From: Deferribacterales bacterium
GTDB taxonomy: Bacteria; Chrysiogenota; Deferribacteres; Deferribacterales; Geovibrionaceae
Length of the DNA: 64,000 nt
Assembly (NCBI GenBank): GCA_050253075.1
Contig: JBFWJS010000003.1
Span: 373,458 to 437,457, forward strand
Direction: 5' to 3'
The notes beneath the pieces were generated by a model. The model did not search any database. It was not told where the DNA came from and saw only the letters and a list, made by a program, of their open reading frames with translations. Positions 1 to 64,000 of the stretch are shown here, one piece after another. Made by a program: the position numbers and the translations under genes. Position 1 is the stretch's first letter. Each line of letters starts with the position of its first letter.

Positions 1-657
1 CGTATGAACGACGAGCTGAAAGAGCTCTATGTTAAAAAGATAGACGGAGCACTCCGATTTAACCCGGGCGAGCTCTCCACACCGGAGCTGAAAGAGTTCC
101 TCGATAATATCAACCTGAGAGTGACAGAGACCCAGATAGTAGACATAAACCTCGACATGAGAAGGTTTATCGAGGCTATGGCGGATAAGATAACTAAGGG
201 CGTGATGGTGACCATCGACTACGGTTTCGAAGCGCCGATGCTCTATCAGTCTTACCGCAGAGACGGAACTGTCACATGCTATTATAACCACACACAGAAC
301 AACGACTTCTTCGACCGCATAGGCTATCAGGACCTTACAGCCTTTGTGGATTTCACATCTTTATCACTTTACGGCTCGCAGAAGGGGCTTATGCCTATGG
401 CTTTCATGCCTCAGTGGCTCTACCTTGTGCAGTCGGGCATTCTGGACGAGATAAACGAAGCGGACAACGACCTTACCAAAGCATCCATAAAGGCACTCAT
501 CATGCCTGACGGCGGTTTCGGTACTAATTTCCAAGCCTTTATTCAGGGGAAAGGGGTCGATATGCCTGCGGAGTTTAAATACGGCAAACCGGCAAAAGAT
601 ACCCTCGAACAGATGGCAAAGATGTTTGAAAAGCTGGAATCAGACCAGCCGTCTTAA
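1..657 (+). CDS. SAM-dependent methyltransferase, MidA/NDUFAF7 family (5'-truncated by window edge)
   Basis: IDYG, GT..CYY.H, G.QDLTA.VDF motifs; frame is open from base 1. Confidence 0.8.
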   Translation, partial: RMNDELKELYVKKIDGALRFNPGELSTPELKEFLDNINLRVTETQIVDINLDMRRFIEAMADKITKGVMVTIDYGFEAPMLYQSYRRDGTVTCYYNHTQNNDFFDRIGYQDLTAFVDFTSLSLYGSQKGLMPMAFMPQWLYLVQSGILDEINEADNDLTKASIKALIMPDGGFGTNFQAFIQGKGVDMPAEFKYGKPAKDTLEQMAKMFEKLESDQPS

Positions 658-793
658 GCACATATAATCAACACATTCATACTTTCCTGTCTGAAAAATC
701 TCATGATATCAGGCGAATAGCAAGAGCCGTCATAAGCGTGGAGGGTTGTGCTGCGTTCACAGTTCACAACTTTGATGCATGGCGCTGACCATC

Positions 794-809
794 TGGCACG
801 GGTAATGCT
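794..809 (+). promoter_or_regulatory. sigma54 -24/-12 promoter
   Basis: TGGCACG-GGTA-ATGCT with GG-N10-GC spacing, ~34 bp before ATG 843 with AGGAGG RBS. Confidence 0.7.
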
Positions 810-842
810 TATATACCTGAAAAGGAATATCAGGAGGAAAAA

Positions 843-1211
843 ATGTACATATCTACCTCGTATGATGCATCGGTATATACAGAGCTTGCGAATACCACCG
901 CATCATCCACATCTCAGAAGTCTCTTCTGGACTATATGAAAGATGACGATGAGAAATCCAACGGTATATCAGACACAGTGACACTCTCTTCCGAGGCTTA
1001 TGCAGCTATTTCAGAGAATAACCCCGAGCTGCTTTCTATACTCGGATATGAAGAAGAGGAAGATTCATCACTGCTCTCTAAATCGTCCGGCTCTTCGCTG
1101 GATAAGGTCGAGCTCTCCGCAGAGGCCTATGCCGTGCTGAAAGCTGAAAATCCTGAGGTTCTCGAGGCACTTGGCTATGATATTTCAGAAGACGGAGCCG
1201 AAGAGGCCTGA
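843..1211 (+). CDS. acidic orphan protein with two copies of a DxVxLSxEAYA...PE..L..LGY module
   Basis: 122 aa ORF, strong RBS, internal repeat. Confidence 0.75.
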   Translation: MYISTSYDASVYTELANTTASSTSQKSLLDYMKDDDEKSNGISDTVTLSSEAYAAISENNPELLSILGYEEEEDSSLLSKSSGSSLDKVELSAEAYAVLKAENPEVLEALGYDISEDGAEEA

Positions 1212-1236
1212 TAGTGAAAAATTTTCCGCAAAAGAT

Positions 1237-1252
1237 TGGCACGTACTATGCT
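1237..1252 (+). promoter_or_regulatory. sigma54 -24/-12 promoter
   Basis: TGGCACG-TACT-ATGCT with GG-N10-GC spacing, ~35 bp before ATG 1287. Confidence 0.7.
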
Positions 1253-1286
1253 TTTAAACCCGTGAAACCTGAAAAGGGGGAACGAA

Positions 1287-1754
1287 ATGATAATTAACGG
1301 TAATTATTACCAGCAGACAACAATCAGCACAGGAAACGAATCAGCGAACGAGATTGATTCTCCGCTTGTGTCACATATGAAAGAGAACATTCAGGCAGCA
1401 AAGAACGGCTCCGACAGTGTATCTCTTTCCGAAGAGGCTTACGCTGCTCTTAAAGAGTATGCGCCTGAGGCACTCTCCGCACTCGGTATCGATAGAGAAA
1501 ACCCTGTGATGGAGGAAGTGAAGCAGATAGCAAAGGAGAAATACTTCCATTTCGGATCAGAGTACATAACAGTACCTGAAACAAAGGAAGAGATGCTCTC
1601 TGCCCTCGATGTGGCTAACAGATACATGGATGCGCTGAACTCCATAACACCCGACGACATCTCCGAAGCGATAGCAAACGCTAACTACGAAGGTGCGGGA
1701 AGCTCGCTGGGTACTGTTGATATCTATAGTGCCAGAACATATTTAGAAGCTTAA
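1287..1754 (+). CDS. acidic orphan protein with one copy of the same module
   Basis: 155 aa ORF; DSVSLSEEAYAALKEYAPEALSALGI. Confidence 0.75.
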   Translation: MIINGNYYQQTTISTGNESANEIDSPLVSHMKENIQAAKNGSDSVSLSEEAYAALKEYAPEALSALGIDRENPVMEEVKQIAKEKYFHFGSEYITVPETKEEMLSALDVANRYMDALNSITPDDISEAIANANYEGAGSSLGTVDIYSARTYLEA

Positions 1755-1761
1755 ATTGTCA

Positions 1762-2361
1762 TTAGCTGTTTATAGATAGTTCCATTTCTTTGCTGAACAC
1801 GTACCTGACTGAGTGAGCGGTCAGGTCGTTCAGCATGGATATGTTGAACCTGTCGAACTTTGTCGCCATGAAGTGATTGTTCATGGCAAACCCTTCGAAC
1901 TGTATCCCCTCATTCTCAAGAAAATGCTTGTTCAGCATGGCGTGGTTTATGCACCCCAGCCTGTTCGGAACGACAACTATGCACGACAGCCCGCATTCTC
2001 TGGCGAGGTCATAGTTCATATAGTCGCTGTCCAGAGGAACCATCAGCCCGCCCGCACTCTCCACCACCAGATAGTCATAGCCTGATATAGCGTTGATTGC
2101 CTCCACAGTCTCTTCGAAAGGAAATTCCTCGAAAGCTATATACGGCGCAACAGGCGGTTCTGCCGTGTGGAGCACCTTATAGTCTGTGATGCCCGACATC
2201 TCTGCCACGGTCTTTGCATCGTCGTCGGCGGGGTAGCCTGTCTGTACGGGTTTGACATAGCACACCGTGTTGCCCTTCTCACGCAGTTCCTTACATAGGA
2301 GTCCGCTGAAATATGTCTTGCCTATCTCTGTGTCAGTGCCTGTTATGTATATCTTTTTCAT
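1762..2361 (-). CDS. bioD: dethiobiotin synthase
   Basis: ITGTDTEIGKT P-loop, KPVQTG, VESAGG, LGCINH. Confidence 0.95.
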   Translation of the reverse strand: MKKIYITGTDTEIGKTYFSGLLCKELREKGNTVCYVKPVQTGYPADDDAKTVAEMSGITDYKVLHTAEPPVAPYIAFEEFPFEETVEAINAISGYDYLVVESAGGLMVPLDSDYMNYDLARECGLSCIVVVPNRLGCINHAMLNKHFLENEGIQFEGFAMNNHFMATKFDRFNISMLNDLTAHSVRYVFSKEMELSINS

Positions 2362-3686
2362 TATAAAACCTCGTAAACGGATTCGTGGGCTATATCGACG
2401 AGCTTTATCATCTCGTCCTCTGTGATGATGTACGGCGTCATAAAGTATATTACATCGCCGAGGTTGCGCAGGTATGCGCCTTTTGTTATGGATTTACGGA
2501 ATATCTGAAACCCGGTGCGGTCTTTCCAGTCGAAGCTCTCTTTGGCCTTTACGTCTTTGACAAGCTGTACGGCGGATACGCATCCGAGGTGGCGCACCTC
2601 GCCCACATGGGGCTGTCCGACGAATTTTTTATCTATGTATTCCTGCATAACGGGGAATTTCTTTCTGTTTTCCTCTATGGTGTTCAGCTCTTTAAACATC
2701 TTCATGGTTTCATTCGCTACGGCGCACGCCAGCGGATTCCCCGTGAAGCTGTGGCTGTGGAGGAATGCTTTCAGCTTTGTATAGTCGTCGTAAAATGCGG
2801 AGTATATCTCATCCGTGGTGAGCACTGCTGACATAGGCAGATAGCCAGATGTCAGCCCCTTAGACACACATACGAAGTCCGGACGGACATCCGCCTGCTC
2901 GAGGGCAAACATAGTGCCCGTGCGGCCGAAGCCTGAGGCTATCTCGTCAAAGATGGTGTGGATGTCGTGGGCTTTCGCCGCTTCGCACAGCTTTTTCAGG
3001 TATATCGGCGGATACATCTTCATCCCGCCTGCGCATTGTATCAGGGGTTCTATGATGACTGCCGTTGCCTCGTGGGCGTGTTTTTCCATAGCACGCTCCA
3101 TATGCTCGAAGCACTCGGCGGAGCATTCATTTCTGTTTTTGCCGTATGGGCATCGGTAGCAGTCTGGGCCCTGCACACGGATGTTTTCTATCATTATCCC
3201 GCCGTAGAGCTCTGTATACAGCTCCTCTCCGCAGACGGAGAGTGCGCCGAGGGTCTCGCCGTGGTATCCCGCATCGAGATATATGTATCTGTTCTTTGAT
3301 TTGATGCCGTTGTTGTATCTGTATCCGTAGGACAGCTTCATGGCGGATTCCACTGCTGCGGAGCCTATATCGGCATAGAATACCTTTGTCAGATTTTCTG
3401 GGGTAACACTGAGGAGCTGTTCCGTCAGCTCGAGGGCGGGTGTGTGTGTTATTCCTGCGAATATGACGTGCTCCAGCTTGTCTAGCTGGTCTTTTATCGC
3501 ATTCTTCAGCCTCGGGTTGTTATGTCCGAAGATGTTCACCCACCAGCTTGATACTGCGTCTATGTATTCTGTGCCTTTGTCGTCGTAGAGGTATATCCCC
3601 TCGCCGCGCTCTATTTTTATTATCGGGTATGTTTCATGGTCTTTCATCTGTGTGCACGGGTGCCAGATGTTTGTCACAGGTTTCAT
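2361..3686 (-). CDS. bioA: adenosylmethionine-8-amino-7-oxononanoate transaminase
   Basis: IWHPCTQMK, SSWWVN, DEIASGFGRTG, SKGLTSGYLPM; coupled to bioD. Confidence 0.95.
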   Translation of the reverse strand: MKPVTNIWHPCTQMKDHETYPIIKIERGEGIYLYDDKGTEYIDAVSSWWVNIFGHNNPRLKNAIKDQLDKLEHVIFAGITHTPALELTEQLLSVTPENLTKVFYADIGSAAVESAMKLSYGYRYNNGIKSKNRYIYLDAGYHGETLGALSVCGEELYTELYGGIMIENIRVQGPDCYRCPYGKNRNECSAECFEHMERAMEKHAHEATAVIIEPLIQCAGGMKMYPPIYLKKLCEAAKAHDIHTIFDEIASGFGRTGTMFALEQADVRPDFVCVSKGLTSGYLPMSAVLTTDEIYSAFYDDYTKLKAFLHSHSFTGNPLACAVANETMKMFKELNTIEENRKKFPVMQEYIDKKFVGQPHVGEVRHLGCVSAVQLVKDVKAKESFDWKDRTGFQIFRKSITKGAYLRNLGDVIYFMTPYIITEDEMIKLVDIAHESVYEVL

Positions 3687-3702
3687 TTATGCCCTCTCAT
3701 AC

Positions 3703-3765
3703 GTCATTCTGAGGCTTCAGCCGAAGAATCTGCGAACACAGATACTTCACTTTGTTCAGTATGAC
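3703..3765. repeat. REP-like palindromic element
   Basis: GTCATTCTGAGGCTTCAGCCGAAGAATCT...AGATACTTCAC...TCAGTATGAC; similar to 61624-61706. Confidence 0.75.
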
Positions 3766-3834
3766 CTATCAAATTTCTTTGATTAGTTTATAGGTGATTA
3801 TTGACAGTTACAACCCCTCTGATATTATTTTTCT

Positions 3835-4992
3835 ATGAAAGATAAAATAGCAAAAGAACTGGAAAAGATAAAAGCGGAAAACCTTTACCGTGAAATGCCC
3901 GAAATGATAGAGGGCGCAGGTAAGTATATCAACATAGACGGGACGAAATATCTGAACCTGTCTTCGAACAACTATCTGGGGCTGTCCACTGTGGAGGGCG
4001 TGTGCAACGAGGCAGAAAACGCACTGAAAGCATACGGAACCACAAGCGGGGCATCAAGGATTGTCACCGGTAACTATAAGCTGTATGACGATCTCGAGCG
4101 CAAGACAGCCAGCTTTAAGAACCGTGAGAAAGCCCTCATCTTCAACAGCGGATACGCAGCGAACATAGCTGTCTATACATCCATATGCGGACGTGACACG
4201 CACGTCTTCTCCGATAAGCTGAACCATGCCAGCATCATAGACGGCATACAGCTCTCGGGCGCAAAGCATATAAGGTATAAGCACTGCGACATGGCAGACC
4301 TCGAATCACTGCTGGAAAAGCATAAAGACGTGAAAGAGAAGGTTATAGCCACCGACACCATTTTCAGCATGGACGGTGACGTATGCCCTCTGTATAAGAT
4401 AGTCTCCCTCGCCGAGAAATACGGTGCAATGACCATAATAGACGAAGCCCACGCCACAGGCGTCTTCGGACGGGGCAGGGGATACGCACACGAGATAGGC
4501 CTGGCGGATAAGGTCGATATCCATATGGGTACATTCAGCAAGGCTCTCGGCTCTTTTGGCGGATATGTCGCAGCGGACGAGCTCATCATAGACTTCCTGC
4601 GGAATAAGGCCAGGTCATTCATATACTCCACATCTCTCCCACCTGCGGTGGTAGGCGCATCCGTCGGTGCTCTGAAACATCTGGCGAAATATCCCGAAAT
4701 AGGCGGACGACTGCTCGATGCGGCGGAGGATCTGAGGTTTTTCCTTATGGATCTCGGCTTTGACACGGGTAGAAGCATGACGCAGATCATCCCCGTGATA
4801 CTCGGAGACAATAAACGTGCGCTGATAGCAAAGGAATACCTGATGGAGAAGGGGATGTATGTCGCCGCCATCAGACCGCCCACAGTGCCCGTAAACTCAG
4901 CGAGGCTTAGGCTGTCGCTCAGGCTGGATGTTCTGGATGAGATAGACAGGATAAAGCAGGCGTTCAGAGACATGAAAGGGGCGGGGATATGA
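3835..4992 (+). CDS. bioF: 8-amino-7-oxononanoate synthase
   Basis: SSNNYLGL, NHASIIDG, IDEAHATG, GTFSKALG, IRPPTVP. Confidence 0.95.
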   Translation: MKDKIAKELEKIKAENLYREMPEMIEGAGKYINIDGTKYLNLSSNNYLGLSTVEGVCNEAENALKAYGTTSGASRIVTGNYKLYDDLERKTASFKNREKALIFNSGYAANIAVYTSICGRDTHVFSDKLNHASIIDGIQLSGAKHIRYKHCDMADLESLLEKHKDVKEKVIATDTIFSMDGDVCPLYKIVSLAEKYGAMTIIDEAHATGVFGRGRGYAHEIGLADKVDIHMGTFSKALGSFGGYVAADELIIDFLRNKARSFIYSTSLPPAVVGASVGALKHLAKYPEIGGRLLDAAEDLRFFLMDLGFDTGRSMTQIIPVILGDNKRALIAKEYLMEKGMYVAAIRPPTVPVNSARLRLSLRLDVLDEIDRIKQAFRDMKGAGI

Positions 4993-5579
4993 GCAAAGAT
5001 ATATTCCTGTCGGGCTGGTGCGGATATCCCGAGCTTTTCGGTGATTTCGCAGAAGAGTTTGAGTTTGTGATACCTTTTATCACACATTCGCTCTCCGATG
5101 TAGGGGAACTGCTTCAGGAAGGCGGGCGAAACCTCTTCGGATGGTCCACAGGCGCATATATCATCCTCGATCAGAGACATAGACCGAATTTTGAAAACAT
5201 AGTTCTGGCAGCACCTTTTAAAAAATTTACGAAGTTTACCCCTGCGAAGGTTCTGGAAAAGATGGGGTTGAAATTTGCACAGTTTCCCGAAAAGGTCATA
5301 GAGGATTTCTTCAGCAGGTGCAAAAGCCCTATGACGCCTAGTTATGATTCGAGGCACTTTTATATCCTCATGCATCAGCTTAAATACCTCGCAAATACAG
5401 ATATCGAAGAGATAGAGTGGGACATGGGCTGTGTGACGCTCCTGCACGGCACAGACGACCTGATAGTCAGTGTCGAGGCTTCCCGTGATATAGAGTTCGA
5501 GACATCGTGCAGGCTTGTTGAGCTGGACGGAGTGGGGCACTATATCGGGCCAGAGATATTGAAACAGTATAAAATATGA
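4989..5579 (+). CDS. alpha/beta hydrolase, probable pimeloyl-ACP methyl ester esterase (BioH-like)
   Basis: GWSTG nucleophile elbow, HGTDD, GVGH; lies between bioF and bioC with 4-bp overlaps. Confidence 0.75.
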   Translation: MSKDIFLSGWCGYPELFGDFAEEFEFVIPFITHSLSDVGELLQEGGRNLFGWSTGAYIILDQRHRPNFENIVLAAPFKKFTKFTPAKVLEKMGLKFAQFPEKVIEDFFSRCKSPMTPSYDSRHFYILMHQLKYLANTDIEEIEWDMGCVTLLHGTDDLIVSVEASRDIEFETSCRLVELDGVGHYIGPEILKQYKI

Positions 5580-6304
5580 AAATACACATAAAACGCTCCT
5601 TTGACGCTTCGTGCTCTACATACGATGCATCCTGCGACATTCAGCGCATGGTCGCATCACACCTCTCGGAGAAGCTCTCCGCAGGGCACATGCGCATACT
5701 CGAAATAGGCACGGGGACGGGGATATACACGGACGAGCTCCGTGCGAAATATCCCGATGCGGAGATAACCTGCATAGACATCTCCCACGCACTGCTTCAG
5801 GGCGCAAAGGAGAAACACCCGGAGAATATATACATATGTGCCGATGGGGAGAATCTGCCTCTGAAGGGAGGGTACGACCTCATCACGGGCTCATCCACGC
5901 TCCAATGGTTTCAAAACCCGAAGGTGAGCATCCCGAATATGCTGAAACTGCTGAGAGACGGCGGTGAATTCGCCTTTTCTATATTTGCGAAGGGGACGTT
6001 CACCGAGATGGCTATCCTGAATAATATGACGGGATTCGGCTCTGTGTATGACCTGCGTCCTGGCGAAGAGTATAAGGGGATAGTGGAAGCGGAGTATGAG
6101 GCGAGGGAGTATGTACTCTTTTTCGACTCTGTGAAAGAATTCCTGAAAAAGCAGAAAGGAACAGGGGCGACATTCACAGGGGTGAAGAAATTTACATCCA
6201 AATCCTCTTATCAGAAATTTATGGAGCTATATCCCGAGCTTTTCGGCGAGGACGGGAAGATACCCGTCACCTATAATATATTCTATATGAACGGGAAAGT
6301 CTGA
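5576..6304 (+). CDS. bioC: malonyl-ACP O-methyltransferase
   Basis: F......YD....IQR, ILEIGTGTG, SSTLQW. Confidence 0.85.
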   Translation: MKIHIKRSFDASCSTYDASCDIQRMVASHLSEKLSAGHMRILEIGTGTGIYTDELRAKYPDAEITCIDISHALLQGAKEKHPENIYICADGENLPLKGGYDLITGSSTLQWFQNPKVSIPNMLKLLRDGGEFAFSIFAKGTFTEMAILNNMTGFGSVYDLRPGEEYKGIVEAEYEAREYVLFFDSVKEFLKKQKGTGATFTGVKKFTSKSSYQKFMELYPELFGEDGKIPVTYNIFYMNGKV

Positions 6305-6305
6305 G

Positions 6306-7133
6306 ATGCTCCCTATCGACAAGCCAAAATATGTAAGGCTGAGCACCCCTCTAGGGGATGTGGATATAATGCGTGCATGGTATGTGAAGCAGAATTTCTC
6401 TAAACACAGTCACGAAGGATACGGTCTGGGGGCTATACTCAGCGGGGCTATGGAGTTCAGCTATAGGGGTGAAAAGCTCATTGCCCATAAAGGCTGTGTA
6501 AACAGCGTTAATCCTGATGAACCCCACGACGGACACTCTTTTGATGAGTCATGCGGGTGGTGTTATTCCATGCTGTATTTCACCGAAGATGTTTTTCGAA
6601 ATATGTACAATGATATGACTGATAAATACCGCACGCCTTTCCTATCCTGCGGTGTGGTGCATGACACATCATTCGCAGAGAACATAACCTCTGCGGTATC
6701 GAATATCTTATCCGGTAAAGCTGACAGGCTGTATGCAGAGTCTGAGCTTATAAAGATACTCTCCGATGCTATAAAGAAGCACACAGACAAGAGCCCTGCC
6801 GACAAAAGCTATCACATGGGTTTGAAAATGCGTAGAGTTGAGGAATATATCAGGAGCAATCTGCACAGGCAGATAAGCATCTCAGAGCTGTCTGAGCTGG
6901 CGGGGATGAGTCCTTATCATTTTATACGTTCTTTTCGCAGAGACAGAGGCTTGGCTCCATACGAATTCTTATCAGTGAAGAGAGCAGAGCAGGCGAAGGA
7001 GCTTATACTAAGCGGAGCAAGGTTTGCAGACGCAGCCTCTTCATGCGGTTTTACTGATCAGAGCCATATGAACCGCTGGCTGAAGCGTATAATAGGCGTT
7101 ACTCCTAAAAATATGAGCAGTATTGTACTATAA
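6306..7133 (+). CDS. AraC family transcriptional regulator
   Basis: N-terminal cupin HSHEGY; C-terminal MSPYHFIRSF and GFTDQSHMNRW. Confidence 0.92.
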   Translation: MLPIDKPKYVRLSTPLGDVDIMRAWYVKQNFSKHSHEGYGLGAILSGAMEFSYRGEKLIAHKGCVNSVNPDEPHDGHSFDESCGWCYSMLYFTEDVFRNMYNDMTDKYRTPFLSCGVVHDTSFAENITSAVSNILSGKADRLYAESELIKILSDAIKKHTDKSPADKSYHMGLKMRRVEEYIRSNLHRQISISELSELAGMSPYHFIRSFRRDRGLAPYEFLSVKRAEQAKELILSGARFADAASSCGFTDQSHMNRWLKRIIGVTPKNMSSIVL

Positions 7134-7174
7134 TTTTCATCTTTCTCGGCTTATTGTTTCCATCGGAGGCAGAA

Positions 7175-8047
7175 ATGATTTATCACTTATCGCTGATACT
7201 GGGCATGATGATAGTGGGGACAACCGTAACGGTCGGCAAGGTCGTCGCAACGGGGATGCCTCAGTTCATCACCCTTTCCATACGTTTTTTCCTCGGCGGG
7301 CTGCTGCTATATGCTTTCATGAAGCTGGGCAGACATAAAGAGATAAAGCTGAGGGGGAAGAATCTTTTCTATGTGGTACTGCAGGCGGGGGATATATTTG
7401 TCTTTAATGTTCTGCTTCTGGCGGGGCTGAAGACTGTTTCTGCTGTGGATTCGGGCATTATAACGGGTACGCTCCCTGTCATCGTCCTTATACTTTCAGT
7501 TATACTTCTCAGCGAAAAGCTCACACTGCTGAAGACATCTGCCGTCTTTCTGGCGACATTCGGCGTGATAGTTATAAATATCTCAGGCTCTGATGCGGGG
7601 CTAGGTGAAAGCTCTGTCACGGGCAGTCTGCTTGTGCTCGGGGCTTTTGTGTTTGAGGGATTGTTCCTCATAATGCGGAAGCGTTTCACGGCGGAAGTGC
7701 CTACATTTCAGCTTTCAGCTTATATCGCCATAATAGTTTTTATATTTTTCCTCCCTTTCGGCATATATGAGGCCGCTCAGGGGAGGCTGGCGGAGATAAC
7801 CGTCAGCGGATATTTCGTCATTGCCTATTATGGGATGTTTGTGACGGCTGCTGCTTATATCCTCTGGTTTACGGGGATAAAGCATGTTTCGGGGATGTAT
7901 GCGTCGGTTTATACGGCGATAGTGCCTGTCAGCTCTGTGCTGATAAGCAGTCTGACGCTGGGCGAGGTTATCACACGTTCACATCTTTTAGGTATGGCAT
8001 TCGTTATGACGGCCATCGGCGTATTGGTATTCGACAGCAGAAAGTGA
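7175..8047 (+). CDS. DMT/EamA family transporter
   Basis: about 10 hydrophobic segments in duplicated halves; ATG 7175 follows GGAGG. Confidence 0.88.
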   Translation: MIYHLSLILGMMIVGTTVTVGKVVATGMPQFITLSIRFFLGGLLLYAFMKLGRHKEIKLRGKNLFYVVLQAGDIFVFNVLLLAGLKTVSAVDSGIITGTLPVIVLILSVILLSEKLTLLKTSAVFLATFGVIVINISGSDAGLGESSVTGSLLVLGAFVFEGLFLIMRKRFTAEVPTFQLSAYIAIIVFIFFLPFGIYEAAQGRLAEITVSGYFVIAYYGMFVTAAAYILWFTGIKHVSGMYASVYTAIVPVSSVLISSLTLGEVITRSHLLGMAFVMTAIGVLVFDSRK

Positions 8048-8977
8048 TCAGAAAATGATGAGATGGATGATGCCCCTGACCGTGATGCCTATGAAGGCAC
8101 CTATTATGGCGGGGCGTGCTATTGATGCCGTCTTTTCACCTGCTGTCATGAGCACGGCTATTCCGACCAGATCAAACGGGTTAATTATAAAGCCTGCTAT
8201 CCTGTTAAATTCCTGAACAGACATTATCCCGTCCCTCAGCATGTCGAATGTTATGCCCATCATGGCTGTACCGCCTGCGAGGAACTTTGTCGCTATCGGC
8301 AGTACGCTCACTCCTGAAATGCCTAACAGCCCGAGCATAGGGGAGAGCATATTCTCCAGCATTGAGATGGCGTTGATGTGTTTAAGGAAGTTTACGAGGC
8401 ATATAGCCAGTATCAGCAGAGGAATGCTCTTTATCACTATGTTGACAGCTTCCTGACCGCCTTTTATGACGGTATTCAGAGCGTTTCCGCTGTTTTCCTG
8501 TTTGATGTGTATGGCGTGTTCATATCCGCCCTCGCCGAGTGACCTTGCGAATATATAATATGTGAGTGTCGCCGAGATCAGTCCGCCTATTATGGAAGTA
8601 GTAAATATCACGGGGATATTCAGCCCGACAACAGCCATGGGGAATGTTACATTTGCCTGAGACATAGTGAGAACCATGGCAAAGACTGTTGCCACACGGC
8701 GTTTGTCTGTGCCGTCGGTCTCCATTATCACAAGGGTTGCCATTGGTGCGGCGAAGCTGACCAGTATTATCTGAAGTGCTGCAAATATTCCTATGCCGGG
8801 GATGCCGAACGGACGTACGAAAGGCGAGAGAACCTTTGCGGTGAATGCAAGTACGCCCTTTGCCTCTAACAGTTTCATAAAGCCCATCATCACAACCATC
8901 ACGGGGAGGAGGATGTAAAGGGCTATGTCTACGCCTGTTCTGCCTGAGGTCAGGATTATATCTATTATCGCTTCCAT
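8048..8977 (-). CDS. nucleoside-recognition (Gate) domain membrane protein
   Basis: polytopic; LSPF.RPFGIPG and duplicated LSPML..LGI Gate-like motifs. Confidence 0.7.
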   Translation of the reverse strand: MEAIIDIILTSGRTGVDIALYILLPVMVVMMGFMKLLEAKGVLAFTAKVLSPFVRPFGIPGIGIFAALQIILVSFAAPMATLVIMETDGTDKRRVATVFAMVLTMSQANVTFPMAVVGLNIPVIFTTSIIGGLISATLTYYIFARSLGEGGYEHAIHIKQENSGNALNTVIKGGQEAVNIVIKSIPLLILAICLVNFLKHINAISMLENMLSPMLGLLGISGVSVLPIATKFLAGGTAMMGITFDMLRDGIMSVQEFNRIAGFIINPFDLVGIAVLMTAGEKTASIARPAIIGAFIGITVRGIIHLIIF

Positions 8978-9014
8978 ATATGAGTATTACACACCGTCGG
9001 AAGGATTTACAGGC

Positions 9015-9749
9015 TTATTTGCCTCCGCATACGGGGCAGTCGGGGTTCTTTTTAAGTGTGGGTGTAATAGTGCGCATGGTGTTAAAATCTATGTGCATCA
9101 TCTTGCCCTTGATCGGCTTTCCGTGGCCTGTGAGTATCTTTACGGCTTCCACTGCGGCGAGTGAGCCTATTGTGCCCGAAACAGCACCTAAAACGCCGAA
9201 TCCGAGCTCTTCCCACCCTTCGACCTCTTCCTTTACAAAGCATCTGAGGCACGCTGTCTCATGGGGGAAGATATTAAATAAATATCCGCTCATATCGTCC
9301 ATGGCTGCTTCTATCATAGGTACGCCCAGCTTTACACAGGCGTTGTTCATAGCGACACGCTCTGGGAAGTTCGGCCTTGCAGATACGGCGACACCGCACC
9401 CTTTGATGAGCTCTTCTGCGTTTTCTTCATTGAGGCGCACATTGTGCATCTCGAGCTTTATGTCGGGGTTTATTTTAAGTATGTTTTCCACGGCTATTTC
9501 GACTCTGGGCTGTCCGACCTTATTTATATCCATCAGGTGCTGACGGTTCATGTTGCTTTCGGTCAGGTTGCCTGCGTGGGAGATTACCATGCGCCCGATG
9601 CCGGCAGATGCGAGGTATGCCGCTGTAGCACCGCCGAGGCCGCCAATCCCTCCGATGAAAACGGACGAGTTCTTCAGTATGTCCTGCTTTTCCCTGCCAA
9701 AGTCTTTCAGCATTATCTGACGTTTATATCTTTCGTAGTAGTCGTGCAT
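9015..9749 (-). CDS. ThiF/MoeB/HesA family adenylyltransferase (HesA-like)
   Basis: RYKRQ, GIGGLG, SNMNRQ, CLRC and CPVC zinc motifs. Confidence 0.88.
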   Translation of the reverse strand: MHDYYERYKRQIMLKDFGREKQDILKNSSVFIGGIGGLGGATAAYLASAGIGRMVISHAGNLTESNMNRQHLMDINKVGQPRVEIAVENILKINPDIKLEMHNVRLNEENAEELIKGCGVAVSARPNFPERVAMNNACVKLGVPMIEAAMDDMSGYLFNIFPHETACLRCFVKEEVEGWEELGFGVLGAVSGTIGSLAAVEAVKILTGHGKPIKGKMMHIDFNTMRTITPTLKKNPDCPVCGGK

Positions 9750-9775
9750 TTTGTAAATCTCCGAATAAATAGTAA

Positions 9776-9803
9776 AGATTCTTCGCCTATGGCTCAGAAT
9801 GAC
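9776..9803. repeat. REP-like element, right half only
   Basis: AGATTCTTCGCCTATGGCTCAGAATGAC. Confidence 0.65.
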
Positions 9804-9940
9804 CTTTATATATTAGGGCTTATAACGCTTTATTGGAAGGTTTTTTATAATAATGCAGCAGTATCGCTGTGAATCCTGAAAGGCTGTTGTTTTAGGACAT
9901 GAAGATGATTAGTAAGTATGTGGCGTATTTTATTATACGG

Positions 9941-9983
9941 GCTAAGATTGCTTCGTTGGTACTTTGTACCGCCTCGCAATGAC
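9941..9983. repeat. REP-like element variant, right half
   Basis: GCTAAGATTGCTTCG...CTCGCAATGAC; shares GCTAAGATTGCTTC with the 20943-21069 copy. Confidence 0.6.
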
Positions 9984-10000
9984 TTACTACTTATTGAGGC

Positions 10001-10270
10001 TGAACGACCGAATTCTTTTCCCAAGGACGGGAAAGAATCAAATAAATAAATGCACATGGATGTGCATCACGGAGCAAGGCGGAGTGTGAGGGAGCCTTGC
10101 TTTTAACAAGGTGAACGACCGAATTCTTTCTCCAAGGATGGAGAAAGAATCAAATAAATAAATGCACATGGATGTGCATCACGGAGCAAAGCGGAGTGTG
10201 AGAGAGCCTTGCTTTTAACAAGGTGAACGACCGAATTCTTTCTCCAAGGATGGAGAAAGAATCAAATAAA
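10001..10270 (+). repeat. tandem repeat of 111/112-bp units (2.4 copies) with GGA-loop hairpins; candidate structured ncRNA
   Basis: units start at 10001, 10112 and 10224; hairpins ATTCTTTCTCC-AAGGAT-GGAGAAAGAAT and ATGCAC-ATGGAT-GTGCAT. Confidence 0.9.
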
Positions 10271-10291
10271 AAAGGGGAGCCGAAGCTCCCC
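10268..10291 (-). terminator. intrinsic terminator of actP
   Basis: GGGGAGC-TTCG-GCTCCCC followed by T-run on the minus strand. Confidence 0.85.
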
Positions 10292-10322
10292 AGTTGAGTG
10301 AAGGTGTAATTCACATTATATC

Positions 10323-11876
10323 TTAGTGATCGGAAGCAGAATCTGCACCCACGCCGAGGTAAGTACGGATCTTCTGCTCTTCGAATTTCTGCTGTGCTTC
10401 GAGGTCCGGAGCGATCATAGAACCGATCCATGAACCGATGAATGCAAGGGGAAGAGAAACAACAGTCGGGAACTTGTATGGGAAGAGAGCAGTCTCGTTT
10501 CCGAGGATGTCTACCCAAACAGTCGGGCTGATGATGATGAGTACCAGAGCGGAAATACCGCCGAAGAGGATACCCATAACAGCGCCTGTTGTGCTGAGCT
10601 TTTTCCAAACGATAGAGAGGAAAAGCGCAGGGAAGTTTGAGCTTGCTGCGATGGAGAATGCCAGAGCAACAAGGAAGGCAACGTTCTGACCTTTGAAAAG
10701 GATACCCATGAGAACAGCGATAACACCGTAGATCATAGTAGCTACTCTAGCAGCTTTGAGCTTCTCATTGTCGTCAGCTTTACCTTTTTTAAATGTGCCT
10801 ATGTAAAGGTCGTTTGCGAGTGCAGCAGAAGCAGCAAGAGCAAGACCGGCAACAACCGCAAGGATTGTAGCGAAGGCAACAGCCGAGATGAATCCGAGGA
10901 ACGGTGTTCCGCCCACGAGCTGTGCGAGCATCGGAGCAGCCATGTTACCGCCGGAGCCGACAGCCGTGATAGCCTCTTTACCGAGGAGAACGATAGCGGC
11001 GAATCCTACTATTGGGATAACAAGGTAGAAGTAGCCGATGAATGTTGTAGCGTATACAACAGACTTTCTGGCTTCTTTAGCATCCGGCACAGTGAAGAAA
11101 CGCATAAGGATGTGCGGAAGACCGAGAAGACCGAGCATCAGAGCAAGTCCGAGAGAGAAAGCCTCTATCGGGCTCTTAATAAGTCCGCCAGGTTTGAACA
11201 TGTCAGGTCCGATCTGTGTCTCAACAGCGGCATAAAGGTTTCCCGGGTGGAAGCCGAACTTCGCAAGGGCGAGCAGTGTGAGCACTGTAACACCGAAGAG
11301 AAGGAGGCAAGCCTTTATGATCTGTACCCATGTAGTAGCGAGCATTCCGCCGAAGATAACGTACATAAGCATAACAGTACCAACGATGATTTCCGCCATT
11401 GTATAAGGAATACCAAACATAAGCTCGATCAGTTTACCTGAACCGACCATCTGAGCGATAGTATAGGAAATAACAACTAAAAGACCTGTTACGGCAGAAG
11501 CTGTTTTAATAGGACCTTTCTTAAGACGGGAAGCAACAACGTCGGCAAAGCTGTATTTACCGAGGTTTCTGAGCGGCTCAGCGATAAGGAACATAAGCGC
11601 AGGCCATCCAACAAGCCAGCCCACTGCGTATATCATACCGTCGAAACCTTTAAGAGCAACCATACCTGAGATACCCAGGAAAGATGCGGCAGACATATAG
11701 TCTCCTGCGAGGGCGAGTCCGTTCTGAAAACCGGAGATACCGCCGCCGCCTGTATAATAGCTTCCTGCAGACTGCTGTTGCTTTCTGGAAACAAACCAAG
11801 TAACTGCGAAAGTAAGTAAAACAACGAGGACGAAACATCCAATCGCTATAGCATTAGGTTCACCGAATTTGTGCAT
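10323..11876 (-). CDS. actP: cation/acetate symporter (SSS family)
   Basis: QNGLALAGDYMSAASFLG, GLPHILMRFFTVPDAKEARKSV, ISAVAFATILAVVAGL. Confidence 0.92.
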   Translation of the reverse strand: MHKFGEPNAIAIGCFVLVVLLTFAVTWFVSRKQQQSAGSYYTGGGGISGFQNGLALAGDYMSAASFLGISGMVALKGFDGMIYAVGWLVGWPALMFLIAEPLRNLGKYSFADVVASRLKKGPIKTASAVTGLLVVISYTIAQMVGSGKLIELMFGIPYTMAEIIVGTVMLMYVIFGGMLATTWVQIIKACLLLFGVTVLTLLALAKFGFHPGNLYAAVETQIGPDMFKPGGLIKSPIEAFSLGLALMLGLLGLPHILMRFFTVPDAKEARKSVVYATTFIGYFYLVIPIVGFAAIVLLGKEAITAVGSGGNMAAPMLAQLVGGTPFLGFISAVAFATILAVVAGLALAASAALANDLYIGTFKKGKADDNEKLKAARVATMIYGVIAVLMGILFKGQNVAFLVALAFSIAASSNFPALFLSIVWKKLSTTGAVMGILFGGISALVLIIISPTVWVDILGNETALFPYKFPTVVSLPLAFIGSWIGSMIAPDLEAQQKFEEQKIRTYLGVGADSASDH

Positions 11877-11889
11877 ATTTCATTCCTCC

Positions 11890-12174
11890 TTATAACATCT
11901 TCTTAAGTTCTTCGACCTCTGGGTCGTAGACTTTGTTAGCCCAGATCACGTATATAACGGTAAGAAGCCAGGCGATTATGATAACTGCGGCTGTCAGGTA
12001 TATACCGACGGTGCCGTTAGCAGTCACTTTCTGCGCTATGAACTCTTTGTCCATTGCAATTAGAAAAACGTAGCCGTAATAGATGACAAACAAGATTACG
12101 AGCATGATGAAACTAAAGGTCCAGCGCTTTCTGATGAGATTTTTAAATCTCTCCGAGTTTAAAACATCGTGCAT
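11890..12174 (-). CDS. DUF485 / YjcH-like membrane protein
   Basis: 2 TM segments, YV.WAN..YD motif, directly upstream of actP. Confidence 0.88.
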   Translation of the reverse strand: MHDVLNSERFKNLIRKRWTFSFIMLVILFVIYYGYVFLIAMDKEFIAQKVTANGTVGIYLTAAVIIIAWLLTVIYVIWANKVYDPEVEELKKML

Positions 12175-12502
12175 TCTCTCCTCCTTGCAGTGTTTAACTG
12201 TTAAGAAAAACGTTTTCGGTCAACATTTGATGAACTCTGCGGGTTAAAAACGTTGACTGAATTTTAAAACGTCTTTCTTTTTTCATGCAACATTAATCGC
12301 ATCATATAAAAAAAGTGTCAAGCGGTTTTTTTTGTTTATACTTGTTATTAGTACTTTATGGCAATAGAGTGCTAGAGGGTAAATTTATTATAAATAAACA
12401 TAATTTTGGTTAACTATAGAGTCAAAAAAATGTTTAATTTCATATTATGGGCGATATTGTATATTGATAAAACTATGTAAATTAAAGGATTATTAAATTT
12501 AT

Positions 12503-12518
12503 CGTATACTGTATACAA
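12503..12518 (-). promoter_or_regulatory. GTATAC tandem operator
   Basis: minus strand TTGTATACAGTATACG in the AT-rich actP/DUF294 intergenic region. Confidence 0.6.
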
Positions 12519-12652
12519 TTTTAATACGGGTATGTGATTTTGCTATTAATTTATTATTTTTTACTGTATATTACACAAATGTTGCATTTTTAAAACGAAA
12601 TTATATAATAAATTTACCGTGCAATTTAATTGATTAGAGGTTAAAAATTATT

Positions 12653-14539
12653 ATGAAAATCAGAGACATCTCCGACATACAAAGTGTGATAGATCAGTTA
12701 CATTCTTTCTATCTGTTTAATCACGTCGATAAAGCAAGGCTCGGCGTTATGATAGAGAAGGCACAGCTCGTATCCCTTGATAAAGATGAATTTATTTTCA
12801 AAAGGGGCGAGTCGTACCACCGTGGTGTATACATAATACTTGGAGGGCGGGCGGAGCTGTACAGCAACGACGGCAGTATTATAAACATGGTTTACGGAGA
12901 CGTGCTCGGTTTGACCACCTTTCTGGGTAAATCTAATTATTACGTCACAGCCAAGTCTGACGGCGAGTGTGAGCTCGTTTTCCTGCCTGAGATATGTATT
13001 TATAAGCTCATGGAGGAGTTTGAGGATTTTCGTAATAAGTATAATAAGATGACATTCGACCGTCTCTCAAAGGTTTCGGGGGGCAGTCCTGCAAACCTGA
13101 CGGAGAATACATATAAATCCGTGGGCGGGTGTATGACGACGCCCGTTATAAGCGTAGATAGATCAGCAAGTATATTTGAGGCATCTGCACTGATGGCTGA
13201 GCATAAGGTTGGCTCTGTTGTTGTCGTGGATGAGAAGGGGATGCTGGCGGGGCTTTTAACATCTAAGCAGTTGGTGCATAAGTATATGGCGAACCCGGAG
13301 AGGACATCTCTCCCCTGTGAGGTTGGGGAATATATGAACGCCGCCCCTGTGAATATGCCTCCTGAGTTTCCTATCGTAGAGGCCATTGCAGAGCTTCAGA
13401 TACAGAGCGAAGACTATGCTATTGTCGTGAAAGGGGACAGGCCTGTGGGGCTTATCTCTAATAATGACCTCATGAGTCTCGTCTTTCAAAACAGCAATAT
13501 TTATAACTCTCATATAAACGGCATGACCACTCTGGATCAGCTGAGAGAGGCACACAGGAAGCTCTTTGACATTGCGAAGACGCTCGTTGCGAATTCACGC
13601 CTTACGAGCTCTATCCTGCCTGTGCTTTCTTCCGTGCATATAAATATCCAGAGAAAGGCTTATCAGATAACTCTGGAAAATACCCCTGTGGATATACTGG
13701 AAACAATGCAGCGTGTGCGAAACTCGATGATAATTATGGGTTCTGGCGGGCGTAAAGAAATGATGCTCGATCCTGATCAGGACCATGCATATATACTCGC
13801 CAACGATGCCACGGCAGAAGATAAGAAGCAGTTCGTACGTTTCGGCGAAATATTCGCAGACAACCTTGAATATGTCGGCTATGAAAAATGCAGAGGGAAT
13901 ATCATGGCGTCTAACCCTGATATGGTAAAGACTCTGCACGAGTGGCGCAGGGTCATCAGCGAATGGATAAACAACCCCGGCAGTGAGGGATTTTTGTGGT
14001 CTTCGGTGTTTTTCGATATGGACAGGTTTGAAGGCGACGAGAAGCTCGTCTGGGATCTGAAAGAATTCATATCCATCGAAGTGCCTCAGAGGCCAGTATT
14101 TCTCATACAGCTGCTCGAAAGGGATGTAAATACTAAACAGCCGACGACATTCTTCGGCCGTATAAACCTCGAAAAAGACGGGGAAAAGAAAGGGACCATA
14201 AACCTTAAGACTTCCGCTCTGCAGTTTCTTGTGGATGTCACCCGTGCATATACTCTGAAAACAGGACTGAGTGACCTGAATACCCTCGAACGTGCGAAAC
14301 ACCTCGAGAGAAAAAAAGTGCTTGCGCCTGAGACAGTTTCAGACTTTCTCGGCTCATACGAAACCATCGTCGATCTGCTTTTGAAAGAGCAGATATCAAA
14401 AGTGGAGCAGGGGGGAGAAGCTAATAAAAATATTGACCCCTCGCAGCTATCTCTATACAATCAGGAGCGTTTAAAAAGCTCACTTCAGTTCATTACCAAA
14501 TACTTAAACAAGGCTTTGAAGACTATTAAAATGGGCTGA
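12653..14539 (+). CDS. cNMP-binding/CBS/DUF294 putative nucleotidyltransferase
   Basis: N-terminal cNMP-like domain, CBS pair, MGSGGRKEM..DQD, C.GNIMASNP. Confidence 0.88.
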   Translation: MKIRDISDIQSVIDQLHSFYLFNHVDKARLGVMIEKAQLVSLDKDEFIFKRGESYHRGVYIILGGRAELYSNDGSIINMVYGDVLGLTTFLGKSNYYVTAKSDGECELVFLPEICIYKLMEEFEDFRNKYNKMTFDRLSKVSGGSPANLTENTYKSVGGCMTTPVISVDRSASIFEASALMAEHKVGSVVVVDEKGMLAGLLTSKQLVHKYMANPERTSLPCEVGEYMNAAPVNMPPEFPIVEAIAELQIQSEDYAIVVKGDRPVGLISNNDLMSLVFQNSNIYNSHINGMTTLDQLREAHRKLFDIAKTLVANSRLTSSILPVLSSVHINIQRKAYQITLENTPVDILETMQRVRNSMIIMGSGGRKEMMLDPDQDHAYILANDATAEDKKQFVRFGEIFADNLEYVGYEKCRGNIMASNPDMVKTLHEWRRVISEWINNPGSEGFLWSSVFFDMDRFEGDEKLVWDLKEFISIEVPQRPVFLIQLLERDVNTKQPTTFFGRINLEKDGEKKGTINLKTSALQFLVDVTRAYTLKTGLSDLNTLERAKHLERKKVLAPETVSDFLGSYETIVDLLLKEQISKVEQGGEANKNIDPSQLSLYNQERLKSSLQFITKYLNKALKTIKMG

Positions 14540-14637
14540 TCTTTGCTGAGCGTGATTTTTAAAACACAAAACGTAGATATCATTAACGCCTTCTTTGGGG
14601 ATATATTCAACCCGAAGTCATTTATACGGAGTGAGAA

Positions 14638-15030
14638 ATGAAGAAAATGACTGTTTTAGTTTCAGTAGAGAACGGATGCGCAGCGGAAAAAGTTATGAAG
14701 CTGGCAAAAGAGAAGCTGGGGCTGAAGAAGGGACAGAGAGTTCTGAAGAAAGGGAATGTAAAAGTTCTCTTTGCGTCAGGCATCATCCAGAGAAGCGTGC
14801 AGGATGTCGAAGAACTGGCAAAGCATAAGGATTACGATATGCTTGTCATCCCTTCTTTCTCTGACGGGGTCAAGGCGTTCCCGAAGATACACGATGTTAA
14901 AATGTATGTGAATAACAAACTGGGCTTTACGGTTTTTGTGGCGGCAGTTCCGCCGAAACCCACTGATAAAGACGTTGATGATTCAGCAGAAAACATTGCA
15001 GACATCGTAACGGCGAACATCGGGCTCTAA
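14638..15030 (+). CDS. hypothetical protein
   Basis: 130 aa ORF with GGAG RBS; no recognised motif. Confidence 0.65.
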   Translation: MKKMTVLVSVENGCAAEKVMKLAKEKLGLKKGQRVLKKGNVKVLFASGIIQRSVQDVEELAKHKDYDMLVIPSFSDGVKAFPKIHDVKMYVNNKLGFTVFVAAVPPKPTDKDVDDSAENIADIVTANIGL

Positions 15031-15051
15031 TACCTCTCAGCATTTTCAAAT

Positions 15052-16404
15052 ATGGCTCGGGTTGCTTTCGTAAGCAACGGGTTACGCACGGCTCTATTCA
15101 AAGCCGTAGCAGACAATCTGTCCGCCTCGGGGCATGAGATATTCTGGATTATCACAGGCTCTGATGAGGTGAAGTCTATTGTTGCGCCTTATTCTCATGT
15201 CTTAGATATTTCAATCATTACAGATACTTCCGAAGAATCTTTACAGCTTCTTGATAAATATTCAGAGATATCCGTGAATGGCATCATCGCATCAGACAGG
15301 ATACTTTCTAAAAAGGATGCGGACTTTGCCCATAGGTATCTTGCGAGCTGTTTCAGCAATATTCATGACTTTATCATCAGTAATAAAATAGAGATCGTTT
15401 TCGGCGAGGCGACATGGGCAAATGAGCTTGTGTGTGCTGCTGTGTGCCGCATGTGCAGTACCCCTTATCTGGCGCCGTCTACTGTGCGTCATCCGTCGGA
15501 TAGGTTCGCATTTTTCGAAGGTGTCTTTCAGAGCCGCCCTGCAGGAAGGGCTGAAACGATAGATATAAGCAAGGGGAGAGAGCTGTATGCGAAATTTATG
15601 GCCGGTACGGCAAAGCCTTTTTATATGCTGAGACCAAAGAAGAATAATCTTAAACTGCTGATAAAACATATCAAAAGACACATTAGAATGGACGTGTACG
15701 ATATGACCGTGCCGTCATTATACAAACTTATAGCTGATAAGGTGCGCACTGCTGTGTCTGTTTACCCATCGTCGGGTATGCCGAAAGGGCGGTATGTTTA
15801 TATGCCTCTGCATGTATCGCCGGAGGCCTCCGTAGATGTGCTGGGCGGGTTTCATATGGATGCTGTTGCTTTCGTGTCGAATGTTTCCAGAGCCCTGCCT
15901 TACGGTGTGGAGCTGGCTGTGAAAGGGCATCCGAACCAGATGCAGCCGACTAAATTTTATAAAGCTATAAGTAGAATACCTTCGGTCAGGCTGGTGGATA
16001 AGTGTGCCGACAGTATTGGGCTGATAAAGGATGCCGAAGCTGTGGTCTCCGTGAGCGGGACTGCATGTTATGAAGCGGGGCTTTTGGGTGTGCCCGCGTT
16101 TACATTTGCCGATATGTTTTTTAACCTGTTACCCTCTGTTAAAAAGTGTACCTCTTATGAAGAATTATACAGTGTTTTAAAAAATTTAAGCAAAGATGAA
16201 AACTGCACTGAGAGCGCAATAGCGTTTCTCAGCAGTCTGTATGGTTTAACTTATAAAGGATATGCAGAGTCGGAAACAGTCTTCGCCGATGCTCTGAGTG
16301 AACAGAACATCAGCGACGTGACTGCGGGATTTATTGATATTATTGAGTTTTATTCTTCGTCGAAGTCTGCGACAGCGGCTTCTATGTGTTCCAGATTTAT
16401 CTGA
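15052..16404 (+). CDS. capsule polysaccharide biosynthesis/export (KpsS-like) protein
   Basis: YMPLH..PEAS.D, VKGHP, SVSGTACYEAGLLG.P. Confidence 0.75.
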   Translation: MARVAFVSNGLRTALFKAVADNLSASGHEIFWIITGSDEVKSIVAPYSHVLDISIITDTSEESLQLLDKYSEISVNGIIASDRILSKKDADFAHRYLASCFSNIHDFIISNKIEIVFGEATWANELVCAAVCRMCSTPYLAPSTVRHPSDRFAFFEGVFQSRPAGRAETIDISKGRELYAKFMAGTAKPFYMLRPKKNNLKLLIKHIKRHIRMDVYDMTVPSLYKLIADKVRTAVSVYPSSGMPKGRYVYMPLHVSPEASVDVLGGFHMDAVAFVSNVSRALPYGVELAVKGHPNQMQPTKFYKAISRIPSVRLVDKCADSIGLIKDAEAVVSVSGTACYEAGLLGVPAFTFADMFFNLLPSVKKCTSYEELYSVLKNLSKDENCTESAIAFLSSLYGLTYKGYAESETVFADALSEQNISDVTAGFIDIIEFYSSSKSATAASMCSRFI

Positions 16405-17237
16405 TACGCTTCGAAAAGTGCGGCTTTCGCCTCATCCGGTGATACGTGGAACCCTGCCACGACTATCTCTGAGCGGTGTTTCAGCTTTGCGCTGTAGAGG
16501 TCGTGTTCCTCTGTGGACTGCTCGTCAAAGTTTTTACCTGTTACCTTCAGCTTACCTGCGAAGCTCTCGCCGAGAACGGTTTTTACAAACTTCCTCACGA
16601 GGTCTTTGTCCAGCGAGCCCTTTCCGTGCCCCATGGATACTGTGAGGTCCAGCTTCAGGCCTTTGAGCGTGTCGAGCATTTCAAAGTTTTTACCGTATTC
16701 ACTGTCTAATACATTATGTACGAAGTCTACTGCGGGGGCTTCCATGCTGATCTGCAGCTTGCGGTAGACCTCCCATTGTGTGACCTGATCGTATGCGTTG
16801 TTTATGAATATGGGGCTGATGCCTGCGGACTGGTCGTCTGTGAGCCAGCGGGCGAAATCTGCGAAGCCTGATGCGCCGGGGCCGAATCCGCCGGAGAACA
16901 TCACCACACATTGCTGTATCGGGTCTATCAGTCCATAGCTGATGTCGCCGAGCATACCTCCCTCTAGAGGGGCTTCGTGTATGTCTCCTTCACGGTTGAA
17001 CCATACGGGGAGGAACTGTTTCTCCTTTAACAGGCTGACAAAGTGCAGCTTTCTGTCGGAGAGCTCAATCGGCTCGAAGATCTTAAACATCAGCTCTGTG
17101 GAGCGTCCGTCGAAAAAGCCGAAGTCCATCCCGCCCTCTGAAAGGGTGGTGAGCTTGTCGTCTAGGTCGTGGTAAAAAATCTCTTCGGCTGCTTCGAGCC
17201 TGAAGTAGTTTATGGTTACTGTTTTTCTTTCTGACAT
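16350..17237 (-). CDS. hypothetical protein
   Basis: 295 aa ORF with native codon use; no confident family. Confidence 0.75.
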   Translation of the reverse strand: MSERKTVTINYFRLEAAEEIFYHDLDDKLTTLSEGGMDFGFFDGRSTELMFKIFEPIELSDRKLHFVSLLKEKQFLPVWFNREGDIHEAPLEGGMLGDISYGLIDPIQQCVVMFSGGFGPGASGFADFARWLTDDQSAGISPIFINNAYDQVTQWEVYRKLQISMEAPAVDFVHNVLDSEYGKNFEMLDTLKGLKLDLTVSMGHGKGSLDKDLVRKFVKTVLGESFAGKLKVTGKNFDEQSTEEHDLYSAKLKHRSEIVVAGFHVSPDEAKAALFEAYQINLEHIEAAVADFDEE

Positions 17238-17313
17238 TTCATTATTCCTTGAGTTTGTGGAAACCTATCTTATACTATCACTTATCTAATGCAAACGATT
17301 TTTGAGGTGATTT

Positions 17314-17607
17314 ATGAGTGCTATGGCTTTTGTTTCCATCACACCCCTCGGCGACGGCGAATCTGTCTCTCAGTATGTTTCCAGAGCGGTGAAGGTCATC
17401 AAAGAGAGCGGGCTAGACTGGCAGCTCACCCCTATGGGCACAGTGCTGGAAGGGGACAAGCTCGAGGATGTGCTCAGCGTCATAAATAAGGCCGCAGAGA
17501 TCCTCGAAGAGTGCAACAGGATATCTATATCCATAAAGATAGACTACCGCAGAAACCGTGAAGGCGGACTGGAGAAGAAGGTTAAGTCTGTTATGGAGAA
17601 ACTGTAG
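17314..17607 (+). CDS. MTH1187/YkoF family thiamine-binding protein
   Basis: S.TPLG...SVS.YV, LTPMGTVLEG, IKIDYR, KV.SV. Confidence 0.9.
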   Translation: MSAMAFVSITPLGDGESVSQYVSRAVKVIKESGLDWQLTPMGTVLEGDKLEDVLSVINKAAEILEECNRISISIKIDYRRNREGGLEKKVKSVMEKL

Positions 17608-17703
17608 GTTATTAATAAAGCCTATTTGAAGTATCCGGTAAAGTGATCAGTGCTTGTGCCGATATAATATACATATCCCTTTATCTCCATATAAGAGGTA
17701 TGC

Positions 17704-17886
17704 ATGAAAGCGGAGCACGCCACATACGGCACACACGAACACTTTTCTGAAAGAGTGCAGGAACTTAAAAAGGTTCTTGAACGCCTGCATAAGCATGGTT
17801 CCGCTGTGCAGTCTCACTGGGATAACCTTAACAGCATCGTTCAGGAGATGGAAAACACTCTGGCGAAGCTGGCTCCCGCCGACTGA
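17704..17886 (+). CDS. small coiled-coil hypothetical protein
   Basis: 60 aa, GAGGT RBS, followed by a terminator hairpin at about 17898-17929. Confidence 0.6.
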   Translation: MKAEHATYGTHEHFSERVQELKKVLERLHKHGSAVQSHWDNLNSIVQEMENTLAKLAPAD

Positions 17887-18049
17887 TATGTCACGCCCTG
17901 CACACTTTTGAAGTGCTGCAGGATTTTTTATGGACACTCCTTTGCATCTCACTGCACCAGTTGAGGAAAAATATTCCCCCGTTTTTACACACTTCACATC
18001 TTAAGACCGTCAAACAACAGTTTTTGTGGTAATTATTTCCCGAAAAAAC

Positions 18050-18065
18050 TGGCACGCGCCTTGTT
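18050..18065 (+). promoter_or_regulatory. possible sigma54 promoter (imperfect -12)
   Basis: TGGCACG-CGCC-TTGTT, ~35 bp before ATG 18100. Confidence 0.45.
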
Positions 18066-18099
18066 ATACATATCCTGAGTAGAGAAACAGGAGCATATA

Positions 18100-18504
18100 A
18101 TGGCATCTACAGCAGTAAACGGACAGGACTTTATGTATGGCGGCGGCTTCAAGGGAAGCGTTGCTTATGCAGCACCTGACGAGCAGATCCTTGACAGGGT
18201 CTACGACTTTCCCGAAGCACTGCCGGAGAAAGCTATGGATATGCTGGTCGATATGGCATGTGACGACAACGTCTCAAACAGAGAGATGGACTATATATAC
18301 TTCACAGTCGTTACGCTGCCGCTGATGGCTACATCGGGCATGTTTAAAGACCAGAAAGACTGGTTCCTCAAAGAGAACAGATGCAGTTTCAAAGACTACA
18401 TCAGATACAGGGTGAACAAGCTGAATCACATGGCCACACAGGGATACGATGCAAAATTCTGCGAGCGTATCAGACAGCTTCTGTGGCGTTTCTCCGTGAT
18501 TTAG
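18100..18504 (+). CDS. hypothetical protein
   Basis: 134 aa, AGGAG RBS. Confidence 0.7.
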   Translation: MASTAVNGQDFMYGGGFKGSVAYAAPDEQILDRVYDFPEALPEKAMDMLVDMACDDNVSNREMDYIYFTVVTLPLMATSGMFKDQKDWFLKENRCSFKDYIRYRVNKLNHMATQGYDAKFCERIRQLLWRFSVI

Positions 18505-18684
18505 CCCTTTAAATTTGGCGTCGAAAGCGTGATTTATTCACGTTATACTGTCCTGGGGGTGCATTAGTGGTGTGCCCCCTATAAATTCCTTGATATTCAA
18601 ACTCTTCAGTAAAATTCCAATTCTGCCTTAAAGTTAATCGTATTTTATGGTTAAATGGTTCTAATGATTTATCGGAGTTGAGAT

Positions 18685-19095
18685 ATGAAATATTCGGGAT
18701 CCTGTCTTTGCGGGAAGGTGACATTTGAAGTAGACGGCGAGTTTGAGAACTTCTTCTTTTGCCATTGTGAGCACTGCCGAAAGGATACGGGCTCGGCACA
18801 TGCGGCAAACCTTTTTTCATCCTCGGCAAAGCTGAAGTGGCTTTCGGGAGAGGATGCCGTCAAAACATTCGATTATAAATCCAGTGGTCATATAAAGAGT
18901 TTCTGCACGGAGTGCGGTTCGGCTATGCCGAATATTCAGATGAACGGTGCTCTGCTGGTCGTCCCTGCGGGCAGTTTGGATGTTGATATCAACATAAAGC
19001 CCGACGGGCATATATTCTGCGCCAATAGGGCGAACTGGGATAATGAGCTGGAAAAAGTTCAGAAGTTTGACAAGCTCCCCGACTTTTCAGAATAA
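18685..19095 (+). CDS. GFA (CENP-V) family zinc protein
   Basis: GSCLCG, CHCEHCRK, FCTECGS. Confidence 0.92.
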   Translation: MKYSGSCLCGKVTFEVDGEFENFFFCHCEHCRKDTGSAHAANLFSSSAKLKWLSGEDAVKTFDYKSSGHIKSFCTECGSAMPNIQMNGALLVVPAGSLDVDINIKPDGHIFCANRANWDNELEKVQKFDKLPDFSE

Positions 19096-19982
19096 AGTAT
19101 AAAATCGGCAAAACACTCATCAACACATTCAGAATTGCAGTCGGTGCGGATATTTCCGCTCTTTTCACAAGGAGAGCAGGGGAGGTTGCTTTGTACCGTG
19201 ACGGCATTTGTATTCATCGGCAGGACTATCTGCGGGTCTGTGGCGGTGAATATGCCTATGGTCTTTGTATCTGTGCATAAAGCCAGATGCAGAAGCCCGC
19301 TGTCGTTCCCTATGAAGAGCTTTGCGCCGTTTATGATGTGATAGGCATCGTCCAGAGATGTCTTGCCGCACAGGTCTGTTATGCCTGTCCCTGTGATTTT
19401 CGGCGAGTCCTCCTCAGTGCCTATCAGCACTATGTTACCGCTCAGTCTATTTATCAGTTCTGCATATCCTTTCCATCTTCTCTGCGGTGTGCTTTGCTTC
19501 GTATTTTGTCCGCCTCCGCAGGCTATGCATATGTATTCATCAGGCAGTGTGTGGCTGCACTCATTTTGCGGGTGGTATTCAGGCTTTGCACTGCCGGATA
19601 CGTTCATGCATGCCATTGCTCTTTCGTATCTGTTCCCTTCGCTGCGGAGAGTATATTTTTCCATAATTCCTGCAATGTCGGCAACGAGCTCCCATTTGCT
19701 GTCTTCGTGCATTATGAAGCATTTATCGAGCTTTCGCATAGTATAGGCAAGTTTGAGCGTTTCGATCGTTTTAGAGGCTGAGGAGCCTTGATATATAGTC
19801 GTGTCGCTGAAGGTTATGATGTCGGATATGTATGGGTTGGCTCTAAGGACGTGTGCATAGGTATCACCGCATATAAGAGTGAGTTTTTCATCAGGGTGCG
19901 TTTCTGCGTATAGCTTTATAGCGGGGGTGATGGAGATAAGGTCGCCTATTGCTCCTGCCCGCAGGATGCCTGTGTTTATCAT
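19059..19982 (-). CDS. glycosyltransferase family 9 (heptosyltransferase-like)
   Basis: GAIGDL, DLCGKTSL, FIGNDSGLLHLA, CSPC. Confidence 0.9.
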   Translation of the reverse strand: MINTGILRAGAIGDLISITPAIKLYAETHPDEKLTLICGDTYAHVLRANPYISDIITFSDTTIYQGSSASKTIETLKLAYTMRKLDKCFIMHEDSKWELVADIAGIMEKYTLRSEGNRYERAMACMNVSGSAKPEYHPQNECSHTLPDEYICIACGGGQNTKQSTPQRRWKGYAELINRLSGNIVLIGTEEDSPKITGTGITDLCGKTSLDDAYHIINGAKLFIGNDSGLLHLALCTDTKTIGIFTATDPQIVLPMNTNAVTVQSNLPCSPCEKSGNIRTDCNSECVDECFADFILYSEKSGSLSNF

Positions 19983-20149
19983 AGGACGATATTATATTAT
20001 CTGAGTGTGTTTAGACCAGTAAAAAGAGCGGAGTTAGATTAGAGAAGTAAGGCCTTAGAGGGATTTAGACCTGTACTGTCACTGTTCCTGAAACAAATAA
20101 ACCGGAGCCGTTTCCAGCCCCGGTCTTTTATTATATATAATCAGGAATA

Positions 20150-20419
20150 TTAGGCAGTTTTTACAGCATTAAGTCTGAGAGTCAGTCTGGAAACTCTTCT
20201 GGAAGCTTGAGCTTTGTGTATAACGCCTTTCTGGCCAGTTTTAGCAACTGCCTTTACAGCGTCAGTGTAAGCCTTTTCTGCTGCTGCTACATCGTTAGCG
20301 TCAGCTGCTGCGTAGAACTTCTTAACGAGAGTTCTCATCTTAGATTTGTAAGCCTTGTTCCTGAGATTCCTTTTTTCACTTTGACGTATTCTCTTGTTTG
20401 CAGAGAGCGTATGAGCCAC
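20150..20419 (-). CDS. rpsT: 30S ribosomal protein S20
   Basis: SANKRIRQSEKRNLRN, KGVIHK..ASRRVSRL; GTG start. Confidence 0.97.
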   Translation of the reverse strand: MAHTLSANKRIRQSEKRNLRNKAYKSKMRTLVKKFYAAADANDVAAAEKAYTDAVKAVAKTGQKGVIHKAQASRRVSRLTLRLNAVKTA

Positions 20420-20573
20420 TTCTTCACCTCGTATATTTTTGTGAGCAGTAGAGACTACCAGAAAGGGGTATGCCTGTCAAGAGGGTAAGTGCAAATTTTT
20501 GTACTTAATATACCTTGCTATAAGGCTGTCCTAATGCTAAATTTCATGAAAAATATATACTGGGAAGTTTAAA

Positions 20574-20903
20574 ATGAAAAGAACATTTATTCTGATGGCT
20601 GTACCTTTTTTTATGATCTCCTGCGGGGGTAATACAGCACAAAGTGTACAGGCGCCGGATGTAGCTGCTTATCAGGCTGTAGAGCTCACTTCCAAGAGCA
20701 ATTCAGACCGTATACTCACACTCGAGCGTGAGCTGGATACAGCGAAAAAAGATATAGCAACACTTCAGGTGCAGAACAGACAGCTTGCAGACAGCTATGA
20801 CGGCATGGTAGAGCTCTTTAAAGAGCACAGGAATCTGACGCTGAAACTCATTCAGCAGATGATGCAGGTAACTCCTCCTGCGGCGGAAGAAGAGCAGAAA
20901 TAA
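20574..20903 (+). CDS. coiled-coil lipoprotein
   Basis: signal peptide with MISC lipobox. Confidence 0.7.
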   Translation: MKRTFILMAVPFFMISCGGNTAQSVQAPDVAAYQAVELTSKSNSDRILTLERELDTAKKDIATLQVQNRQLADSYDGMVELFKEHRNLTLKLIQQMMQVTPPAAEEEQK

Positions 20904-20942
20904 ACGCCCGTTAAAGCAAGATGTGGATTCTATAGTCTGATA

Positions 20943-21069
20943 CGTCACTGCGAAGCATACGGGGCTGTGGCACCGGCTGAAAGCTGTACGAATCCATGAA
21001 CGGTAATCAACGAGCTGGTCTTGAGGATATCTTTACGCTAAGATTGCTTCATGTTCGTTAACAATGACG
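20943..21069. repeat. degenerate REP-like element
   Basis: CGTCACTGCGAAG...AGATTGCTTC...CAATGACG ends. Confidence 0.55.
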
Positions 21070-21080
21070 AATGACGACAT

Positions 21081-21112
21081 AAAAAAAGGCGTATGCTGCT
21101 GCATACGCCTTT
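21081..21112. terminator. bidirectional intrinsic terminator
   Basis: A-run, AAAGGCGTATGC-TGCT-GCATACGCCTTT. Confidence 0.85.
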
Positions 21113-21138
21113 ATTATTTTATGACCAAATGTTAAATC

Positions 21139-21468
21139 TTAACCACAAGTCTCAGGCTGATCTGAGTCAGCAGCGTGATCGAAGAGATATCTGAAAACAT
21201 CCTGCATGTCTTCTTGAGACTGGATGCCTTCCCATTTACCGCCGCAAGGAAGTTTTGCTGGGTTTGTGAATGCATCTTTCCACTGAGCCTGTGTGCGAGT
21301 AGCAGCACCAGCTTTAGCGCTGAGTTTTGTACCGTCTGCACATTTTGTGTGGTATCTTTTCCAAAGTCTTTTACCTTTTCTACCGTCACCAGCGTTGAAA
21401 TCCATAGCGAACACGTTTGTAGCCATGAAAACAACAGCGAGTACAACAAGCATAGCTTTCTTGAACAT
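21139..21468 (-). CDS. secreted cytochrome c-family-like protein lacking CxxCH
   Basis: Sec signal (VFA); GD.RKGK, TQAQW, YLFDHAADSDQPETC; 3 Cys, no CxxCH. Confidence 0.7.
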   Translation of the reverse strand: MFKKAMLVVLAVVFMATNVFAMDFNAGDGRKGKRLWKRYHTKCADGTKLSAKAGAATRTQAQWKDAFTNPAKLPCGGKWEGIQSQEDMQDVFRYLFDHAADSDQPETCG

Positions 21469-21554
21469 ATCAACTCTCCTTACTAAAACCAAATTAAATT
21501 GGTGTTTGTTTGAGGGTAATGTAGCACCTGATTTTTTTTATTTCAAGGGATTTT

Positions 21555-21570
21555 TGTATATTGTATACAA
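21555..21570 (-). promoter_or_regulatory. GTATAC operator next to a sigma70 promoter
   Basis: minus strand TTGTATACAATATACA, 8 bp upstream of TTGAAA-N17-TACATT. Confidence 0.7.
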
Positions 21571-21721
21571 TTTTCTGTATATTTTATTATTGGAGTATAT
21601 GTGTGTAAATATTAAATTGTTAGCATTGGATTTTTCGACTAAAATTATCCAGATTTCAGTAAACCTTGCTATGACAATAATGTAAAATAAGACAGAAAAT
21701 GTATCTTTCAGTTAGATTCCT

Positions 21722-21751
21722 TTGACAACGTGTAATTATTCACGGTATCTT
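21722..21751 (+). promoter_or_regulatory. sigma70 promoter with Rex-like palindrome in the spacer
   Basis: TTGACA-N18-TATCTT enclosing CGTG-TAATTATT-CACG. Confidence 0.5.
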
Positions 21752-21783
21752 TAATTATTGCATGCTAGATTGTGGAGGCGCAT

Positions 21784-22371
21784 ATGAAAAACGCAAAGTA
21801 TTTTGTATTATTTGCAGCATTGGTTCTAATCATTACAGTGCCTGTTGTGGGATTTTCTGAGGCTTCTGTTTCGGACGGGGAGAGGCTTGGCAAGACCTGT
21901 GCAGGCTGTCACGGAACATTCGGCAACACACCCGGTGAATATATCGGCAAGATCGGCGGACAGGGTGAAGCATATCTTTCGAAAGTCCTTAAAAGTTTTG
22001 CCGCAGGTGAAAGACCCGGCTCTATCGAAATGTCCATTATGGCTAAGGGCTATCAGACAGAACAGCTCGAATCCATCGCAATGTATTATGCCGCTCAGAA
22101 GTGGGTGAGCTCTACTAATGAAGTGGACGCTGCCAAAGCTGAAATGGGCGGAGCAATCTCTGCGGAGAACGGCTGCCTTGACTGTCACGGCGCAAACGGT
22201 GTCGGCATGGACGAATACCCTCGTATCGGTGGACAAAACAAAGGCTACCTCTTTGAGGTGCTTAAGCGCTACCGTGCAGGCCAGATAAAAGCTGACGAGA
22301 TGAACATGGTCGCAGATTTCAGTGACGAACAGCTCGAAGCTCTCGCAAACTATCTGACAAGTCTTAAGTAA
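21784..22371 (+). CDS. diheme c-type cytochrome (FccA-like subunit)
   Basis: signal peptide; CAGCH and CLDCH with distal Met residues. Confidence 0.88.
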   Translation: MKNAKYFVLFAALVLIITVPVVGFSEASVSDGERLGKTCAGCHGTFGNTPGEYIGKIGGQGEAYLSKVLKSFAAGERPGSIEMSIMAKGYQTEQLESIAMYYAAQKWVSSTNEVDAAKAEMGGAISAENGCLDCHGANGVGMDEYPRIGGQNKGYLFEVLKRYRAGQIKADEMNMVADFSDEQLEALANYLTSLK

Positions 22372-22383
22372 GAGGGGGATAAT

Positions 22384-23691
22384 ATGAGCATTTCCAGAAG
22401 AGATTTCATAAAATATACATCTGCCGCTGTTGCAGGCAGTGCTGTTTTCGGCTGTAAAAAGTCTGCTGACGAAGCGACTGCAAAGTCGACAGGTATCATC
22501 ATGCCCAAGACAGGTAAGAGGATTGTTGTCCTCGGCGGAGGGTGGGGCGGTGCTACCGCTGCCAAATATATAAAGCTGGAGGATCCGTCCATAGATGTTG
22601 TTATGGTTGAAAGACAGGAGAAGTTCATCTCCTGCCCTGTGAGCAACTGGGTAATCGGTGGATTTCGTAAAATGTCCGACATCACACTCGGCTATGAGCA
22701 GCTCGCAAAGAATTACGGTGTTAAAATACTCACCACCGAAGCTAGAGAGCTTGATGTCGAAGGCAAAAAGCTGAAAACAGACGCAGGTATCCTTGAGTAC
22801 GACCTTATACTCGTTTCACCGGGTATCTCATATAAATATGAGATGATCGAAGGGCTGAACAATCCTGAGGCCATAAAGATGTTCCCTGCTGCTATGAAGG
22901 CAGGTGTTGAGACAGTTATCCTTGCGGAGAAGCTGGCCGCAATGAAACCCGGCGGGTCTGTGCTTGTTGCCGTACCGCCGAAGCCTTACAGATGCCCTCC
23001 CGGACCTTACGAAAGAGTCTCGCTCATTGCGAACTATCTTAAAAAGAATAAGCCCGGGTCTAAGCTCTTTGTATTCGACTCCAACGATGATGTCGTTTCC
23101 AAAGGGCCTCTTTTCAAAGCTGCGTGGAAGGACTATTACAGTGACATTATAGAATATGTACCTGACAACTTTATCAAGTCTGTAGACGCTGCCACCGGCA
23201 AGATAGTTTCCGAACAGGGTGAGATAACCCCTGATGTGGCAAACATCATCCCCGCTATGAAGGCAAACCAGACAGCATTCGACCTCGGTCTTATGGATAA
23301 AGAGGACGATGACTGGGTTAGGGCTTATCCTAAGACTTTCGAGTCCTATAAATACGACACGGTACATGTTATCGGTGATGCGACACACAACGGAGCAGTG
23401 GGCGGCGTGCCTAAATCAGGCTATGTGGCAAACTCCATGGCAAAGGTTGCTGCGGTTCAGATGGTTAAAAAGCTGAACGGACAGGAATACATCGACCCTA
23501 CATATGTAAACACATGTTACTCTCTCGTTAATGAAGAAGAGGGAATATTCGTATCCGCAGTTTACTATTATGACCCTGCGATCGACAGAATCAGGTCACT
23601 TTCCGGTGGAGTTTCACCCACAAGAAATGCTCTTTTCGGAAAGCATGCTCAGGATTGGGCTACAAGCATATGGAGTGACATGCTCATTTAG
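22384..23691 (+). CDS. fccB: flavocytochrome c sulfide dehydrogenase flavoprotein (FccB/SoxF family)
   Basis: Tat SRRDFIK; GGGWGG; YRCPPGPYER; PKSGY.ANS.AK; NTCYSL. Confidence 0.88.
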   Translation: MSISRRDFIKYTSAAVAGSAVFGCKKSADEATAKSTGIIMPKTGKRIVVLGGGWGGATAAKYIKLEDPSIDVVMVERQEKFISCPVSNWVIGGFRKMSDITLGYEQLAKNYGVKILTTEARELDVEGKKLKTDAGILEYDLILVSPGISYKYEMIEGLNNPEAIKMFPAAMKAGVETVILAEKLAAMKPGGSVLVAVPPKPYRCPPGPYERVSLIANYLKKNKPGSKLFVFDSNDDVVSKGPLFKAAWKDYYSDIIEYVPDNFIKSVDAATGKIVSEQGEITPDVANIIPAMKANQTAFDLGLMDKEDDDWVRAYPKTFESYKYDTVHVIGDATHNGAVGGVPKSGYVANSMAKVAAVQMVKKLNGQEYIDPTYVNTCYSLVNEEEGIFVSAVYYYDPAIDRIRSLSGGVSPTRNALFGKHAQDWATSIWSDMLI

Positions 23692-23722
23692 TATCGATAA
23701 TTGTTCTTTATTATTAGATATT

Positions 23723-23755
23723 AAGAGAGGAGGCAAAATGTCTCCTCTCTTTTTT
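23723..23755 (+). terminator. intrinsic terminator after fccB
   Basis: AAGAGAGGAGGC-AAAAT-GTCTCCTCTCTT plus T-run. Confidence 0.85.
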
Positions 23756-23756
23756 A

Positions 23757-23772
23757 TTGTATACAATATACA
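23757..23772 (+). promoter_or_regulatory. GTATAC operator
   Basis: TTGTATACAATATACA, exact reverse complement of 21555-21570. Confidence 0.7.
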
Positions 23773-23858
23773 TTTTTCGCTCAAAATCCCTTTACAAATC
23801 TTTTAAAAAAAAATATATTCAGTAAAGATAACAGATTAGTGCGGACAGGTTTATTGTA

Positions 23859-24554
23859 ATGTTTATATATACTGATTTTAAAATGAACGTGATCGAAAAA
23901 AAGTTTGACGAGGCAAAGGCTTTGCTTGCTGATGTTCAGGTGGATGCAGAGACCTTCAGTGCCCTCTCAAATGTCTCCATGTTCCTGTCTCTTGTATTCA
24001 GATATCCTGACGACGACATTTATGACACACTTTCAGATAACTTTGACGCATTTAAAGACTTTATTTCAGATTATTCAGATGTTAATCCTGCCCTTTATGA
24101 TCAGACAGAGATGGAAAGCGACTACATTATGCTTTTCGAGCAGGATATGAATCACAAGCCCGTTGTTCCATATATCTCATACTTTACAGAAGAAAACAAA
24201 ATGCTCTATGGCAAGAGTACTTTCAAGATAAGAGAATGGATGGCTAGCGAGGGTTTCGCCCTTGAGAGTGACGTGACAGAGCTCGAAGACCACATCTATA
24301 TTGTGCTCGAGTTTATGTCTATGGTCTTTAGAAATCTCTCTGAGCCTGAAAATATCGAGAAGTGGTATGCGTCTCTGCATAACATTTATAATCTTCTTGA
24401 TAACTACGGTCCTGTAATAGCAAACGACTTCGCCTCTGCTGTTGCCGAGCGTGATGATAAGCCATTTTACAGAGACTTTGCCAAGATCCTTTCTGCTTTT
24501 GTTAAAGATATAGATCCTATCCTGGAGGACATCTTTACAGGAAGCGGAGAGTAA
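23859..24554 (+). CDS. TorD/DmsD-family molybdoenzyme maturation chaperone
   Basis: Y..LF....PY.SYF, ELEDHI...LEFM. Confidence 0.85.
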   Translation: MFIYTDFKMNVIEKKFDEAKALLADVQVDAETFSALSNVSMFLSLVFRYPDDDIYDTLSDNFDAFKDFISDYSDVNPALYDQTEMESDYIMLFEQDMNHKPVVPYISYFTEENKMLYGKSTFKIREWMASEGFALESDVTELEDHIYIVLEFMSMVFRNLSEPENIEKWYASLHNIYNLLDNYGPVIANDFASAVAERDDKPFYRDFAKILSAFVKDIDPILEDIFTGSGE

Positions 24555-24658
24555 GTAAGGACACATTAGAGGACAAATCTCAACGGCCCTCTATAAGCTC
24601 GTTTATCACTGTACATACAGGCAGTGCATAGACCCATATAAATACTAAGGAGTATTGT

Positions 24659-26482
24659 ATGAAGAAAATTGTATCTTTGATTCTTCTGGTTCTGTTCCCT
24701 GCATCTTTTGCATTTGCAGCGGACGTCACTCTTGAAGAACTGAAATCCCAGATTTCCTCTCTTCAGGATGAAGTACTTAAAATGTCTCGTCGCGTAGACA
24801 AAAACGAAGTTCACCGTATTAAAGATAAAGTTGATATCGGTGTAGAGCTTCGCTCCAGAGTCGACAGCATCTCTTATGATGACATGCTTGGACTTCCCGC
24901 TATGGCTAACGACATGATGGGGCTCTGGCTGAGAGACTATCTTGTTAACGATTCCGGTCCTGTTAATGACTGGGATGTTGACGGTGATGGTTTTAACGAT
25001 GCTTTTATGGCTACATACGGTGCTGATATGCAGGCACTTCTTATGCCTATGGCTCAGCAGATGGTTGCAGCAGATCCAACTATGGATATTAACACTGCTA
25101 TGAATGCTCTTTTCGGTGAGATGTATCAGATATTTGACTCAAATACCGTAACAAGCAGCCAGGCTGCAATGATGAAGGGCCTCTTCAACTCCATGAAGCC
25201 ACGCAAGTATGACCACAACAACAGCTCTATCTTTACAAACAAATTTAGAATTCGTCTTAACAGCTCTGTAAACGAGAACCTTTCTTTTACAGGTCGTCTT
25301 GCTATGTACAAAGTATGGGGCGATGCTACTGATGTTAGATGGAATAACGGTCAGTTTAACTCTATGTATCTCGATGGTAACGCTGCTGCTGTTCCTACAG
25401 ATGATAAAATCCACGTTGAAAGAGCTTACTTTGTTTACAAAAATGAGCTCGGTCCGGTAGACTGGCACCTTTCTCTTGGTAGAAGACCTTCTGCTTACGG
25501 CCCTGGTAAAGAAAGCTCTGAGTACTCCGGTCTCGGTGGTTCTCCTCTTGCTTCTATCATCCAGTGGAACTTCGACGGTGCTTCTCTCCAGTTCAACTTT
25601 GAGAACGTTTTCGAATTCCTTCCAGGTTCTTTCTTTAAAATCTGCTACGGTAGAGGATATGAATCTGATTGGGGCTCAAGCAACGCTTATGCTTCAAACA
25701 ACGGTCTTATCGCTACACCTGACGTAGACGACGTTGACCTTCTTGGTTTCATCGTTAAGTTCTACGATGATGATCAGTATAAATTCTGGTACAACTATTC
25801 TAGAGGCTTCGGTATGACTGACGGCTTCACAGGCGCAGTTGTTATGCCTTACGCTATCACAGGTATGGATTACAACCTTGACGGTCAATACGACGAATAT
25901 CAGTTTGATATGAACTCTTTCGGCTCTGCATCCAGAGTGGAAGCTACATCTAAAGTGGGTGACATGGAATGGCACTCTTTCATGGCTCAGGGTGAGACAT
26001 TCGGTTTTAACTGGTTTGCTTCTTACTCTCTGTCTAAATCTCACCCAGACGGTCAGTCTGCAAGTGCTATGTATCAGTTCATGGATATGGACAGAATGCT
26101 CGGCTCTAGAGACAGTGAGACAGGTCACAGTGTTTGGGTAGGTGTTATGACTCCTGAACTTCCATTTACAGGCGGTAAACTCGGATTCGAGTACAACCAA
26201 GGTTCTAAGTACTGGGTTGGTATGACAGGTGCTGAAGATGACCTCGTAGGCTCTAAAATCGCTGTTCGCGGTAAAGTTTACGACCTCTACTACCACCAGC
26301 CAATCGTGTCTGACAGACTGTTCATGACAGTTGGCTACCAGCACTTCGACTACGAATACACAGGCTCAGGTTCTTACCTTGGCGCTCCTGTGAAGATCGA
26401 AGACGCTACAGCTATGAACACTATGACAGCTGTTGCAGATAAAGTAGATAAATTCTACGCTTCTATGACATACAGATACTAA
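24659..26482 (+). CDS. DUF3373-type outer-membrane beta-barrel protein
   Basis: signal peptide, N-terminal coiled coil, GRLAMYKVWGD, VERAYF, SLGRRPS..G, G.EYNQGSKYW, C-terminal YRY. Confidence 0.8.
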   Translation: MKKIVSLILLVLFPASFAFAADVTLEELKSQISSLQDEVLKMSRRVDKNEVHRIKDKVDIGVELRSRVDSISYDDMLGLPAMANDMMGLWLRDYLVNDSGPVNDWDVDGDGFNDAFMATYGADMQALLMPMAQQMVAADPTMDINTAMNALFGEMYQIFDSNTVTSSQAAMMKGLFNSMKPRKYDHNNSSIFTNKFRIRLNSSVNENLSFTGRLAMYKVWGDATDVRWNNGQFNSMYLDGNAAAVPTDDKIHVERAYFVYKNELGPVDWHLSLGRRPSAYGPGKESSEYSGLGGSPLASIIQWNFDGASLQFNFENVFEFLPGSFFKICYGRGYESDWGSSNAYASNNGLIATPDVDDVDLLGFIVKFYDDDQYKFWYNYSRGFGMTDGFTGAVVMPYAITGMDYNLDGQYDEYQFDMNSFGSASRVEATSKVGDMEWHSFMAQGETFGFNWFASYSLSKSHPDGQSASAMYQFMDMDRMLGSRDSETGHSVWVGVMTPELPFTGGKLGFEYNQGSKYWVGMTGAEDDLVGSKIAVRGKVYDLYYHQPIVSDRLFMTVGYQHFDYEYTGSGSYLGAPVKIEDATAMNTMTAVADKVDKFYASMTYRY

Positions 26483-26508
26483 TCTGTACCTTAGAAGTTA
26501 ACATATTC

Positions 26509-26538
26509 AAAAGAGCAGCTCTCAGGGGCTGCTCTTTT
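26509..26538 (+). terminator. intrinsic terminator
   Basis: AAAAGAGCAGCTC-TCAG-GGGCTGCTCTTTT. Confidence 0.85.
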
Positions 26539-27032
26539 AATTTCAGGCAGTAGTTTTACGTTTAGAAAGAGATTTGTGTTTCGATCAATCTAAGGTGTTT
26601 TAAAAGCCGTTTTCCGGCTCCTGTTATACCTTAATATATATACTCATCTGAAAAGCTCTTTTGTGCCTGTTTAAATATTGGCATTTTGCTTGGGATGGCA
26701 GTGTGGTTTTGGTATCGGGTTTAGACAATAATCGCATTAAAAATATCATCATAAGGTGTGTATCTTTTTTATATTTTTTCTGCTTTTGAAACAGAAATCT
26801 TCTAATTTCCATATATATGATTTTATACATAAATAGTGTTATTATAAAGTCATGTTGTGCATAAAGAATTAAGAAATAAAACTCGTTTCACTGGTGGAAT
26901 TACCTAGTAAGTTAGTAGTAATAACTAACTTTTGAAAATGAGTAGAAATATTCTTTAACTACAGTAATATATGTAAAATTGAAAGTATAGAAAACATAGT
27001 TATAAAATCCGAGTTCAGGCAGAAAAAACTGC

Positions 27033-27076
27033 TTGCATTACAACCATATGCTATGTATATTGTATACCGTATACAA
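27033..27076 (+). promoter_or_regulatory. sigma70 promoter overlapped by three GTATA(C/T) heptads
   Basis: TTGCAT-N17-TATATT; TGTATAT TGTATAC CGTATAC AA at 27054-27076. Confidence 0.65.
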
Positions 27077-27140
27077 AAACTGAACTGGCAAAAGTTTGTA
27101 AATAACTGATGATGTTATTGAAATACTAGGAGGTCCCTAT

Positions 27141-29471
27141 ATGAAGCTTTCCGGTATGAATCTGAGTCGTAGAAAATTTCTTGCGGCTTCAGGCGGTGCA
27201 GTCGCTGCAGGGGTATTCGCTGCGAATCTTACTACCTTTAAAGCAGTGGCCAGCGATGGTCATGCGCCCGCACCTACTGGTGAAAAAGGCGAAAAGCACA
27301 TCGCATCCTCATGTGAGATGTGTGTAAACAAATGCGGCTTTTACGCCCATGTTGTTGACGGCAGAGTTAAGAAACTTAACCCAAACCCAAAGTTCTTCAA
27401 AAGCCGTGCTATGCTCTGTGCACGTGGTAACGCCGGTGCTGAAGAGCCTTACAACCCAGAGAGACTTACAACTCCTCTCCTCAGAGTAGGCGAGAGAGGC
27501 GAAGGTAAATGGAAAAAGATATCTTACGATGAAGCTTTCAAAATCCTCGCTGAGAAACTTGCTGAAAACAAGGTTAAGCATGAGAACAGATCTTCTGTAC
27601 TCTTCGCATCTTCCGAAGGTTTTCAGGAAGAGTGTTTCCACTACCTTGTGCAGTCTTACGGTTCTACTAACACCGTCAGACACCCCACTCTGTGTCTTTC
27701 ATCCGTAATTCAGGGTTGGTCTTCTGTTTACGGTGTTTTCCCTGATGCAGATATGCACAACGCTATGTTCGCTGTTATGTTCGGTGCTAACAGAGCTGAA
27801 GCTATCGTTACACCTGACACAATAGATATTCAGAAGAACAGACCGAAAGGTCAGCAGATCGTTTACCTTGACCCTAGATTTACTGCTACAGCTGCTAAAG
27901 CTGACAAGTGGTATCCTATCAAGCCTGGTACCGACCTCGCTTTCGTTCTCGCTCTTATCAACGTAATCATTACTGAGAAACTCTACAACGAGTCTTTCGT
28001 AAACCAATACACACACGGCTTCGACGAACTCGTAGCACACATCAAACAGTACACTCCTGAGTGGGCTGAGAATGAGACAGAGATTTCAGCTGCTGAGATC
28101 TACTGGACAGCTAGAGAATTCGCTAAGTATGCTCCACGTTCTATCGCATACCCTGGCCGTAGAACAAGCTGGTACGTGAACGACGTTTACTTCCGTCGTG
28201 CCTGCGCCATCCTTACAGCTATCTGCGGATGCTGGGATACAGAAGGCGGCATATGCCCTAAAGCTGGCGCTCCTATTAAGAACAAAGATCTTCTCTTCCC
28301 ATACTTCGAAATGTCTGAAGGCAGAATCGATGTCGGTTCATACGGCGAGTTCGATAACCACATGCCTGACGATGCCAGAAAAGAGCAGGGTCTTCCTAAA
28401 GATTCTTGTACATACGTTTCTGAGAAAGACGGCTCTTGGCTGCGCCTCAGAGAAGCTATCCTCAGAGGTACAGGCTACCCTGTGGATATGATGGTTATCT
28501 ACAAGCAAAACTTCATCGAAGCTGTTCCTAACAGACAGAAGACAATGAAGATGATAGACAAGATGAACTTCATCTGTGCTATCGATATCCAGATGACAGA
28601 GGTTGCTCACTTTGCTGACCTCGTTATCCCAGAGTCCACATACCTTGAGCGTTGGGACTCTGTACACTCACTCGCAGGTATCTGGCCGATCGCAACATTC
28701 CGTCAGCCTGTTGTTGAGCCTGTATTCAAGACTAAGTCCATGTTCGAGATCGCAGCAGGCGTTGTTAACGAAATGCTGAAGATCCCTGAGCTTTGGGACG
28801 ATGCTGATGAGATGGAAGTTGACGATTTCAAATCTGAGATCGTAGACGGAATGCTCAACAAGCCTATGTCTGAATACATCAAATACCAGCTTTCCGGTCA
28901 CCCCGGTGCTTACGAGCAGATGATGAAAGAAGGCGTCTTCTACATGTCTGACAAGCCTAAATACGGCAACACACGTAAGCCTGGTTTCAGATTTAAGACA
29001 AGAACAGGTAAAATAGAGCTTGCTAACGTTAAATACCCAGGCGAAGGTCTTGATGCGCTTCCAACATACGCAGCGCCTCGTCAGCCTGAACCGGGTAAAT
29101 TCCGTTTCATACTCGGCCGTCACGGATGGAACACACACTCCGGTACACAGAACAACGAGTTCCTCTGGGAAATCCAGAAGGTCAACACTCTCTGGATCAA
29201 CACAGTTTCTGCTAAGAAACTCGGCATAATGAACGGAGACAAAGTAAAGGTTAAGTCAAGTGTCGGTGAGCAAGAGATCGAAGCTTACGTGACAGAGAAG
29301 ATACGCCCTGACTGCGTATTCTACGCTCACGGTTTCGGACGTCTCTCTCCACAGCTTAGCCTTGTGTACAAAAAAGGTGCTTCACAGGCAGAGATCCTCG
29401 AAGATTACATCGAGCCAATCTCTGGTAACGCTGCTCTGCACGAAACATTTGTAACAATCACTAAGGCTTAA
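27141..29471 (+). CDS. molybdopterin oxidoreductase catalytic subunit, PsrA/PhsA/SrrA clade
   Basis: Tat SRRKFL; CEMCVNKC...LCARG [4Fe-4S]; HPTLC (Cys Mo ligand); 776 aa. Confidence 0.88.
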   Translation: MKLSGMNLSRRKFLAASGGAVAAGVFAANLTTFKAVASDGHAPAPTGEKGEKHIASSCEMCVNKCGFYAHVVDGRVKKLNPNPKFFKSRAMLCARGNAGAEEPYNPERLTTPLLRVGERGEGKWKKISYDEAFKILAEKLAENKVKHENRSSVLFASSEGFQEECFHYLVQSYGSTNTVRHPTLCLSSVIQGWSSVYGVFPDADMHNAMFAVMFGANRAEAIVTPDTIDIQKNRPKGQQIVYLDPRFTATAAKADKWYPIKPGTDLAFVLALINVIITEKLYNESFVNQYTHGFDELVAHIKQYTPEWAENETEISAAEIYWTAREFAKYAPRSIAYPGRRTSWYVNDVYFRRACAILTAICGCWDTEGGICPKAGAPIKNKDLLFPYFEMSEGRIDVGSYGEFDNHMPDDARKEQGLPKDSCTYVSEKDGSWLRLREAILRGTGYPVDMMVIYKQNFIEAVPNRQKTMKMIDKMNFICAIDIQMTEVAHFADLVIPESTYLERWDSVHSLAGIWPIATFRQPVVEPVFKTKSMFEIAAGVVNEMLKIPELWDDADEMEVDDFKSEIVDGMLNKPMSEYIKYQLSGHPGAYEQMMKEGVFYMSDKPKYGNTRKPGFRFKTRTGKIELANVKYPGEGLDALPTYAAPRQPEPGKFRFILGRHGWNTHSGTQNNEFLWEIQKVNTLWINTVSAKKLGIMNGDKVKVKSSVGEQEIEAYVTEKIRPDCVFYAHGFGRLSPQLSLVYKKGASQAEILEDYIEPISGNAALHETFVTITKA

Positions 29472-29482
29472 CGGAGGCAACA

Positions 29483-30037
29483 ATGAGCGAAAAGAAATAC
29501 GGAATTGTATTAGATGCTAGAAAATGCCTGAACTGTAAAGCATGTACTGTTGCCTGCAAATTCGAAAACGGCGTTCACCCCGGTGACGACTCATACAGAA
29601 TTTGGGTCACAGAAAAGCCTGTTCAGGGAACTTTTCCTAACCTCAGCATGGAATTTGAGCCATCTCAGTGCCAGCACTGTGAAAATACACCTTGTGCGAC
29701 AGTATGTCCTACTTCTGCTACTTACAAGACAGAAGAGGGCGTTGTACTCATCGACTACAAAAAGTGTATCCTTTGCAAGGCTTGTATGACAGCATGTCCA
29801 TACGATGCGAGATTCGACTCTCATGCACACCATGCAATAGAAAAATGTACACTCTGCTACCACAGACTGGCTGAAGGCAGAGAGCCTGCATGTGTTGAAA
29901 CATGCCCAACGAAGGTACGTACATTCGGCGATCTTAACGATCCAAACTCAGAAGTAGCAAAACTCAAAGGCGAGAACCACACTTACCAGCTTAAAGCTGA
30001 TAAAGGCACTCACCCTAGACTTTTCTACATCAAGTAA
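29483..30037 (+). CDS. 4x[4Fe-4S] electron-transfer subunit (PsrB/NrfC-like)
   Basis: CLNCKACTVAC, CQHC...C...CP, CILCKACMTACP, CTLC...C...CP. Confidence 0.93.
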   Translation: MSEKKYGIVLDARKCLNCKACTVACKFENGVHPGDDSYRIWVTEKPVQGTFPNLSMEFEPSQCQHCENTPCATVCPTSATYKTEEGVVLIDYKKCILCKACMTACPYDARFDSHAHHAIEKCTLCYHRLAEGREPACVETCPTKVRTFGDLNDPNSEVAKLKGENHTYQLKADKGTHPRLFYIK

Positions 30038-30052
30038 GGCGGAGGATTAATA

Positions 30053-31264
30053 ATGTCAGCACACGCAGAAACAAAGAAAAGCCCACTCGCTGGACTTATC
30101 ACTTACAATAAAGATATTCCTGTAATGCCGCTTATTTTTCTCGGCCTTGTACTCGCAGGAATAGGCGCTGTCACAGCCCTTATGGTTTTCATAAAGGGTC
30201 ACGGCGAAATGTATGGAGTTACACGTCAGGTTCCATGGGGAATGCTCATCGGTACTTACGCTTACTTCGTAATTACATCTACAGGTCTCGCTTTCATAGG
30301 CGGTCTCGGACACGCTTTCGGATTTGAGGCTTATAACAAAATAAGCAGAAGAATCGTTGTACTTGCTACATTCGTTCTTCTCGCAGGTTTCACACAGATC
30401 CTTATGGAGATCGGACACCCTATCAGAATGATCATCTACATGATGCTCTCTCCAAACCTGAAAGCTCCGATCCTCTGGATGGGTGTGTTCTACTCTATCG
30501 AGCTTGTTATCCTTGCTCTTGAGCTTCTGGTTGTTTTCAAAGCTCACCCGACAGAGAAGGATCACAAAATGGCTGGTATCCTCGGATTCCTCGCACTTGT
30601 AGTGGGTACACTCGCTACATCTAACCTTGGTTTCGTTTTCGGTTCTCTGAATGCAAGACCTTGGTTCCACGGAATCTACTTCTCCACATTCCTTGTAATA
30701 TCAGGTATCGTGGCTGGAGCCGGTCTCCTTATGCTCGTACACAACATCGTCTACAAGTTCAACGTACCTGCTGAACTCGACAAGACAATGAAAGCCCTCG
30801 CTAAGCTCATGGGCGGCGGTATAGGCATGATGGCATTCCTTTACCTCTGGAAGATACTTACATCTCTGTTCAATGCTCCTCTCGGCGCATACGAGTCAGT
30901 TATGGCACTTATCTCCGGCCCGCTTGCTGTAAACTTCTGGGTAGGCGAGATGGGACTTGCTATCATAGTTCCGCTTCTTCTCCTTATCGTAGCCAAAGGC
31001 AACACAAAGATATACGGCCTCGCAGGTCTTATCTACATGGTTGGTCTTTTCTTCACAAGATTTGACTTTATCGTTGCCGGCCAGCTCCCTGTAATGAGAG
31101 AAGGCTTCGAAGGTTCTAACGTTATAACTGACGCTAGCGGCCTTGCTCAGTACACAGCATCAGCAGGTGAGTGGGGAATATTCCTGCTCGGTATAGGTAC
31201 TGCACTAGTGCTCTATTTCGCAGCTGAGAAATTCCTTGATCTCAAAACACCTGAGCATCATTAA
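30053..31264 (+). CDS. NrfD/PsrC-family membrane anchor
   Basis: VPWG..I..Y.YF, EIGHP.R, polytopic, RFDFIVAGQ. Confidence 0.9.
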   Translation: MSAHAETKKSPLAGLITYNKDIPVMPLIFLGLVLAGIGAVTALMVFIKGHGEMYGVTRQVPWGMLIGTYAYFVITSTGLAFIGGLGHAFGFEAYNKISRRIVVLATFVLLAGFTQILMEIGHPIRMIIYMMLSPNLKAPILWMGVFYSIELVILALELLVVFKAHPTEKDHKMAGILGFLALVVGTLATSNLGFVFGSLNARPWFHGIYFSTFLVISGIVAGAGLLMLVHNIVYKFNVPAELDKTMKALAKLMGGGIGMMAFLYLWKILTSLFNAPLGAYESVMALISGPLAVNFWVGEMGLAIIVPLLLLIVAKGNTKIYGLAGLIYMVGLFFTRFDFIVAGQLPVMREGFEGSNVITDASGLAQYTASAGEWGIFLLGIGTALVLYFAAEKFLDLKTPEHH

Positions 31265-31286
31265 TAGCTAAAGCTATCAAACATAT

Positions 31287-31315
31287 AAGGCAGCCTTCGG
31301 GCTGCCTTTTTTTTT
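31287..31315 (+). terminator. intrinsic terminator
   Basis: AAGGCAGCC-TTCG-GGCTGCCTT plus T-run. Confidence 0.92.
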
Positions 31316-31332
31316 GCAAAAAATCTAGCAGA

Positions 31333-31376
31333 TTGTATACAATAAACATTGCACTAAGTATAATATGGTGTATAAT
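31333..31376 (+). promoter_or_regulatory. GTATAC operator abutting a sigma70 promoter
   Basis: TTGTATACAATAAACA, then TTGCAC-N16-TATAAT; extra CTGTATACAG at 31494-31503. Confidence 0.68.
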
Positions 31377-31563
31377 CAAACTGTTGTTGAAAATAATAAT
31401 CCGTGAGTGTGGATCTCTAAGCGATTGTTATTAAAACAATAATATGCAAGTATAGAGAAATATGAATACTCAAATATAAGAGTATTTGAATATCTGTATA
31501 CAGCGAATATAACATTGTTATAGGTAAAGTAGCAAGAATCATTAGAAACGTTGGAGGTTGTAT

Positions 31564-32751
31564 ATGCGTTTTATGAGCAGAATGCTTACTGTTGTTGCAC
31601 TTATGATTACCCTTATGGTGCTTGGTTGTGGTCAGGCAGCCAAAGAACCTGCGAAAGCAGCTCCTATGAGCGTAGCTGATCAAGCTAAGGCTGCTGGTTT
31701 TGAGATCGTTGATCTCGCAGAAGCTAAAATGATCGTTGGTAACGGAGTATGGGACAAAGCAAGAGGTACTCTTGTTGATGCTCGTCCAGAAAGAAAATTC
31801 GACGAAGGTCACATCCCTACATCTAAACTTATCCCAGATACAAAATTCGATGAATTCTTCCCTGCATTTGCAAAAGAAGTCGGCACAGGTGACTATATCG
31901 TTACTTTCTGCGGCGGTCTTAAATGTGAGAAGTCTCTCATCGTAGCTGAGAAACTCAGAGAAAAAGGTTACAAGAACGTTAAGATATTCCTCGCCGGTCA
32001 GCCTGCTTGGAACAAATCCGGTTCTTACAACGAAGTTTCCCTTGCCGGTGCTCAGAAGCTCCACGCTAAAGGCGCAACTTTTATCGATGCACGCCCAGAG
32101 CGTAAGTTCAAAGGCGGCACAATACCTGGTTCTGTTGTAGTTCCAGATACAAAGTTTGACGCTTTCAAAGGCAACCTTCCTGCAGATAAAGCTGCTGTTG
32201 CAGTTCCTTTCTGTGGCGGTTACAAATGTGAGAAGTCTCACATCGTAGCTGAGAAGATGCTTGAAATGGGTTACACAAATATCCTCGTATACGCTGGCGG
32301 AGAGCCAGAGTGGAAAGCTGCCGGTCTTCCTATAGCTCCTGGCGGCGAAGCTCCTGTTGCTAAGAAAGAAGTTGCTGCTTCTACTGCAGGTTATCCTGTT
32401 GAAGAGCCTGGCATCATCAAAACTGACTTCTTCATCGCTAGCATCCTTGATCCTGCTACACGTCCGGCTAACGTAACAATCGTTGACGTACGTAACGACA
32501 ACGAAGTAGCTGCAGGCAAGATCCCCGGTTCACTCCATGTTTCTTCTAAAGAAACAGCTAACGGTTGTGACGCTTTCCTCGCTAAAATGCCAAAAGAAGG
32601 CAACGTGATCTTCCACTGTGCTTCCGGCGGTAGAGCAGGAGAGACTTACTTCTTCCTCGCTGACGATTGCAAACCTGCAGACATCAGCAGATACTACTTC
32701 CTTGATGCTGGCGTTAACTGTGACAGCCAGCCATGTAAAATCGGTAACTAA
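31564..32751 (+). CDS. three-domain rhodanese (sulfurtransferase) lipoprotein
   Basis: lipobox VLGC; DARP..GHIP; two FCGGxKCEKS loops; third domain DVR..GKIPG..HCASGGRA. Confidence 0.9.
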   Translation: MRFMSRMLTVVALMITLMVLGCGQAAKEPAKAAPMSVADQAKAAGFEIVDLAEAKMIVGNGVWDKARGTLVDARPERKFDEGHIPTSKLIPDTKFDEFFPAFAKEVGTGDYIVTFCGGLKCEKSLIVAEKLREKGYKNVKIFLAGQPAWNKSGSYNEVSLAGAQKLHAKGATFIDARPERKFKGGTIPGSVVVPDTKFDAFKGNLPADKAAVAVPFCGGYKCEKSHIVAEKMLEMGYTNILVYAGGEPEWKAAGLPIAPGGEAPVAKKEVAASTAGYPVEEPGIIKTDFFIASILDPATRPANVTIVDVRNDNEVAAGKIPGSLHVSSKETANGCDAFLAKMPKEGNVIFHCASGGRAGETYFFLADDCKPADISRYYFLDAGVNCDSQPCKIGN

Positions 32752-32771
32752 TCGATTTAATCGCTAGATAT

Positions 32772-32802
32772 AAAAAGCCCGCTCTTTTGAGCGGGCTTTT
32801 TT
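32772..32802. terminator. bidirectional intrinsic terminator
   Basis: AAAAAGCCCGCTC-TTTT-GAGCGGGCTTTTTT between convergent genes. Confidence 0.9.
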
Positions 32803-32818
32803 GTTTGGGAGGGTAGTA

Positions 32819-33805
32819 TCAGGCGTTCAGGGTTCCCATGAATTCTTCGGGATATCTCAGCCCCTGAACTTTATTTATGTCAATTATAGATTCCATCTTT
32901 GCCACCTGTTCAGGTGTAAGGTTTATTTCTGCAGATCCTATATTATCCAGCAGGTATTTCAAGCGTTTGGTCCCCGGTATAGGGAGTATGTCTTTGCCCT
33001 TTGCCAGAGTCCATGCAATGGCGAGCTGTGCAGGCTTATGCCTGAGTTCCTCGGCGTATTTCTTGAACTCTTCCACCATTCGGTAGTTCTCTGCTATGTT
33101 CTCTTCTTTGAATCTGGGGCTGAATCTTCTGTAGTCGCCTTCGGGGAAGTCCTCGACCTTTGCGAATGTACCAGTGAGGAATCCTCTGCCGAGAGGGCTG
33201 TATGCCACAAGGCTGATGCCGAGCTCTCTGCATGTGTCGAGTATCCCGCCTTCGATATCACGTGTCCAGAGGGAATACTCTGTCTGTAATGCCGAAATAG
33301 GGTGTACCTTTGCAGCTTTCTTTATTGTTTCTGAGCCCATTTCGGAAAGTCCGAGGTATCTAACCTTACCTGCTTTCACAAGCTCTGCCATAGCACCGAC
33401 AGATTCCTCTATGTCTACGTTCGGGTCTTTCCTGTGCTGGTAGTAGAGGTCTATGGTTTCCACACCGAGCCTCTTGAGACTGGCGTCACATGCCTTTTTG
33501 ATGTATTCGGGTGTTCCGCATATGCCTCTTTCGCCTGTTTCGGCGTTTCTGGTTATGCCGAACTTAGTAGCGAGCACAATGCTGTCACGCTTCCCTTTTA
33601 TGGCTTTTCCGACAAGTTCTTCGTTTTTGCCTATGCCGTACATGTCTGCGGTGTCAAGGAGCGTAGAACCCCTTTCTATGGCTTCGTGTATAACTTTTAT
33701 AGATTCTTCGTCGTCGCCTGCTCCGTAGAACTCGCTCATTCCCATACAGCCCAGTCCGACAGCGCCTGCCTCGAGACCGTGAGTGCCGATTTTTCTGCTC
33801 TCCAT
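32819..33805 (-). CDS. aldo/keto reductase
   Basis: GLGCMGMS, DTADMYG, LATKFG, IDLYYQHR, YSPLGRG, PIPGT; ATG 33805 after GGAGG. Confidence 0.95.
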   Translation of the reverse strand: MESRKIGTHGLEAGAVGLGCMGMSEFYGAGDDEESIKVIHEAIERGSTLLDTADMYGIGKNEELVGKAIKGKRDSIVLATKFGITRNAETGERGICGTPEYIKKACDASLKRLGVETIDLYYQHRKDPNVDIEESVGAMAELVKAGKVRYLGLSEMGSETIKKAAKVHPISALQTEYSLWTRDIEGGILDTCRELGISLVAYSPLGRGFLTGTFAKVEDFPEGDYRRFSPRFKEENIAENYRMVEEFKKYAEELRHKPAQLAIAWTLAKGKDILPIPGTKRLKYLLDNIGSAEINLTPEQVAKMESIIDINKVQGLRYPEEFMGTLNA

Positions 33806-33828
33806 GTGTGCCTCCTTAGTTTGTAAAC

Positions 33829-33844
33829 TACACTGTATAGTGTA
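33829..33844. promoter_or_regulatory. probable TetR operator
   Basis: TACACT-GTAT-AGTGTA palindrome overlapping the -10 of a minus-strand TTGACT-N16-TACACT promoter. Confidence 0.6.
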
Positions 33845-33929
33845 ATCTTTGCCGTGCATAAGTCAAGTTAAATATTTATGTCGATTTTTTTTAATATATT
33901 ACATATACTTATAATCACTAGAGGTGAAA

Positions 33930-34544
33930 ATGTCAGATCAAAGATGCTGTAAACTTTCGGAAAAAAAGCGTGAAGATATCCTCGATGCTGCCTCACGTCT
34001 TTTTCTGGATAAGGGGTACGGCAATGTTTCAATGGATGAGGTAGCTCAGAAGGCAAACGTCTCAAAACGTACGGTATACAACCATTTCGCATCGAAAGAG
34101 ATACTCTTCGGCGAGATAGTGCGCCTTACATGGGACGGGATAGCCCAGCCTCTCCTTATACTTGATGACAAGGACGATATCAGAAATGTTCTGAAATCCT
34201 ACACTCTCAATGCGCTGAAAATGCTCCGTTCAGAGAAATTCAGCAAAATGCTCCGCCTTGTGATAGGCGAATCGGGCAATTTCCCCGAGCTCAGCAGTTT
34301 GTATTCCGAGCATGGGGTAAAGACCATCCTCTCCAGCATCGAGGAATACTTCATAGCCCTGAACGATACGGGCAAGCTGAAGATACCTGAGCCGGCCTTA
34401 GCAGCTCAGCAGTATGTAGGAATGGTGAAAGAATCCCTCTTCTGGCCGGTGCTTTTGGGTGTGTTTAAACAGCCGACGCCGGAGCGCGACATCCAGGTAA
34501 TAGATGCCGCCATCGACATTATCTATCAGATATATTCTATTTAA
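33930..34544 (+). CDS. TetR/AcrR family regulator
   Basis: F...GY..VSMDEVA..ANVSKRTVYNHF.SKE. Confidence 0.95.
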   Translation: MSDQRCCKLSEKKREDILDAASRLFLDKGYGNVSMDEVAQKANVSKRTVYNHFASKEILFGEIVRLTWDGIAQPLLILDDKDDIRNVLKSYTLNALKMLRSEKFSKMLRLVIGESGNFPELSSLYSEHGVKTILSSIEEYFIALNDTGKLKIPEPALAAQQYVGMVKESLFWPVLLGVFKQPTPERDIQVIDAAIDIIYQIYSI

Positions 34545-35661
34545 ATACCGAAAGAAAAACACCCGCAGCAATAGCACTCCCTATAACACCGGCGACGTTT
34601 GGCGCCATTGCGTGCATTATGAGGAAGTTGTTCGGGTCTTCCTTTGCGCCTACCACCTGACAAACTCTCGCTGAGTCGGGCACGGCGGATACTCCTGCGG
34701 CTCCGATGATGGGGTTCACAGGCTTTTTGCTCACCCAGTTCATCACCTTCGCAGCAAGCACTCCCGATGCAGTCGCCACACAGAACGACCCCGCCCCCAG
34801 CGCAAATATCTTTATGGAATCAGGCGTGAGAAATCTGCTGGCATCCGTGCTGAGCCCCACAGTGAAGCCGAGCAGTATGGTGACTATGTCTATCAGTGCG
34901 GCTCTGGCCGTGTTCGCCAGCCTTTCTGTCACTCCGCATTCCTTCAGCAGATTGCCGAAGAACAGCATACCGAGGAGCGTTATCGCACCCGGTGCTATGA
35001 GGGTGGTCAGGGTGAATGCAACTATTGGGAACATAATTCGTAGACGTTTGCTCACAGGCTTCGAAGGCTGCATGCGGATAAGGCGTTCCTTCTTAGTGGT
35101 TAACAGCTTTATTATCGGCGGCTGTATAACAGGCACGAGAGCCATGTATGAATACGCCGCAATGGCTATCGCACCGAGGTAGTCTGGCGCCATCTTACTG
35201 GATAGGAATATAGCCGTCGGACCGTCAGCACCGCCTATGATGCCTATGGCGGCGGCATGTTCTGTGCTGAAGCCGAGGTATATAGAGCCGATGAATGTTA
35301 TGAATATGCCAAACTGTGCCGCTGCGCCCAGTATTATAAGGCGTGGGTTAGACAGCATGCATGAGAAGTCTGTCATGGCTCCGATGCCGAGGAATATCAG
35401 AGGAGGGTAAAAGCCCTGTGATACACCCTGATACAGTATCGAAAACACACTGCCTGCCTCGTATACGCCGATGTTCAGCCCCGGTGCATAGGGGATATTA
35501 CCCACGAGGATACCGAAGCCGATGGGCACGAGCAGGAGCGGTTCGTAGTCTTTCTTTATAGCCAGATACAGGAAGATGCATGCGACGGTCATCATGAGCA
35601 GGTTCCCCAGACTCAGGTTTCCGAATGCGCCCCCCTGTAGAAACTGTAATATTATGTCCAT
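34537..35661 (-). CDS. mmdB: Na+-transporting decarboxylase beta subunit (OadB/MmdB)
   Basis: EPLLLVPIGFG, IIGGADGPT, AYSYMALVP, AGVSAVP. Confidence 0.9.
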   Translation of the reverse strand: MDIILQFLQGGAFGNLSLGNLLMMTVACIFLYLAIKKDYEPLLLVPIGFGILVGNIPYAPGLNIGVYEAGSVFSILYQGVSQGFYPPLIFLGIGAMTDFSCMLSNPRLIILGAAAQFGIFITFIGSIYLGFSTEHAAAIGIIGGADGPTAIFLSSKMAPDYLGAIAIAAYSYMALVPVIQPPIIKLLTTKKERLIRMQPSKPVSKRLRIMFPIVAFTLTTLIAPGAITLLGMLFFGNLLKECGVTERLANTARAALIDIVTILLGFTVGLSTDASRFLTPDSIKIFALGAGSFCVATASGVLAAKVMNWVSKKPVNPIIGAAGVSAVPDSARVCQVVGAKEDPNNFLIMHAMAPNVAGVIGSAIAAGVFLSVFK

Positions 35662-35664
35662 ATT

Positions 35665-36072
35665 TTACTCGTATTCTATGAGGGTTTGTCCTTCGCGGAT
35701 GTTGTCCCCTTTATTCACAGGTACTGCTTTCACTTTTCCGTCGGCGGGAGCCGCTATGGATGTCTTCATCTTCATAGCTTCCAGTATCATCACGATGTCT
35801 CCCTCTTTCACAACGTCCCCTGCGGAGCACTTAACCTCGAGCACGATACCTGCGATGGGGCTTGTGACGGCTCCGCTGGCATCGGCTGATGCCTTTGGTG
35901 AACGTGAAGGTGGCTTCGGCAGAGCAGAAGGCGATCTAACCTGTGAAGAGGCGTCCTGTGGCTGAGCCTGAGGCATATATGGGAGTGCGGTGGGATACAT
36001 ATCTCCGCCGTCGTCTAATACTTCAACATCTACTTCGTATGCGATACCGTGTACGGTTATTTTCAGCTTCAT
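35665..36072 (-). CDS. mmdC: biotin carboxyl carrier subunit
   Basis: EAMKM biotinylation site, Pro/Ala linker. Confidence 0.88.
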   Translation of the reverse strand: MKLKITVHGIAYEVDVEVLDDGGDMYPTALPYMPQAQPQDASSQVRSPSALPKPPSRSPKASADASGAVTSPIAGIVLEVKCSAGDVVKEGDIVMILEAMKMKTSIAAPADGKVKAVPVNKGDNIREGQTLIEYE

Positions 36073-36083
36073 ATATATCTCCG

Positions 36084-36437
36084 TTATTTCTCTGTTTTTA
36101 CATTTAATACGTGTGAGCCGTGGAGAACACTGCGTCCCTCCATTGTCCATCCTGCGATCTTAGCATCTCTGCTGACAACCCTGCGTACCGAGCGTATACG
36201 AAAGCTCCTCTGCTGCAGGGCTGCTGATGCGGCAGCGGATATCAGCACAAGGGTAAGGTTGTCTATGGTCTGCTCGGGTTCGGGCTCGGGTGCGTTTCTC
36301 GCTTCTTTCCTTTCGGTCATCTTTTCGTCTATGGTACGCATAAGGCTGATGGCAAAGGCGATGAGTATCAGCGATGCGAAAACAATCAGCATCCCCGCCA
36401 GACTCAGTTTTAGAGCGTAGTTTAACTCAGGTGTCAT
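36084..36437 (-). CDS. mmdD: OadG/MmdD-family small subunit
   Basis: GM.IVF..L TM segment, ISAA, W...GR. Confidence 0.8.
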   Translation of the reverse strand: MTPELNYALKLSLAGMLIVFASLILIAFAISLMRTIDEKMTERKEARNAPEPEPEQTIDNLTLVLISAAASAALQQRSFRIRSVRRVVSRDAKIAGWTMEGRSVLHGSHVLNVKTEK

Positions 36438-36448
36438 AATATCTTTCC

Positions 36449-38002
36449 TTACAGCGGGATGAGCCCGTGTTTTTTCTGCGGACGCATCTCCCGCTTTGTT
36501 CGCAGAGCTTCCAGTGCGGATATAACCGCCATCTTTGTCTCTGCAGGGTCTATAACGTCGTCCACATACCCTCTGCCTGCGGCGGCATATGGATTTGTGA
36601 ATGCTATTTTGTATTCCTTCGTCTTTTCTTCCATCAGTTCTTTCGGGTCGAAGGCTTCCTTTATCTCTTTGCTGTAAAGGATGCTGGCTGCGCCCTCTGC
36701 GCCCATGACGGCTATCTCTGCGGTCGGCCATGCATAGACCCTGTCTGCGCCCATTTCCTTAGAACACATGGCGAGGTATGCACCGCCGTATGCCTTGCGC
36801 ACTATGATGGTCACCTTCGGCACTGTGGCAGCACCGTATGCGAACAGCATCTTTGCACCGTGGCGGATGATGCCTCCGTATTCCTGATCTACCCCGGGCA
36901 TAAAGCCCGGAACGTCTACGAATGTCAGCAGAGGTATGTTGAAAGCGTTGCAGAAGCGTATGAACCTCGCCGATTTGTCTGATGAGTCTATGTCCAGAAC
37001 GCCCGCTTTGACAAACGGCTGATTCGCCACTACGCCGACGGTTCTCCCCGACATTCTGGCGAAGCCTATGAGGATGTTCGGTGCGAAGTGTTCCTGTATT
37101 TCTAGGAAGTCTCCGCCGTCTACGATATTGTGTATCACCTCGTGCATGTCGTATGGCTCTTTCGGGTCTTCGGGGATGAGGTTTCTGAGGTGTCCCTCGG
37201 GCTGAAGTATATTTTCCGCCGTATTATGGAAAGAGGGCGGTTCTTCGGTATTGTTACTCGGCAGGAACGAGAGCAGGCGTTTACACAGAGACATGGCGTC
37301 CTGTCCGTTTTTAGCGGTGAAGTGTACCACGCCTGAATAGTGCGAATGGCTCTCAACACCGCCGAGCTCCTCTGAGGATACTTCCTCGCCTGTGACCTGC
37401 TTTATCACGGACGGCCCTGTGATGAACATCTGCCCCTCGTGCTCTATCTGTATGATGAAGTCAGTGAGGGCAGGGGAATATGCCGCTCCGCCCGCACAGG
37501 GGCCCGCTATTATGCTCACCTGCGGCACAACGCCCGATAGGAGTACATTGCGGTAGAAGATGTCTCCGTATCCTGAAAGGGCATCTACGCCCTCCTGAAT
37601 ACGGGCACCGCCCGAGTCGTTTATGAAAACGAACGGATCGCCTGTTTTCAAAGCCTGATCCATAACGTCTGCTATCTTTTTAGCCGTCATTTCTCCGACG
37701 GAACCGCCTGCTACGGTAAAGTCCTGACTGGCAGCGTATACTATCCTGCCGTCTACGCTCCCCATCCCGGTGACAACCCCTTCACCGGGGAATTCTTTAT
37801 CTGTCATGCCGAAATTGGTGCACCTGTGGCGCATGAAGAGCCCGTGTTCCTGAAAGGTTTCAGAGTCGAAGAGGAGTGCCAGACGTTCTCTGGCGGTGAG
37901 CTTCCCTGCGCTGTGCTGTTTGTCGATCTTGTCTTTGCCTCCGCCCTGATAGGCCTCGGCACGTTTCTTGAAAAGTGTGTTCAGTTTTTCTTTGTTACTC
38001 AT
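36449..38002 (-). CDS. mmdA: acyl-CoA carboxyltransferase, methylmalonyl-CoA decarboxylase alpha subunit
   Basis: GKLTARER, DSGGARIQEG, GPCAGGA, DVPGF, RKAYGGAY, KKHG.IPL; operon with mmdDCB. Confidence 0.88.
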   Translation of the reverse strand: MSNKEKLNTLFKKRAEAYQGGGKDKIDKQHSAGKLTARERLALLFDSETFQEHGLFMRHRCTNFGMTDKEFPGEGVVTGMGSVDGRIVYAASQDFTVAGGSVGEMTAKKIADVMDQALKTGDPFVFINDSGGARIQEGVDALSGYGDIFYRNVLLSGVVPQVSIIAGPCAGGAAYSPALTDFIIQIEHEGQMFITGPSVIKQVTGEEVSSEELGGVESHSHYSGVVHFTAKNGQDAMSLCKRLLSFLPSNNTEEPPSFHNTAENILQPEGHLRNLIPEDPKEPYDMHEVIHNIVDGGDFLEIQEHFAPNILIGFARMSGRTVGVVANQPFVKAGVLDIDSSDKSARFIRFCNAFNIPLLTFVDVPGFMPGVDQEYGGIIRHGAKMLFAYGAATVPKVTIIVRKAYGGAYLAMCSKEMGADRVYAWPTAEIAVMGAEGAASILYSKEIKEAFDPKELMEEKTKEYKIAFTNPYAAAGRGYVDDVIDPAETKMAVISALEALRTKREMRPQKKHGLIPL

Positions 38003-38218
38003 AATTTTTCCTGAATTGTCAGCGTGTAATAAATTCTTTATACTATAAGAATAACACCGCTCGAACGAGCTTCAACACTAATGGAACACGGCGGAAACAT
38101 AATACCGTGTTTGGAAAAGTTTTTGCGACGTTTAGCATTGTTTAACAGTACATTAAGAGATTTAAGGCTGAACTTGAAATTAATCGGAATGTCATAATAA
38201 TATATAAGTATAAAAGAC

Positions 38219-38509
38219 ATGGAGCAGAAAATGAAAAAACTGATGTTTGTTATGATCATAGCAACTTTATTCACTTCATCCGCATTCGCAGGTGAAAAGT
38301 CTGAGAAAGCGGGCGAAGCATTCGGCAAGGCCGCAAGGGAGACAAAGGAAGCGGGCGAGCTCCTCATCGACGGTACAAAGAAAGGTGCGAAGAAAGCGGG
38401 CGAATATATAAAAGAACTCTACGAAGACACCAAAGAGGGTGCCAAGGATTTCAATAAAGGTATGAAAAAAGGCTATAAGGAAGAAGAGAAGAAAGACGGA
38501 TATTTCTAA
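38219..38509 (+). CDS. small secreted Lys/Glu-rich protein
   Basis: signal peptide ending AFA; repetitive amphipathic helix. Confidence 0.7.
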   Translation: MEQKMKKLMFVMIIATLFTSSAFAGEKSEKAGEAFGKAARETKEAGELLIDGTKKGAKKAGEYIKELYEDTKEGAKDFNKGMKKGYKEEEKKDGYF

Positions 38510-39885
38510 CGCATATTGAATACGTAGTTTATCCCGTTACCCCTTACGCTTTCCAGCCCCTGACCTTGCTCAGCCCTCGGATTTGTGCATGTGCCTGTCT
38601 CAAGGTATAATATAGCCTCAGAAAGCATCCCTTCCGCTTCGTCGCCTAACTGATGGGTCACATCGTCTGATGCGGCGCAGTCCACGCTCATTCCGCCGAA
38701 GTAATCGCCGTCGTTATCAGCATTTACAGTTTTGAATGATATGGGCACGATATAGTTGTCGCAATAGGGGAACGCATACATACCGACAGGCTTGCCGTGT
38801 GTGGTGGAGCCTATGAGCGTTACGTCCATGTATGGGAGCAGGTTGTTTATCACTGTTTCACTTGCCGAAGCAGAGGATGATGTCACAAGGAAGACAATCT
38901 TGCTTATATCCAGATCATATGTCGGTGAGCTGAAATAGGACGACCTGTTCCACGCAGAGTAAAAGGTATTATGCAGATATGTGTACATCAGCCCTGATGT
39001 GAGCCCCGAACCGCCTATCTGAGACGAAAGGAATATCGCCGCACTCAGCAGTCCGCCTCCGTTATAGCGAAGGTCTACGACGAGTTCCTCTACACCGTTT
39101 GTCTCAAATGCGCTGAGAGCGGGGAACATATCCGTATAGTAGTTTCCGCTGAAAGCGAGGTATGAAAGGTAGCCTATCTTTTTACCGTTTGTACCGTTGG
39201 TGAATATGTCGTATGCGGCGACAGAATCTGCGTAGTATTCATCTTTGACCACTGTGGCAGAGCCTGCCGAAGAGCTGTTGTCTATATAGTCTATGTCGAC
39301 ACTGTAGCCTTCCTCTGAGGGGCCGAATGCGGTGTCGTATATGTTTGCGTCACTTATCATCTGTGCTGCGGTATATCCGTTTACCGCCGTGAGGCTGTAT
39401 CCACGCTGGAACCCCGCAAGGTCGGCAGGAGAGCCTGGGTACACGTGTGTGAGGAATATCTCGTTTGTGCCTGCGCTGATGCCCATTGTGACGCCCAGTC
39501 CGACATTATCCCCTGCGTAGTATGCGTTGTATGTGGTCTTAGGTATCACATAGCTCCATTTGTCGTAGGTGTCGTATTTGAGCGCATCGAGCAGTGCGTC
39601 TTGTGATGCGTATGCAGTATAGTCCAGATCGGGCGTTTGACCGCTCCAGTAATAGACATCGTGCATGGCTTTATATATAAATGCTTTCTGATCGTCCTCA
39701 GAGCATGAATCGGGTGAATATGTCAGAGAGCCCACACCGCCGACGGTGATGCTGTCGTCCGATGGGTCTGCTATTGCTCCCGTGCTGCTGCTTCCGCCCC
39801 CTCCGCCTCCGCCTCCGCAGGCGGAAAGGATAAATGTGATCAAAGCTATTACTATCAGTTTGTTCAGTTGACTTATTTTAACCAT
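38506..39885 (-). CDS. S41 family peptidase lipoprotein with PDZ domain
   Basis: lipobox LSAC followed by poly-Gly; DLRYNGGG, SASASE, T.GKP. Confidence 0.9.
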   Translation of the reverse strand: MVKISQLNKLIVIALITFILSACGGGGGGGGSSSTGAIADPSDDSITVGGVGSLTYSPDSCSEDDQKAFIYKAMHDVYYWSGQTPDLDYTAYASQDALLDALKYDTYDKWSYVIPKTTYNAYYAGDNVGLGVTMGISAGTNEIFLTHVYPGSPADLAGFQRGYSLTAVNGYTAAQMISDANIYDTAFGPSEEGYSVDIDYIDNSSSAGSATVVKDEYYADSVAAYDIFTNGTNGKKIGYLSYLAFSGNYYTDMFPALSAFETNGVEELVVDLRYNGGGLLSAAIFLSSQIGGSGLTSGLMYTYLHNTFYSAWNRSSYFSSPTYDLDISKIVFLVTSSSASASETVINNLLPYMDVTLIGSTTHGKPVGMYAFPYCDNYIVPISFKTVNADNDGDYFGGMSVDCAASDDVTHQLGDEAEGMLSEAILYLETGTCTNPRAEQGQGLESVRGNGINYVFNMR

Positions 39886-39983
39886 AGGGTAATTATACCA
39901 TCTCGCCCATGTATGGGAACATAAAGTTGAAAAACATGTTATTATTACATAATATAACCAAAAATTATAGTTAAAGGTTTAAG

Positions 39984-40907
39984 ATGAATATTACTTTAGC
40001 ACAAGCACACCAGATATTTAGCAATCTTGATGAGCTCATTGTACTGTTCAGTGCAGAAGGGGAATACAAAGAGATAATCTCATCGGGAGCAGACAACGAT
40101 AAGGATGAATTCCGAGGTCTTTTGGGTAAAAAGTTAGACGGTGTTCTCTCCGCAGGGGCTGCTGAGCTGTTCAACTCCAGAATTCAGGAGTGTATAAGTG
40201 TTAATGCGCCAGTGGACTTTGAGTATCAGGTTGCAGGTATGCTGAATGTATCACCCGAAGTATCATCCGAGACAAGCAATACAAAATATTATAAATCCAG
40301 ACTGATCCCCGTTGCAGACGGCTCAGATACATATGTGATATGGATAGCCTACGACATCACCCAGTTTAAAAAGCTGGAGACAAACTATAAAGACTGCTCC
40401 ATAGAAGACCCTGTGACAGGCATATACAACAGACGCTTCTTCTTCAAAGAGCTGAACAGCTTTTACCAGAGGTTCCAGCGTGGCAGCAACTCTTACTCTG
40501 TGATAATGATAAACCTCGACCACAGCGAAAAGCTGAGCGACACATACGGCATAGAGGTCACAGAGGGGATGATGAGCAGCTTTGTCACCGTTATAAAGAA
40601 TGCTCTGAGAACTACCGACCTTTTTGCCTCTACAGGCGACGAAGACTTTATAATACTGCTCCCCGACACGCCTTCGAACGGTGCCGCACAGATGGCAGAG
40701 CGTGTTAGAAGCGCTATAGAAAACAACATATTCGAGCTGGACGGCGAACAGCTCAGCATGACAGCCAGCTTTGGCTGCAGCGAGGTCGCCGAGGCTGATT
40801 CCAGCTATGACAATGTCATAAACAGAGCCGAGATAGCTCTTTATCAGGCGAAGCACAACGGCGGAAACTGTGTGAATCGTCTGAATTATGAAAATTGGAA
40901 AAAATAG
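39984..40907 (+). CDS. PAS-like plus degenerate GGDEF domain protein
   Basis: DPVTGIYNRR; active site reads GDEDF; RTTD I-site present. Confidence 0.85.
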   Translation: MNITLAQAHQIFSNLDELIVLFSAEGEYKEIISSGADNDKDEFRGLLGKKLDGVLSAGAAELFNSRIQECISVNAPVDFEYQVAGMLNVSPEVSSETSNTKYYKSRLIPVADGSDTYVIWIAYDITQFKKLETNYKDCSIEDPVTGIYNRRFFFKELNSFYQRFQRGSNSYSVIMINLDHSEKLSDTYGIEVTEGMMSSFVTVIKNALRTTDLFASTGDEDFIILLPDTPSNGAAQMAERVRSAIENNIFELDGEQLSMTASFGCSEVAEADSSYDNVINRAEIALYQAKHNGGNCVNRLNYENWKK

Positions 40908-40993
40908 CACACTTATTGATGATTATTTGATATTTCTCTGACGAATTGGCCTTATTAGTGTGTTAATCTCTTAAAAAATACCGGAGAATTAAC

Positions 40994-41497
40994 ATGTTTT
41001 TACTGAAAGAACTGCCTGATAAGAAAAGCATTAAGAAAATAGCCAAAGATAACAAAGCTATAGACGCTACGAGTGCGCATTTTACACTTCAGTTTATCCG
41101 CACGGCGAGCGATGCTCTCATCACAATAGACAAGTTTTTCAGTGCAAAAGGTCTCTCTCACGGCAGATTTATCGCTCTTTCGGTATTAAGTGAGGCTCCT
41201 GACGAAGGGATCTTTCCATACGAGCTGGCAGACAGCATGGGTGTCTCCCGTGCGACTGCATCTGGTCTCATTAAAGGGCTCGAGGCTACGGGGCTTATCG
41301 TCAGCATACAGTCAAAGACAGACGGACGTATGAAAAGGATAGCACTCACCGACGAGGGTAAAACGCTCATAGAAGAGCTAACCCCCGAATATTACGCCTT
41401 CATATCTAAATTCACCGGTTCTATAGAGAAAAAGTCCCTTAAACAGTTCATCGGCATTCTGACACAGCTTGGCGATGTAGTATCCTCCATCGACTAA
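40994..41497 (+). CDS. MarR family regulator
   Basis: ELA..MGVSRAT, DGR...I.LT..G. Confidence 0.9.
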   Translation: MFLLKELPDKKSIKKIAKDNKAIDATSAHFTLQFIRTASDALITIDKFFSAKGLSHGRFIALSVLSEAPDEGIFPYELADSMGVSRATASGLIKGLEATGLIVSIQSKTDGRMKRIALTDEGKTLIEELTPEYYAFISKFTGSIEKKSLKQFIGILTQLGDVVSSID

Positions 41498-41536
41498 TAA
41501 TTGTGTTTTGCGCTGCTTTTGTGTAAAACAGCGTGT

Positions 41537-42070
41537 ATGCAGATATTACTAGTAGACAACGAAGACAGCTTCACAGCCAACTTACTGCATCAGATAGTCA
41601 ATGTCACAGGGCATGAGCCTGTTGTGGCGCCTTATCATCTTCTGAATGAGATCGACACAGACCTATACGACATGTTTGTCATATCCGCAGGCCCGGGTTC
41701 GCCCGCCGAATATCCCGATTATGACAGGTTATTCCGAAGCGGAAAGCCTATTTTAGGGGTGTGCCTCGGAATGCAGATAATGAACCTTTACTACGGCGGA
41801 AGTGTCAGTCCTTTAAAGGGAGCGAAGCACGGCATATGCAGAGAGGTTGTCATCGACGGCGAGGCATATACGTGTGCAGTTTATAATTCGTTATACTGCT
41901 CTGATGTCGCAGACTGCTTTGATACATTCGCCATGTCAGGCGGCATACCAATGGGGATAAAGCACAGAGAACTGCCCATGGCAGGTGTGCAGTTTCACCC
42001 CGAATCATTTATGACTCTCGAAGGGGACAAGATACTTAAATATGTTTTCAACTGTATTGGAATTAATTGA
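41537..42070 (+). CDS. pabA: aminodeoxychorismate synthase glutamine amidotransferase subunit
   Basis: DNEDSFT, GPGSP, LGVCLGMQ, QFHPES. Confidence 0.85.
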   Translation: MQILLVDNEDSFTANLLHQIVNVTGHEPVVAPYHLLNEIDTDLYDMFVISAGPGSPAEYPDYDRLFRSGKPILGVCLGMQIMNLYYGGSVSPLKGAKHGICREVVIDGEAYTCAVYNSLYCSDVADCFDTFAMSGGIPMGIKHRELPMAGVQFHPESFMTLEGDKILKYVFNCIGIN

Positions 42071-43292
42071 TAAAACACGCTTTCTGAGCATAGCAGGGGC
42101 TATATCAGAAGTGTGGCCCACAGACATGATATACTCATGCAGCGACGACGGCGAGCACACCTCCGCATGCTATGTTTCTCCCGACAGAGAGCTGATAATC
42201 AGCTCACAAACCGATAAGGAAAAGCTGAAAGAATTCGCATTTTCAGACGAGCGTGAAACCCTCGGGTATCTCAGCTATGACCTCGGTCTGCTGAAATACG
42301 GCATAGCGAAAAGGTCAGAGGTCTCGGGCGAGCTCGGACGCTTTAAAAAATATATGGCATACCTCATACACAGCGGAAGTAGCCTCGAGGTGTGCACTGA
42401 TTCCCACGAAATGCTCGAGAGGATACTTTATATAGCCGAAAATACAGAGAGGCAGATGCCCGCATACTCTTATGAAAATATAAGGGCAAACATGACCGAG
42501 GCGGAATACGCCAAGGGTGTGAGTAAAACTCTGGAGCATATCCGAAAAGGTGACACATACCAGCTTAACTTGTCGATGAAATTCATGGCGGATTTCAATG
42601 GGTCGCCCCTCACCATGTGGATGGATATGGCAGAGAAATACCCCGCACCGTTTTACGCATTTTATCACGCAGAGTCAGAGGATATATTATCCACATCGCC
42701 CGAGAGATTCTTAAAGGTTTCTAACGGGTGCGTGCTGTCTCAGCCCATAAAGGGTACGCACAGATTTGATGAATATTACGAAGGTATAGAGAGCATACTT
42801 ACTGACAGTGTGAAAGAGAGCGCAGAGCTTTCTATGATAGTAGACCTCATCCGCAACGACATATCTGGATACTGCGAATACGGCAGTGTGCATGTGTCGA
42901 GGCACAAGTCCGTGATGCGGGTGGACAACCTGCTCCAGATGTACAGCAACGTACACGGCAGGCTGAGAGACGGCGCAGATGTTGTGGATCTGCTCTGGTC
43001 GGCTTTCCCCGGCGGGTCTATAACAGGATGCCCGAAGAAACGCTCTATGGAGATAATAGACGCTCTCGAACCACACAGGCGTGGCGCATACTGCGGGAGC
43101 ATCGTTCGGATACAGGACACTCTGAACATGGACTCGAACATTATGATACGTACGGCATGCGTCAGCAGAGGCGAGCTGACTTTTTTCGCAGGCAGCGGTA
43201 TTGTTGCAGATTCTGATCCTGTTATGGAGTATAATGAGACAATAAGCAAAGCAGAAAAATTCCTAAGGGCAGGAAATGGTTGTATATTATAA
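42042..43292 (+). CDS. pabB: aminodeoxychorismate synthase component I
   Basis: GDTYQ.N, SPERF, PIKGT, MIVDLIRND, FPGGSITGCPK. Confidence 0.88.
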   Translation: MFSTVLELIDKTRFLSIAGAISEVWPTDMIYSCSDDGEHTSACYVSPDRELIISSQTDKEKLKEFAFSDERETLGYLSYDLGLLKYGIAKRSEVSGELGRFKKYMAYLIHSGSSLEVCTDSHEMLERILYIAENTERQMPAYSYENIRANMTEAEYAKGVSKTLEHIRKGDTYQLNLSMKFMADFNGSPLTMWMDMAEKYPAPFYAFYHAESEDILSTSPERFLKVSNGCVLSQPIKGTHRFDEYYEGIESILTDSVKESAELSMIVDLIRNDISGYCEYGSVHVSRHKSVMRVDNLLQMYSNVHGRLRDGADVVDLLWSAFPGGSITGCPKKRSMEIIDALEPHRRGAYCGSIVRIQDTLNMDSNIMIRTACVSRGELTFFAGSGIVADSDPVMEYNETISKAEKFLRAGNGCIL

Positions 43293-43983
43293 AGGGCAGT
43301 TCATTGACAGCGCCGAGGCTGTGACGGATACGAGCGATCCGCATTTCAGATATGGTGCAGGCTTTTTCGAAACTATTTTGTATAACGGTAAAGAGATTCA
43401 GCATCTGGACAGACATGTGGCACGTCTGGAGGCTTCGTGCGCCCATTTCGGCTTTGAGCCTGCGTGGGCTGACTACCGCAGTATAATAAGCGTGCTGATA
43501 GAACAGAACGCTCTGAACGGAGAGCAGGCAAGGGTTAACATCTGCCAGACGGCAAACTCCACCGAGAGCTGCGGGGTCTTTATCTCCGCCGTGCCTTATA
43601 CACCGCCGAAGCTCGATAAGGTGTTCCGTCTGTGCCTTTATCCCCATGTGCACGAGAGCTATATGTCTGAGCATAAATCAATGAACTACATGCATTTTAT
43701 GATGGCGAAGAAATACGCACAGCAGAAAGACTGTGACGACAGCATCCTGACAGACTCGAAAGGCAATCTGCTCGAAACATCGACGGCATCTATGATTATT
43801 GAGAAAGACGGACAGTATTACACATCGAAAGAAACAAACAGGCTGAAGAGCATCTCCCTCGAACTTTTCGCAGAGGAAAACGGGCTTCAGCAGGTCGATA
43901 TAAAATTAGAAGACATCCAAGACCGCAACATATTCATTACAAATTCATTGATGGGACTGAGAAAAGCAGTCCTTGTGCGTTAA
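43276..43983 (+). CDS. pabC: aminodeoxychorismate lyase (class IV aminotransferase fold)
   Basis: YGAGFFET, H..RL, HKS.NY, TNSLMG; follows pabAB. Confidence 0.8.
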   Translation: MVVYYKGQFIDSAEAVTDTSDPHFRYGAGFFETILYNGKEIQHLDRHVARLEASCAHFGFEPAWADYRSIISVLIEQNALNGEQARVNICQTANSTESCGVFISAVPYTPPKLDKVFRLCLYPHVHESYMSEHKSMNYMHFMMAKKYAQQKDCDDSILTDSKGNLLETSTASMIIEKDGQYYTSKETNRLKSISLELFAEENGLQQVDIKLEDIQDRNIFITNSLMGLRKAVLVR

Positions 43984-44022
43984 CGCTTTATTTGATATAT
44001 TTTAAGACAATACAGGTATGAA

Positions 44023-45246
44023 ATGGATAAGATATTAATCGTCGAAGACAGCAGGAATCTAGCTGCCTTCATTCAGGCATCGGTAAAAAACGACACGGGG
44101 CTTAGTGGGGATATAGCGCTCAGCTATGCAGAGGCGGAGAAGCTTTTAGGTGAAAACGAGTATTTCGCCGCCGTGACAGACCTGAACCTGCCCGATGCGC
44201 CCGCAGGCTCTATGGTAGACACTCTCATCGAAAGAAACATTCCGACAATAGTCTATACCGGCGACTACAGCGATGACCTGCGTGTTAAGATATGGAAAAA
44301 GAAGATAGTCGACTATGTAATAAAGCGTGACCCTGAAAGTGATAAATACGTAAGCAAGCTGATATGCCAGCTCCGAAAGAACATACATATCGACGTGCTC
44401 ATCGTCGATGACTCCGTCATCCTGAGAAACAGTATGAAGAGGCTGCTGGAGGCGCATTTGTTCCGTGTGCATGCTTTCGGAAGTGCCACTGAAGCTCTGG
44501 AGCAGGCGGGGAAGCTGGAAAACCTGAAGCTCGTCATCTCCGACTATATGATGCCCGACATGGACGGATTCGAGTTTGTCAGGAGCATCCGAAAGAGCTT
44601 CCCGAAGGATAAGGTCGCATTCATAGGTGTTTCGGGCACTGCGAAGGAGGAGGTCTCTGCGAAGTTTATAAAATTCGGCGCAAACGACTTCATGATGAAG
44701 CCTTTCAGCCACGAGCAGTTCTATACCCGTGTGAATCAGAACCTGCAGATGATACTGATGATAGAGAACATCCTCGACCTTTCGAACAAAGACTTCCTTA
44801 CCGGGTTGTATAACCGCAGATATTTCTTCATGGAGATGGACAGGGTGTTTGATAAAAACGCTGAAAAGACCGTCTGCATCATGGATATCGACCATTTCAA
44901 AAAGGTGAACGACACATACGGGCACGACGGCGGTGATGCTGTGCTGAAGTTTGTGGCGCATCTTTTAAAGGCTTACGTGGGGAACAAAGGTTTTGTGACC
45001 AGATTCGGCGGAGAGGAGTTCTGCGTTTATCTTTCGGAGAAGGTGTGTGACGAATTTTTTGAAGGTATGCGCAGGATGTTAGAGGATTCCGTCATAGATT
45101 TCGACGGTGTCGATATAAAGATAACAGCCAGCTTCGGCGTTACGTCTGTCTCGGGCAAGTCTGTGGATGCCATGATAACAGAGGCGGATTCGCTCCTGTA
45201 CGACGCTAAGACATCAGGCAGGAACAGAGTTAGGGCTATTTGCTAA
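44023..45246 (+). CDS. REC-REC-GGDEF diguanylate cyclase
   Basis: DLNLP and DYMMP receiver Asp residues; DIDHFKKVNDTYGH; RFGGEEF. Confidence 0.93.
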   Translation: MDKILIVEDSRNLAAFIQASVKNDTGLSGDIALSYAEAEKLLGENEYFAAVTDLNLPDAPAGSMVDTLIERNIPTIVYTGDYSDDLRVKIWKKKIVDYVIKRDPESDKYVSKLICQLRKNIHIDVLIVDDSVILRNSMKRLLEAHLFRVHAFGSATEALEQAGKLENLKLVISDYMMPDMDGFEFVRSIRKSFPKDKVAFIGVSGTAKEEVSAKFIKFGANDFMMKPFSHEQFYTRVNQNLQMILMIENILDLSNKDFLTGLYNRRYFFMEMDRVFDKNAEKTVCIMDIDHFKKVNDTYGHDGGDAVLKFVAHLLKAYVGNKGFVTRFGGEEFCVYLSEKVCDEFFEGMRRMLEDSVIDFDGVDIKITASFGVTSVSGKSVDAMITEADSLLYDAKTSGRNRVRAIC

Positions 45247-45315
45247 AAGCAGTTGTAAATACAGGCAAATATGCTCTATTATAACAGTGCATATTTTATG
45301 ATTTACAGGTGTTAA

Positions 45316-47436
45316 ATGCAGGAAAAGTTATATAGCGAATTTTCATTTCAAAGATCCCACATCAGCAGTGTTATCGAGCTCCATCTCGATGGCAATACAG
45401 TCCCGTTCATCGCCCGATACCGTAAAGAAAGAACAGGCAACATGGATGCCGAAGACATCCGAAATATCATAGAGAGATACGAATACCTCGGAAACCTTGA
45501 AAAACGCAAGGAAGAGGTGATAGCAGCCATAGACGAGCGTGGAAAGCTGACGGAAGAGCTGAAAAAGGCCATACTGAAAGCCGAAACCATGAAAGAGGTG
45601 GAAGACCTCTACGCCCCTTATAAATCCAAAAAGAAAACAAAAGCAGACCTCGCCCGTGAAGCCGGGCTGGAGCCGCTCGCTCTGTTCATCAGGTCAAATG
45701 CGTCACTCGCATCACTCGATGCCGAAGCGGCGAAATACATAAACGAAGCCGTGGCAGATGCCGACACAGCCATCACTATGGCATCAGACATCATCACCGA
45801 AGAGATAGGGCATGATCCTGAAATAAAGGCCCGTCTGAGAGAGCTGTATGAAAACAATGCAGAGCTCGTCTCCGCTCAGAAGACAGACTCCAAAGAGCGC
45901 AACCCATACGAAGACTATTATGATTTCCGCCAGAAGATAAAGGATGTGCCCCCGCACAGAGTGCTCGCCATGTTCCGCGGAGAGCGTGAAAAGATACTTA
46001 AACTGAAAGTAGAGATAGATGAGACAATGTGCCTCAACGCCATCGGAAAGATATGTAAGGACAAGGAGATGGCAGAGAACGACATCACCCTTAAATGCAT
46101 GCGTCAGGCTCTGAAAAAGATGCTGGAGCTCTCGCTCGAGCTGGAGTTCAGAGGCGAGCTGAAAGACAAAGGGGAGATAAAGGCAATCTCTGTTTTCGCA
46201 GAAAACCTTAAAAACCTGCTCCTCACCCCGACAGTGCGTAATAAAGTGATCATGGGCATCGACCCCGCATTCCGCACAGGGTGTAAATACGCAGTGGTAG
46301 ACACCACGGGCAAGCTGCTCGACTATGGCGTCATGTACCCTACAAAACCACAGGAAGACTATCACTCGAGCCGTAAGATAATGCTCGACACCATAAAAAA
46401 GAACGGCGTACATGCCATAGCCATAGGCAACGGTACAGCCAGCCGTGAGACAGAGGAATTTGTCGCAGGCGTCATATCAGACGACGGACTGGACATACAG
46501 TACACCATAGTCAGCGAAGCGGGAGCGAGCGTTTATTCCGCAGGTGACGTGGCAAAGAGAGAGTTCCCCGAGCTGGATGTATCCATCCGTGGAGCTATCT
46601 CCATAGCCAGGCGTGTGCTCGACCCTCTGGCAGAGCTGGTGAAGATAGACCCGAAATCTATCGGCGTGGGCATGTATCAGCACGACGTCACAGGCAAAAA
46701 GCTGGAGAAATCACTCTCTGACGTGGTGGAGGATGTGGTGAACAACGTCGGCGTAGACCTTAACACCGCAAGCCCGTCGCTCCTTTCATACGTGTCAGGG
46801 CTCAGCGAATCCCTCGCTGAAAAAATAGTAAAGCACAGGCAGTCCATCGGACGCTTTGCCAGCAGGAAGGACCTGCTGAAGGTGGACGGAGTAGGCGAAC
46901 TGACATTCAGACAGTCTGCGGGCTTCCTTAAGATTTACGGCGGTCAGGAGAGGCTGGACAGCATGTTTATCCACCCTGAGAACTATGATGCCGTATACGC
47001 ATTCCTCGATGCGGTGAACCTCTCCAGTGATAAGACAGAGCTGGTGAAGCTCGCCGTAAAGGATAAGAATGTTAAATCCCTCGCCGAAAAGCTCGGCATA
47101 GGCGAATATACCATCAAAGACATCATGGACAACCTTGAAAAACCTGACAGGGACATCAGAGATAATGTTGACCCTGTGGTGTTCAAACAGGGTATACTGT
47201 CCATAGACAGCCTGAAAGAGGGCGATATCCTCACCGGTAAGGTGAGCAACGTTGTGGATTTCGGCGCATTTGTCGATGTGGGGCTTAAGAATGACGGCCT
47301 CGTACACATATCACAGCTCGCAGACAGATTTGTCAGCGACCCTGCCGAGGTGGTTAAGGTGGGGCAGACTGTGAAGACAAGGGTGCTGAGCATAGATAAA
47401 GAGAGGGGCAGACTCTCTCTCAGTATGAAGGTGTAA
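45316..47436 (+). CDS. tex: Tex family RNA-binding transcriptional accessory protein
   Basis: TVPFIARYRKE, IDPAFRTGCK, SEAGASVYS, IGVG.YQHD, C-terminal S1 domain. Confidence 0.95.
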   Translation: MQEKLYSEFSFQRSHISSVIELHLDGNTVPFIARYRKERTGNMDAEDIRNIIERYEYLGNLEKRKEEVIAAIDERGKLTEELKKAILKAETMKEVEDLYAPYKSKKKTKADLAREAGLEPLALFIRSNASLASLDAEAAKYINEAVADADTAITMASDIITEEIGHDPEIKARLRELYENNAELVSAQKTDSKERNPYEDYYDFRQKIKDVPPHRVLAMFRGEREKILKLKVEIDETMCLNAIGKICKDKEMAENDITLKCMRQALKKMLELSLELEFRGELKDKGEIKAISVFAENLKNLLLTPTVRNKVIMGIDPAFRTGCKYAVVDTTGKLLDYGVMYPTKPQEDYHSSRKIMLDTIKKNGVHAIAIGNGTASRETEEFVAGVISDDGLDIQYTIVSEAGASVYSAGDVAKREFPELDVSIRGAISIARRVLDPLAELVKIDPKSIGVGMYQHDVTGKKLEKSLSDVVEDVVNNVGVDLNTASPSLLSYVSGLSESLAEKIVKHRQSIGRFASRKDLLKVDGVGELTFRQSAGFLKIYGGQERLDSMFIHPENYDAVYAFLDAVNLSSDKTELVKLAVKDKNVKSLAEKLGIGEYTIKDIMDNLEKPDRDIRDNVDPVVFKQGILSIDSLKEGDILTGKVSNVVDFGAFVDVGLKNDGLVHISQLADRFVSDPAEVVKVGQTVKTRVLSIDKERGRLSLSMKV

Positions 47437-47437
47437 T

Positions 47438-48601
47438 ATGTTTATTCTGGACGAACCTTATGCTTCCGACCTGTTGATACAAACACTGAAGCGAAACAAG
47501 TATCCTGTTCTCCTTAATGACTTTGTGAAGAACAACACTAATATGTGCGAGCTGATGGTGTTGTCGGATGAGCGTTTCATAGAGCGTTTCCATACGAAAC
47601 CACTGATATATACCAATTCTGAAAACGCAATAAGCTGGATAAACGACAACCTTATGTTCTCAGACCTGATCGAGCGCATCGACATGTTTAAAAACAAAGG
47701 TAAGTTCCGTGATATGCTCTCGGGCATGTTTCCCGCATTTTACTATAAAGAAGTGCTCCTCGAAGAGCTCGAATCCATAAAGGTCAAAGACCTCCAGTTT
47801 CCTTTCATAATCAAGCCTACGGTGGGCTTTTTCAGCCTAGGCGTGCATTATGTAGAGAATGAAGATAGCTGGAAGGACGTCAGGTTTAAGCTGATCGAAG
47901 AGACCAAAAAGATAAAAGACTATTACCCTGAGGATGTTCTCGACTCTTCGGGATTCATCATCGAAGAGGTCATCGAAGGTGTGGAGTATGCCATAGACGG
48001 ATACTTCGACGCTTACGGCGAGCCGACTGTGCTGAATGTGCTTAAGCATTATTTCGCAGGTGTTGAGGATGTCTCCGACAGGGTGTATGTCACATCCGTA
48101 GACATAGTGGAGGACGTGCATGAGAAGGTGATGCGTTTCCTCACATCCCTCGGCAGACTTGCCGTTGTGAAGAACTTCCCGTTTCACCTTGAGATACGCA
48201 TAGACGACAAGGGCAATATGATACCCATCGAGATGAACCCTATGAGGTTCGCAGGTTGGTGCTGTACTGATATCTCTATGTTTGCATACGGATTCAGCAC
48301 ATATGAATATTTTATGGAAAATAAGCAGCCCGACTGGAAAGAGATACGCAAAAAAGCAGGCAGCAATGTGACAGCTATGTGCGTTATTGAAAAGGGTTCC
48401 CACATAGACGATGCGACCCTCGCAGGATTTGACTATGCAAAGCTGAGAGGCTCTTTCAGCAAGGTTTACGAACTGCGTGAGACAGACTATATGAAGTATG
48501 GCGTCTTCGGATTTGTATTCGTCGGCGTAGACAGTGAAGACTCGCCCGAGCTGAAAAATATATTGAACAGCGACCTTTCGGAGTTTCTGATAACAAAATA
48601 G
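47438..48601 (+). CDS. ATP-grasp domain protein
   Basis: FK.K..FR, PFIIKP..GFFSLGV, IIEE.I.G.EYAID, IEMNP.RF.G. Confidence 0.85.
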   Translation: MFILDEPYASDLLIQTLKRNKYPVLLNDFVKNNTNMCELMVLSDERFIERFHTKPLIYTNSENAISWINDNLMFSDLIERIDMFKNKGKFRDMLSGMFPAFYYKEVLLEELESIKVKDLQFPFIIKPTVGFFSLGVHYVENEDSWKDVRFKLIEETKKIKDYYPEDVLDSSGFIIEEVIEGVEYAIDGYFDAYGEPTVLNVLKHYFAGVEDVSDRVYVTSVDIVEDVHEKVMRFLTSLGRLAVVKNFPFHLEIRIDDKGNMIPIEMNPMRFAGWCCTDISMFAYGFSTYEYFMENKQPDWKEIRKKAGSNVTAMCVIEKGSHIDDATLAGFDYAKLRGSFSKVYELRETDYMKYGVFGFVFVGVDSEDSPELKNILNSDLSEFLITK

Positions 48602-48660
48602 TTTTTACCGATTTCCTTGAACTGTGCCCCCTTTATGTTAATGTTATATATCAGGGGGCA

Positions 48661-50013
48661 ATGATTATGCATTACGACGTTATATGTATCGGAACAGGCG
48701 GAGCGGGAAACACCGCATCATTCAGGCTCGCAGCAGCGGGTAAAAAGGTTCTCATATGCGACTATAAGCAGTTTGGCGGAACATGCGCCATATCAGGATG
48801 CGACCCGAAAAAGGTCATGATAACCGCTGCGGAATTCGCTGATTTCAACAGACGCCTGGCATCAAAGAATGTCACAGACGGCGTTATGCCCCTCTCTTGG
48901 CAGGGGATGATGGCTCACAAGCGTGAATTCACGGGCAATCATTCATCAAGACTAAAGTATAAATACGATAAAGCAGGGATAGACTATGTGGAGGGGAAAG
49001 CCTCCTTCACAGGTGAAAACTCCCTTAAGATAAACGGCAAAGAATACACATTCGATCAGGCATTCATCGGTACAGGCTCAAAGCCCCTTGTGCTCCCTTT
49101 CAAAGGCTTTGAGTATGTGTGCGACAACGAATGCTTCCTTAACCTCGACAGTCTGCCAAATAACGTCCTATTCATCGGCGGCGGATACATATCCATCGAG
49201 TTCGCAAATATCGCAAATGCATTTGGAGCGGAGACAACTATCGTGCAGGTGGATAAAAGGCTCGTCCCCAGCTTTGAGGAAGACATCGTAGACGTGATGG
49301 TCGAATCCCTCAAACACAAAGGGATAGGCATCGTGACCAATGCCCGTGTGAACAGCATAGAGAAAAACGGCGATAAATATATAGTGTATATAGACACCCC
49401 GGACGGGCAGATCACAAAGGACGTAGACCTTGTGATCCACGGAGCGGGCAGGGTGGCGCACCTCGACGGTCTATCGACAGAATCCGCAGGGGTAGAGATA
49501 TCCCGCAGAGGCGTCGTGGTGAACGAATATATGCAGACCACAAACCCGAGGATATATGCAGGGGGCGACTGTACGGACACCGAAGGGTATCTGCTCTCTC
49601 CTATCGCATTTATGGAAGGGTATATCGCAGCGTCAAACATGCTGGAAGGGAACAATAAAAAGCCCGACTATATACATACAGGGACTGTTATGTTCAATGT
49701 GCCGGGGATAGCTGCCGTCGGATATACGGAGAAGCAGGCGAAAGATATGGGGCTGAATTATCGTGTGAGGTATCAGCGGACGGAGCACTGGTTTACATCT
49801 TTCCGTCAGGCAGAGCAGTTTTCGGCGTATAAGGTGCTGATAGAGAATGATACTAATAAAATACTCGGCGCGCACATGATCGGACCGCACGCCGAGGACA
49901 TTATAAATCTTTTCGTAATAGCGATGAAACAGGGGATGACAACGGGGGACTTGAAGAAGATTATCTATGCCTACCCGACAGCTTCGTCGGACATTCTGCA
50001 TATGATAGACTGA
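48661..50013 (+). CDS. pyridine nucleotide-disulfide oxidoreductase (glutathione reductase-like)
   Basis: G.GGAG, GGTCAISGCDP, GGGYISIEF, YAGGDC, C-terminal YPT. Confidence 0.9.
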   Translation: MIMHYDVICIGTGGAGNTASFRLAAAGKKVLICDYKQFGGTCAISGCDPKKVMITAAEFADFNRRLASKNVTDGVMPLSWQGMMAHKREFTGNHSSRLKYKYDKAGIDYVEGKASFTGENSLKINGKEYTFDQAFIGTGSKPLVLPFKGFEYVCDNECFLNLDSLPNNVLFIGGGYISIEFANIANAFGAETTIVQVDKRLVPSFEEDIVDVMVESLKHKGIGIVTNARVNSIEKNGDKYIVYIDTPDGQITKDVDLVIHGAGRVAHLDGLSTESAGVEISRRGVVVNEYMQTTNPRIYAGGDCTDTEGYLLSPIAFMEGYIAASNMLEGNNKKPDYIHTGTVMFNVPGIAAVGYTEKQAKDMGLNYRVRYQRTEHWFTSFRQAEQFSAYKVLIENDTNKILGAHMIGPHAEDIINLFVIAMKQGMTTGDLKKIIYAYPTASSDILHMID

Positions 50014-50996
50014 TTTACCCCTGCGAAATATTCGTCCAGCAGGCTGATGATCTGCGCCTCTGTGCGCAGGCTGAACAGGGCATTGCGGAAAGGTGTTACA
50101 TTCGGCAGCCCCTTGAGAAACCATACGATGTATTTCTTTATGGTTTCCAGGAACTTACGGTCGCCTTTGAATTCCTTTTCGTATTCTATCATGTCTCTTA
50201 TGAGAGAGTAGAGCTCGTCTAAGCTGAGGAAGCCGTTAGGGTCTTTTTCTGCTGCTATGCTGGCGAATATCCACGGCTGTTTCATCATGCCCCGTCCTAT
50301 CATAACGCCGTCCACGCCAGTTGCCAGCATCCTTTGATAAGATTCATAGTCGACTATGTCGCCGTTGCCTATGATGGGCAGTTTCGCTTTGGATTTTGCC
50401 TCTGCGATGAGGTCATAGTGTGCTTGTCCTGAGTACATTTCCGTCTTTGTCCTGCCGTGCAGGGTGACAGCCTCTGCGCCCTCTTCGTATGCTATGTGTA
50501 TCATCTCGTTGCAGTTCAGCGAGTTTTTATCCCAGCCGAGGCGCATCTTAACAGTCAGCATGGCATCGTCGCCCAGAGCTTTTCTTGCCGCTGCGATGAC
50601 CTTCGCTGCGTTTGCAGGGTCTTTCATCATTGCGCTTCCGCTACCTGATTTCAGAACCTTTTTCACGGGGCATCCCATGTTTATGTCTACTATGTTTGTG
50701 GGGATATTATCTTTTATAAAGGCTATCGCCTCTGTGAATGCTTCGGGTTTCCCGCCGAAGAGCTGTATGCCTATGGGTTTGTCTGATTCTGATATCTGAA
50801 GGTATTCGATGGTCTTGTCCACATGTCTGCGGAGCCCCTCGACACTGACCATTTCAGTATATATCAGCCCGTCGAAGAACCTGCGCACCATCCTGCGGAA
50901 AGCGGGCGTAGTAACCCCTGCGAGAGGCGCTCCTATCATGTTGTTATGCTGAAGTATCTGACGGATTCTACTTGTTGATGTGCTGCATTCTGTCAT
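49971..50996 (-). CDS. dusB: tRNA-dihydrouridine synthase (DusB-like)
   Basis: APLAG, DINMGCP, KMRLG, HGRT, NGDI, MIGRG; start uncertain. Confidence 0.88.
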   Translation of the reverse strand: MTECSTSTSRIRQILQHNNMIGAPLAGVTTPAFRRMVRRFFDGLIYTEMVSVEGLRRHVDKTIEYLQISESDKPIGIQLFGGKPEAFTEAIAFIKDNIPTNIVDINMGCPVKKVLKSGSGSAMMKDPANAAKVIAAARKALGDDAMLTVKMRLGWDKNSLNCNEMIHIAYEEGAEAVTLHGRTKTEMYSGQAHYDLIAEAKSKAKLPIIGNGDIVDYESYQRMLATGVDGVMIGRGMMKQPWIFASIAAEKDPNGFLSLDELYSLIRDMIEYEKEFKGDRKFLETIKKYIVWFLKGLPNVTPFRNALFSLRTEAQIISLLDEYFAGVNQSIICRMSDEAVG

Positions 50997-51951
50997 GTGC
51001 TGTTTCGTCCAGTGATGCGAACTTTCTTTGTCCGAAAAATTTAAACGCCGTATAGGCTATCATATCGCCGTTGTCTGTGCAGAGTCTTGGTGAGGGGAAG
51101 AAGACCTCAAAGCCTTTCTTCGCCTGAAATGCACGTCTGATGTATCCGTTGCAAGCGACACCGCCCGCCACGACTATCTTTTGCCTGCCCAGCTCTTTTG
51201 CTATTCGCAGGACTTTCAGCGTGAGGGTGTCAGCCACAGTCTTTTGGAAAGAGGCGGCTATGTCTGCGTGGGATTCCACGCCGTCGTTTATCTGGTTCAG
51301 CACGGCTGTTTTCAGCCCGCTGAATGAAAAGTCCGGTCTGTTCTTTATGGCTATGGGGAGCTTGATCTTGTTTTCGTCACCTGTCTCGGCGAGCTTTTCT
51401 ATCATAGGTCCGCCCGGATATCCGAGCCCGAGCATCTTCGCCACTTTGTCGAATGATTCGCCAGCTGCGTCGTCTATGGTGCGTGCCAGCAGCTCAAAGT
51501 TATATGCGCCGTCTATGTCGTATATATGTGTGTGTCCGCCGGAGATGATGAGAGCCATGTATGGAGCCTCTAGCCCCTGATGCTGCAGCTCGGCAGCCAG
51601 TATATGTGCGGATAGGTGATTTACGGGAACCACGGGGATGTTCAGAGCATAGCCCAGAGCCTTTGCGAATGATACGCCCACAAATAGCGCACCGATAAGC
51701 CCTGGTGCGTTTGTCACGCCGATGGCGTCGAGGTCGTTCGGGGTAATCCCCGCCTTTTCCATGCACTGCTCAAAGAGCGATTCCAGCTTAAGGATGTGGT
51801 TACGTGATGCAACCTCGGGAACAACACCGCCGAACTTGCTGTGCAGTTCCGCCTGTGAGCTTGTGAAGGTCGCCAGTATTTCGTGTTTTACAGAATCGTA
51901 GACCGCCAGAGACGTTTCGTCGCAGGAGGACTCTATGCCGAGTATTATCAC
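50968..51951 (-). CDS. tsaD: tRNA N6-threonylcarbamoyltransferase
   Basis: GIESSCDET, GGVVPEVASRNH, NHLSAH, SGGHT, DDAAGE.FDK, TDNG.MIA. Confidence 0.97.
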   Translation of the reverse strand: MIILGIESSCDETSLAVYDSVKHEILATFTSSQAELHSKFGGVVPEVASRNHILKLESLFEQCMEKAGITPNDLDAIGVTNAPGLIGALFVGVSFAKALGYALNIPVVPVNHLSAHILAAELQHQGLEAPYMALIISGGHTHIYDIDGAYNFELLARTIDDAAGESFDKVAKMLGLGYPGGPMIEKLAETGDENKIKLPIAIKNRPDFSFSGLKTAVLNQINDGVESHADIAASFQKTVADTLTLKVLRIAKELGRQKIVVAGGVACNGYIRRAFQAKKGFEVFFPSPRLCTDNGDMIAYTAFKFFGQRKFASLDETAHDRMQHINK

Positions 51952-53165
51952 TTTTGTGTAAGCTCCAATGCAGAGACAAGGTGATACCCTGCTTTTTCAA
52001 GCTCGGGCATTATCTTTTTAAGGGCGTGAACGGTGTTCTCGCGCAGGTGGCCTATCATTATGACATTGCCGTCGCTGCGTGCTATCTCTGCTCCTTCGAT
52101 AATCTTGGAGCGAATATAGCCGTAATCTGATTCGTTGTCTATGAATTTACGGTTTATACCGCACTCAAATCCTGCTGCTTTACACTCATCGTATGCAACG
52201 GTGTTTGCCGCTGTGTAGCTGTCTACGAATGTCGTTGTGTATGGACGGATATATTTAAATATCTGCTGCATCTTCTGCTTGTCCTGTGTGATGGCGGAGC
52301 CCATGTGGTTGTTGAAGCCGTCTATCTGAGAACCGACACTTGCAACATTGCTTTCGAGGGATGCTTTTATCAGCTTTTCAGGCATGTTGAGCAGTATCGC
52401 TCCTTTGCCAGGGTCTGTCTTAGGGTATGATACAGGCTGCATAGGCTGATGCAGGAATATTGTCTTGCCTTTTTCTCTGCCTATTTTAGCTGTTTCGGAT
52501 GCGAATTTTGTATGAGGGATGATAGCCATTGTTATAGGATAGGGGATGTCTGCCAGCTCACGTGCCAGCTCTTCGCTGTATCCGCAGTCGTCTATGACAA
52601 ATGCTATGCTGTTCGGCAGAGGTTTTTTTACAACTGGTTTTTCCACGACCTTATCTGTTGTGAAGGTTATGGCTATCTTTACCAGAGGATTAACAGCGGA
52701 GAGCCCGTCTGCATCGGATACCGTCATGCCTATCTCGCTCAGCTTTTCGCTGATGGTGCGTTTCAACTCTATGGTCTCTATGTGTGCGGGGTCCAGCAGC
52801 ATCTTTATCTCTGTGGAGTCGTCTGATGCTACCTCTGTCTTTTCCTTTATGCTGGTTTTATCCAGCCCGTATGTAAAGAGCGCAATGTATACGGCGTCCA
52901 GCACATGCTCTGCATCGGCAGCCTGAACAGCCTCAGACGGTTTGCCTGTGATGCTTGCTGCCTGTGCGGGTGCGTCGCCCCTTATGACAAAGAGTGTCGC
53001 CACTGCTATCAGTATGACGGCAGCCACAGCCAGTGCGCCTGCTATCATGAGCGTCGTTACCTTCGGTTCGTTATCGTCTTTCTTTTTACCGTTATCACTT
53101 TTCGGAGCGGATGTGGTTATAGGTCTGCGGACCTTTGAGCCACCGCCGTTCTTCTTATTTCGCAT
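51948..53165 (-). CDS. divergent polysaccharide deacetylase (YibQ-like)
   Basis: IDDCG, HQPMQP, NNHMGS, FVDS, FIDN, IGH. Confidence 0.9.
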   Translation of the reverse strand: MRNKKNGGGSKVRRPITTSAPKSDNGKKKDDNEPKVTTLMIAGALAVAAVILIAVATLFVIRGDAPAQAASITGKPSEAVQAADAEHVLDAVYIALFTYGLDKTSIKEKTEVASDDSTEIKMLLDPAHIETIELKRTISEKLSEIGMTVSDADGLSAVNPLVKIAITFTTDKVVEKPVVKKPLPNSIAFVIDDCGYSEELARELADIPYPITMAIIPHTKFASETAKIGREKGKTIFLHQPMQPVSYPKTDPGKGAILLNMPEKLIKASLESNVASVGSQIDGFNNHMGSAITQDKQKMQQIFKYIRPYTTTFVDSYTAANTVAYDECKAAGFECGINRKFIDNESDYGYIRSKIIEGAEIARSDGNVIMIGHLRENTVHALKKIMPELEKAGYHLVSALELTQK

Positions 53166-54387
53166 TCATTAGTTCCTTCATCTTGTCTACTGCGGCTTTG
53201 AGCTGGTTATCCTTTTCGAGGTCAACTGTTGCCACTGTCATGCTGACGGCTGAGTTCGCCAGTTCTTCTATCTCTTCTTCTGTGAGCTCTCTGTGCTCGA
53301 CTGTTATGTCGGGCTCGATGCCTATCTCGTGGATAGAACGCTCATTAGGTGTGAAGTATTTTGCTGTGGTCAGCTTTATGGCGGATCCGTCTATCAGAGG
53401 CATAACGCTCTGTACGGAGGCCTTGCCGTATGTTTTTTCACCCATTACTGTTGCTCTGCCGTAGTCCTGCAGTGCTCCTGTGAGGATCTCGGATGCGGAT
53501 GCGCTTCCTCCGTTTACGAGTAGAACGATAGGTGCATCGAGTTCTTTATATGAGAAGAGCTTGGATTTGTAATCCTGTCTGTTTTCTGCTCTGTCTTTTG
53601 TGAAGACCACTATCTTATTCGCAGGGAGGAATATGCTGGAGACATTGATAGCCTCTGTGAGCAGTCCGCCCGGGTTGTTACGCACGTCTATGATATAGCT
53701 TTTGGCTCCCTTGGCTTTCAGCTCTTCCATAGCTTCCACCACGGAGTCTGACAGGTTGTTTGTAAACTGAATGAGCCTTACATATCCGATGTTGCCTATC
53801 ATGTTGCTCTTCACGGAGCTTACTTTGATGATGTCTCTCGTGATGGTAACGTCGAAAGGCTTGCCCACGGATTCTCTGTGGATGGTGATAGTTACGTCTG
53901 TCTGAGGCTTTCCTCTGAGCTTTTTAACAGCGTCGTGCAGTGTGATGCCTGCTGTGCTCTCGTCCTCTATCTTTATGATCTGGTCACCTGCTTTGATGCC
54001 TTTCTTAGCCGCAGGTGTGTCCTCTATAGGGGAGATGACTGTCAGTATCTTTTCTCTCAGCCCTATTGTGATTCCCAGTCCGCCGAATTCGCCCTGTGTC
54101 TCTTCCTGAAATTCTTTCAGCATGTCAGGGTCAAAGAAGGTGGAGTGAGGATCAAGCTCTGCGAGCATGCCTTTGATAGCGCCGTATACGAGTGTCTTGT
54201 TATCTACATCTTCCACATAGTTATTTTCTATCAGGTGCATAACCTGTGTGAAAGTGTCTATGTTCTTATATTTTTCTGTTTTCGCCGCATAAGCGTCGGA
54301 TGTTTTTATGAGGAGTGCACTTGTGATTATGAGTGCGATAGTCATGAGCCCTAACAGGACGGGGGTCAGTCTGAATCTGAGTTTCAT
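53155..54387 (-). CDS. ctpA: carboxy-terminal processing protease S41
   Basis: LDPHS, PDZ domain, DVRNNPGGLL, SASASEI, GKASVQ. Confidence 0.92.
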   Translation of the reverse strand: MKLRFRLTPVLLGLMTIALIITSALLIKTSDAYAAKTEKYKNIDTFTQVMHLIENNYVEDVDNKTLVYGAIKGMLAELDPHSTFFDPDMLKEFQEETQGEFGGLGITIGLREKILTVISPIEDTPAAKKGIKAGDQIIKIEDESTAGITLHDAVKKLRGKPQTDVTITIHRESVGKPFDVTITRDIIKVSSVKSNMIGNIGYVRLIQFTNNLSDSVVEAMEELKAKGAKSYIIDVRNNPGGLLTEAINVSSIFLPANKIVVFTKDRAENRQDYKSKLFSYKELDAPIVLLVNGGSASASEILTGALQDYGRATVMGEKTYGKASVQSVMPLIDGSAIKLTTAKYFTPNERSIHEIGIEPDITVEHRELTEEEIEELANSAVSMTVATVDLEKDNQLKAAVDKMKELMNAK

Positions 54388-54405
54388 TTAATGCTCCTGT
54401 ATATT

Positions 54406-55566
54406 TTAAGACGTCAGCCACTTTTCGGGGTCAACAGCCTTGTCATGTATACGAATTTCAAAGTAAAGATAAGGCGTATTTCCCTCATGGTCAATATCTA
54501 TTGTCCCGAGAATCTCTCCCGAGTGTACTTTCTGGTTATTTTTAACAGTTATTTCGTCCATATTTGCATAAAGTGTGTAGTATCCGCCCGAATGTTCCAC
54601 AATGGCAAACCATCCGAGACCCCATGCGCTGTCCGTGTGTATGACCACTCCGTCATAGACGCTGGAGACATGGCGTTCGTTCGTTTCTATCTTTATACCT
54701 TTTTTCTGTACAACCCCTCTGAAACCTTTGACCTTTTTCGTGCCGAAATGTTCTATGATTTTTCCTTTTAGGGGCCACTCGAGCTTTCCTTCTGCTGCGG
54801 CGAAACCTTGCTTCAAGCCTTCAAACTTTCGTTCCTGACCTTGTTTCACCTGTGCGGCTTCCAGCTCTTTTATCTTGTTTTCCAGATCGTCCTGCTTCTC
54901 CTGAAGCATTGCGACATATTCTTTCTGTATCTTTTCATCCTCTTCGGCCATCTTGTACAGCTGCTTTACGAGGAGCTTGTTTGACTGGTACTGTTTTATA
55001 GTCTCCTGTTTTTCGTCGGCGGCTTCTTCCAGCTCAGCCTGCTTTGCGTGCAGTTTCTCCAGAGTGATTTCCATGTCTTTCTTATTTTCTTCCAGCTCAT
55101 GCACCATCTGGAACAGCTTGCTGTCCACTCGGGCGATTATCTGCAGCCCCGCGGTGACCTCTGTCAGTTCGTCGCCGAGGATGAGTGCCTCTAGTAGCTC
55201 TGTCTCTCCTGCGCCCGCCAGATAAAAATTTGCCGCTCTGATATTATCCTCGAGCTCCTTTTGTCTGGATGTCTGTTTTGTCTTCTGAAAGTTGAGAAAT
55301 GCTATGTCTTTCCCCGCCTGAGTGAGCCTTTTATTCAGCTTGTTTGCGAGCTTTTTATGATACTGCAGCTCGAGCTCTGCTTTTTTAAGCTCTTTTGCTG
55401 CTTTCAGTTTTTCGTTTTTAAGTGTGCTTATCTCGTTCTTTTCGACGGTGATCATATCTTTTATCTGAGACAGGTTCTTATCAGACCGAGATATCTCGTC
55501 GGCGATGTCACCGGCGAAGAGGGGCGAGCTTATCAGCATGGCGAGCATAAAAAGTCTAAATTTCAT
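54406..55566 (-). CDS. envC: murein hydrolase activator (coiled coil plus degenerate M23)
   Basis: long coiled coil; L.WP..G; LYFEIR; follows ftsEX. Confidence 0.85.
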   Translation of the reverse strand: MKFRLFMLAMLISSPLFAGDIADEISRSDKNLSQIKDMITVEKNEISTLKNEKLKAAKELKKAELELQYHKKLANKLNKRLTQAGKDIAFLNFQKTKQTSRQKELEDNIRAANFYLAGAGETELLEALILGDELTEVTAGLQIIARVDSKLFQMVHELEENKKDMEITLEKLHAKQAELEEAADEKQETIKQYQSNKLLVKQLYKMAEEDEKIQKEYVAMLQEKQDDLENKIKELEAAQVKQGQERKFEGLKQGFAAAEGKLEWPLKGKIIEHFGTKKVKGFRGVVQKKGIKIETNERHVSSVYDGVVIHTDSAWGLGWFAIVEHSGGYYTLYANMDEITVKNNQKVHSGEILGTIDIDHEGNTPYLYFEIRIHDKAVDPEKWLTS

Positions 55567-56443
55567 TGATACTCTTTAACCTCGCAAGGAATGTGTACAC
55601 ACATATGAAAGAAGATATTATACCTATGCCTACCAGTACAAAGTAGAAGAACAGGTAAAGGGAATAATGCGGTACAAACAGCAGGAAGTATGAATCCTTC
55701 AGCAGGTAAGATGTCACCAGTGAGACAAAGATATAGTTACCCACACCGGCAAGAATGAATGCCAGCGTGGATTCCAGCAGTGACGAAAACAGATAAGGCA
55801 CAGTCACAAACATCCTCGTAGCCCCGACCAGTGTATATACCATGATCTTTTTCTGAAATCTGTAAAGACTCAGCCTGATGGTGTTGAACATTATCACTGC
55901 TGCGGACAGGCCTGTCAGGGTGGATATGAACACCATAAATATGAAAGATGTACGCTTGACCCTTTTGAGCTTTTCACCCACACGCTTGCCGTATTCCACA
56001 GAGCGCACACCGCCTATCTGTTCGATGTGTCTGGCGGTCTCCAGTATGAGGTCTTCCTCTGCTGCATAGTCTGCAAAGCGCATCTCGACGAACTCGGGGA
56101 AGAGGTCTGTCGGCAGTTTTTCTATATTTTTAGCACCGGGGATGAGGTTTATCACTCTGGTCTTTGCTTCCTGTTTTGAAAAGAATTTGAAGCTGGCGGG
56201 CATCTGCAGTTCGTTCAGACGCTGGAGCATATAGTCCTGCCCTACACCTTCCTCGAGGAAGATGCGGACCGTCTTGATATCTGTCAGCTTGTCTATCGCC
56301 TGAGAGGCAGAGTAGTTTACGGAGAAGACCGCCATGTAGAAGAACAGCAATGTCGAGATAGACAATATAGATATGAAATTGCATCTGATATTTCTGAAGA
56401 AAATATTCAGACCCTTCTTTATAGCAAACTTGAGCCTATCCAT
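55556..56443 (-). CDS. ftsX: cell division permease
   Basis: NTIRLS, LVGAT..FV..PY; overlaps the ftsE stop. Confidence 0.85.
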   Translation of the reverse strand: MDRLKFAIKKGLNIFFRNIRCNFISILSISTLLFFYMAVFSVNYSASQAIDKLTDIKTVRIFLEEGVGQDYMLQRLNELQMPASFKFFSKQEAKTRVINLIPGAKNIEKLPTDLFPEFVEMRFADYAAEEDLILETARHIEQIGGVRSVEYGKRVGEKLKRVKRTSFIFMVFISTLTGLSAAVIMFNTIRLSLYRFQKKIMVYTLVGATRMFVTVPYLFSSLLESTLAFILAGVGNYIFVSLVTSYLLKDSYFLLFVPHYSLYLFFYFVLVGIGIISSFICVYTFLARLKSINEI

Positions 56444-57122
56444 GTATGGATTTCCTCCCGCCTGCACTGTCGTAGTCTATCTTTCCGTGGGTCAGGTGTA
56501 TTATGCGCCCCGGATATTCTTTTATTATACGCTGGTCGTGGGTAGCGATGAATGTCGTCGTGCCTTTTTTGGTCTTGTTCAGGATGATGTCCATTACAAG
56601 GTCGGCGTTTTTAGAGTCGAGACTGCCCGTCGGTTCATCTGCCAACAGGAGCATGGGCTCGTTCACCAGTGCACGTGCCAGTGCCACACGCTGTTTCTCC
56701 CCGCCGGAGAGCTTCTGCACTCTGGAATCCCTCAGCTGAAAGATGTCGAGAGCACGGAGCAGTTCGTATATGCGCTCCTGTATCAGAGAGGAGGAGAGAT
56801 AGAATATTTCAAGAGGGAGCATGACATTTTCGTAAACTGTCATATCCTCTAAAAGTTTGAAATCCTGAAAGATGATGCCGATATCTCTGCGGAGGTATGC
56901 GACACTTTTATGTTTAAGATGGCTGATATTTTTATTTTCGAGTTTCACTACGCCTCTGGATGGAGCAAGGTCTGCGTATAACAGTCTGAGCAGGCTCGTC
57001 TTACCCGCACCGCTGTTCCCCGTTATGTAGATCAGCTCGCCCTGTTCGACGTGAAGATCGACAGCTTTCAGACCCTGATTGCCGTCTTCATATGTGACAT
57101 CTACTTTATGCAATTCAACCAT
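56436..57122 (-). CDS. ftsE: cell division ATP-binding protein
   Basis: GNSGAGKT, LRRDIG.IFQDFKLL, LSGGE, ADEPTG. Confidence 0.93.
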   Translation of the reverse strand: MVELHKVDVTYEDGNQGLKAVDLHVEQGELIYITGNSGAGKTSLLRLLYADLAPSRGVVKLENKNISHLKHKSVAYLRRDIGIIFQDFKLLEDMTVYENVMLPLEIFYLSSSLIQERIYELLRALDIFQLRDSRVQKLSGGEKQRVALARALVNEPMLLLADEPTGSLDSKNADLVMDIILNKTKKGTTTFIATHDQRIIKEYPGRIIHLTHGKIDYDSAGGRKSIHG

Positions 57123-57129
57123 TTAGAAA

Positions 57130-58035
57130 TCATACCCCTGACAAAAATAAATACCATAAAGGAAGAGTGATAAGCGATAGCGGAATGCCGACCCCCATCA
57201 TCATGGTGGCTAGCTTGCTGTCGAGGTTATACTGTATGGCGACGATTCCCCCGGTGATCATTGGGCCCATAGCGGCCTCAAATATCGTAACGCTGATCTC
57301 TTTCCCTGATCCGTTTAATAATATTACATAAATCATATAAACGAAAGACGGAATAAGCAAAAGTTTAAATAAAAGTCCGCTGAAGAGCTTTATCAGCATC
57401 CTGTCGCCCATCATAAAGCGGAGCTGATATCCCACGGATACCATCGCCAGAGGGGTGATTGTCGCGCCGAGCCCTTTCATTGCGCCGATGCTCCATTCGG
57501 GCAGAGGCATAAAGCGGAACATAAGCCCGAGTATCACAGCCTGCATAGGCGGGAACATCAGCACCTTTTTCAGCAGTCCGAGTACGGAGACACTGCCTGA
57601 TGAGTGTGTGCTGGCTATCAGTATGCCCAGTGTGGATAATACGAGGAAGCTGCCGGGCTGGTCGCAGAGGACTCCTATGCCGATGTATTCCGCACCGTAA
57701 AAGGCGGTTATCATAGGGAATCCCACAAAGGATGTATTCCCCAGACCCGCTGTGAGTATCAGTGCGCCCGTCGTAGCCTGTGATAAGTTCATAATGCGCT
57801 GAAGCACCTTAAAAAAGACGATGGCAGTTATGAAGCTGATCCACGGCATCAGCACAGGGTAAAGCAGCTTTGAGCTGAACTGCATCTCATGCATAAACAT
57901 GAAAGCAACGGCCGGCAGAGACAGATTGATGATGAATCCGTTTAAAACGAGAGGTGTCTGGTCGGGGAGTTTTTCAAACTTCCTCGCGAGGAAACCTGCC
58001 GCAAAACAAACGAGTAGTAGTACAAGATTATCCAT
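57130..58035 (-). CDS. AEC family transporter
   Basis: GNTSFVGFP, PLAM.S.G, E.AMGP; polytopic. Confidence 0.88.
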   Translation of the reverse strand: MDNLVLLLVCFAAGFLARKFEKLPDQTPLVLNGFIINLSLPAVAFMFMHEMQFSSKLLYPVLMPWISFITAIVFFKVLQRIMNLSQATTGALILTAGLGNTSFVGFPMITAFYGAEYIGIGVLCDQPGSFLVLSTLGILIASTHSSGSVSVLGLLKKVLMFPPMQAVILGLMFRFMPLPEWSIGAMKGLGATITPLAMVSVGYQLRFMMGDRMLIKLFSGLLFKLLLIPSFVYMIYVILLNGSGKEISVTIFEAAMGPMITGGIVAIQYNLDSKLATMMMGVGIPLSLITLPLWYLFLSGV

Positions 58036-58090
58036 TTGTCATGCTATCACAGATGTCATAATAATGTAAGGGATAAAAGATGGCTGAAAC

Positions 58091-58654
58091 CTAAGATTCA
58101 AGCCCGTTGAGGATCATTTTTATAGTGGGGAGCATATCGCCCTGAAAGTTGCTGCTCTGGTGTCCGCCTTTTTCAAATGTGTATGTTCTGCATCCGTACT
58201 TTTCAGCCTTATCCACGACTTTATAAGCGTCGATGACCTCATCGTCGAGGTTCATTATGATGCTGATGTTTTCCGCAGGCTTTGACTTCGGCTCGGATTT
58301 TATAGCCTTCAGGTGAGACTTGTTTACGAAGGAGAGCTCCCTCGGGTATTCTTTTATCAGTGTGTCTATGCGCTCATCCAGAAAGAGTGAGGGGTTAACC
58401 GATATGGACGGCTTGCCTGTGGCGAGAGCGAGATAAAAAGCGAAAAAACCGCCGAAGGAAGAGCCGAACAGCAGGTCGAAATTTGAGACGTATTGTATGA
58501 TGCTGGACGGGTGAAACTGCTTATAGTCGAAAACTGTGCAGTCGGCAAGCTCCATAAGGTGAACCAGCTTACAGCTTTTGGAAAGGTCGAACTGTTTGTC
58601 TACGATGGATGCCAGCCCAGGCATATACAATATTTTCATGAAGCATTTTAGCAT
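58091..58654 (-). CDS. YqiA/YcfP-like alpha/beta hydrolase
   Basis: GSSFGG, NP, DEVID, GGH. Confidence 0.8.
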   Translation of the reverse strand: MLKCFMKILYMPGLASIVDKQFDLSKSCKLVHLMELADCTVFDYKQFHPSSIIQYVSNFDLLFGSSFGGFFAFYLALATGKPSISVNPSLFLDERIDTLIKEYPRELSFVNKSHLKAIKSEPKSKPAENISIIMNLDDEVIDAYKVVDKAEKYGCRTYTFEKGGHQSSNFQGDMLPTIKMILNGLES

Positions 58655-58734
58655 TATTGTAATGATTTATACAATATTTTATTTAATACTGGTTTTTCAT
58701 CGATGGTGCATTATACTTAAACAGAGGTGAAAGC

Positions 58735-59694
58735 ATGAATGAAGGTCTTAATAGATTAAAGAATTTTCCCATAACACTTTTTGCGACCATAATGGGTCTG
58801 GCGGGGCTCGGAATAGCCTTTGAAAGGTTTGATCATCTCACTGGGAGCCATCTTTATGCAGGAAAATACATAATTTACGCCACTTTTGCTTGGTTTTGCT
58901 TCGTTTCATCTGTTTACCTGCTTAAGTTTGTGCGGTATCCGTCTGAGATTATTGGGGAATTCAAGCATCCCGTGCGGATAAATTTCTTCCCCGCTATTTC
59001 CATATCCATGCTGCTCCTTTCGGCTGGGCTATACGGATACATGCCGAATGTTGCCATCGTGCTGTGCTATCTGGGTGCGGCTCTTCAGATAGTTTTCACC
59101 TATGCGATTATATACATCTGGTTTTATAAGGATATAAAGCTGCAAACGATGAACCCTTCGTGGTTTATCCCTGTGGTGGGCACTATAGTCGTTCCCGTGG
59201 CAGGGAAAGGCATCCTGCCAGATGATGTGCTTTGGTTCTTTTTCAGCATCGGCATCATCCTATGGCCGATACTTTATACCCTGCTGAAATACAGGCTGAT
59301 ATTCCACGAACCTCTGCCGATGAAGCTGCTCCCGACAAAGTTTATATTCATAGCTCCGCCTGCGGTGGCTTTCATCGCTTATTTCAAGCTGACAGGCTCG
59401 CTCGATCCTTTCAGCAGGATATTATATTTCTTTGCACTGTTTATCACTCTGATGCTCTTTACGATGTTCCGACGCTTTTACAGTGTGCCGTATTTCGTCT
59501 CATGGTGGGCGTACACATTCCCTATGGATGCAATAGCTATCGCCACCAGCATCATGTATAAGCTGACGGGGAATATCTTTTATAAATATCTGGCGGGGTT
59601 CTTCCTGATAGTTGCCGTGCTGGTCGTGGCGCATGTTCTTTTCTACAGCATTGTGAATGCTCTGCGTGGAAAGATATGCGTGCCCGAGGGCTAG
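58735..59694 (+). CDS. SLAC1/TehA (TDT) family anion channel
   Basis: F..IMGL.GL, HPVR.NFF, PSWFIP.VG, IAPPAV, SWWAYTFP. Confidence 0.92.
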   Translation: MNEGLNRLKNFPITLFATIMGLAGLGIAFERFDHLTGSHLYAGKYIIYATFAWFCFVSSVYLLKFVRYPSEIIGEFKHPVRINFFPAISISMLLLSAGLYGYMPNVAIVLCYLGAALQIVFTYAIIYIWFYKDIKLQTMNPSWFIPVVGTIVVPVAGKGILPDDVLWFFFSIGIILWPILYTLLKYRLIFHEPLPMKLLPTKFIFIAPPAVAFIAYFKLTGSLDPFSRILYFFALFITLMLFTMFRRFYSVPYFVSWWAYTFPMDAIAIATSIMYKLTGNIFYKYLAGFFLIVAVLVVAHVLFYSIVNALRGKICVPEG

Positions 59695-60293
59695 GGTCTA
59701 TACATCTTCAGCTTTCGGACGAATGACTGCATGTTTGATGTTATCCACATGATGAACGGTACAAGCAGACACGCTGTATCCCTCAGCAGAGTATAGGTCT
59801 GTTCTGTCGGCTTACCATACTCGGCAAACTTTTCAACTTTTACGGGTGTCATGCTCACTGCTATGGGGAAAATGCGGAAAACTATCGCCGCAGCAGGTCC
59901 GAGCAGGAATGTGTAAAGTATTACGGGCATAGCATAATTAAGGTAATTTTCAAGAGTCGAACGGCTCTTTTCGTATGTTGAAAACCTAGCCGTGATGCTG
60001 AAGTATATCATGGCGGAAGAGAGCGCAAAGTACCACACTCCCCCTGCATTATCCGTGAAATAGAGCAGAAGCGACGCAATACCGAAGACAGCGAGCACAG
60101 TGAGTATAAGGGAGATGAGCCCTTCTTTATACGTACCGTATCTGAAAACGGACTTCTCCGTATAGCTGACAAGGCTGCCTATCATCCTGTCCGGATGAAG
60201 GTAGAAATCTATCCCGCCGAAGTACCAGCTAAGGGATACGGCAAAGCCCAGAGACAGCATATTCAGATAGACAAGCTCTCCTGCAAACAACAT
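59691..60293 (-). CDS. short, divergent CobD/CbiB-like membrane protein
   Basis: HP...IG.L....E, EN, LGP, SM, YG; ATG 60293 after GAGGT. Confidence 0.55.
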   Translation of the reverse strand: MLFAGELVYLNMLSLGFAVSLSWYFGGIDFYLHPDRMIGSLVSYTEKSVFRYGTYKEGLISLILTVLAVFGIASLLLYFTDNAGGVWYFALSSAMIYFSITARFSTYEKSRSTLENYLNYAMPVILYTFLLGPAAAIVFRIFPIAVSMTPVKVEKFAEYGKPTEQTYTLLRDTACLLVPFIMWITSNMQSFVRKLKMYRP

Positions 60294-60366
60294 AAATACC
60301 TCGCAAATATGACCTGTTACTGATACTATGATATATGAAATCCACAAATATCTCAAACAAAGGCTT

Positions 60367-61503
60367 ATGTATATGAAAGAATTTTTTCCGTTTTTGACAT
60401 TTCTGGCGGGGACGCTTTTGGGCTTTGTCCTTGCCTTTATCATGAATAAAAGAGCGCAGAAAGACCACGACAGGGAGATAGCAAACATCACCGAAGGGAT
60501 GAAGGGCGCTTTCGCCGAGATATCCCTCGACAGACTGTCGAAGGACTCGCAGGATTTCTTTAAGACCGCAGACGGGATACTCGACACTAAAGGGAAAGAG
60601 ACCGAAAAAGAGCTCGAGGGCAAAAAGGCTCTGATAGACGCACAGCTCCTGAATATGAGCCGTGAGCTGGAGCGTGTGCACACCCTTATGACAGGGATGG
60701 AAAAGGAGCGTGAGGCAAGGTTCGCCGAGATAGCCGAACAGATAAAAAACACCGCATCTCAGACTGAAAAGCTGACGGATGTGACAGTCGTTCTGAACAG
60801 GGCTCTTTCATCCACGGCGGAAAGAGGACGATGGGGCGAGCGTATGGCTCTGGATATCATCCGTGCCACAGGCATGAAGGAAAATATCAACTACGACATA
60901 CAAAAGACCCTCGCAAACGGTAAAAGACCCGATTTCACATTTTATCTGCCGAAGGGGTTCTGTGTTAATATGGACGTGAAATTTCCTCTGGACAGCTATC
61001 TGAAATATCTGGAAACCGAAGGGATGGAGAAAGACAACCACCTGAAAAACTTCCTGAAAGACGTGAAGACCAAGATACGTGAAGTGAAGGACAGGGGATA
61101 TATAGATACGGAGGAACATACTCTGGATGTGATGCTTATGTTCATCCCGAACGAGAGCGTTTACGAATTTATCCACGAGAAAGATCCGAATATGCTTGAC
61201 GTGGCACTTGGCAACGGCGTGATACTTACGTCGCCTATGTCGCTCTTCGCCGTGCTCGCCGTTATCAGGCAGTCGGTGGAAAACTTTGCCTTTGAGAGCA
61301 CATCGGGCGAGATGCTTCAGCTCTTCGGTAAGTTTTATAAACAGTGGGACATGTTCACCACGAAGCTGGAAATGATAGGTAAGAGGCTGGACGATGCACA
61401 AAAGGCTTACGACGAGCTCATAACCACACGAAGGAATCAGCTCGAACGTCCGCTGGAAAAGATAGAGACCCTGCGCAAAGAGAAGGGGATAGAGATAGAA
61501 TAA
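60367..61503 (+). CDS. rmuC: DNA recombination protein RmuC
   Basis: RGRWGE, RPD, DVKFPL, MFIPNES, SP.SL; start uncertain. Confidence 0.92.
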   Translation: MYMKEFFPFLTFLAGTLLGFVLAFIMNKRAQKDHDREIANITEGMKGAFAEISLDRLSKDSQDFFKTADGILDTKGKETEKELEGKKALIDAQLLNMSRELERVHTLMTGMEKEREARFAEIAEQIKNTASQTEKLTDVTVVLNRALSSTAERGRWGERMALDIIRATGMKENINYDIQKTLANGKRPDFTFYLPKGFCVNMDVKFPLDSYLKYLETEGMEKDNHLKNFLKDVKTKIREVKDRGYIDTEEHTLDVMLMFIPNESVYEFIHEKDPNMLDVALGNGVILTSPMSLFAVLAVIRQSVENFAFESTSGEMLQLFGKFYKQWDMFTTKLEMIGKRLDDAQKAYDELITTRRNQLERPLEKIETLRKEKGIEIE

Positions 61504-61514
61504 AAGTAAAGGGC

Positions 61515-61732
61515 ACGCTCAGGTCAAGGGACTTAAAAGACGTGTTGAAATTTTGACGCATAATAATAAAATCCCCGTTGTTTATAGTAACATCGGGGAT
61601 TTTTTGTTTCAGGAGAATTCTTTCGTCATCCTGAGGCTTTAGCCGAAGGATCTGAACACGCGGGTTCGCTAATGGTATCAGATTCTTCGCCTCGCTCAGA
61701 ATGACGTAGTTTAAGAGGCTTAACGCTCAGGT
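61515..61732. mobile_element. MITE-like insertion with 10-bp target-site duplication
   Basis: ACGCTCAGGT at 61515-61524 and 61723-61732; imperfect inverted ends; empty site reforms a terminator. Confidence 0.6.
61624..61706. repeat. REP-like palindromic element
   Basis: CGTCATCCTGAGGCTTTAGCCGAAGGATCT...AGATTCTTCGCCTCGCTCAGAATGACG. Confidence 0.8.
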
Positions 61733-61740
61733 GCCCTTTT

Positions 61741-63147
61741 TTATTTAACGAGATATTGCCCCATCATACCGCTTTCTTCGTGTTCCAGTATGTGGCAGTG
61801 GTACATGTACAGACCTTTATGCTGAAATCCCGCAAGCAGCTGAACGTGCTCTCCGTCGGGGAGGGCGACAGTGTCTTTCCACCCGCTTTCTTCCGGGGCA
61901 GGCGGGTTGCCGTTCCTCGAGATTATTTTAAACAGTGTACCGTGTGCGTGGAAGTTGTGTATTACACCTTCTCCCGATCCGCACATCATGCCCATCCTGC
62001 TTGTCACGTCCCATACTTCTGTCGTGCCGAATTTGACATATTCGTCGATGCGTTTCATGTCCATCTGTTTATTGTTTATGGTTACCATACGCCCCATGCC
62101 TGACATTGCGAAAGACCTTGTCCCTGACACAGACGCAGTGTCCTGTGCTTCTGCTTTGATCAGCTTTTCTGGAAGGCCTTTCGAACCCTTAGTAGATGTC
62201 ACTCGCAGCTTCATGAAGTCGTATCCTGTGCTGGAGAGATAGATTTCTTCACCTGCTTTATACCTGCTGAAGTCGGCTAAAATCTCATACCTTTCCCCAG
62301 GGGATATCCTTATGACATCCTTTCTGACCGGAGCGGGGAGGAATCCGCCGTCCGAAGCGATAACGTGAAAAGGTGTGTTGTCAGAGAGCTGAATGTAGTA
62401 TGTTCGGGCATTTGAGCCGTTCAGGAGTCTTAGTCTTATGATGCCCGACGGCACTTCAAGGGTTGGTTCGAGAACACCGTTCACGATCACCTTGTTACCC
62501 ATCATGCCGTAAATTATGTCTCTCATGGAGGATAAATAGACAACCTCACCCTCAGGTGTGAAAAGCCTGTCCTGTATAACGAGTGGTATGTCGTTTACGC
62601 CGTATTCATCTGGTATGTCCAGCTTTGTGGAAATATAGTCGTCTATAAGGAATAATCCGCCCAGACCCTTATAAACCTGCGATGCCGTGTTGCCGTGTCC
62701 GTGCGGGTGATACCATGCTGTTGCTGCATTTTGTTCTATTGTGAAAGATGCGTTCCATGTGGCTCCCGGGTTTATCTGCTGGTGTGGTCCGCCGTCTGCT
62801 TCACCGGGGACAAGCAGCCCGTGCCAGTGCGCCGCTGTATGTTCTTTAAGGTTGTTTGTCACGTCTATGGAGACTTTCTCGCCTTTTTTTACTCTGATGG
62901 TCTTGCCGAGCAGGTTTCCGTTATAGCCCATAGTGTCTATTGCCGTGCCTTTCATAAATGTCGTCTTCCCCTCCTGTACGGAGATAGAGAAGTTTGAAAC
63001 GCCGTCTTTAACATTCTTTTCCAGTAGAGGCGGAACAGCCAGCATATTTTCTTTTGATTCTGTTGAGGCAAATGTCTTTTTGGTTATTAATGATGGAATT
63101 GCCGCCGCAGCGACAGCACCCTTAATGAAATTTCTTCTGTTTATCAT
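61741..63147 (-). CDS. Tat-exported multicopper oxidase (CueO-like)
   Basis: NRRNFIK; HWHG, WYHPH, HNFHAHG, HCHILEHEESGMM. Confidence 0.92.
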   Translation of the reverse strand: MINRRNFIKGAVAAAAIPSLITKKTFASTESKENMLAVPPLLEKNVKDGVSNFSISVQEGKTTFMKGTAIDTMGYNGNLLGKTIRVKKGEKVSIDVTNNLKEHTAAHWHGLLVPGEADGGPHQQINPGATWNASFTIEQNAATAWYHPHGHGNTASQVYKGLGGLFLIDDYISTKLDIPDEYGVNDIPLVIQDRLFTPEGEVVYLSSMRDIIYGMMGNKVIVNGVLEPTLEVPSGIIRLRLLNGSNARTYYIQLSDNTPFHVIASDGGFLPAPVRKDVIRISPGERYEILADFSRYKAGEEIYLSSTGYDFMKLRVTSTKGSKGLPEKLIKAEAQDTASVSGTRSFAMSGMGRMVTINNKQMDMKRIDEYVKFGTTEVWDVTSRMGMMCGSGEGVIHNFHAHGTLFKIISRNGNPPAPEESGWKDTVALPDGEHVQLLAGFQHKGLYMYHCHILEHEESGMMGQYLVK

Positions 63148-63286
63148 TCTTTCCTCCTGAGAGGTTAAAAGCAATCATGATACCAAAAAAATATTATTAT
63201 AAGTTATTGATATATAAGGGACGTGATTTTCAGGTAAAGAATTTTATGCAGGATATTCACACGGACTATAGAATATTCTCCAGTTT

Positions 63287-64000
63287 TTACTGAGAGCTGA
63301 ATTCGTTCAGCAGAGTGATGTAAGCCTCAAAGAGCTTTGTGTGATATTCTGCTCCACGGGTGGTGATGAAGAGAGTACGGCGGAGATCAAGCGGTGTTTT
63401 CACCTCGCAGAGCCATCCGTTTTCCAGCTCTCTCTGCACTGCCATACGGGAAAGGCACCCTATGCCGAGGCCAGCCTCCACAGCTTTTTTGATAGCTTCC
63501 GTATGCCCCAGCTCCATGTTTATGCTGTAAGAGATATCGTTCGCTTTCATTGCTTCTTCAAAAACTTCCCTCGTGCCCGAGCCCTTTTCACGGATTATCC
63601 AGTCCGCTTCCGACAGCATATCCTTTGTGACCTTTTTCCTTTTCGCTAGGGGGTGCTGACACCCTGCTATTACAACGAGCTCGTCACTGCGCCACGGCGA
63701 CACTGTCAGGGATGGATTATGCGAAGGTCCCTCTATGAGCCCGAGGTCGTATTCACCGTGTTCGACGGCTGTTTCCACCTGCTGAGTGTTGCCAACGTAA
63801 AGGAGTGCTTTAGCTTTCGGATATTTCTTTGAAAAGTTCCCCGCTATCTTCGGCAGGAGGTAGTTGCCTATGGTGGTGCTTGCGCCGACAGTCAGCTCAC
63901 CCATTGGTTCGCCTGCAGAATCTGTGAGGAAGAGCTCGATAGCCTCTGCACGTTTTAATACGTCGCTCACCTGTGAGAGTACCATCCGCCCTCTGTCGTT
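63287..64000 (-). CDS. LysR family regulator (CysL/YeiE-like), N-terminus outside window
   Basis: GASTTIGNY.LP, REKGSGTR, TEAIKKAVEAGLG. Confidence 0.9.
   Translation of the reverse strand, partial: NDRGRMVLSQVSDVLKRAEAIELFLTDSAGEPMGELTVGASTTIGNYLLPKIAGNFSKKYPKAKALLYVGNTQQVETAVEHGEYDLGLIEGPSHNPSLTVSPWRSDELVVIAGCQHPLAKRKKVTKDMLSEADWIIREKGSGTREVFEEAMKANDISYSINMELGHTEAIKKAVEAGLGIGCLSRMAVQRELENGWLCEVKTPLDLRRTLFITTRGAEYHTKLFEAYITLLNEFSSQ

Follow-up and report, generated by a model that had tools for sequence, protein, structure and literature searches.

The polysulfide reductases (Psr) provide the framework in which the locus described here can be read. In established Psr chemistry, the terminal sulfur of polysulfide is reduced to HS- with electrons from quinol, and in Wolinella succinogenes PsrABC, an enzyme which also runs in reverse, works with Sud, a single-domain rhodanese that carries the sulfur. 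In Desulfurivibrio dismutans, the Psr operon (RS06465-RS06490) encodes PsrA, PsrB, PsrC (NrfD), TorD and a triple-rhodanese lipoprotein, and is headed by a gene for a 114-aa hypothetical protein. Among the proteins having a fold-change value in Table S1 of that study, the top five for induction on S8 are the 114-aa hypothetical protein (+8.9 log2), a DUF3373 protein in second place (+8.1), PsrA (+7.8), PsrB (+7.6) and the rhodanese (+7.5), the next protein reaching only +4.9, and the proteins of this group are described as abundant on S8 and scarce on formate plus nitrate (PMC12142623). In Deferribacter, three S0 respirers are reported to carry two psr clusters, which are missing from D. thermophilus, a species without sulfur respiration (PMC13186404). 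D. autotrophicus, with its psr clusters, respires S0 and not thiosulfate and is given as unable to oxidise sulfide; S0 reduction is given as negative for the type strains of Denitrovibrio acetiphilus, Seleniivibrio woodruffii, Flexistipes and Calditerrivibrio, although these carry psrABC, and the authors suggest other acceptors for them; several relatives scored negative in the same way are nitrate reducers (PMC6896113). The substrate is described as unreadable from Psr or Phs sequence (PMC13047784; PMC13186404).

Here we describe nine genes, all intact open reading frames, at 21139..32751 of a 64,000-nucleotide stretch of a Deferribacterales genome (the window; Table 1). We consider it most likely that this gene cluster lets the bacterium respire sulfur; our main reading, to which we give a probability of about 0.6, is a vertically inherited periplasmic respiration of polysulfide (sulfane sulfur), gathered in one locus in the host family and placed under a global acetate/TCA regulon. 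The gene inventory of the preliminary description was confirmed by Pfam or NCBIfam family matches for every gene except cytX. As judged from hairpins, the nine genes are split into five transcription units and do not form a single operon. We reject the idea of a horizontally acquired genomic island, the gene-transfer sense of a word used in the preliminary description, because GC content is typical (0.41-0.47 in the block and 0.41-0.52 over the whole window), the A-subunit tree follows the host families, and PsrA, DUF3373, FccB and the triple rhodanese are each matched in 16/16 family genomes. An rpsT-like ORF, named by eye, borders the block in 7/13 same-family loci.

Table 1. Features of the sulfur locus, in window coordinates
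Feature	Position	Strand	Basis or remark
Terminator-like hairpin closing the cytX unit	21085..21112	.	12-bp stem, scored on both strands
CytX, exported 109-aa protein	21139..21468	-	Alignment, model, family search
Operator 1, GTATAC-N-GTATAC dyad, 1 mismatch	21556..21568	.	Between divergent cytX and fccA
FccA diheme cytochrome c, signal peptide	21784..22371	+	Two CxxCH, PF00034
FccB flavocytochrome c sulfide dehydrogenase flavoprotein	22384..23691	+	Pfam, PDB match 5n1t
Terminator-like hairpin 3' of fccB	23723..23751	+	Hairpin scan
Operator 2, 1 mismatch	23759..23771	.	5' of torD-DUF3373; conserved in orthologs
TorD/DmsD-family chaperone	23859..24554	+	PF02613, E 6e-19; below NCBIfam TorD cut-off
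DUF3373 outer-membrane beta-barrel	24659..26482	+	PF11853, E 1.6e-145; model
Hairpin and T-run 3' of DUF3373, probable terminator	26510..26538	+	By eye; unlisted by hairpin scan
Operator 3, two overlapping dyads (1 and 0 mismatches)	27055..27074	.	5' of psrA
PsrA-type molybdo-bisPGD catalytic subunit	27141..29471	+	PhsA model, 2vpw match, tree
PsrB four-cluster ferredoxin subunit	29483..30037	+	Family models
PsrC/NrfD-type membrane anchor, 403 aa	30053..31264	+	PF03916, E 2.5e-26
Terminator-like hairpin 3' of psrC	31287..31308	+	Hairpin scan
Operator 4, 2 mismatches	31335..31347	.	5' of rhodanese gene
Triple-rhodanese lipoprotein	31564..32751	+	PF00581, 3 stretches

The catalytic subunit has a twin-arginine leader, the FS0 (N-terminal 4Fe-4S) cluster motif and the MopB domains PF04879, PF00384 and PF01568, and one of its cysteines aligns with a cysteine of Thermus PsrA (2vpw) that we take to be the Mo ligand. 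Thermus PsrA is also its best PDB match (E 6.6e-106, 358.8 bits, as compared to 168 for ArrA), and among NCBIfam models PhsA scores highest (500.7 bits), followed by DmsA (254), ArrA (208) and TtrA (88). Its nearest characterised relative is thus PsrA/PhsA and not ArrA, TtrA, DmsA, NapA or Fdh. A quick tree places it in a starred clade of 15 rows that includes P0053 (Deferribacter desulfuricans SSM1 according to its source), and its gene set, as for a PsrA, includes a four-cluster B subunit and an NrfD/PsrC anchor. On sequence grounds we assign the A subunit to the PsrA/PhsA/SrrA lineage, the phylogeny agreeing with the Psr/Srr type first proposed for it over Arr, Ttr or Dms. The enteric thiosulfate reductase PhsABC (NF012032) was considered and rejected, as the score of 500.7 bits is below the cut-off of 694, identity is 29.6% and the enteric enzyme sits in a separate clade.

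The co-conservation expected in the preliminary description holds for the four genes matched throughout the family, and fails for the linkage of FccAB, which is found with the cluster in 10/16 family genomes and unlinked in 6/16. Within the order the module is found in 30/41 genomes, and it extends to several phyla. Two genomes that are 99% complete (G018 and G023) keep DUF3373 and the rhodanese with no psrA match at E<=1e-60, and a third (G037) shows the reverse. DUF3373 adjoins cytX in 64 of 80 cytX-anchored metagenome loci (27/28 among those of at least 6 kb); a MopB A gene is present in 27 of the 80, and all 27 are closest to the window Psr among 10 references. Among the 20 Desulfobacterota loci retrieved, 16 have a Psr-type A or OTR-like gene, and DUF3373 adjoins cytX in only 10. 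An octaheme protein stands beside CytX-DUF3373 in 7/17 non-Deferribacterales and 8/20 Desulfobacterota loci, and matches PDB 1sp3 (E 1.1e-59), presumably the octaheme tetrathionate reductase (OTR) of Shewanella. The widely conserved unit in these gene neighbourhoods is CytX with the DUF3373 porin and either this Psr subclade or an OTR-like octaheme protein; at its centre we recognise CytX and DUF3373 as a cross-phylum gene pair, which the preliminary description had missed. Co-induction, a further expectation, is seen in another phylum, where D. dismutans DUF3373 rises with Psr and the triple rhodanese on S0 (PMC12142623). The abundance of a DUF3373 protein in Dissulfuribacter during thiosulfate disproportionation (PMC13490349) also counts for our main reading.

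The DUF3373 protein has a signal peptide, an aromatic C-terminal residue, an N-terminal coiled coil, a helical insert (residues 81-177) and a general-porin fold. Its model (pLDDT 77, pTM 0.76) matches OmpM1 8bym (Z 22.3, rmsd 3.9 over 301) and PorB 3a2s (Z 22.3, rmsd 3.5 over 298), which we take to be 16-stranded trimeric-type porins; the protein gave no match to the ExtI family model. The protein is thus modelled as a general porin, which upholds the fold behind the dedicated porin suggested earlier; sulfur as the substrate of the pore would be an added step. In TCDB, DUF3373 already has an entry as a putative family of outer-membrane pores (1.B.60, Omp50, and 1.B.62), with Deferribacteres included in 1.B.60 (the row prints 'DUF373'); unlike the reading given here, the row names neither a substrate nor a link to sulfur respiration (PMC4827864). 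CytX, first described as a periplasmic cytochrome-like protein, is indeed exported, and its alignment places it best in a family, so far unnamed, of class-I cytochrome c-like proteins (a search at E<=0.001 gave 748 clusters), with the heme motif lost in this lineage. CxxCH is absent, and neither Pfam nor NCBIfam gives a match; the motif, intact in most family members, is reduced to its second Cys, and Cys43, Cys75 and Cys108, the latter in a C-terminal HAxDSxQPxxCG tail, are kept. Its Atlas matches are named monoheme cytochrome c (score 0.92), and the top structural rows for its model (pLDDT 85) are all cytochromes c, the best (2fwt) at Z 6.0, rmsd 2.6 over 62 residues, within the range of a common arrangement. 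In the rhodanese protein, the active-site loop of each domain contains a cysteine (CGGxxC in two, CASGGR in the other), and a lipobox-like Cys lies near the N-terminus.

Based on these features, a possible sequence of events would start with polysulfide from external S0 entering through the DUF3373 porin. CytX and the triple-rhodanese lipoprotein may then carry sulfane sulfur on their cysteines and pass it to PsrA, a role suggested for the rhodanese by analogy with Wolinella Sud and for CytX by its conserved C-terminal Cys. Once matured by the TorD-type chaperone, PsrABC would draw electrons from the quinone pool and release the terminal sulfur, reduced, as HS-. More tentatively, and with less confidence than we have in the locus as a whole, we suggest that DUF3373 and CytX form a dedicated, undescribed module for sulfane import and hand-off at the outer membrane, found in Deferribacterota, Desulfobacterota, Acidobacteriota and Gammaproteobacteria, where it would supply two kinds of S-S reductase that are unrelated to each other, the Psr subclade and the OTR-like octaheme proteins. 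CytX would carry sulfur through its C-terminal cysteine arm, making the heme dispensable and allowing its loss more than once, this lineage being one case, and the host family would hold module, reductase and FccAB under a master acetate/TCA operator. On our best reading the import module is a candidate, and the substrate and direction of the cluster are predictions. We nevertheless regard the CytX-DUF3373 pair as more interesting than the reading first offered for this locus: a polysulfide reductase of known type, paired with an unstudied channel and a small partner, provides testable candidates for the delivery of sulfur to the enzyme.

FccB has the central and flavin-binding domains of flavocytochrome c sulfide dehydrogenase (FCSD; PF21706, 128 bits; PF09242, 69 bits), a twin-arginine leader, an adjoining diheme cytochrome and two active-site Cys motifs, both present in 19/19 ortholog rows; it matches 5n1t at E 4.7e-87 and SQR structures only at about 1e-10. 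The ATG start of FccA (21784) was read from the sequence, the ORF finder giving GTG at 21772. FccAB is linked in 2/80 metagenome loci, being absent from 78/80, and in 0/20 Desulfobacterota loci, and families f3 and f4 have the core with FccAB in 0/8 (E<=1e-30). FccAB is therefore best seen as a lineage add-on outside the conserved core, and the coupling of an oxidative with a reductive arm advanced in the preliminary description is, as an obligate one, not supported. FccAB would be an accessory that, in the presence of a high-potential acceptor, most likely turns sulfide back into polysulfide by oxidation. Could the whole cluster run in the oxidative direction, with reverse PsrABC and FccAB oxidising sulfide to polysulfide while the cell respires nitrate or lives microaerobically, as a means of detoxification or of gaining energy, and the porin, CytX and rhodanese exporting or buffering the sulfane product? 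The intact FccB cysteines and the presence of FccB throughout the family would suit this, and so would the genome's NapA-like gene (a TIGR01706 match below cut-off, E 1.8e-77) and its two genes for subunit I of the heme-copper oxidase family (oxidase or NO reductase), as would the S0-negative nitrate-reducing relatives (PMC6896113). We think it unlikely, however, in view of the many cores without FccAB, of D. autotrophicus with psr clusters and no sulfide oxidation (PMC6896113), and of the scarcity of the D. dismutans proteins on formate plus nitrate (PMC12142623).

More doubtful still is a reading in which the enzyme would act on thiosulfate or a polythionate, both soluble S-S oxyanions, and not on polysulfide. 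D. autotrophicus does not respire thiosulfate (PMC6896113), the window A subunit stands apart from enteric PhsA, and the induction on S8 in D. dismutans is strong (PMC12142623), although the 1sp3-like neighbours of CytX-DUF3373, the rank of PhsA as top NCBIfam match and the report of a DUF3373 protein among the most abundant in Dissulfuribacter under thiosulfate disproportionation (PMC13490349) point the other way.

Returning to polysulfide respiration, the shared operator noted earlier is confirmed: an 18-nt family has four intergenic members, at 21559, 23755, 27058 and 31331, so placed that each of the five units carries one, and the window contains 7 copies of the core TGTATACA as compared to 0.81 expected, a count reached in 0/100 shuffles. 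It is not specific to this locus; it is a genome-wide site also found 5' of TCA, complex I and ATP synthase genes, its highest-scoring copy in the genome being operator 3. Counting sites within 350 nt upstream with at most 2 mismatches (background, 11/499 random upstream regions), it precedes 20/21 psrA genes at least 64% identical and 0/8 paralogs at 53-58%, and 17/22 torD genes, including unlinked torD-cytX-DUF3373 operons in four other families; for the rhodanese gene it is found in only 8/15 loci (one a single-domain paralog) and at 1/5 further unlinked orthologs. A near-identical site with overlapping targets is known from the HgtR regulon of Geobacter, of which 9/13 named genes are matched here (acnB, icd, sdhC/frdC, ATP synthase b', nuoA, sfrB-like, gntR, fumA and, weakly, gltA); the published list is without sulfur genes, whereas here the operator precedes them (PMC2817479). 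A weak motif scan of the genome found no HgtR protein and gave five weak RHH matches; the best candidate regulator may be a pair of GntR proteins encoded in tandem behind a threefold operator site (C8:71447-72802). As the operator is common to energy genes, the five units should be expressed alongside acetate-oxidising respiration.

A housekeeping energy operator over a cluster that is retained even in strains without growth on S0 would also be explained by a closed catalytic sulfur cycle in the periplasm, in which Psr reduces polysulfide with quinol, FccAB re-oxidises sulfide to the cytochrome c pool, and trace sulfur shuttles electrons between the pools with no net S0 respiration. In genera g1 and g4, fccA and cytX do have an operator in common (8/8 loci). 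We hold this to be very unlikely, since fccA is without operator in 8/8 loci of other genera and families, FccAB is often unlinked, and electron transfer from quinol to polysulfide is, by redox potentials, uphill for ordinary menaquinone. Least probable of all is a respiratory selenite reductase like SrrABCDEF of Bacillus selenitireducens, for which the shared architecture is the one positive sign. Despite the same enzyme lineage (PMC10100899; PMC7331816), similar parts (a 43-kDa anchor there and one of 403 aa here, chaperone, rhodanese proteins; PMC12481199) and CytX and rhodanese homologs in Seleniivibrio woodruffii, the module is widespread and S8-induced in D. dismutans, and the selenite-linked ExtH/ExtI porin-rhodanese cluster forms a separate system in relatives, where the Psr belongs to another clade; a tblastn search of this genome did not find it.

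Polysulfide respiration remains our preferred reading. The S0-negative type strains that carry psrABC, the unreadability of the substrate from Psr or Phs sequence, the PhsA score below cut-off, the genomes that have DUF3373 and the rhodanese or psrA but not both, the looser linkage of DUF3373 in Desulfobacterota and D. dismutans and the patchy operator at the rhodanese gene count against it. The locus can be set beside the known systems on that basis. It shares with Thermus thermophilus PsrABC the Mo-bisPGD A subunit with its Cys ligand position, the four-cluster B and the NrfD-type C, and differs in a distant A subclade and a longer anchor; the porin, CytX and FccAB are additions to both the Thermus and Wolinella systems, and a three-domain lipoprotein stands where Wolinella has the single-domain Sud. 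D. dismutans, whose RS06490 may be a candidate CytX by size and position, has its DUF3373 gene unlinked to psr, names a different gene (RS05170) in its porin passage, has no FccAB term in the main text and disproportionates sulfur with Dsr (PMC12142623). B. selenitireducens, compared here through a review's description of Srr, is Gram-positive and without a porin (PMC12481199). Geobacter ExtH/ExtI with MccSep has the same design of porin, rhodanese lipoprotein and periplasmic polysulfide reductase, with another porin family and a multiheme selenoenzyme in the place taken here by a molybdoenzyme (PMC13510729).

How insoluble sulfur or polysulfide crosses the outer membrane to reach periplasmic reductases is an open question, and the locus studied here addresses it by naming one porin family (DUF3373) and a small partner protein (CytX, an exported cytochrome c-like protein of 109 amino acids) as candidates that can be tested by deletion and assay. 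Based on our results, we favour polysulfide respiration, with a probability of roughly 60%. In this scheme, DUF3373 would serve as the polysulfide entry, cysteines of CytX and of the rhodanese lipoprotein (which has three active-site cysteines) would hold sulfane sulfur, PsrABC would reduce polysulfide with quinol electrons from acetate oxidation, and FccAB (flavocytochrome c sulfide dehydrogenase) would re-oxidise sulfide if nitrate or oxygen were available; the genome carries a NapA-like gene and heme-copper family genes. The substrate, direction, carrier chemistry and regulator of the system are what we infer.

Nine intact ORFs make up the cluster, and their family matches bear out the gene families named in a preliminary description of this DNA; among named homologs, the nearest carry the labels Denitrovibrio, Seleniivibrio, Limisalsivibrio and Geovibrio, which places the host in the Deferribacterales, and Rfam gave nothing at gathering score across positions 20800-33000. 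The repeated operator described there was also recovered, with four intergenic copies in the cluster and an 8-base core present 7 times in the window vs 0.81 expected. Hairpins, one dividing hairpin read by eye and the others taken from a hairpin scan, split the block into five units (cytX on the minus strand, fccAB, torD-DUF3373, psrABC and the rhodanese gene), and the terminators between units rule out a single operon. Elsewhere in the window, a set resembling a sodium-pumping carboxyl-CoA decarboxylase was named by eye from translations.

Coordinates of the cluster and of other features discussed in the text (positions without prefix refer to the window; G, genome, G000 being the one studied here; L, fetched locus; C, contig)
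Feature	Position	Strand	Content
actP-like acetate symporter unit	10323-11876	-	
Operator, perfect copy	12504-12516 (G000:C3:385961)		
628-aa gene	12653-14539		
Cluster	21139-32751		
cytX	21139-21468	-	
FccB leader region	22384-22460		
DUF3373 gene	24659-26482	+	
Decarboxylase-like set	34537-38002		membrane beta subunit, biotin carrier, carboxyltransferase
Orphan psrB-psrC-like pair	G000:C2:351466-354136		
Multiheme cytochrome gene cluster	G000:C3:111890-130009		one gene with 28 CxxCH motifs
Tandem GntR pair	G000:C8:71447-72802		
Rhodanese-cytochrome loci	L083:4885-6366; L088:7694-9172		triple-rhodanese gene, then eight-heme cytochrome
CytX-like genes, Desulfobacterota genome	G273:C223:37703-47240		six genes within 10 kb

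Across the 41 genomes of the order, PsrA was found in 29, FccB in 27 and DUF3373 in 30, the triple rhodanese being matched in the same 30 genomes as DUF3373, and all four occur in 16/16 Geovibrionaceae genomes; these counts are descriptive and not tests, as kin are non-independent. The co-conservation proposed for the cluster thus holds for these four proteins in the family, whereas FccAB falls outside the wider core. In 10 of the 16 family genomes (our own, L001-L005, L011-L013 and L049), FccAB is physically linked to Psr, a count that includes L049, whose A subunit is a 54% paralog, and L002, in which the view starts at fccB and a second psr set is inserted. It lies away from Psr in five (G006, G010, G012, G014 and G015), and the fragmented assembly G009 was counted neither as linked nor as separate. 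In four other families, torD-cytX-DUF3373 forms a separate operon, and FccB was found in none of the eight genomes of families f3 and f4 at E<=1e-30; this absence, together with metagenome and Desulfobacterota loci, rules out FccAB as an obligatory core. Net sulfide oxidation, for which FccB in every family genome would speak and its place outside the wider core would not, is in our view improbable, if the strongest of the alternatives to polysulfide respiration. From its conservation and linkage pattern, the locus is therefore a set of inherited parts assembled at a stable site and not a transferred island. Horizontal acquisition is ruled out by composition, by comparison of loci (synteny) and by the A-subunit tree, and the word "island" used earlier fails in the gene-transfer sense. 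In genera g1-g3, though not in g4, a lipobox-like cysteine comes after the twin-arginine leader of FccB, which judging by its sequence may be a Tat lipoprotein.

The dyad register of the operator, GTATAC-N-GTATAC, was chosen with the window sites and, from the available text of PMC2817479, the gltA site of Geobacter already in view, and a matrix from the four window sites alone gave 38 genome matches above 12 bits. The 13 best sites outside the cluster belong to sdhC, a GltD/SfrB-like gene, acnB, the actP region, trxA, a gntR gene, icd, a sodium/solute symporter, the ATP synthase a and b' genes, nuoA, an NCS2 permease and fumA, and citrate synthase has a weak site. HgtR is a Geobacter regulator with a near-identical site, and 9 of the 13 genes named for its regulon in the same available text recur here, oorD, ato, nad and iolE lying outside the look-up. 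Since sites stand before TCA and energy genes and overlap the HgtR regulon, the operator is a global site; such genome-wide sites rule out an island-specific operator and its earlier use as an island signal. Though global, the operator remains informative. With a range of 350 nt upstream and up to 2 mismatches allowed, it was counted before 20 of 21 psrA genes that are at least 64% identical, the exception being a second copy, and before none of eight psrA paralogs at 53-58% identity. It also stands before 17/22 torD genes (unlinked operons included), 8/16 fccA genes (8/8 in genera g1 and g4, 0/8 elsewhere), 8/22 cytX genes, 8/15 rhodanese genes and 1/5 further unlinked rhodanese orthologs, the background being 11/499 random upstream regions; fccB (0/17), psrB (0/26), psrC (0/28) and DUF3373 (0/23) are operon-internal. 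The candidate master regulator of this Geobacter-HgtR-like regulon is a tandem GntR pair that has three operator repeats upstream and occurs in 30 of the 41 genomes, in the five families that share the operator; a weak motif scan of the genome for HgtR was negative, with weak RHH matches present. A perfect operator copy also lies between an actP-like acetate symporter unit and a 628-aa gene, for which NCBIfam gave no match at 1e-10.

Among 17 DUF3373-anchored genome loci from outside the Deferribacterales, cytX adjoins in 15, an OTR-like (octaheme tetrathionate-reductase-like) gene is present in 7 and psrA in 2; we take PDB entry 1sp3 to be OTR. A cytX-anchored metagenome survey, in which the best 80 of 346 matches were kept, found DUF3373 in 64 of the 80 loci (27/28 among those of at least 6 kb), a MopB A gene in 27, an OTR-like gene in 5 and fccAB in 2, and for each of the 27 A genes the window Psr is the nearest of 10 references. 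In a sample of the phylum Desulfobacterota, cytX occurs in 44 of 401 genomes; 56 matches were listed, and 20 loci retrieved from among the strongest of them contain DUF3373 (10), psrA (10), a multi-rhodanese gene (9), an OTR-like gene (8), torD (7) and fccAB (0), with a Psr or OTR-like gene in 16. At two loci from two other families, a triple-rhodanese gene precedes an eight-heme cytochrome, and one of these cytochromes gave a below-cut-off match to the octaheme tetrathionate reductase family.

Expression in other organisms bears on the same genes. According to the available text of PMC12142623, the psr operon of Desulfurivibrio dismutans runs hypothetical (345 nt), torD, psrA, psrB, psrC and triple rhodanese, and the five proteins most induced on S8 (vs formate plus nitrate) are this hypothetical (+8.9 log2), an unlinked DUF3373 protein (+8.1), PsrA (+7.8), PsrB (+7.6) and the rhodanese (+7.5), the next protein being at +4.9. 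The hypothetical, RS06490, has the size and position of cytX in a gene order shared with several Desulfobacterota loci, and is on that basis a putative CytX; its accession was absent from a cluster look-up of 10 CytX family members of 112-118 aa. Thiosulfate or polythionate as substrate would suit the OTR-like neighbours and the abundance of a DUF3373 protein in Dissulfuribacter under thiosulfate disproportionation (available text of PMC13490349), and the S8 induction would suit polysulfide better; we consider it distinctly unlikely.

The claim that DUF3373 is an outer-membrane barrel agrees with the AlphaFold2 model from 35 sequences (beta-barrel, N-terminal coiled coil and helical insert; pLDDT 77, pTM 0.76), which most resembles general porins (OmpM1 and PorB, Z 22.3; anion-selective Omp32, Z 21.3), as Foldseek also found. 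The family is already tabulated as a putative pore, with no substrate in the available part of PMC4827864, and the locus gives it a probable role. A predicted DUF3373-CytX complex scored 0.02 against a mark of 0.32, which weighs neither way on binding. The CytX family counts 748 clusters at E<=0.001; from 149 proteins listed, 15 long ones were dropped, and 79 of the 134 examined have a HAxDS tail, 65 of these 79 with a C-terminal cysteine and 11 lacking the heme motif, several of them fragments. The earlier label "cytochrome-like" fits the family, in which most members have the heme motif, but this motif is absent in the window copy. Of the heme cysteines, the window copy and its g1/g4 orthologs retain just the second; they carry an extra mid-chain cysteine as well, and similar heme-less forms also occur in Desulfobacterota. 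A disulfide may replace the heme in the window CytX, and the C-terminal cysteine could have a carrier role. The CytX model is confident (pLDDT 85) but has weak fold matches (Z 6.0), and Pfam and NCBIfam gave no match for the protein. An MtrAB-like electron conduit is ruled out, CytX having at most one heme and none in the window copy. In most Deferribacterales, the heme motif of CytX is CxxxCH, which is unusual, and not CxxCH (L005, L011, L013, L043-L047, L057, L058 and L062), and a cluster of CytX-like genes was seen in one Desulfobacterota genome. To a catalytic sulfur shuttle we give a slim chance.

Judged by profile and structure matches, the A subunit is of PsrA/PhsA/SrrA type: NCBIfam scores were 500.7 bits for PhsA (below that model's cut-off of 694), 208 for ArrA and 88 for TtrA, the best PDB match was Thermus PsrA 2vpw, with the catalytic-site cysteine aligned, and identity to E. 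coli plasmid PhsA was 29.6%. The phylogenetic check suggested beforehand is in line with this Psr/Phs/Srr-type assignment. In a quick tree (46 rows, outgroups on long branches; Wolinella PsrA, Salmonella PhsA and SrrA not among the rows), the subunit shares a starred clade with P0053 (source name Deferribacter desulfuricans SSM1); a paralog clade is the sister group of this clade, and enteric PhsA and the ExtH/ExtI-linked Psr clade lie elsewhere. In the Psr/Phs lineage, sequence does not reveal substrate (available text of PMC13047784 and PMC13186404), and published physiology cuts both ways on S0 respiration: two psr clusters occur in three S0-respiring Deferribacter and are absent from a non-respirer (available text of PMC13186404), and psrABC is present in Denitrovibrio acetiphilus, Seleniivibrio woodruffii, Flexistipes and Calditerrivibrio, all scored negative for S0 reduction (available text of PMC6896113). 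Selenite, which an SrrA-type class would allow and the S8 induction does not favour, is the least probable substrate.

A paralogous psrABC set, with a DUF134 gene in front and without operator, occurs in L002, L010, L014-L020 and L049; in L049 it replaces the usual A/B/C within the cluster, and the A gene of the L002 set is interrupted by an in-frame stop. The genome also holds an orphan psrB-psrC-like pair, its anchor 63% identical to the window PsrC, preceded by a 259-aa twin-arginine protein that is not a molybdoenzyme, and a multiheme cytochrome gene cluster. No match to the YeeE/YedE sulfur transporter family (PF04143) was found in this 99.89% complete genome, and ExtH, ExtI and OTR-like queries gave no tblastn match in it at E<=1e-5. 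Relatives have a separate set of ExtH-like rhodanese, ExtI porin, 10-12-heme cytochromes and a distinct Psr clade (L075, L076, L077, L079, L089 and L090).

In conclusion, three observations connect the porin and its partner with sulfur reductases: gene neighbourhood in several phyla, an operator that five families share, and S8 co-induction in the D. dismutans proteome, where the partner is the putative CytX; the family identities are likewise observations. Our data suggest the central acetate regulon as the switch for sulfur respiration in Deferribacterales, and raise the question of why strains scored S0-negative retain the whole gene set. The literature covered, with subscription journals mostly outside it, contained no description of a DUF3373-CytX pair or DUF3373-CytX-Psr unit, nor any mention of its link to Psr or OTR-like enzymes or of sulfur genes carrying the operator, and the available text of a Sulfurovum paper gives membrane proteins for S0 transport as without experimental confirmation (PMC10045233). 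The reductase, chaperone, rhodanese and FccAB are themselves of known kinds: Psr with TorD and a triple rhodanese has been described (available text of PMC12142623), and a porin with a rhodanese has, in the text available to us, already been proposed for polysulfide in Deferribacterales, with other porin families.
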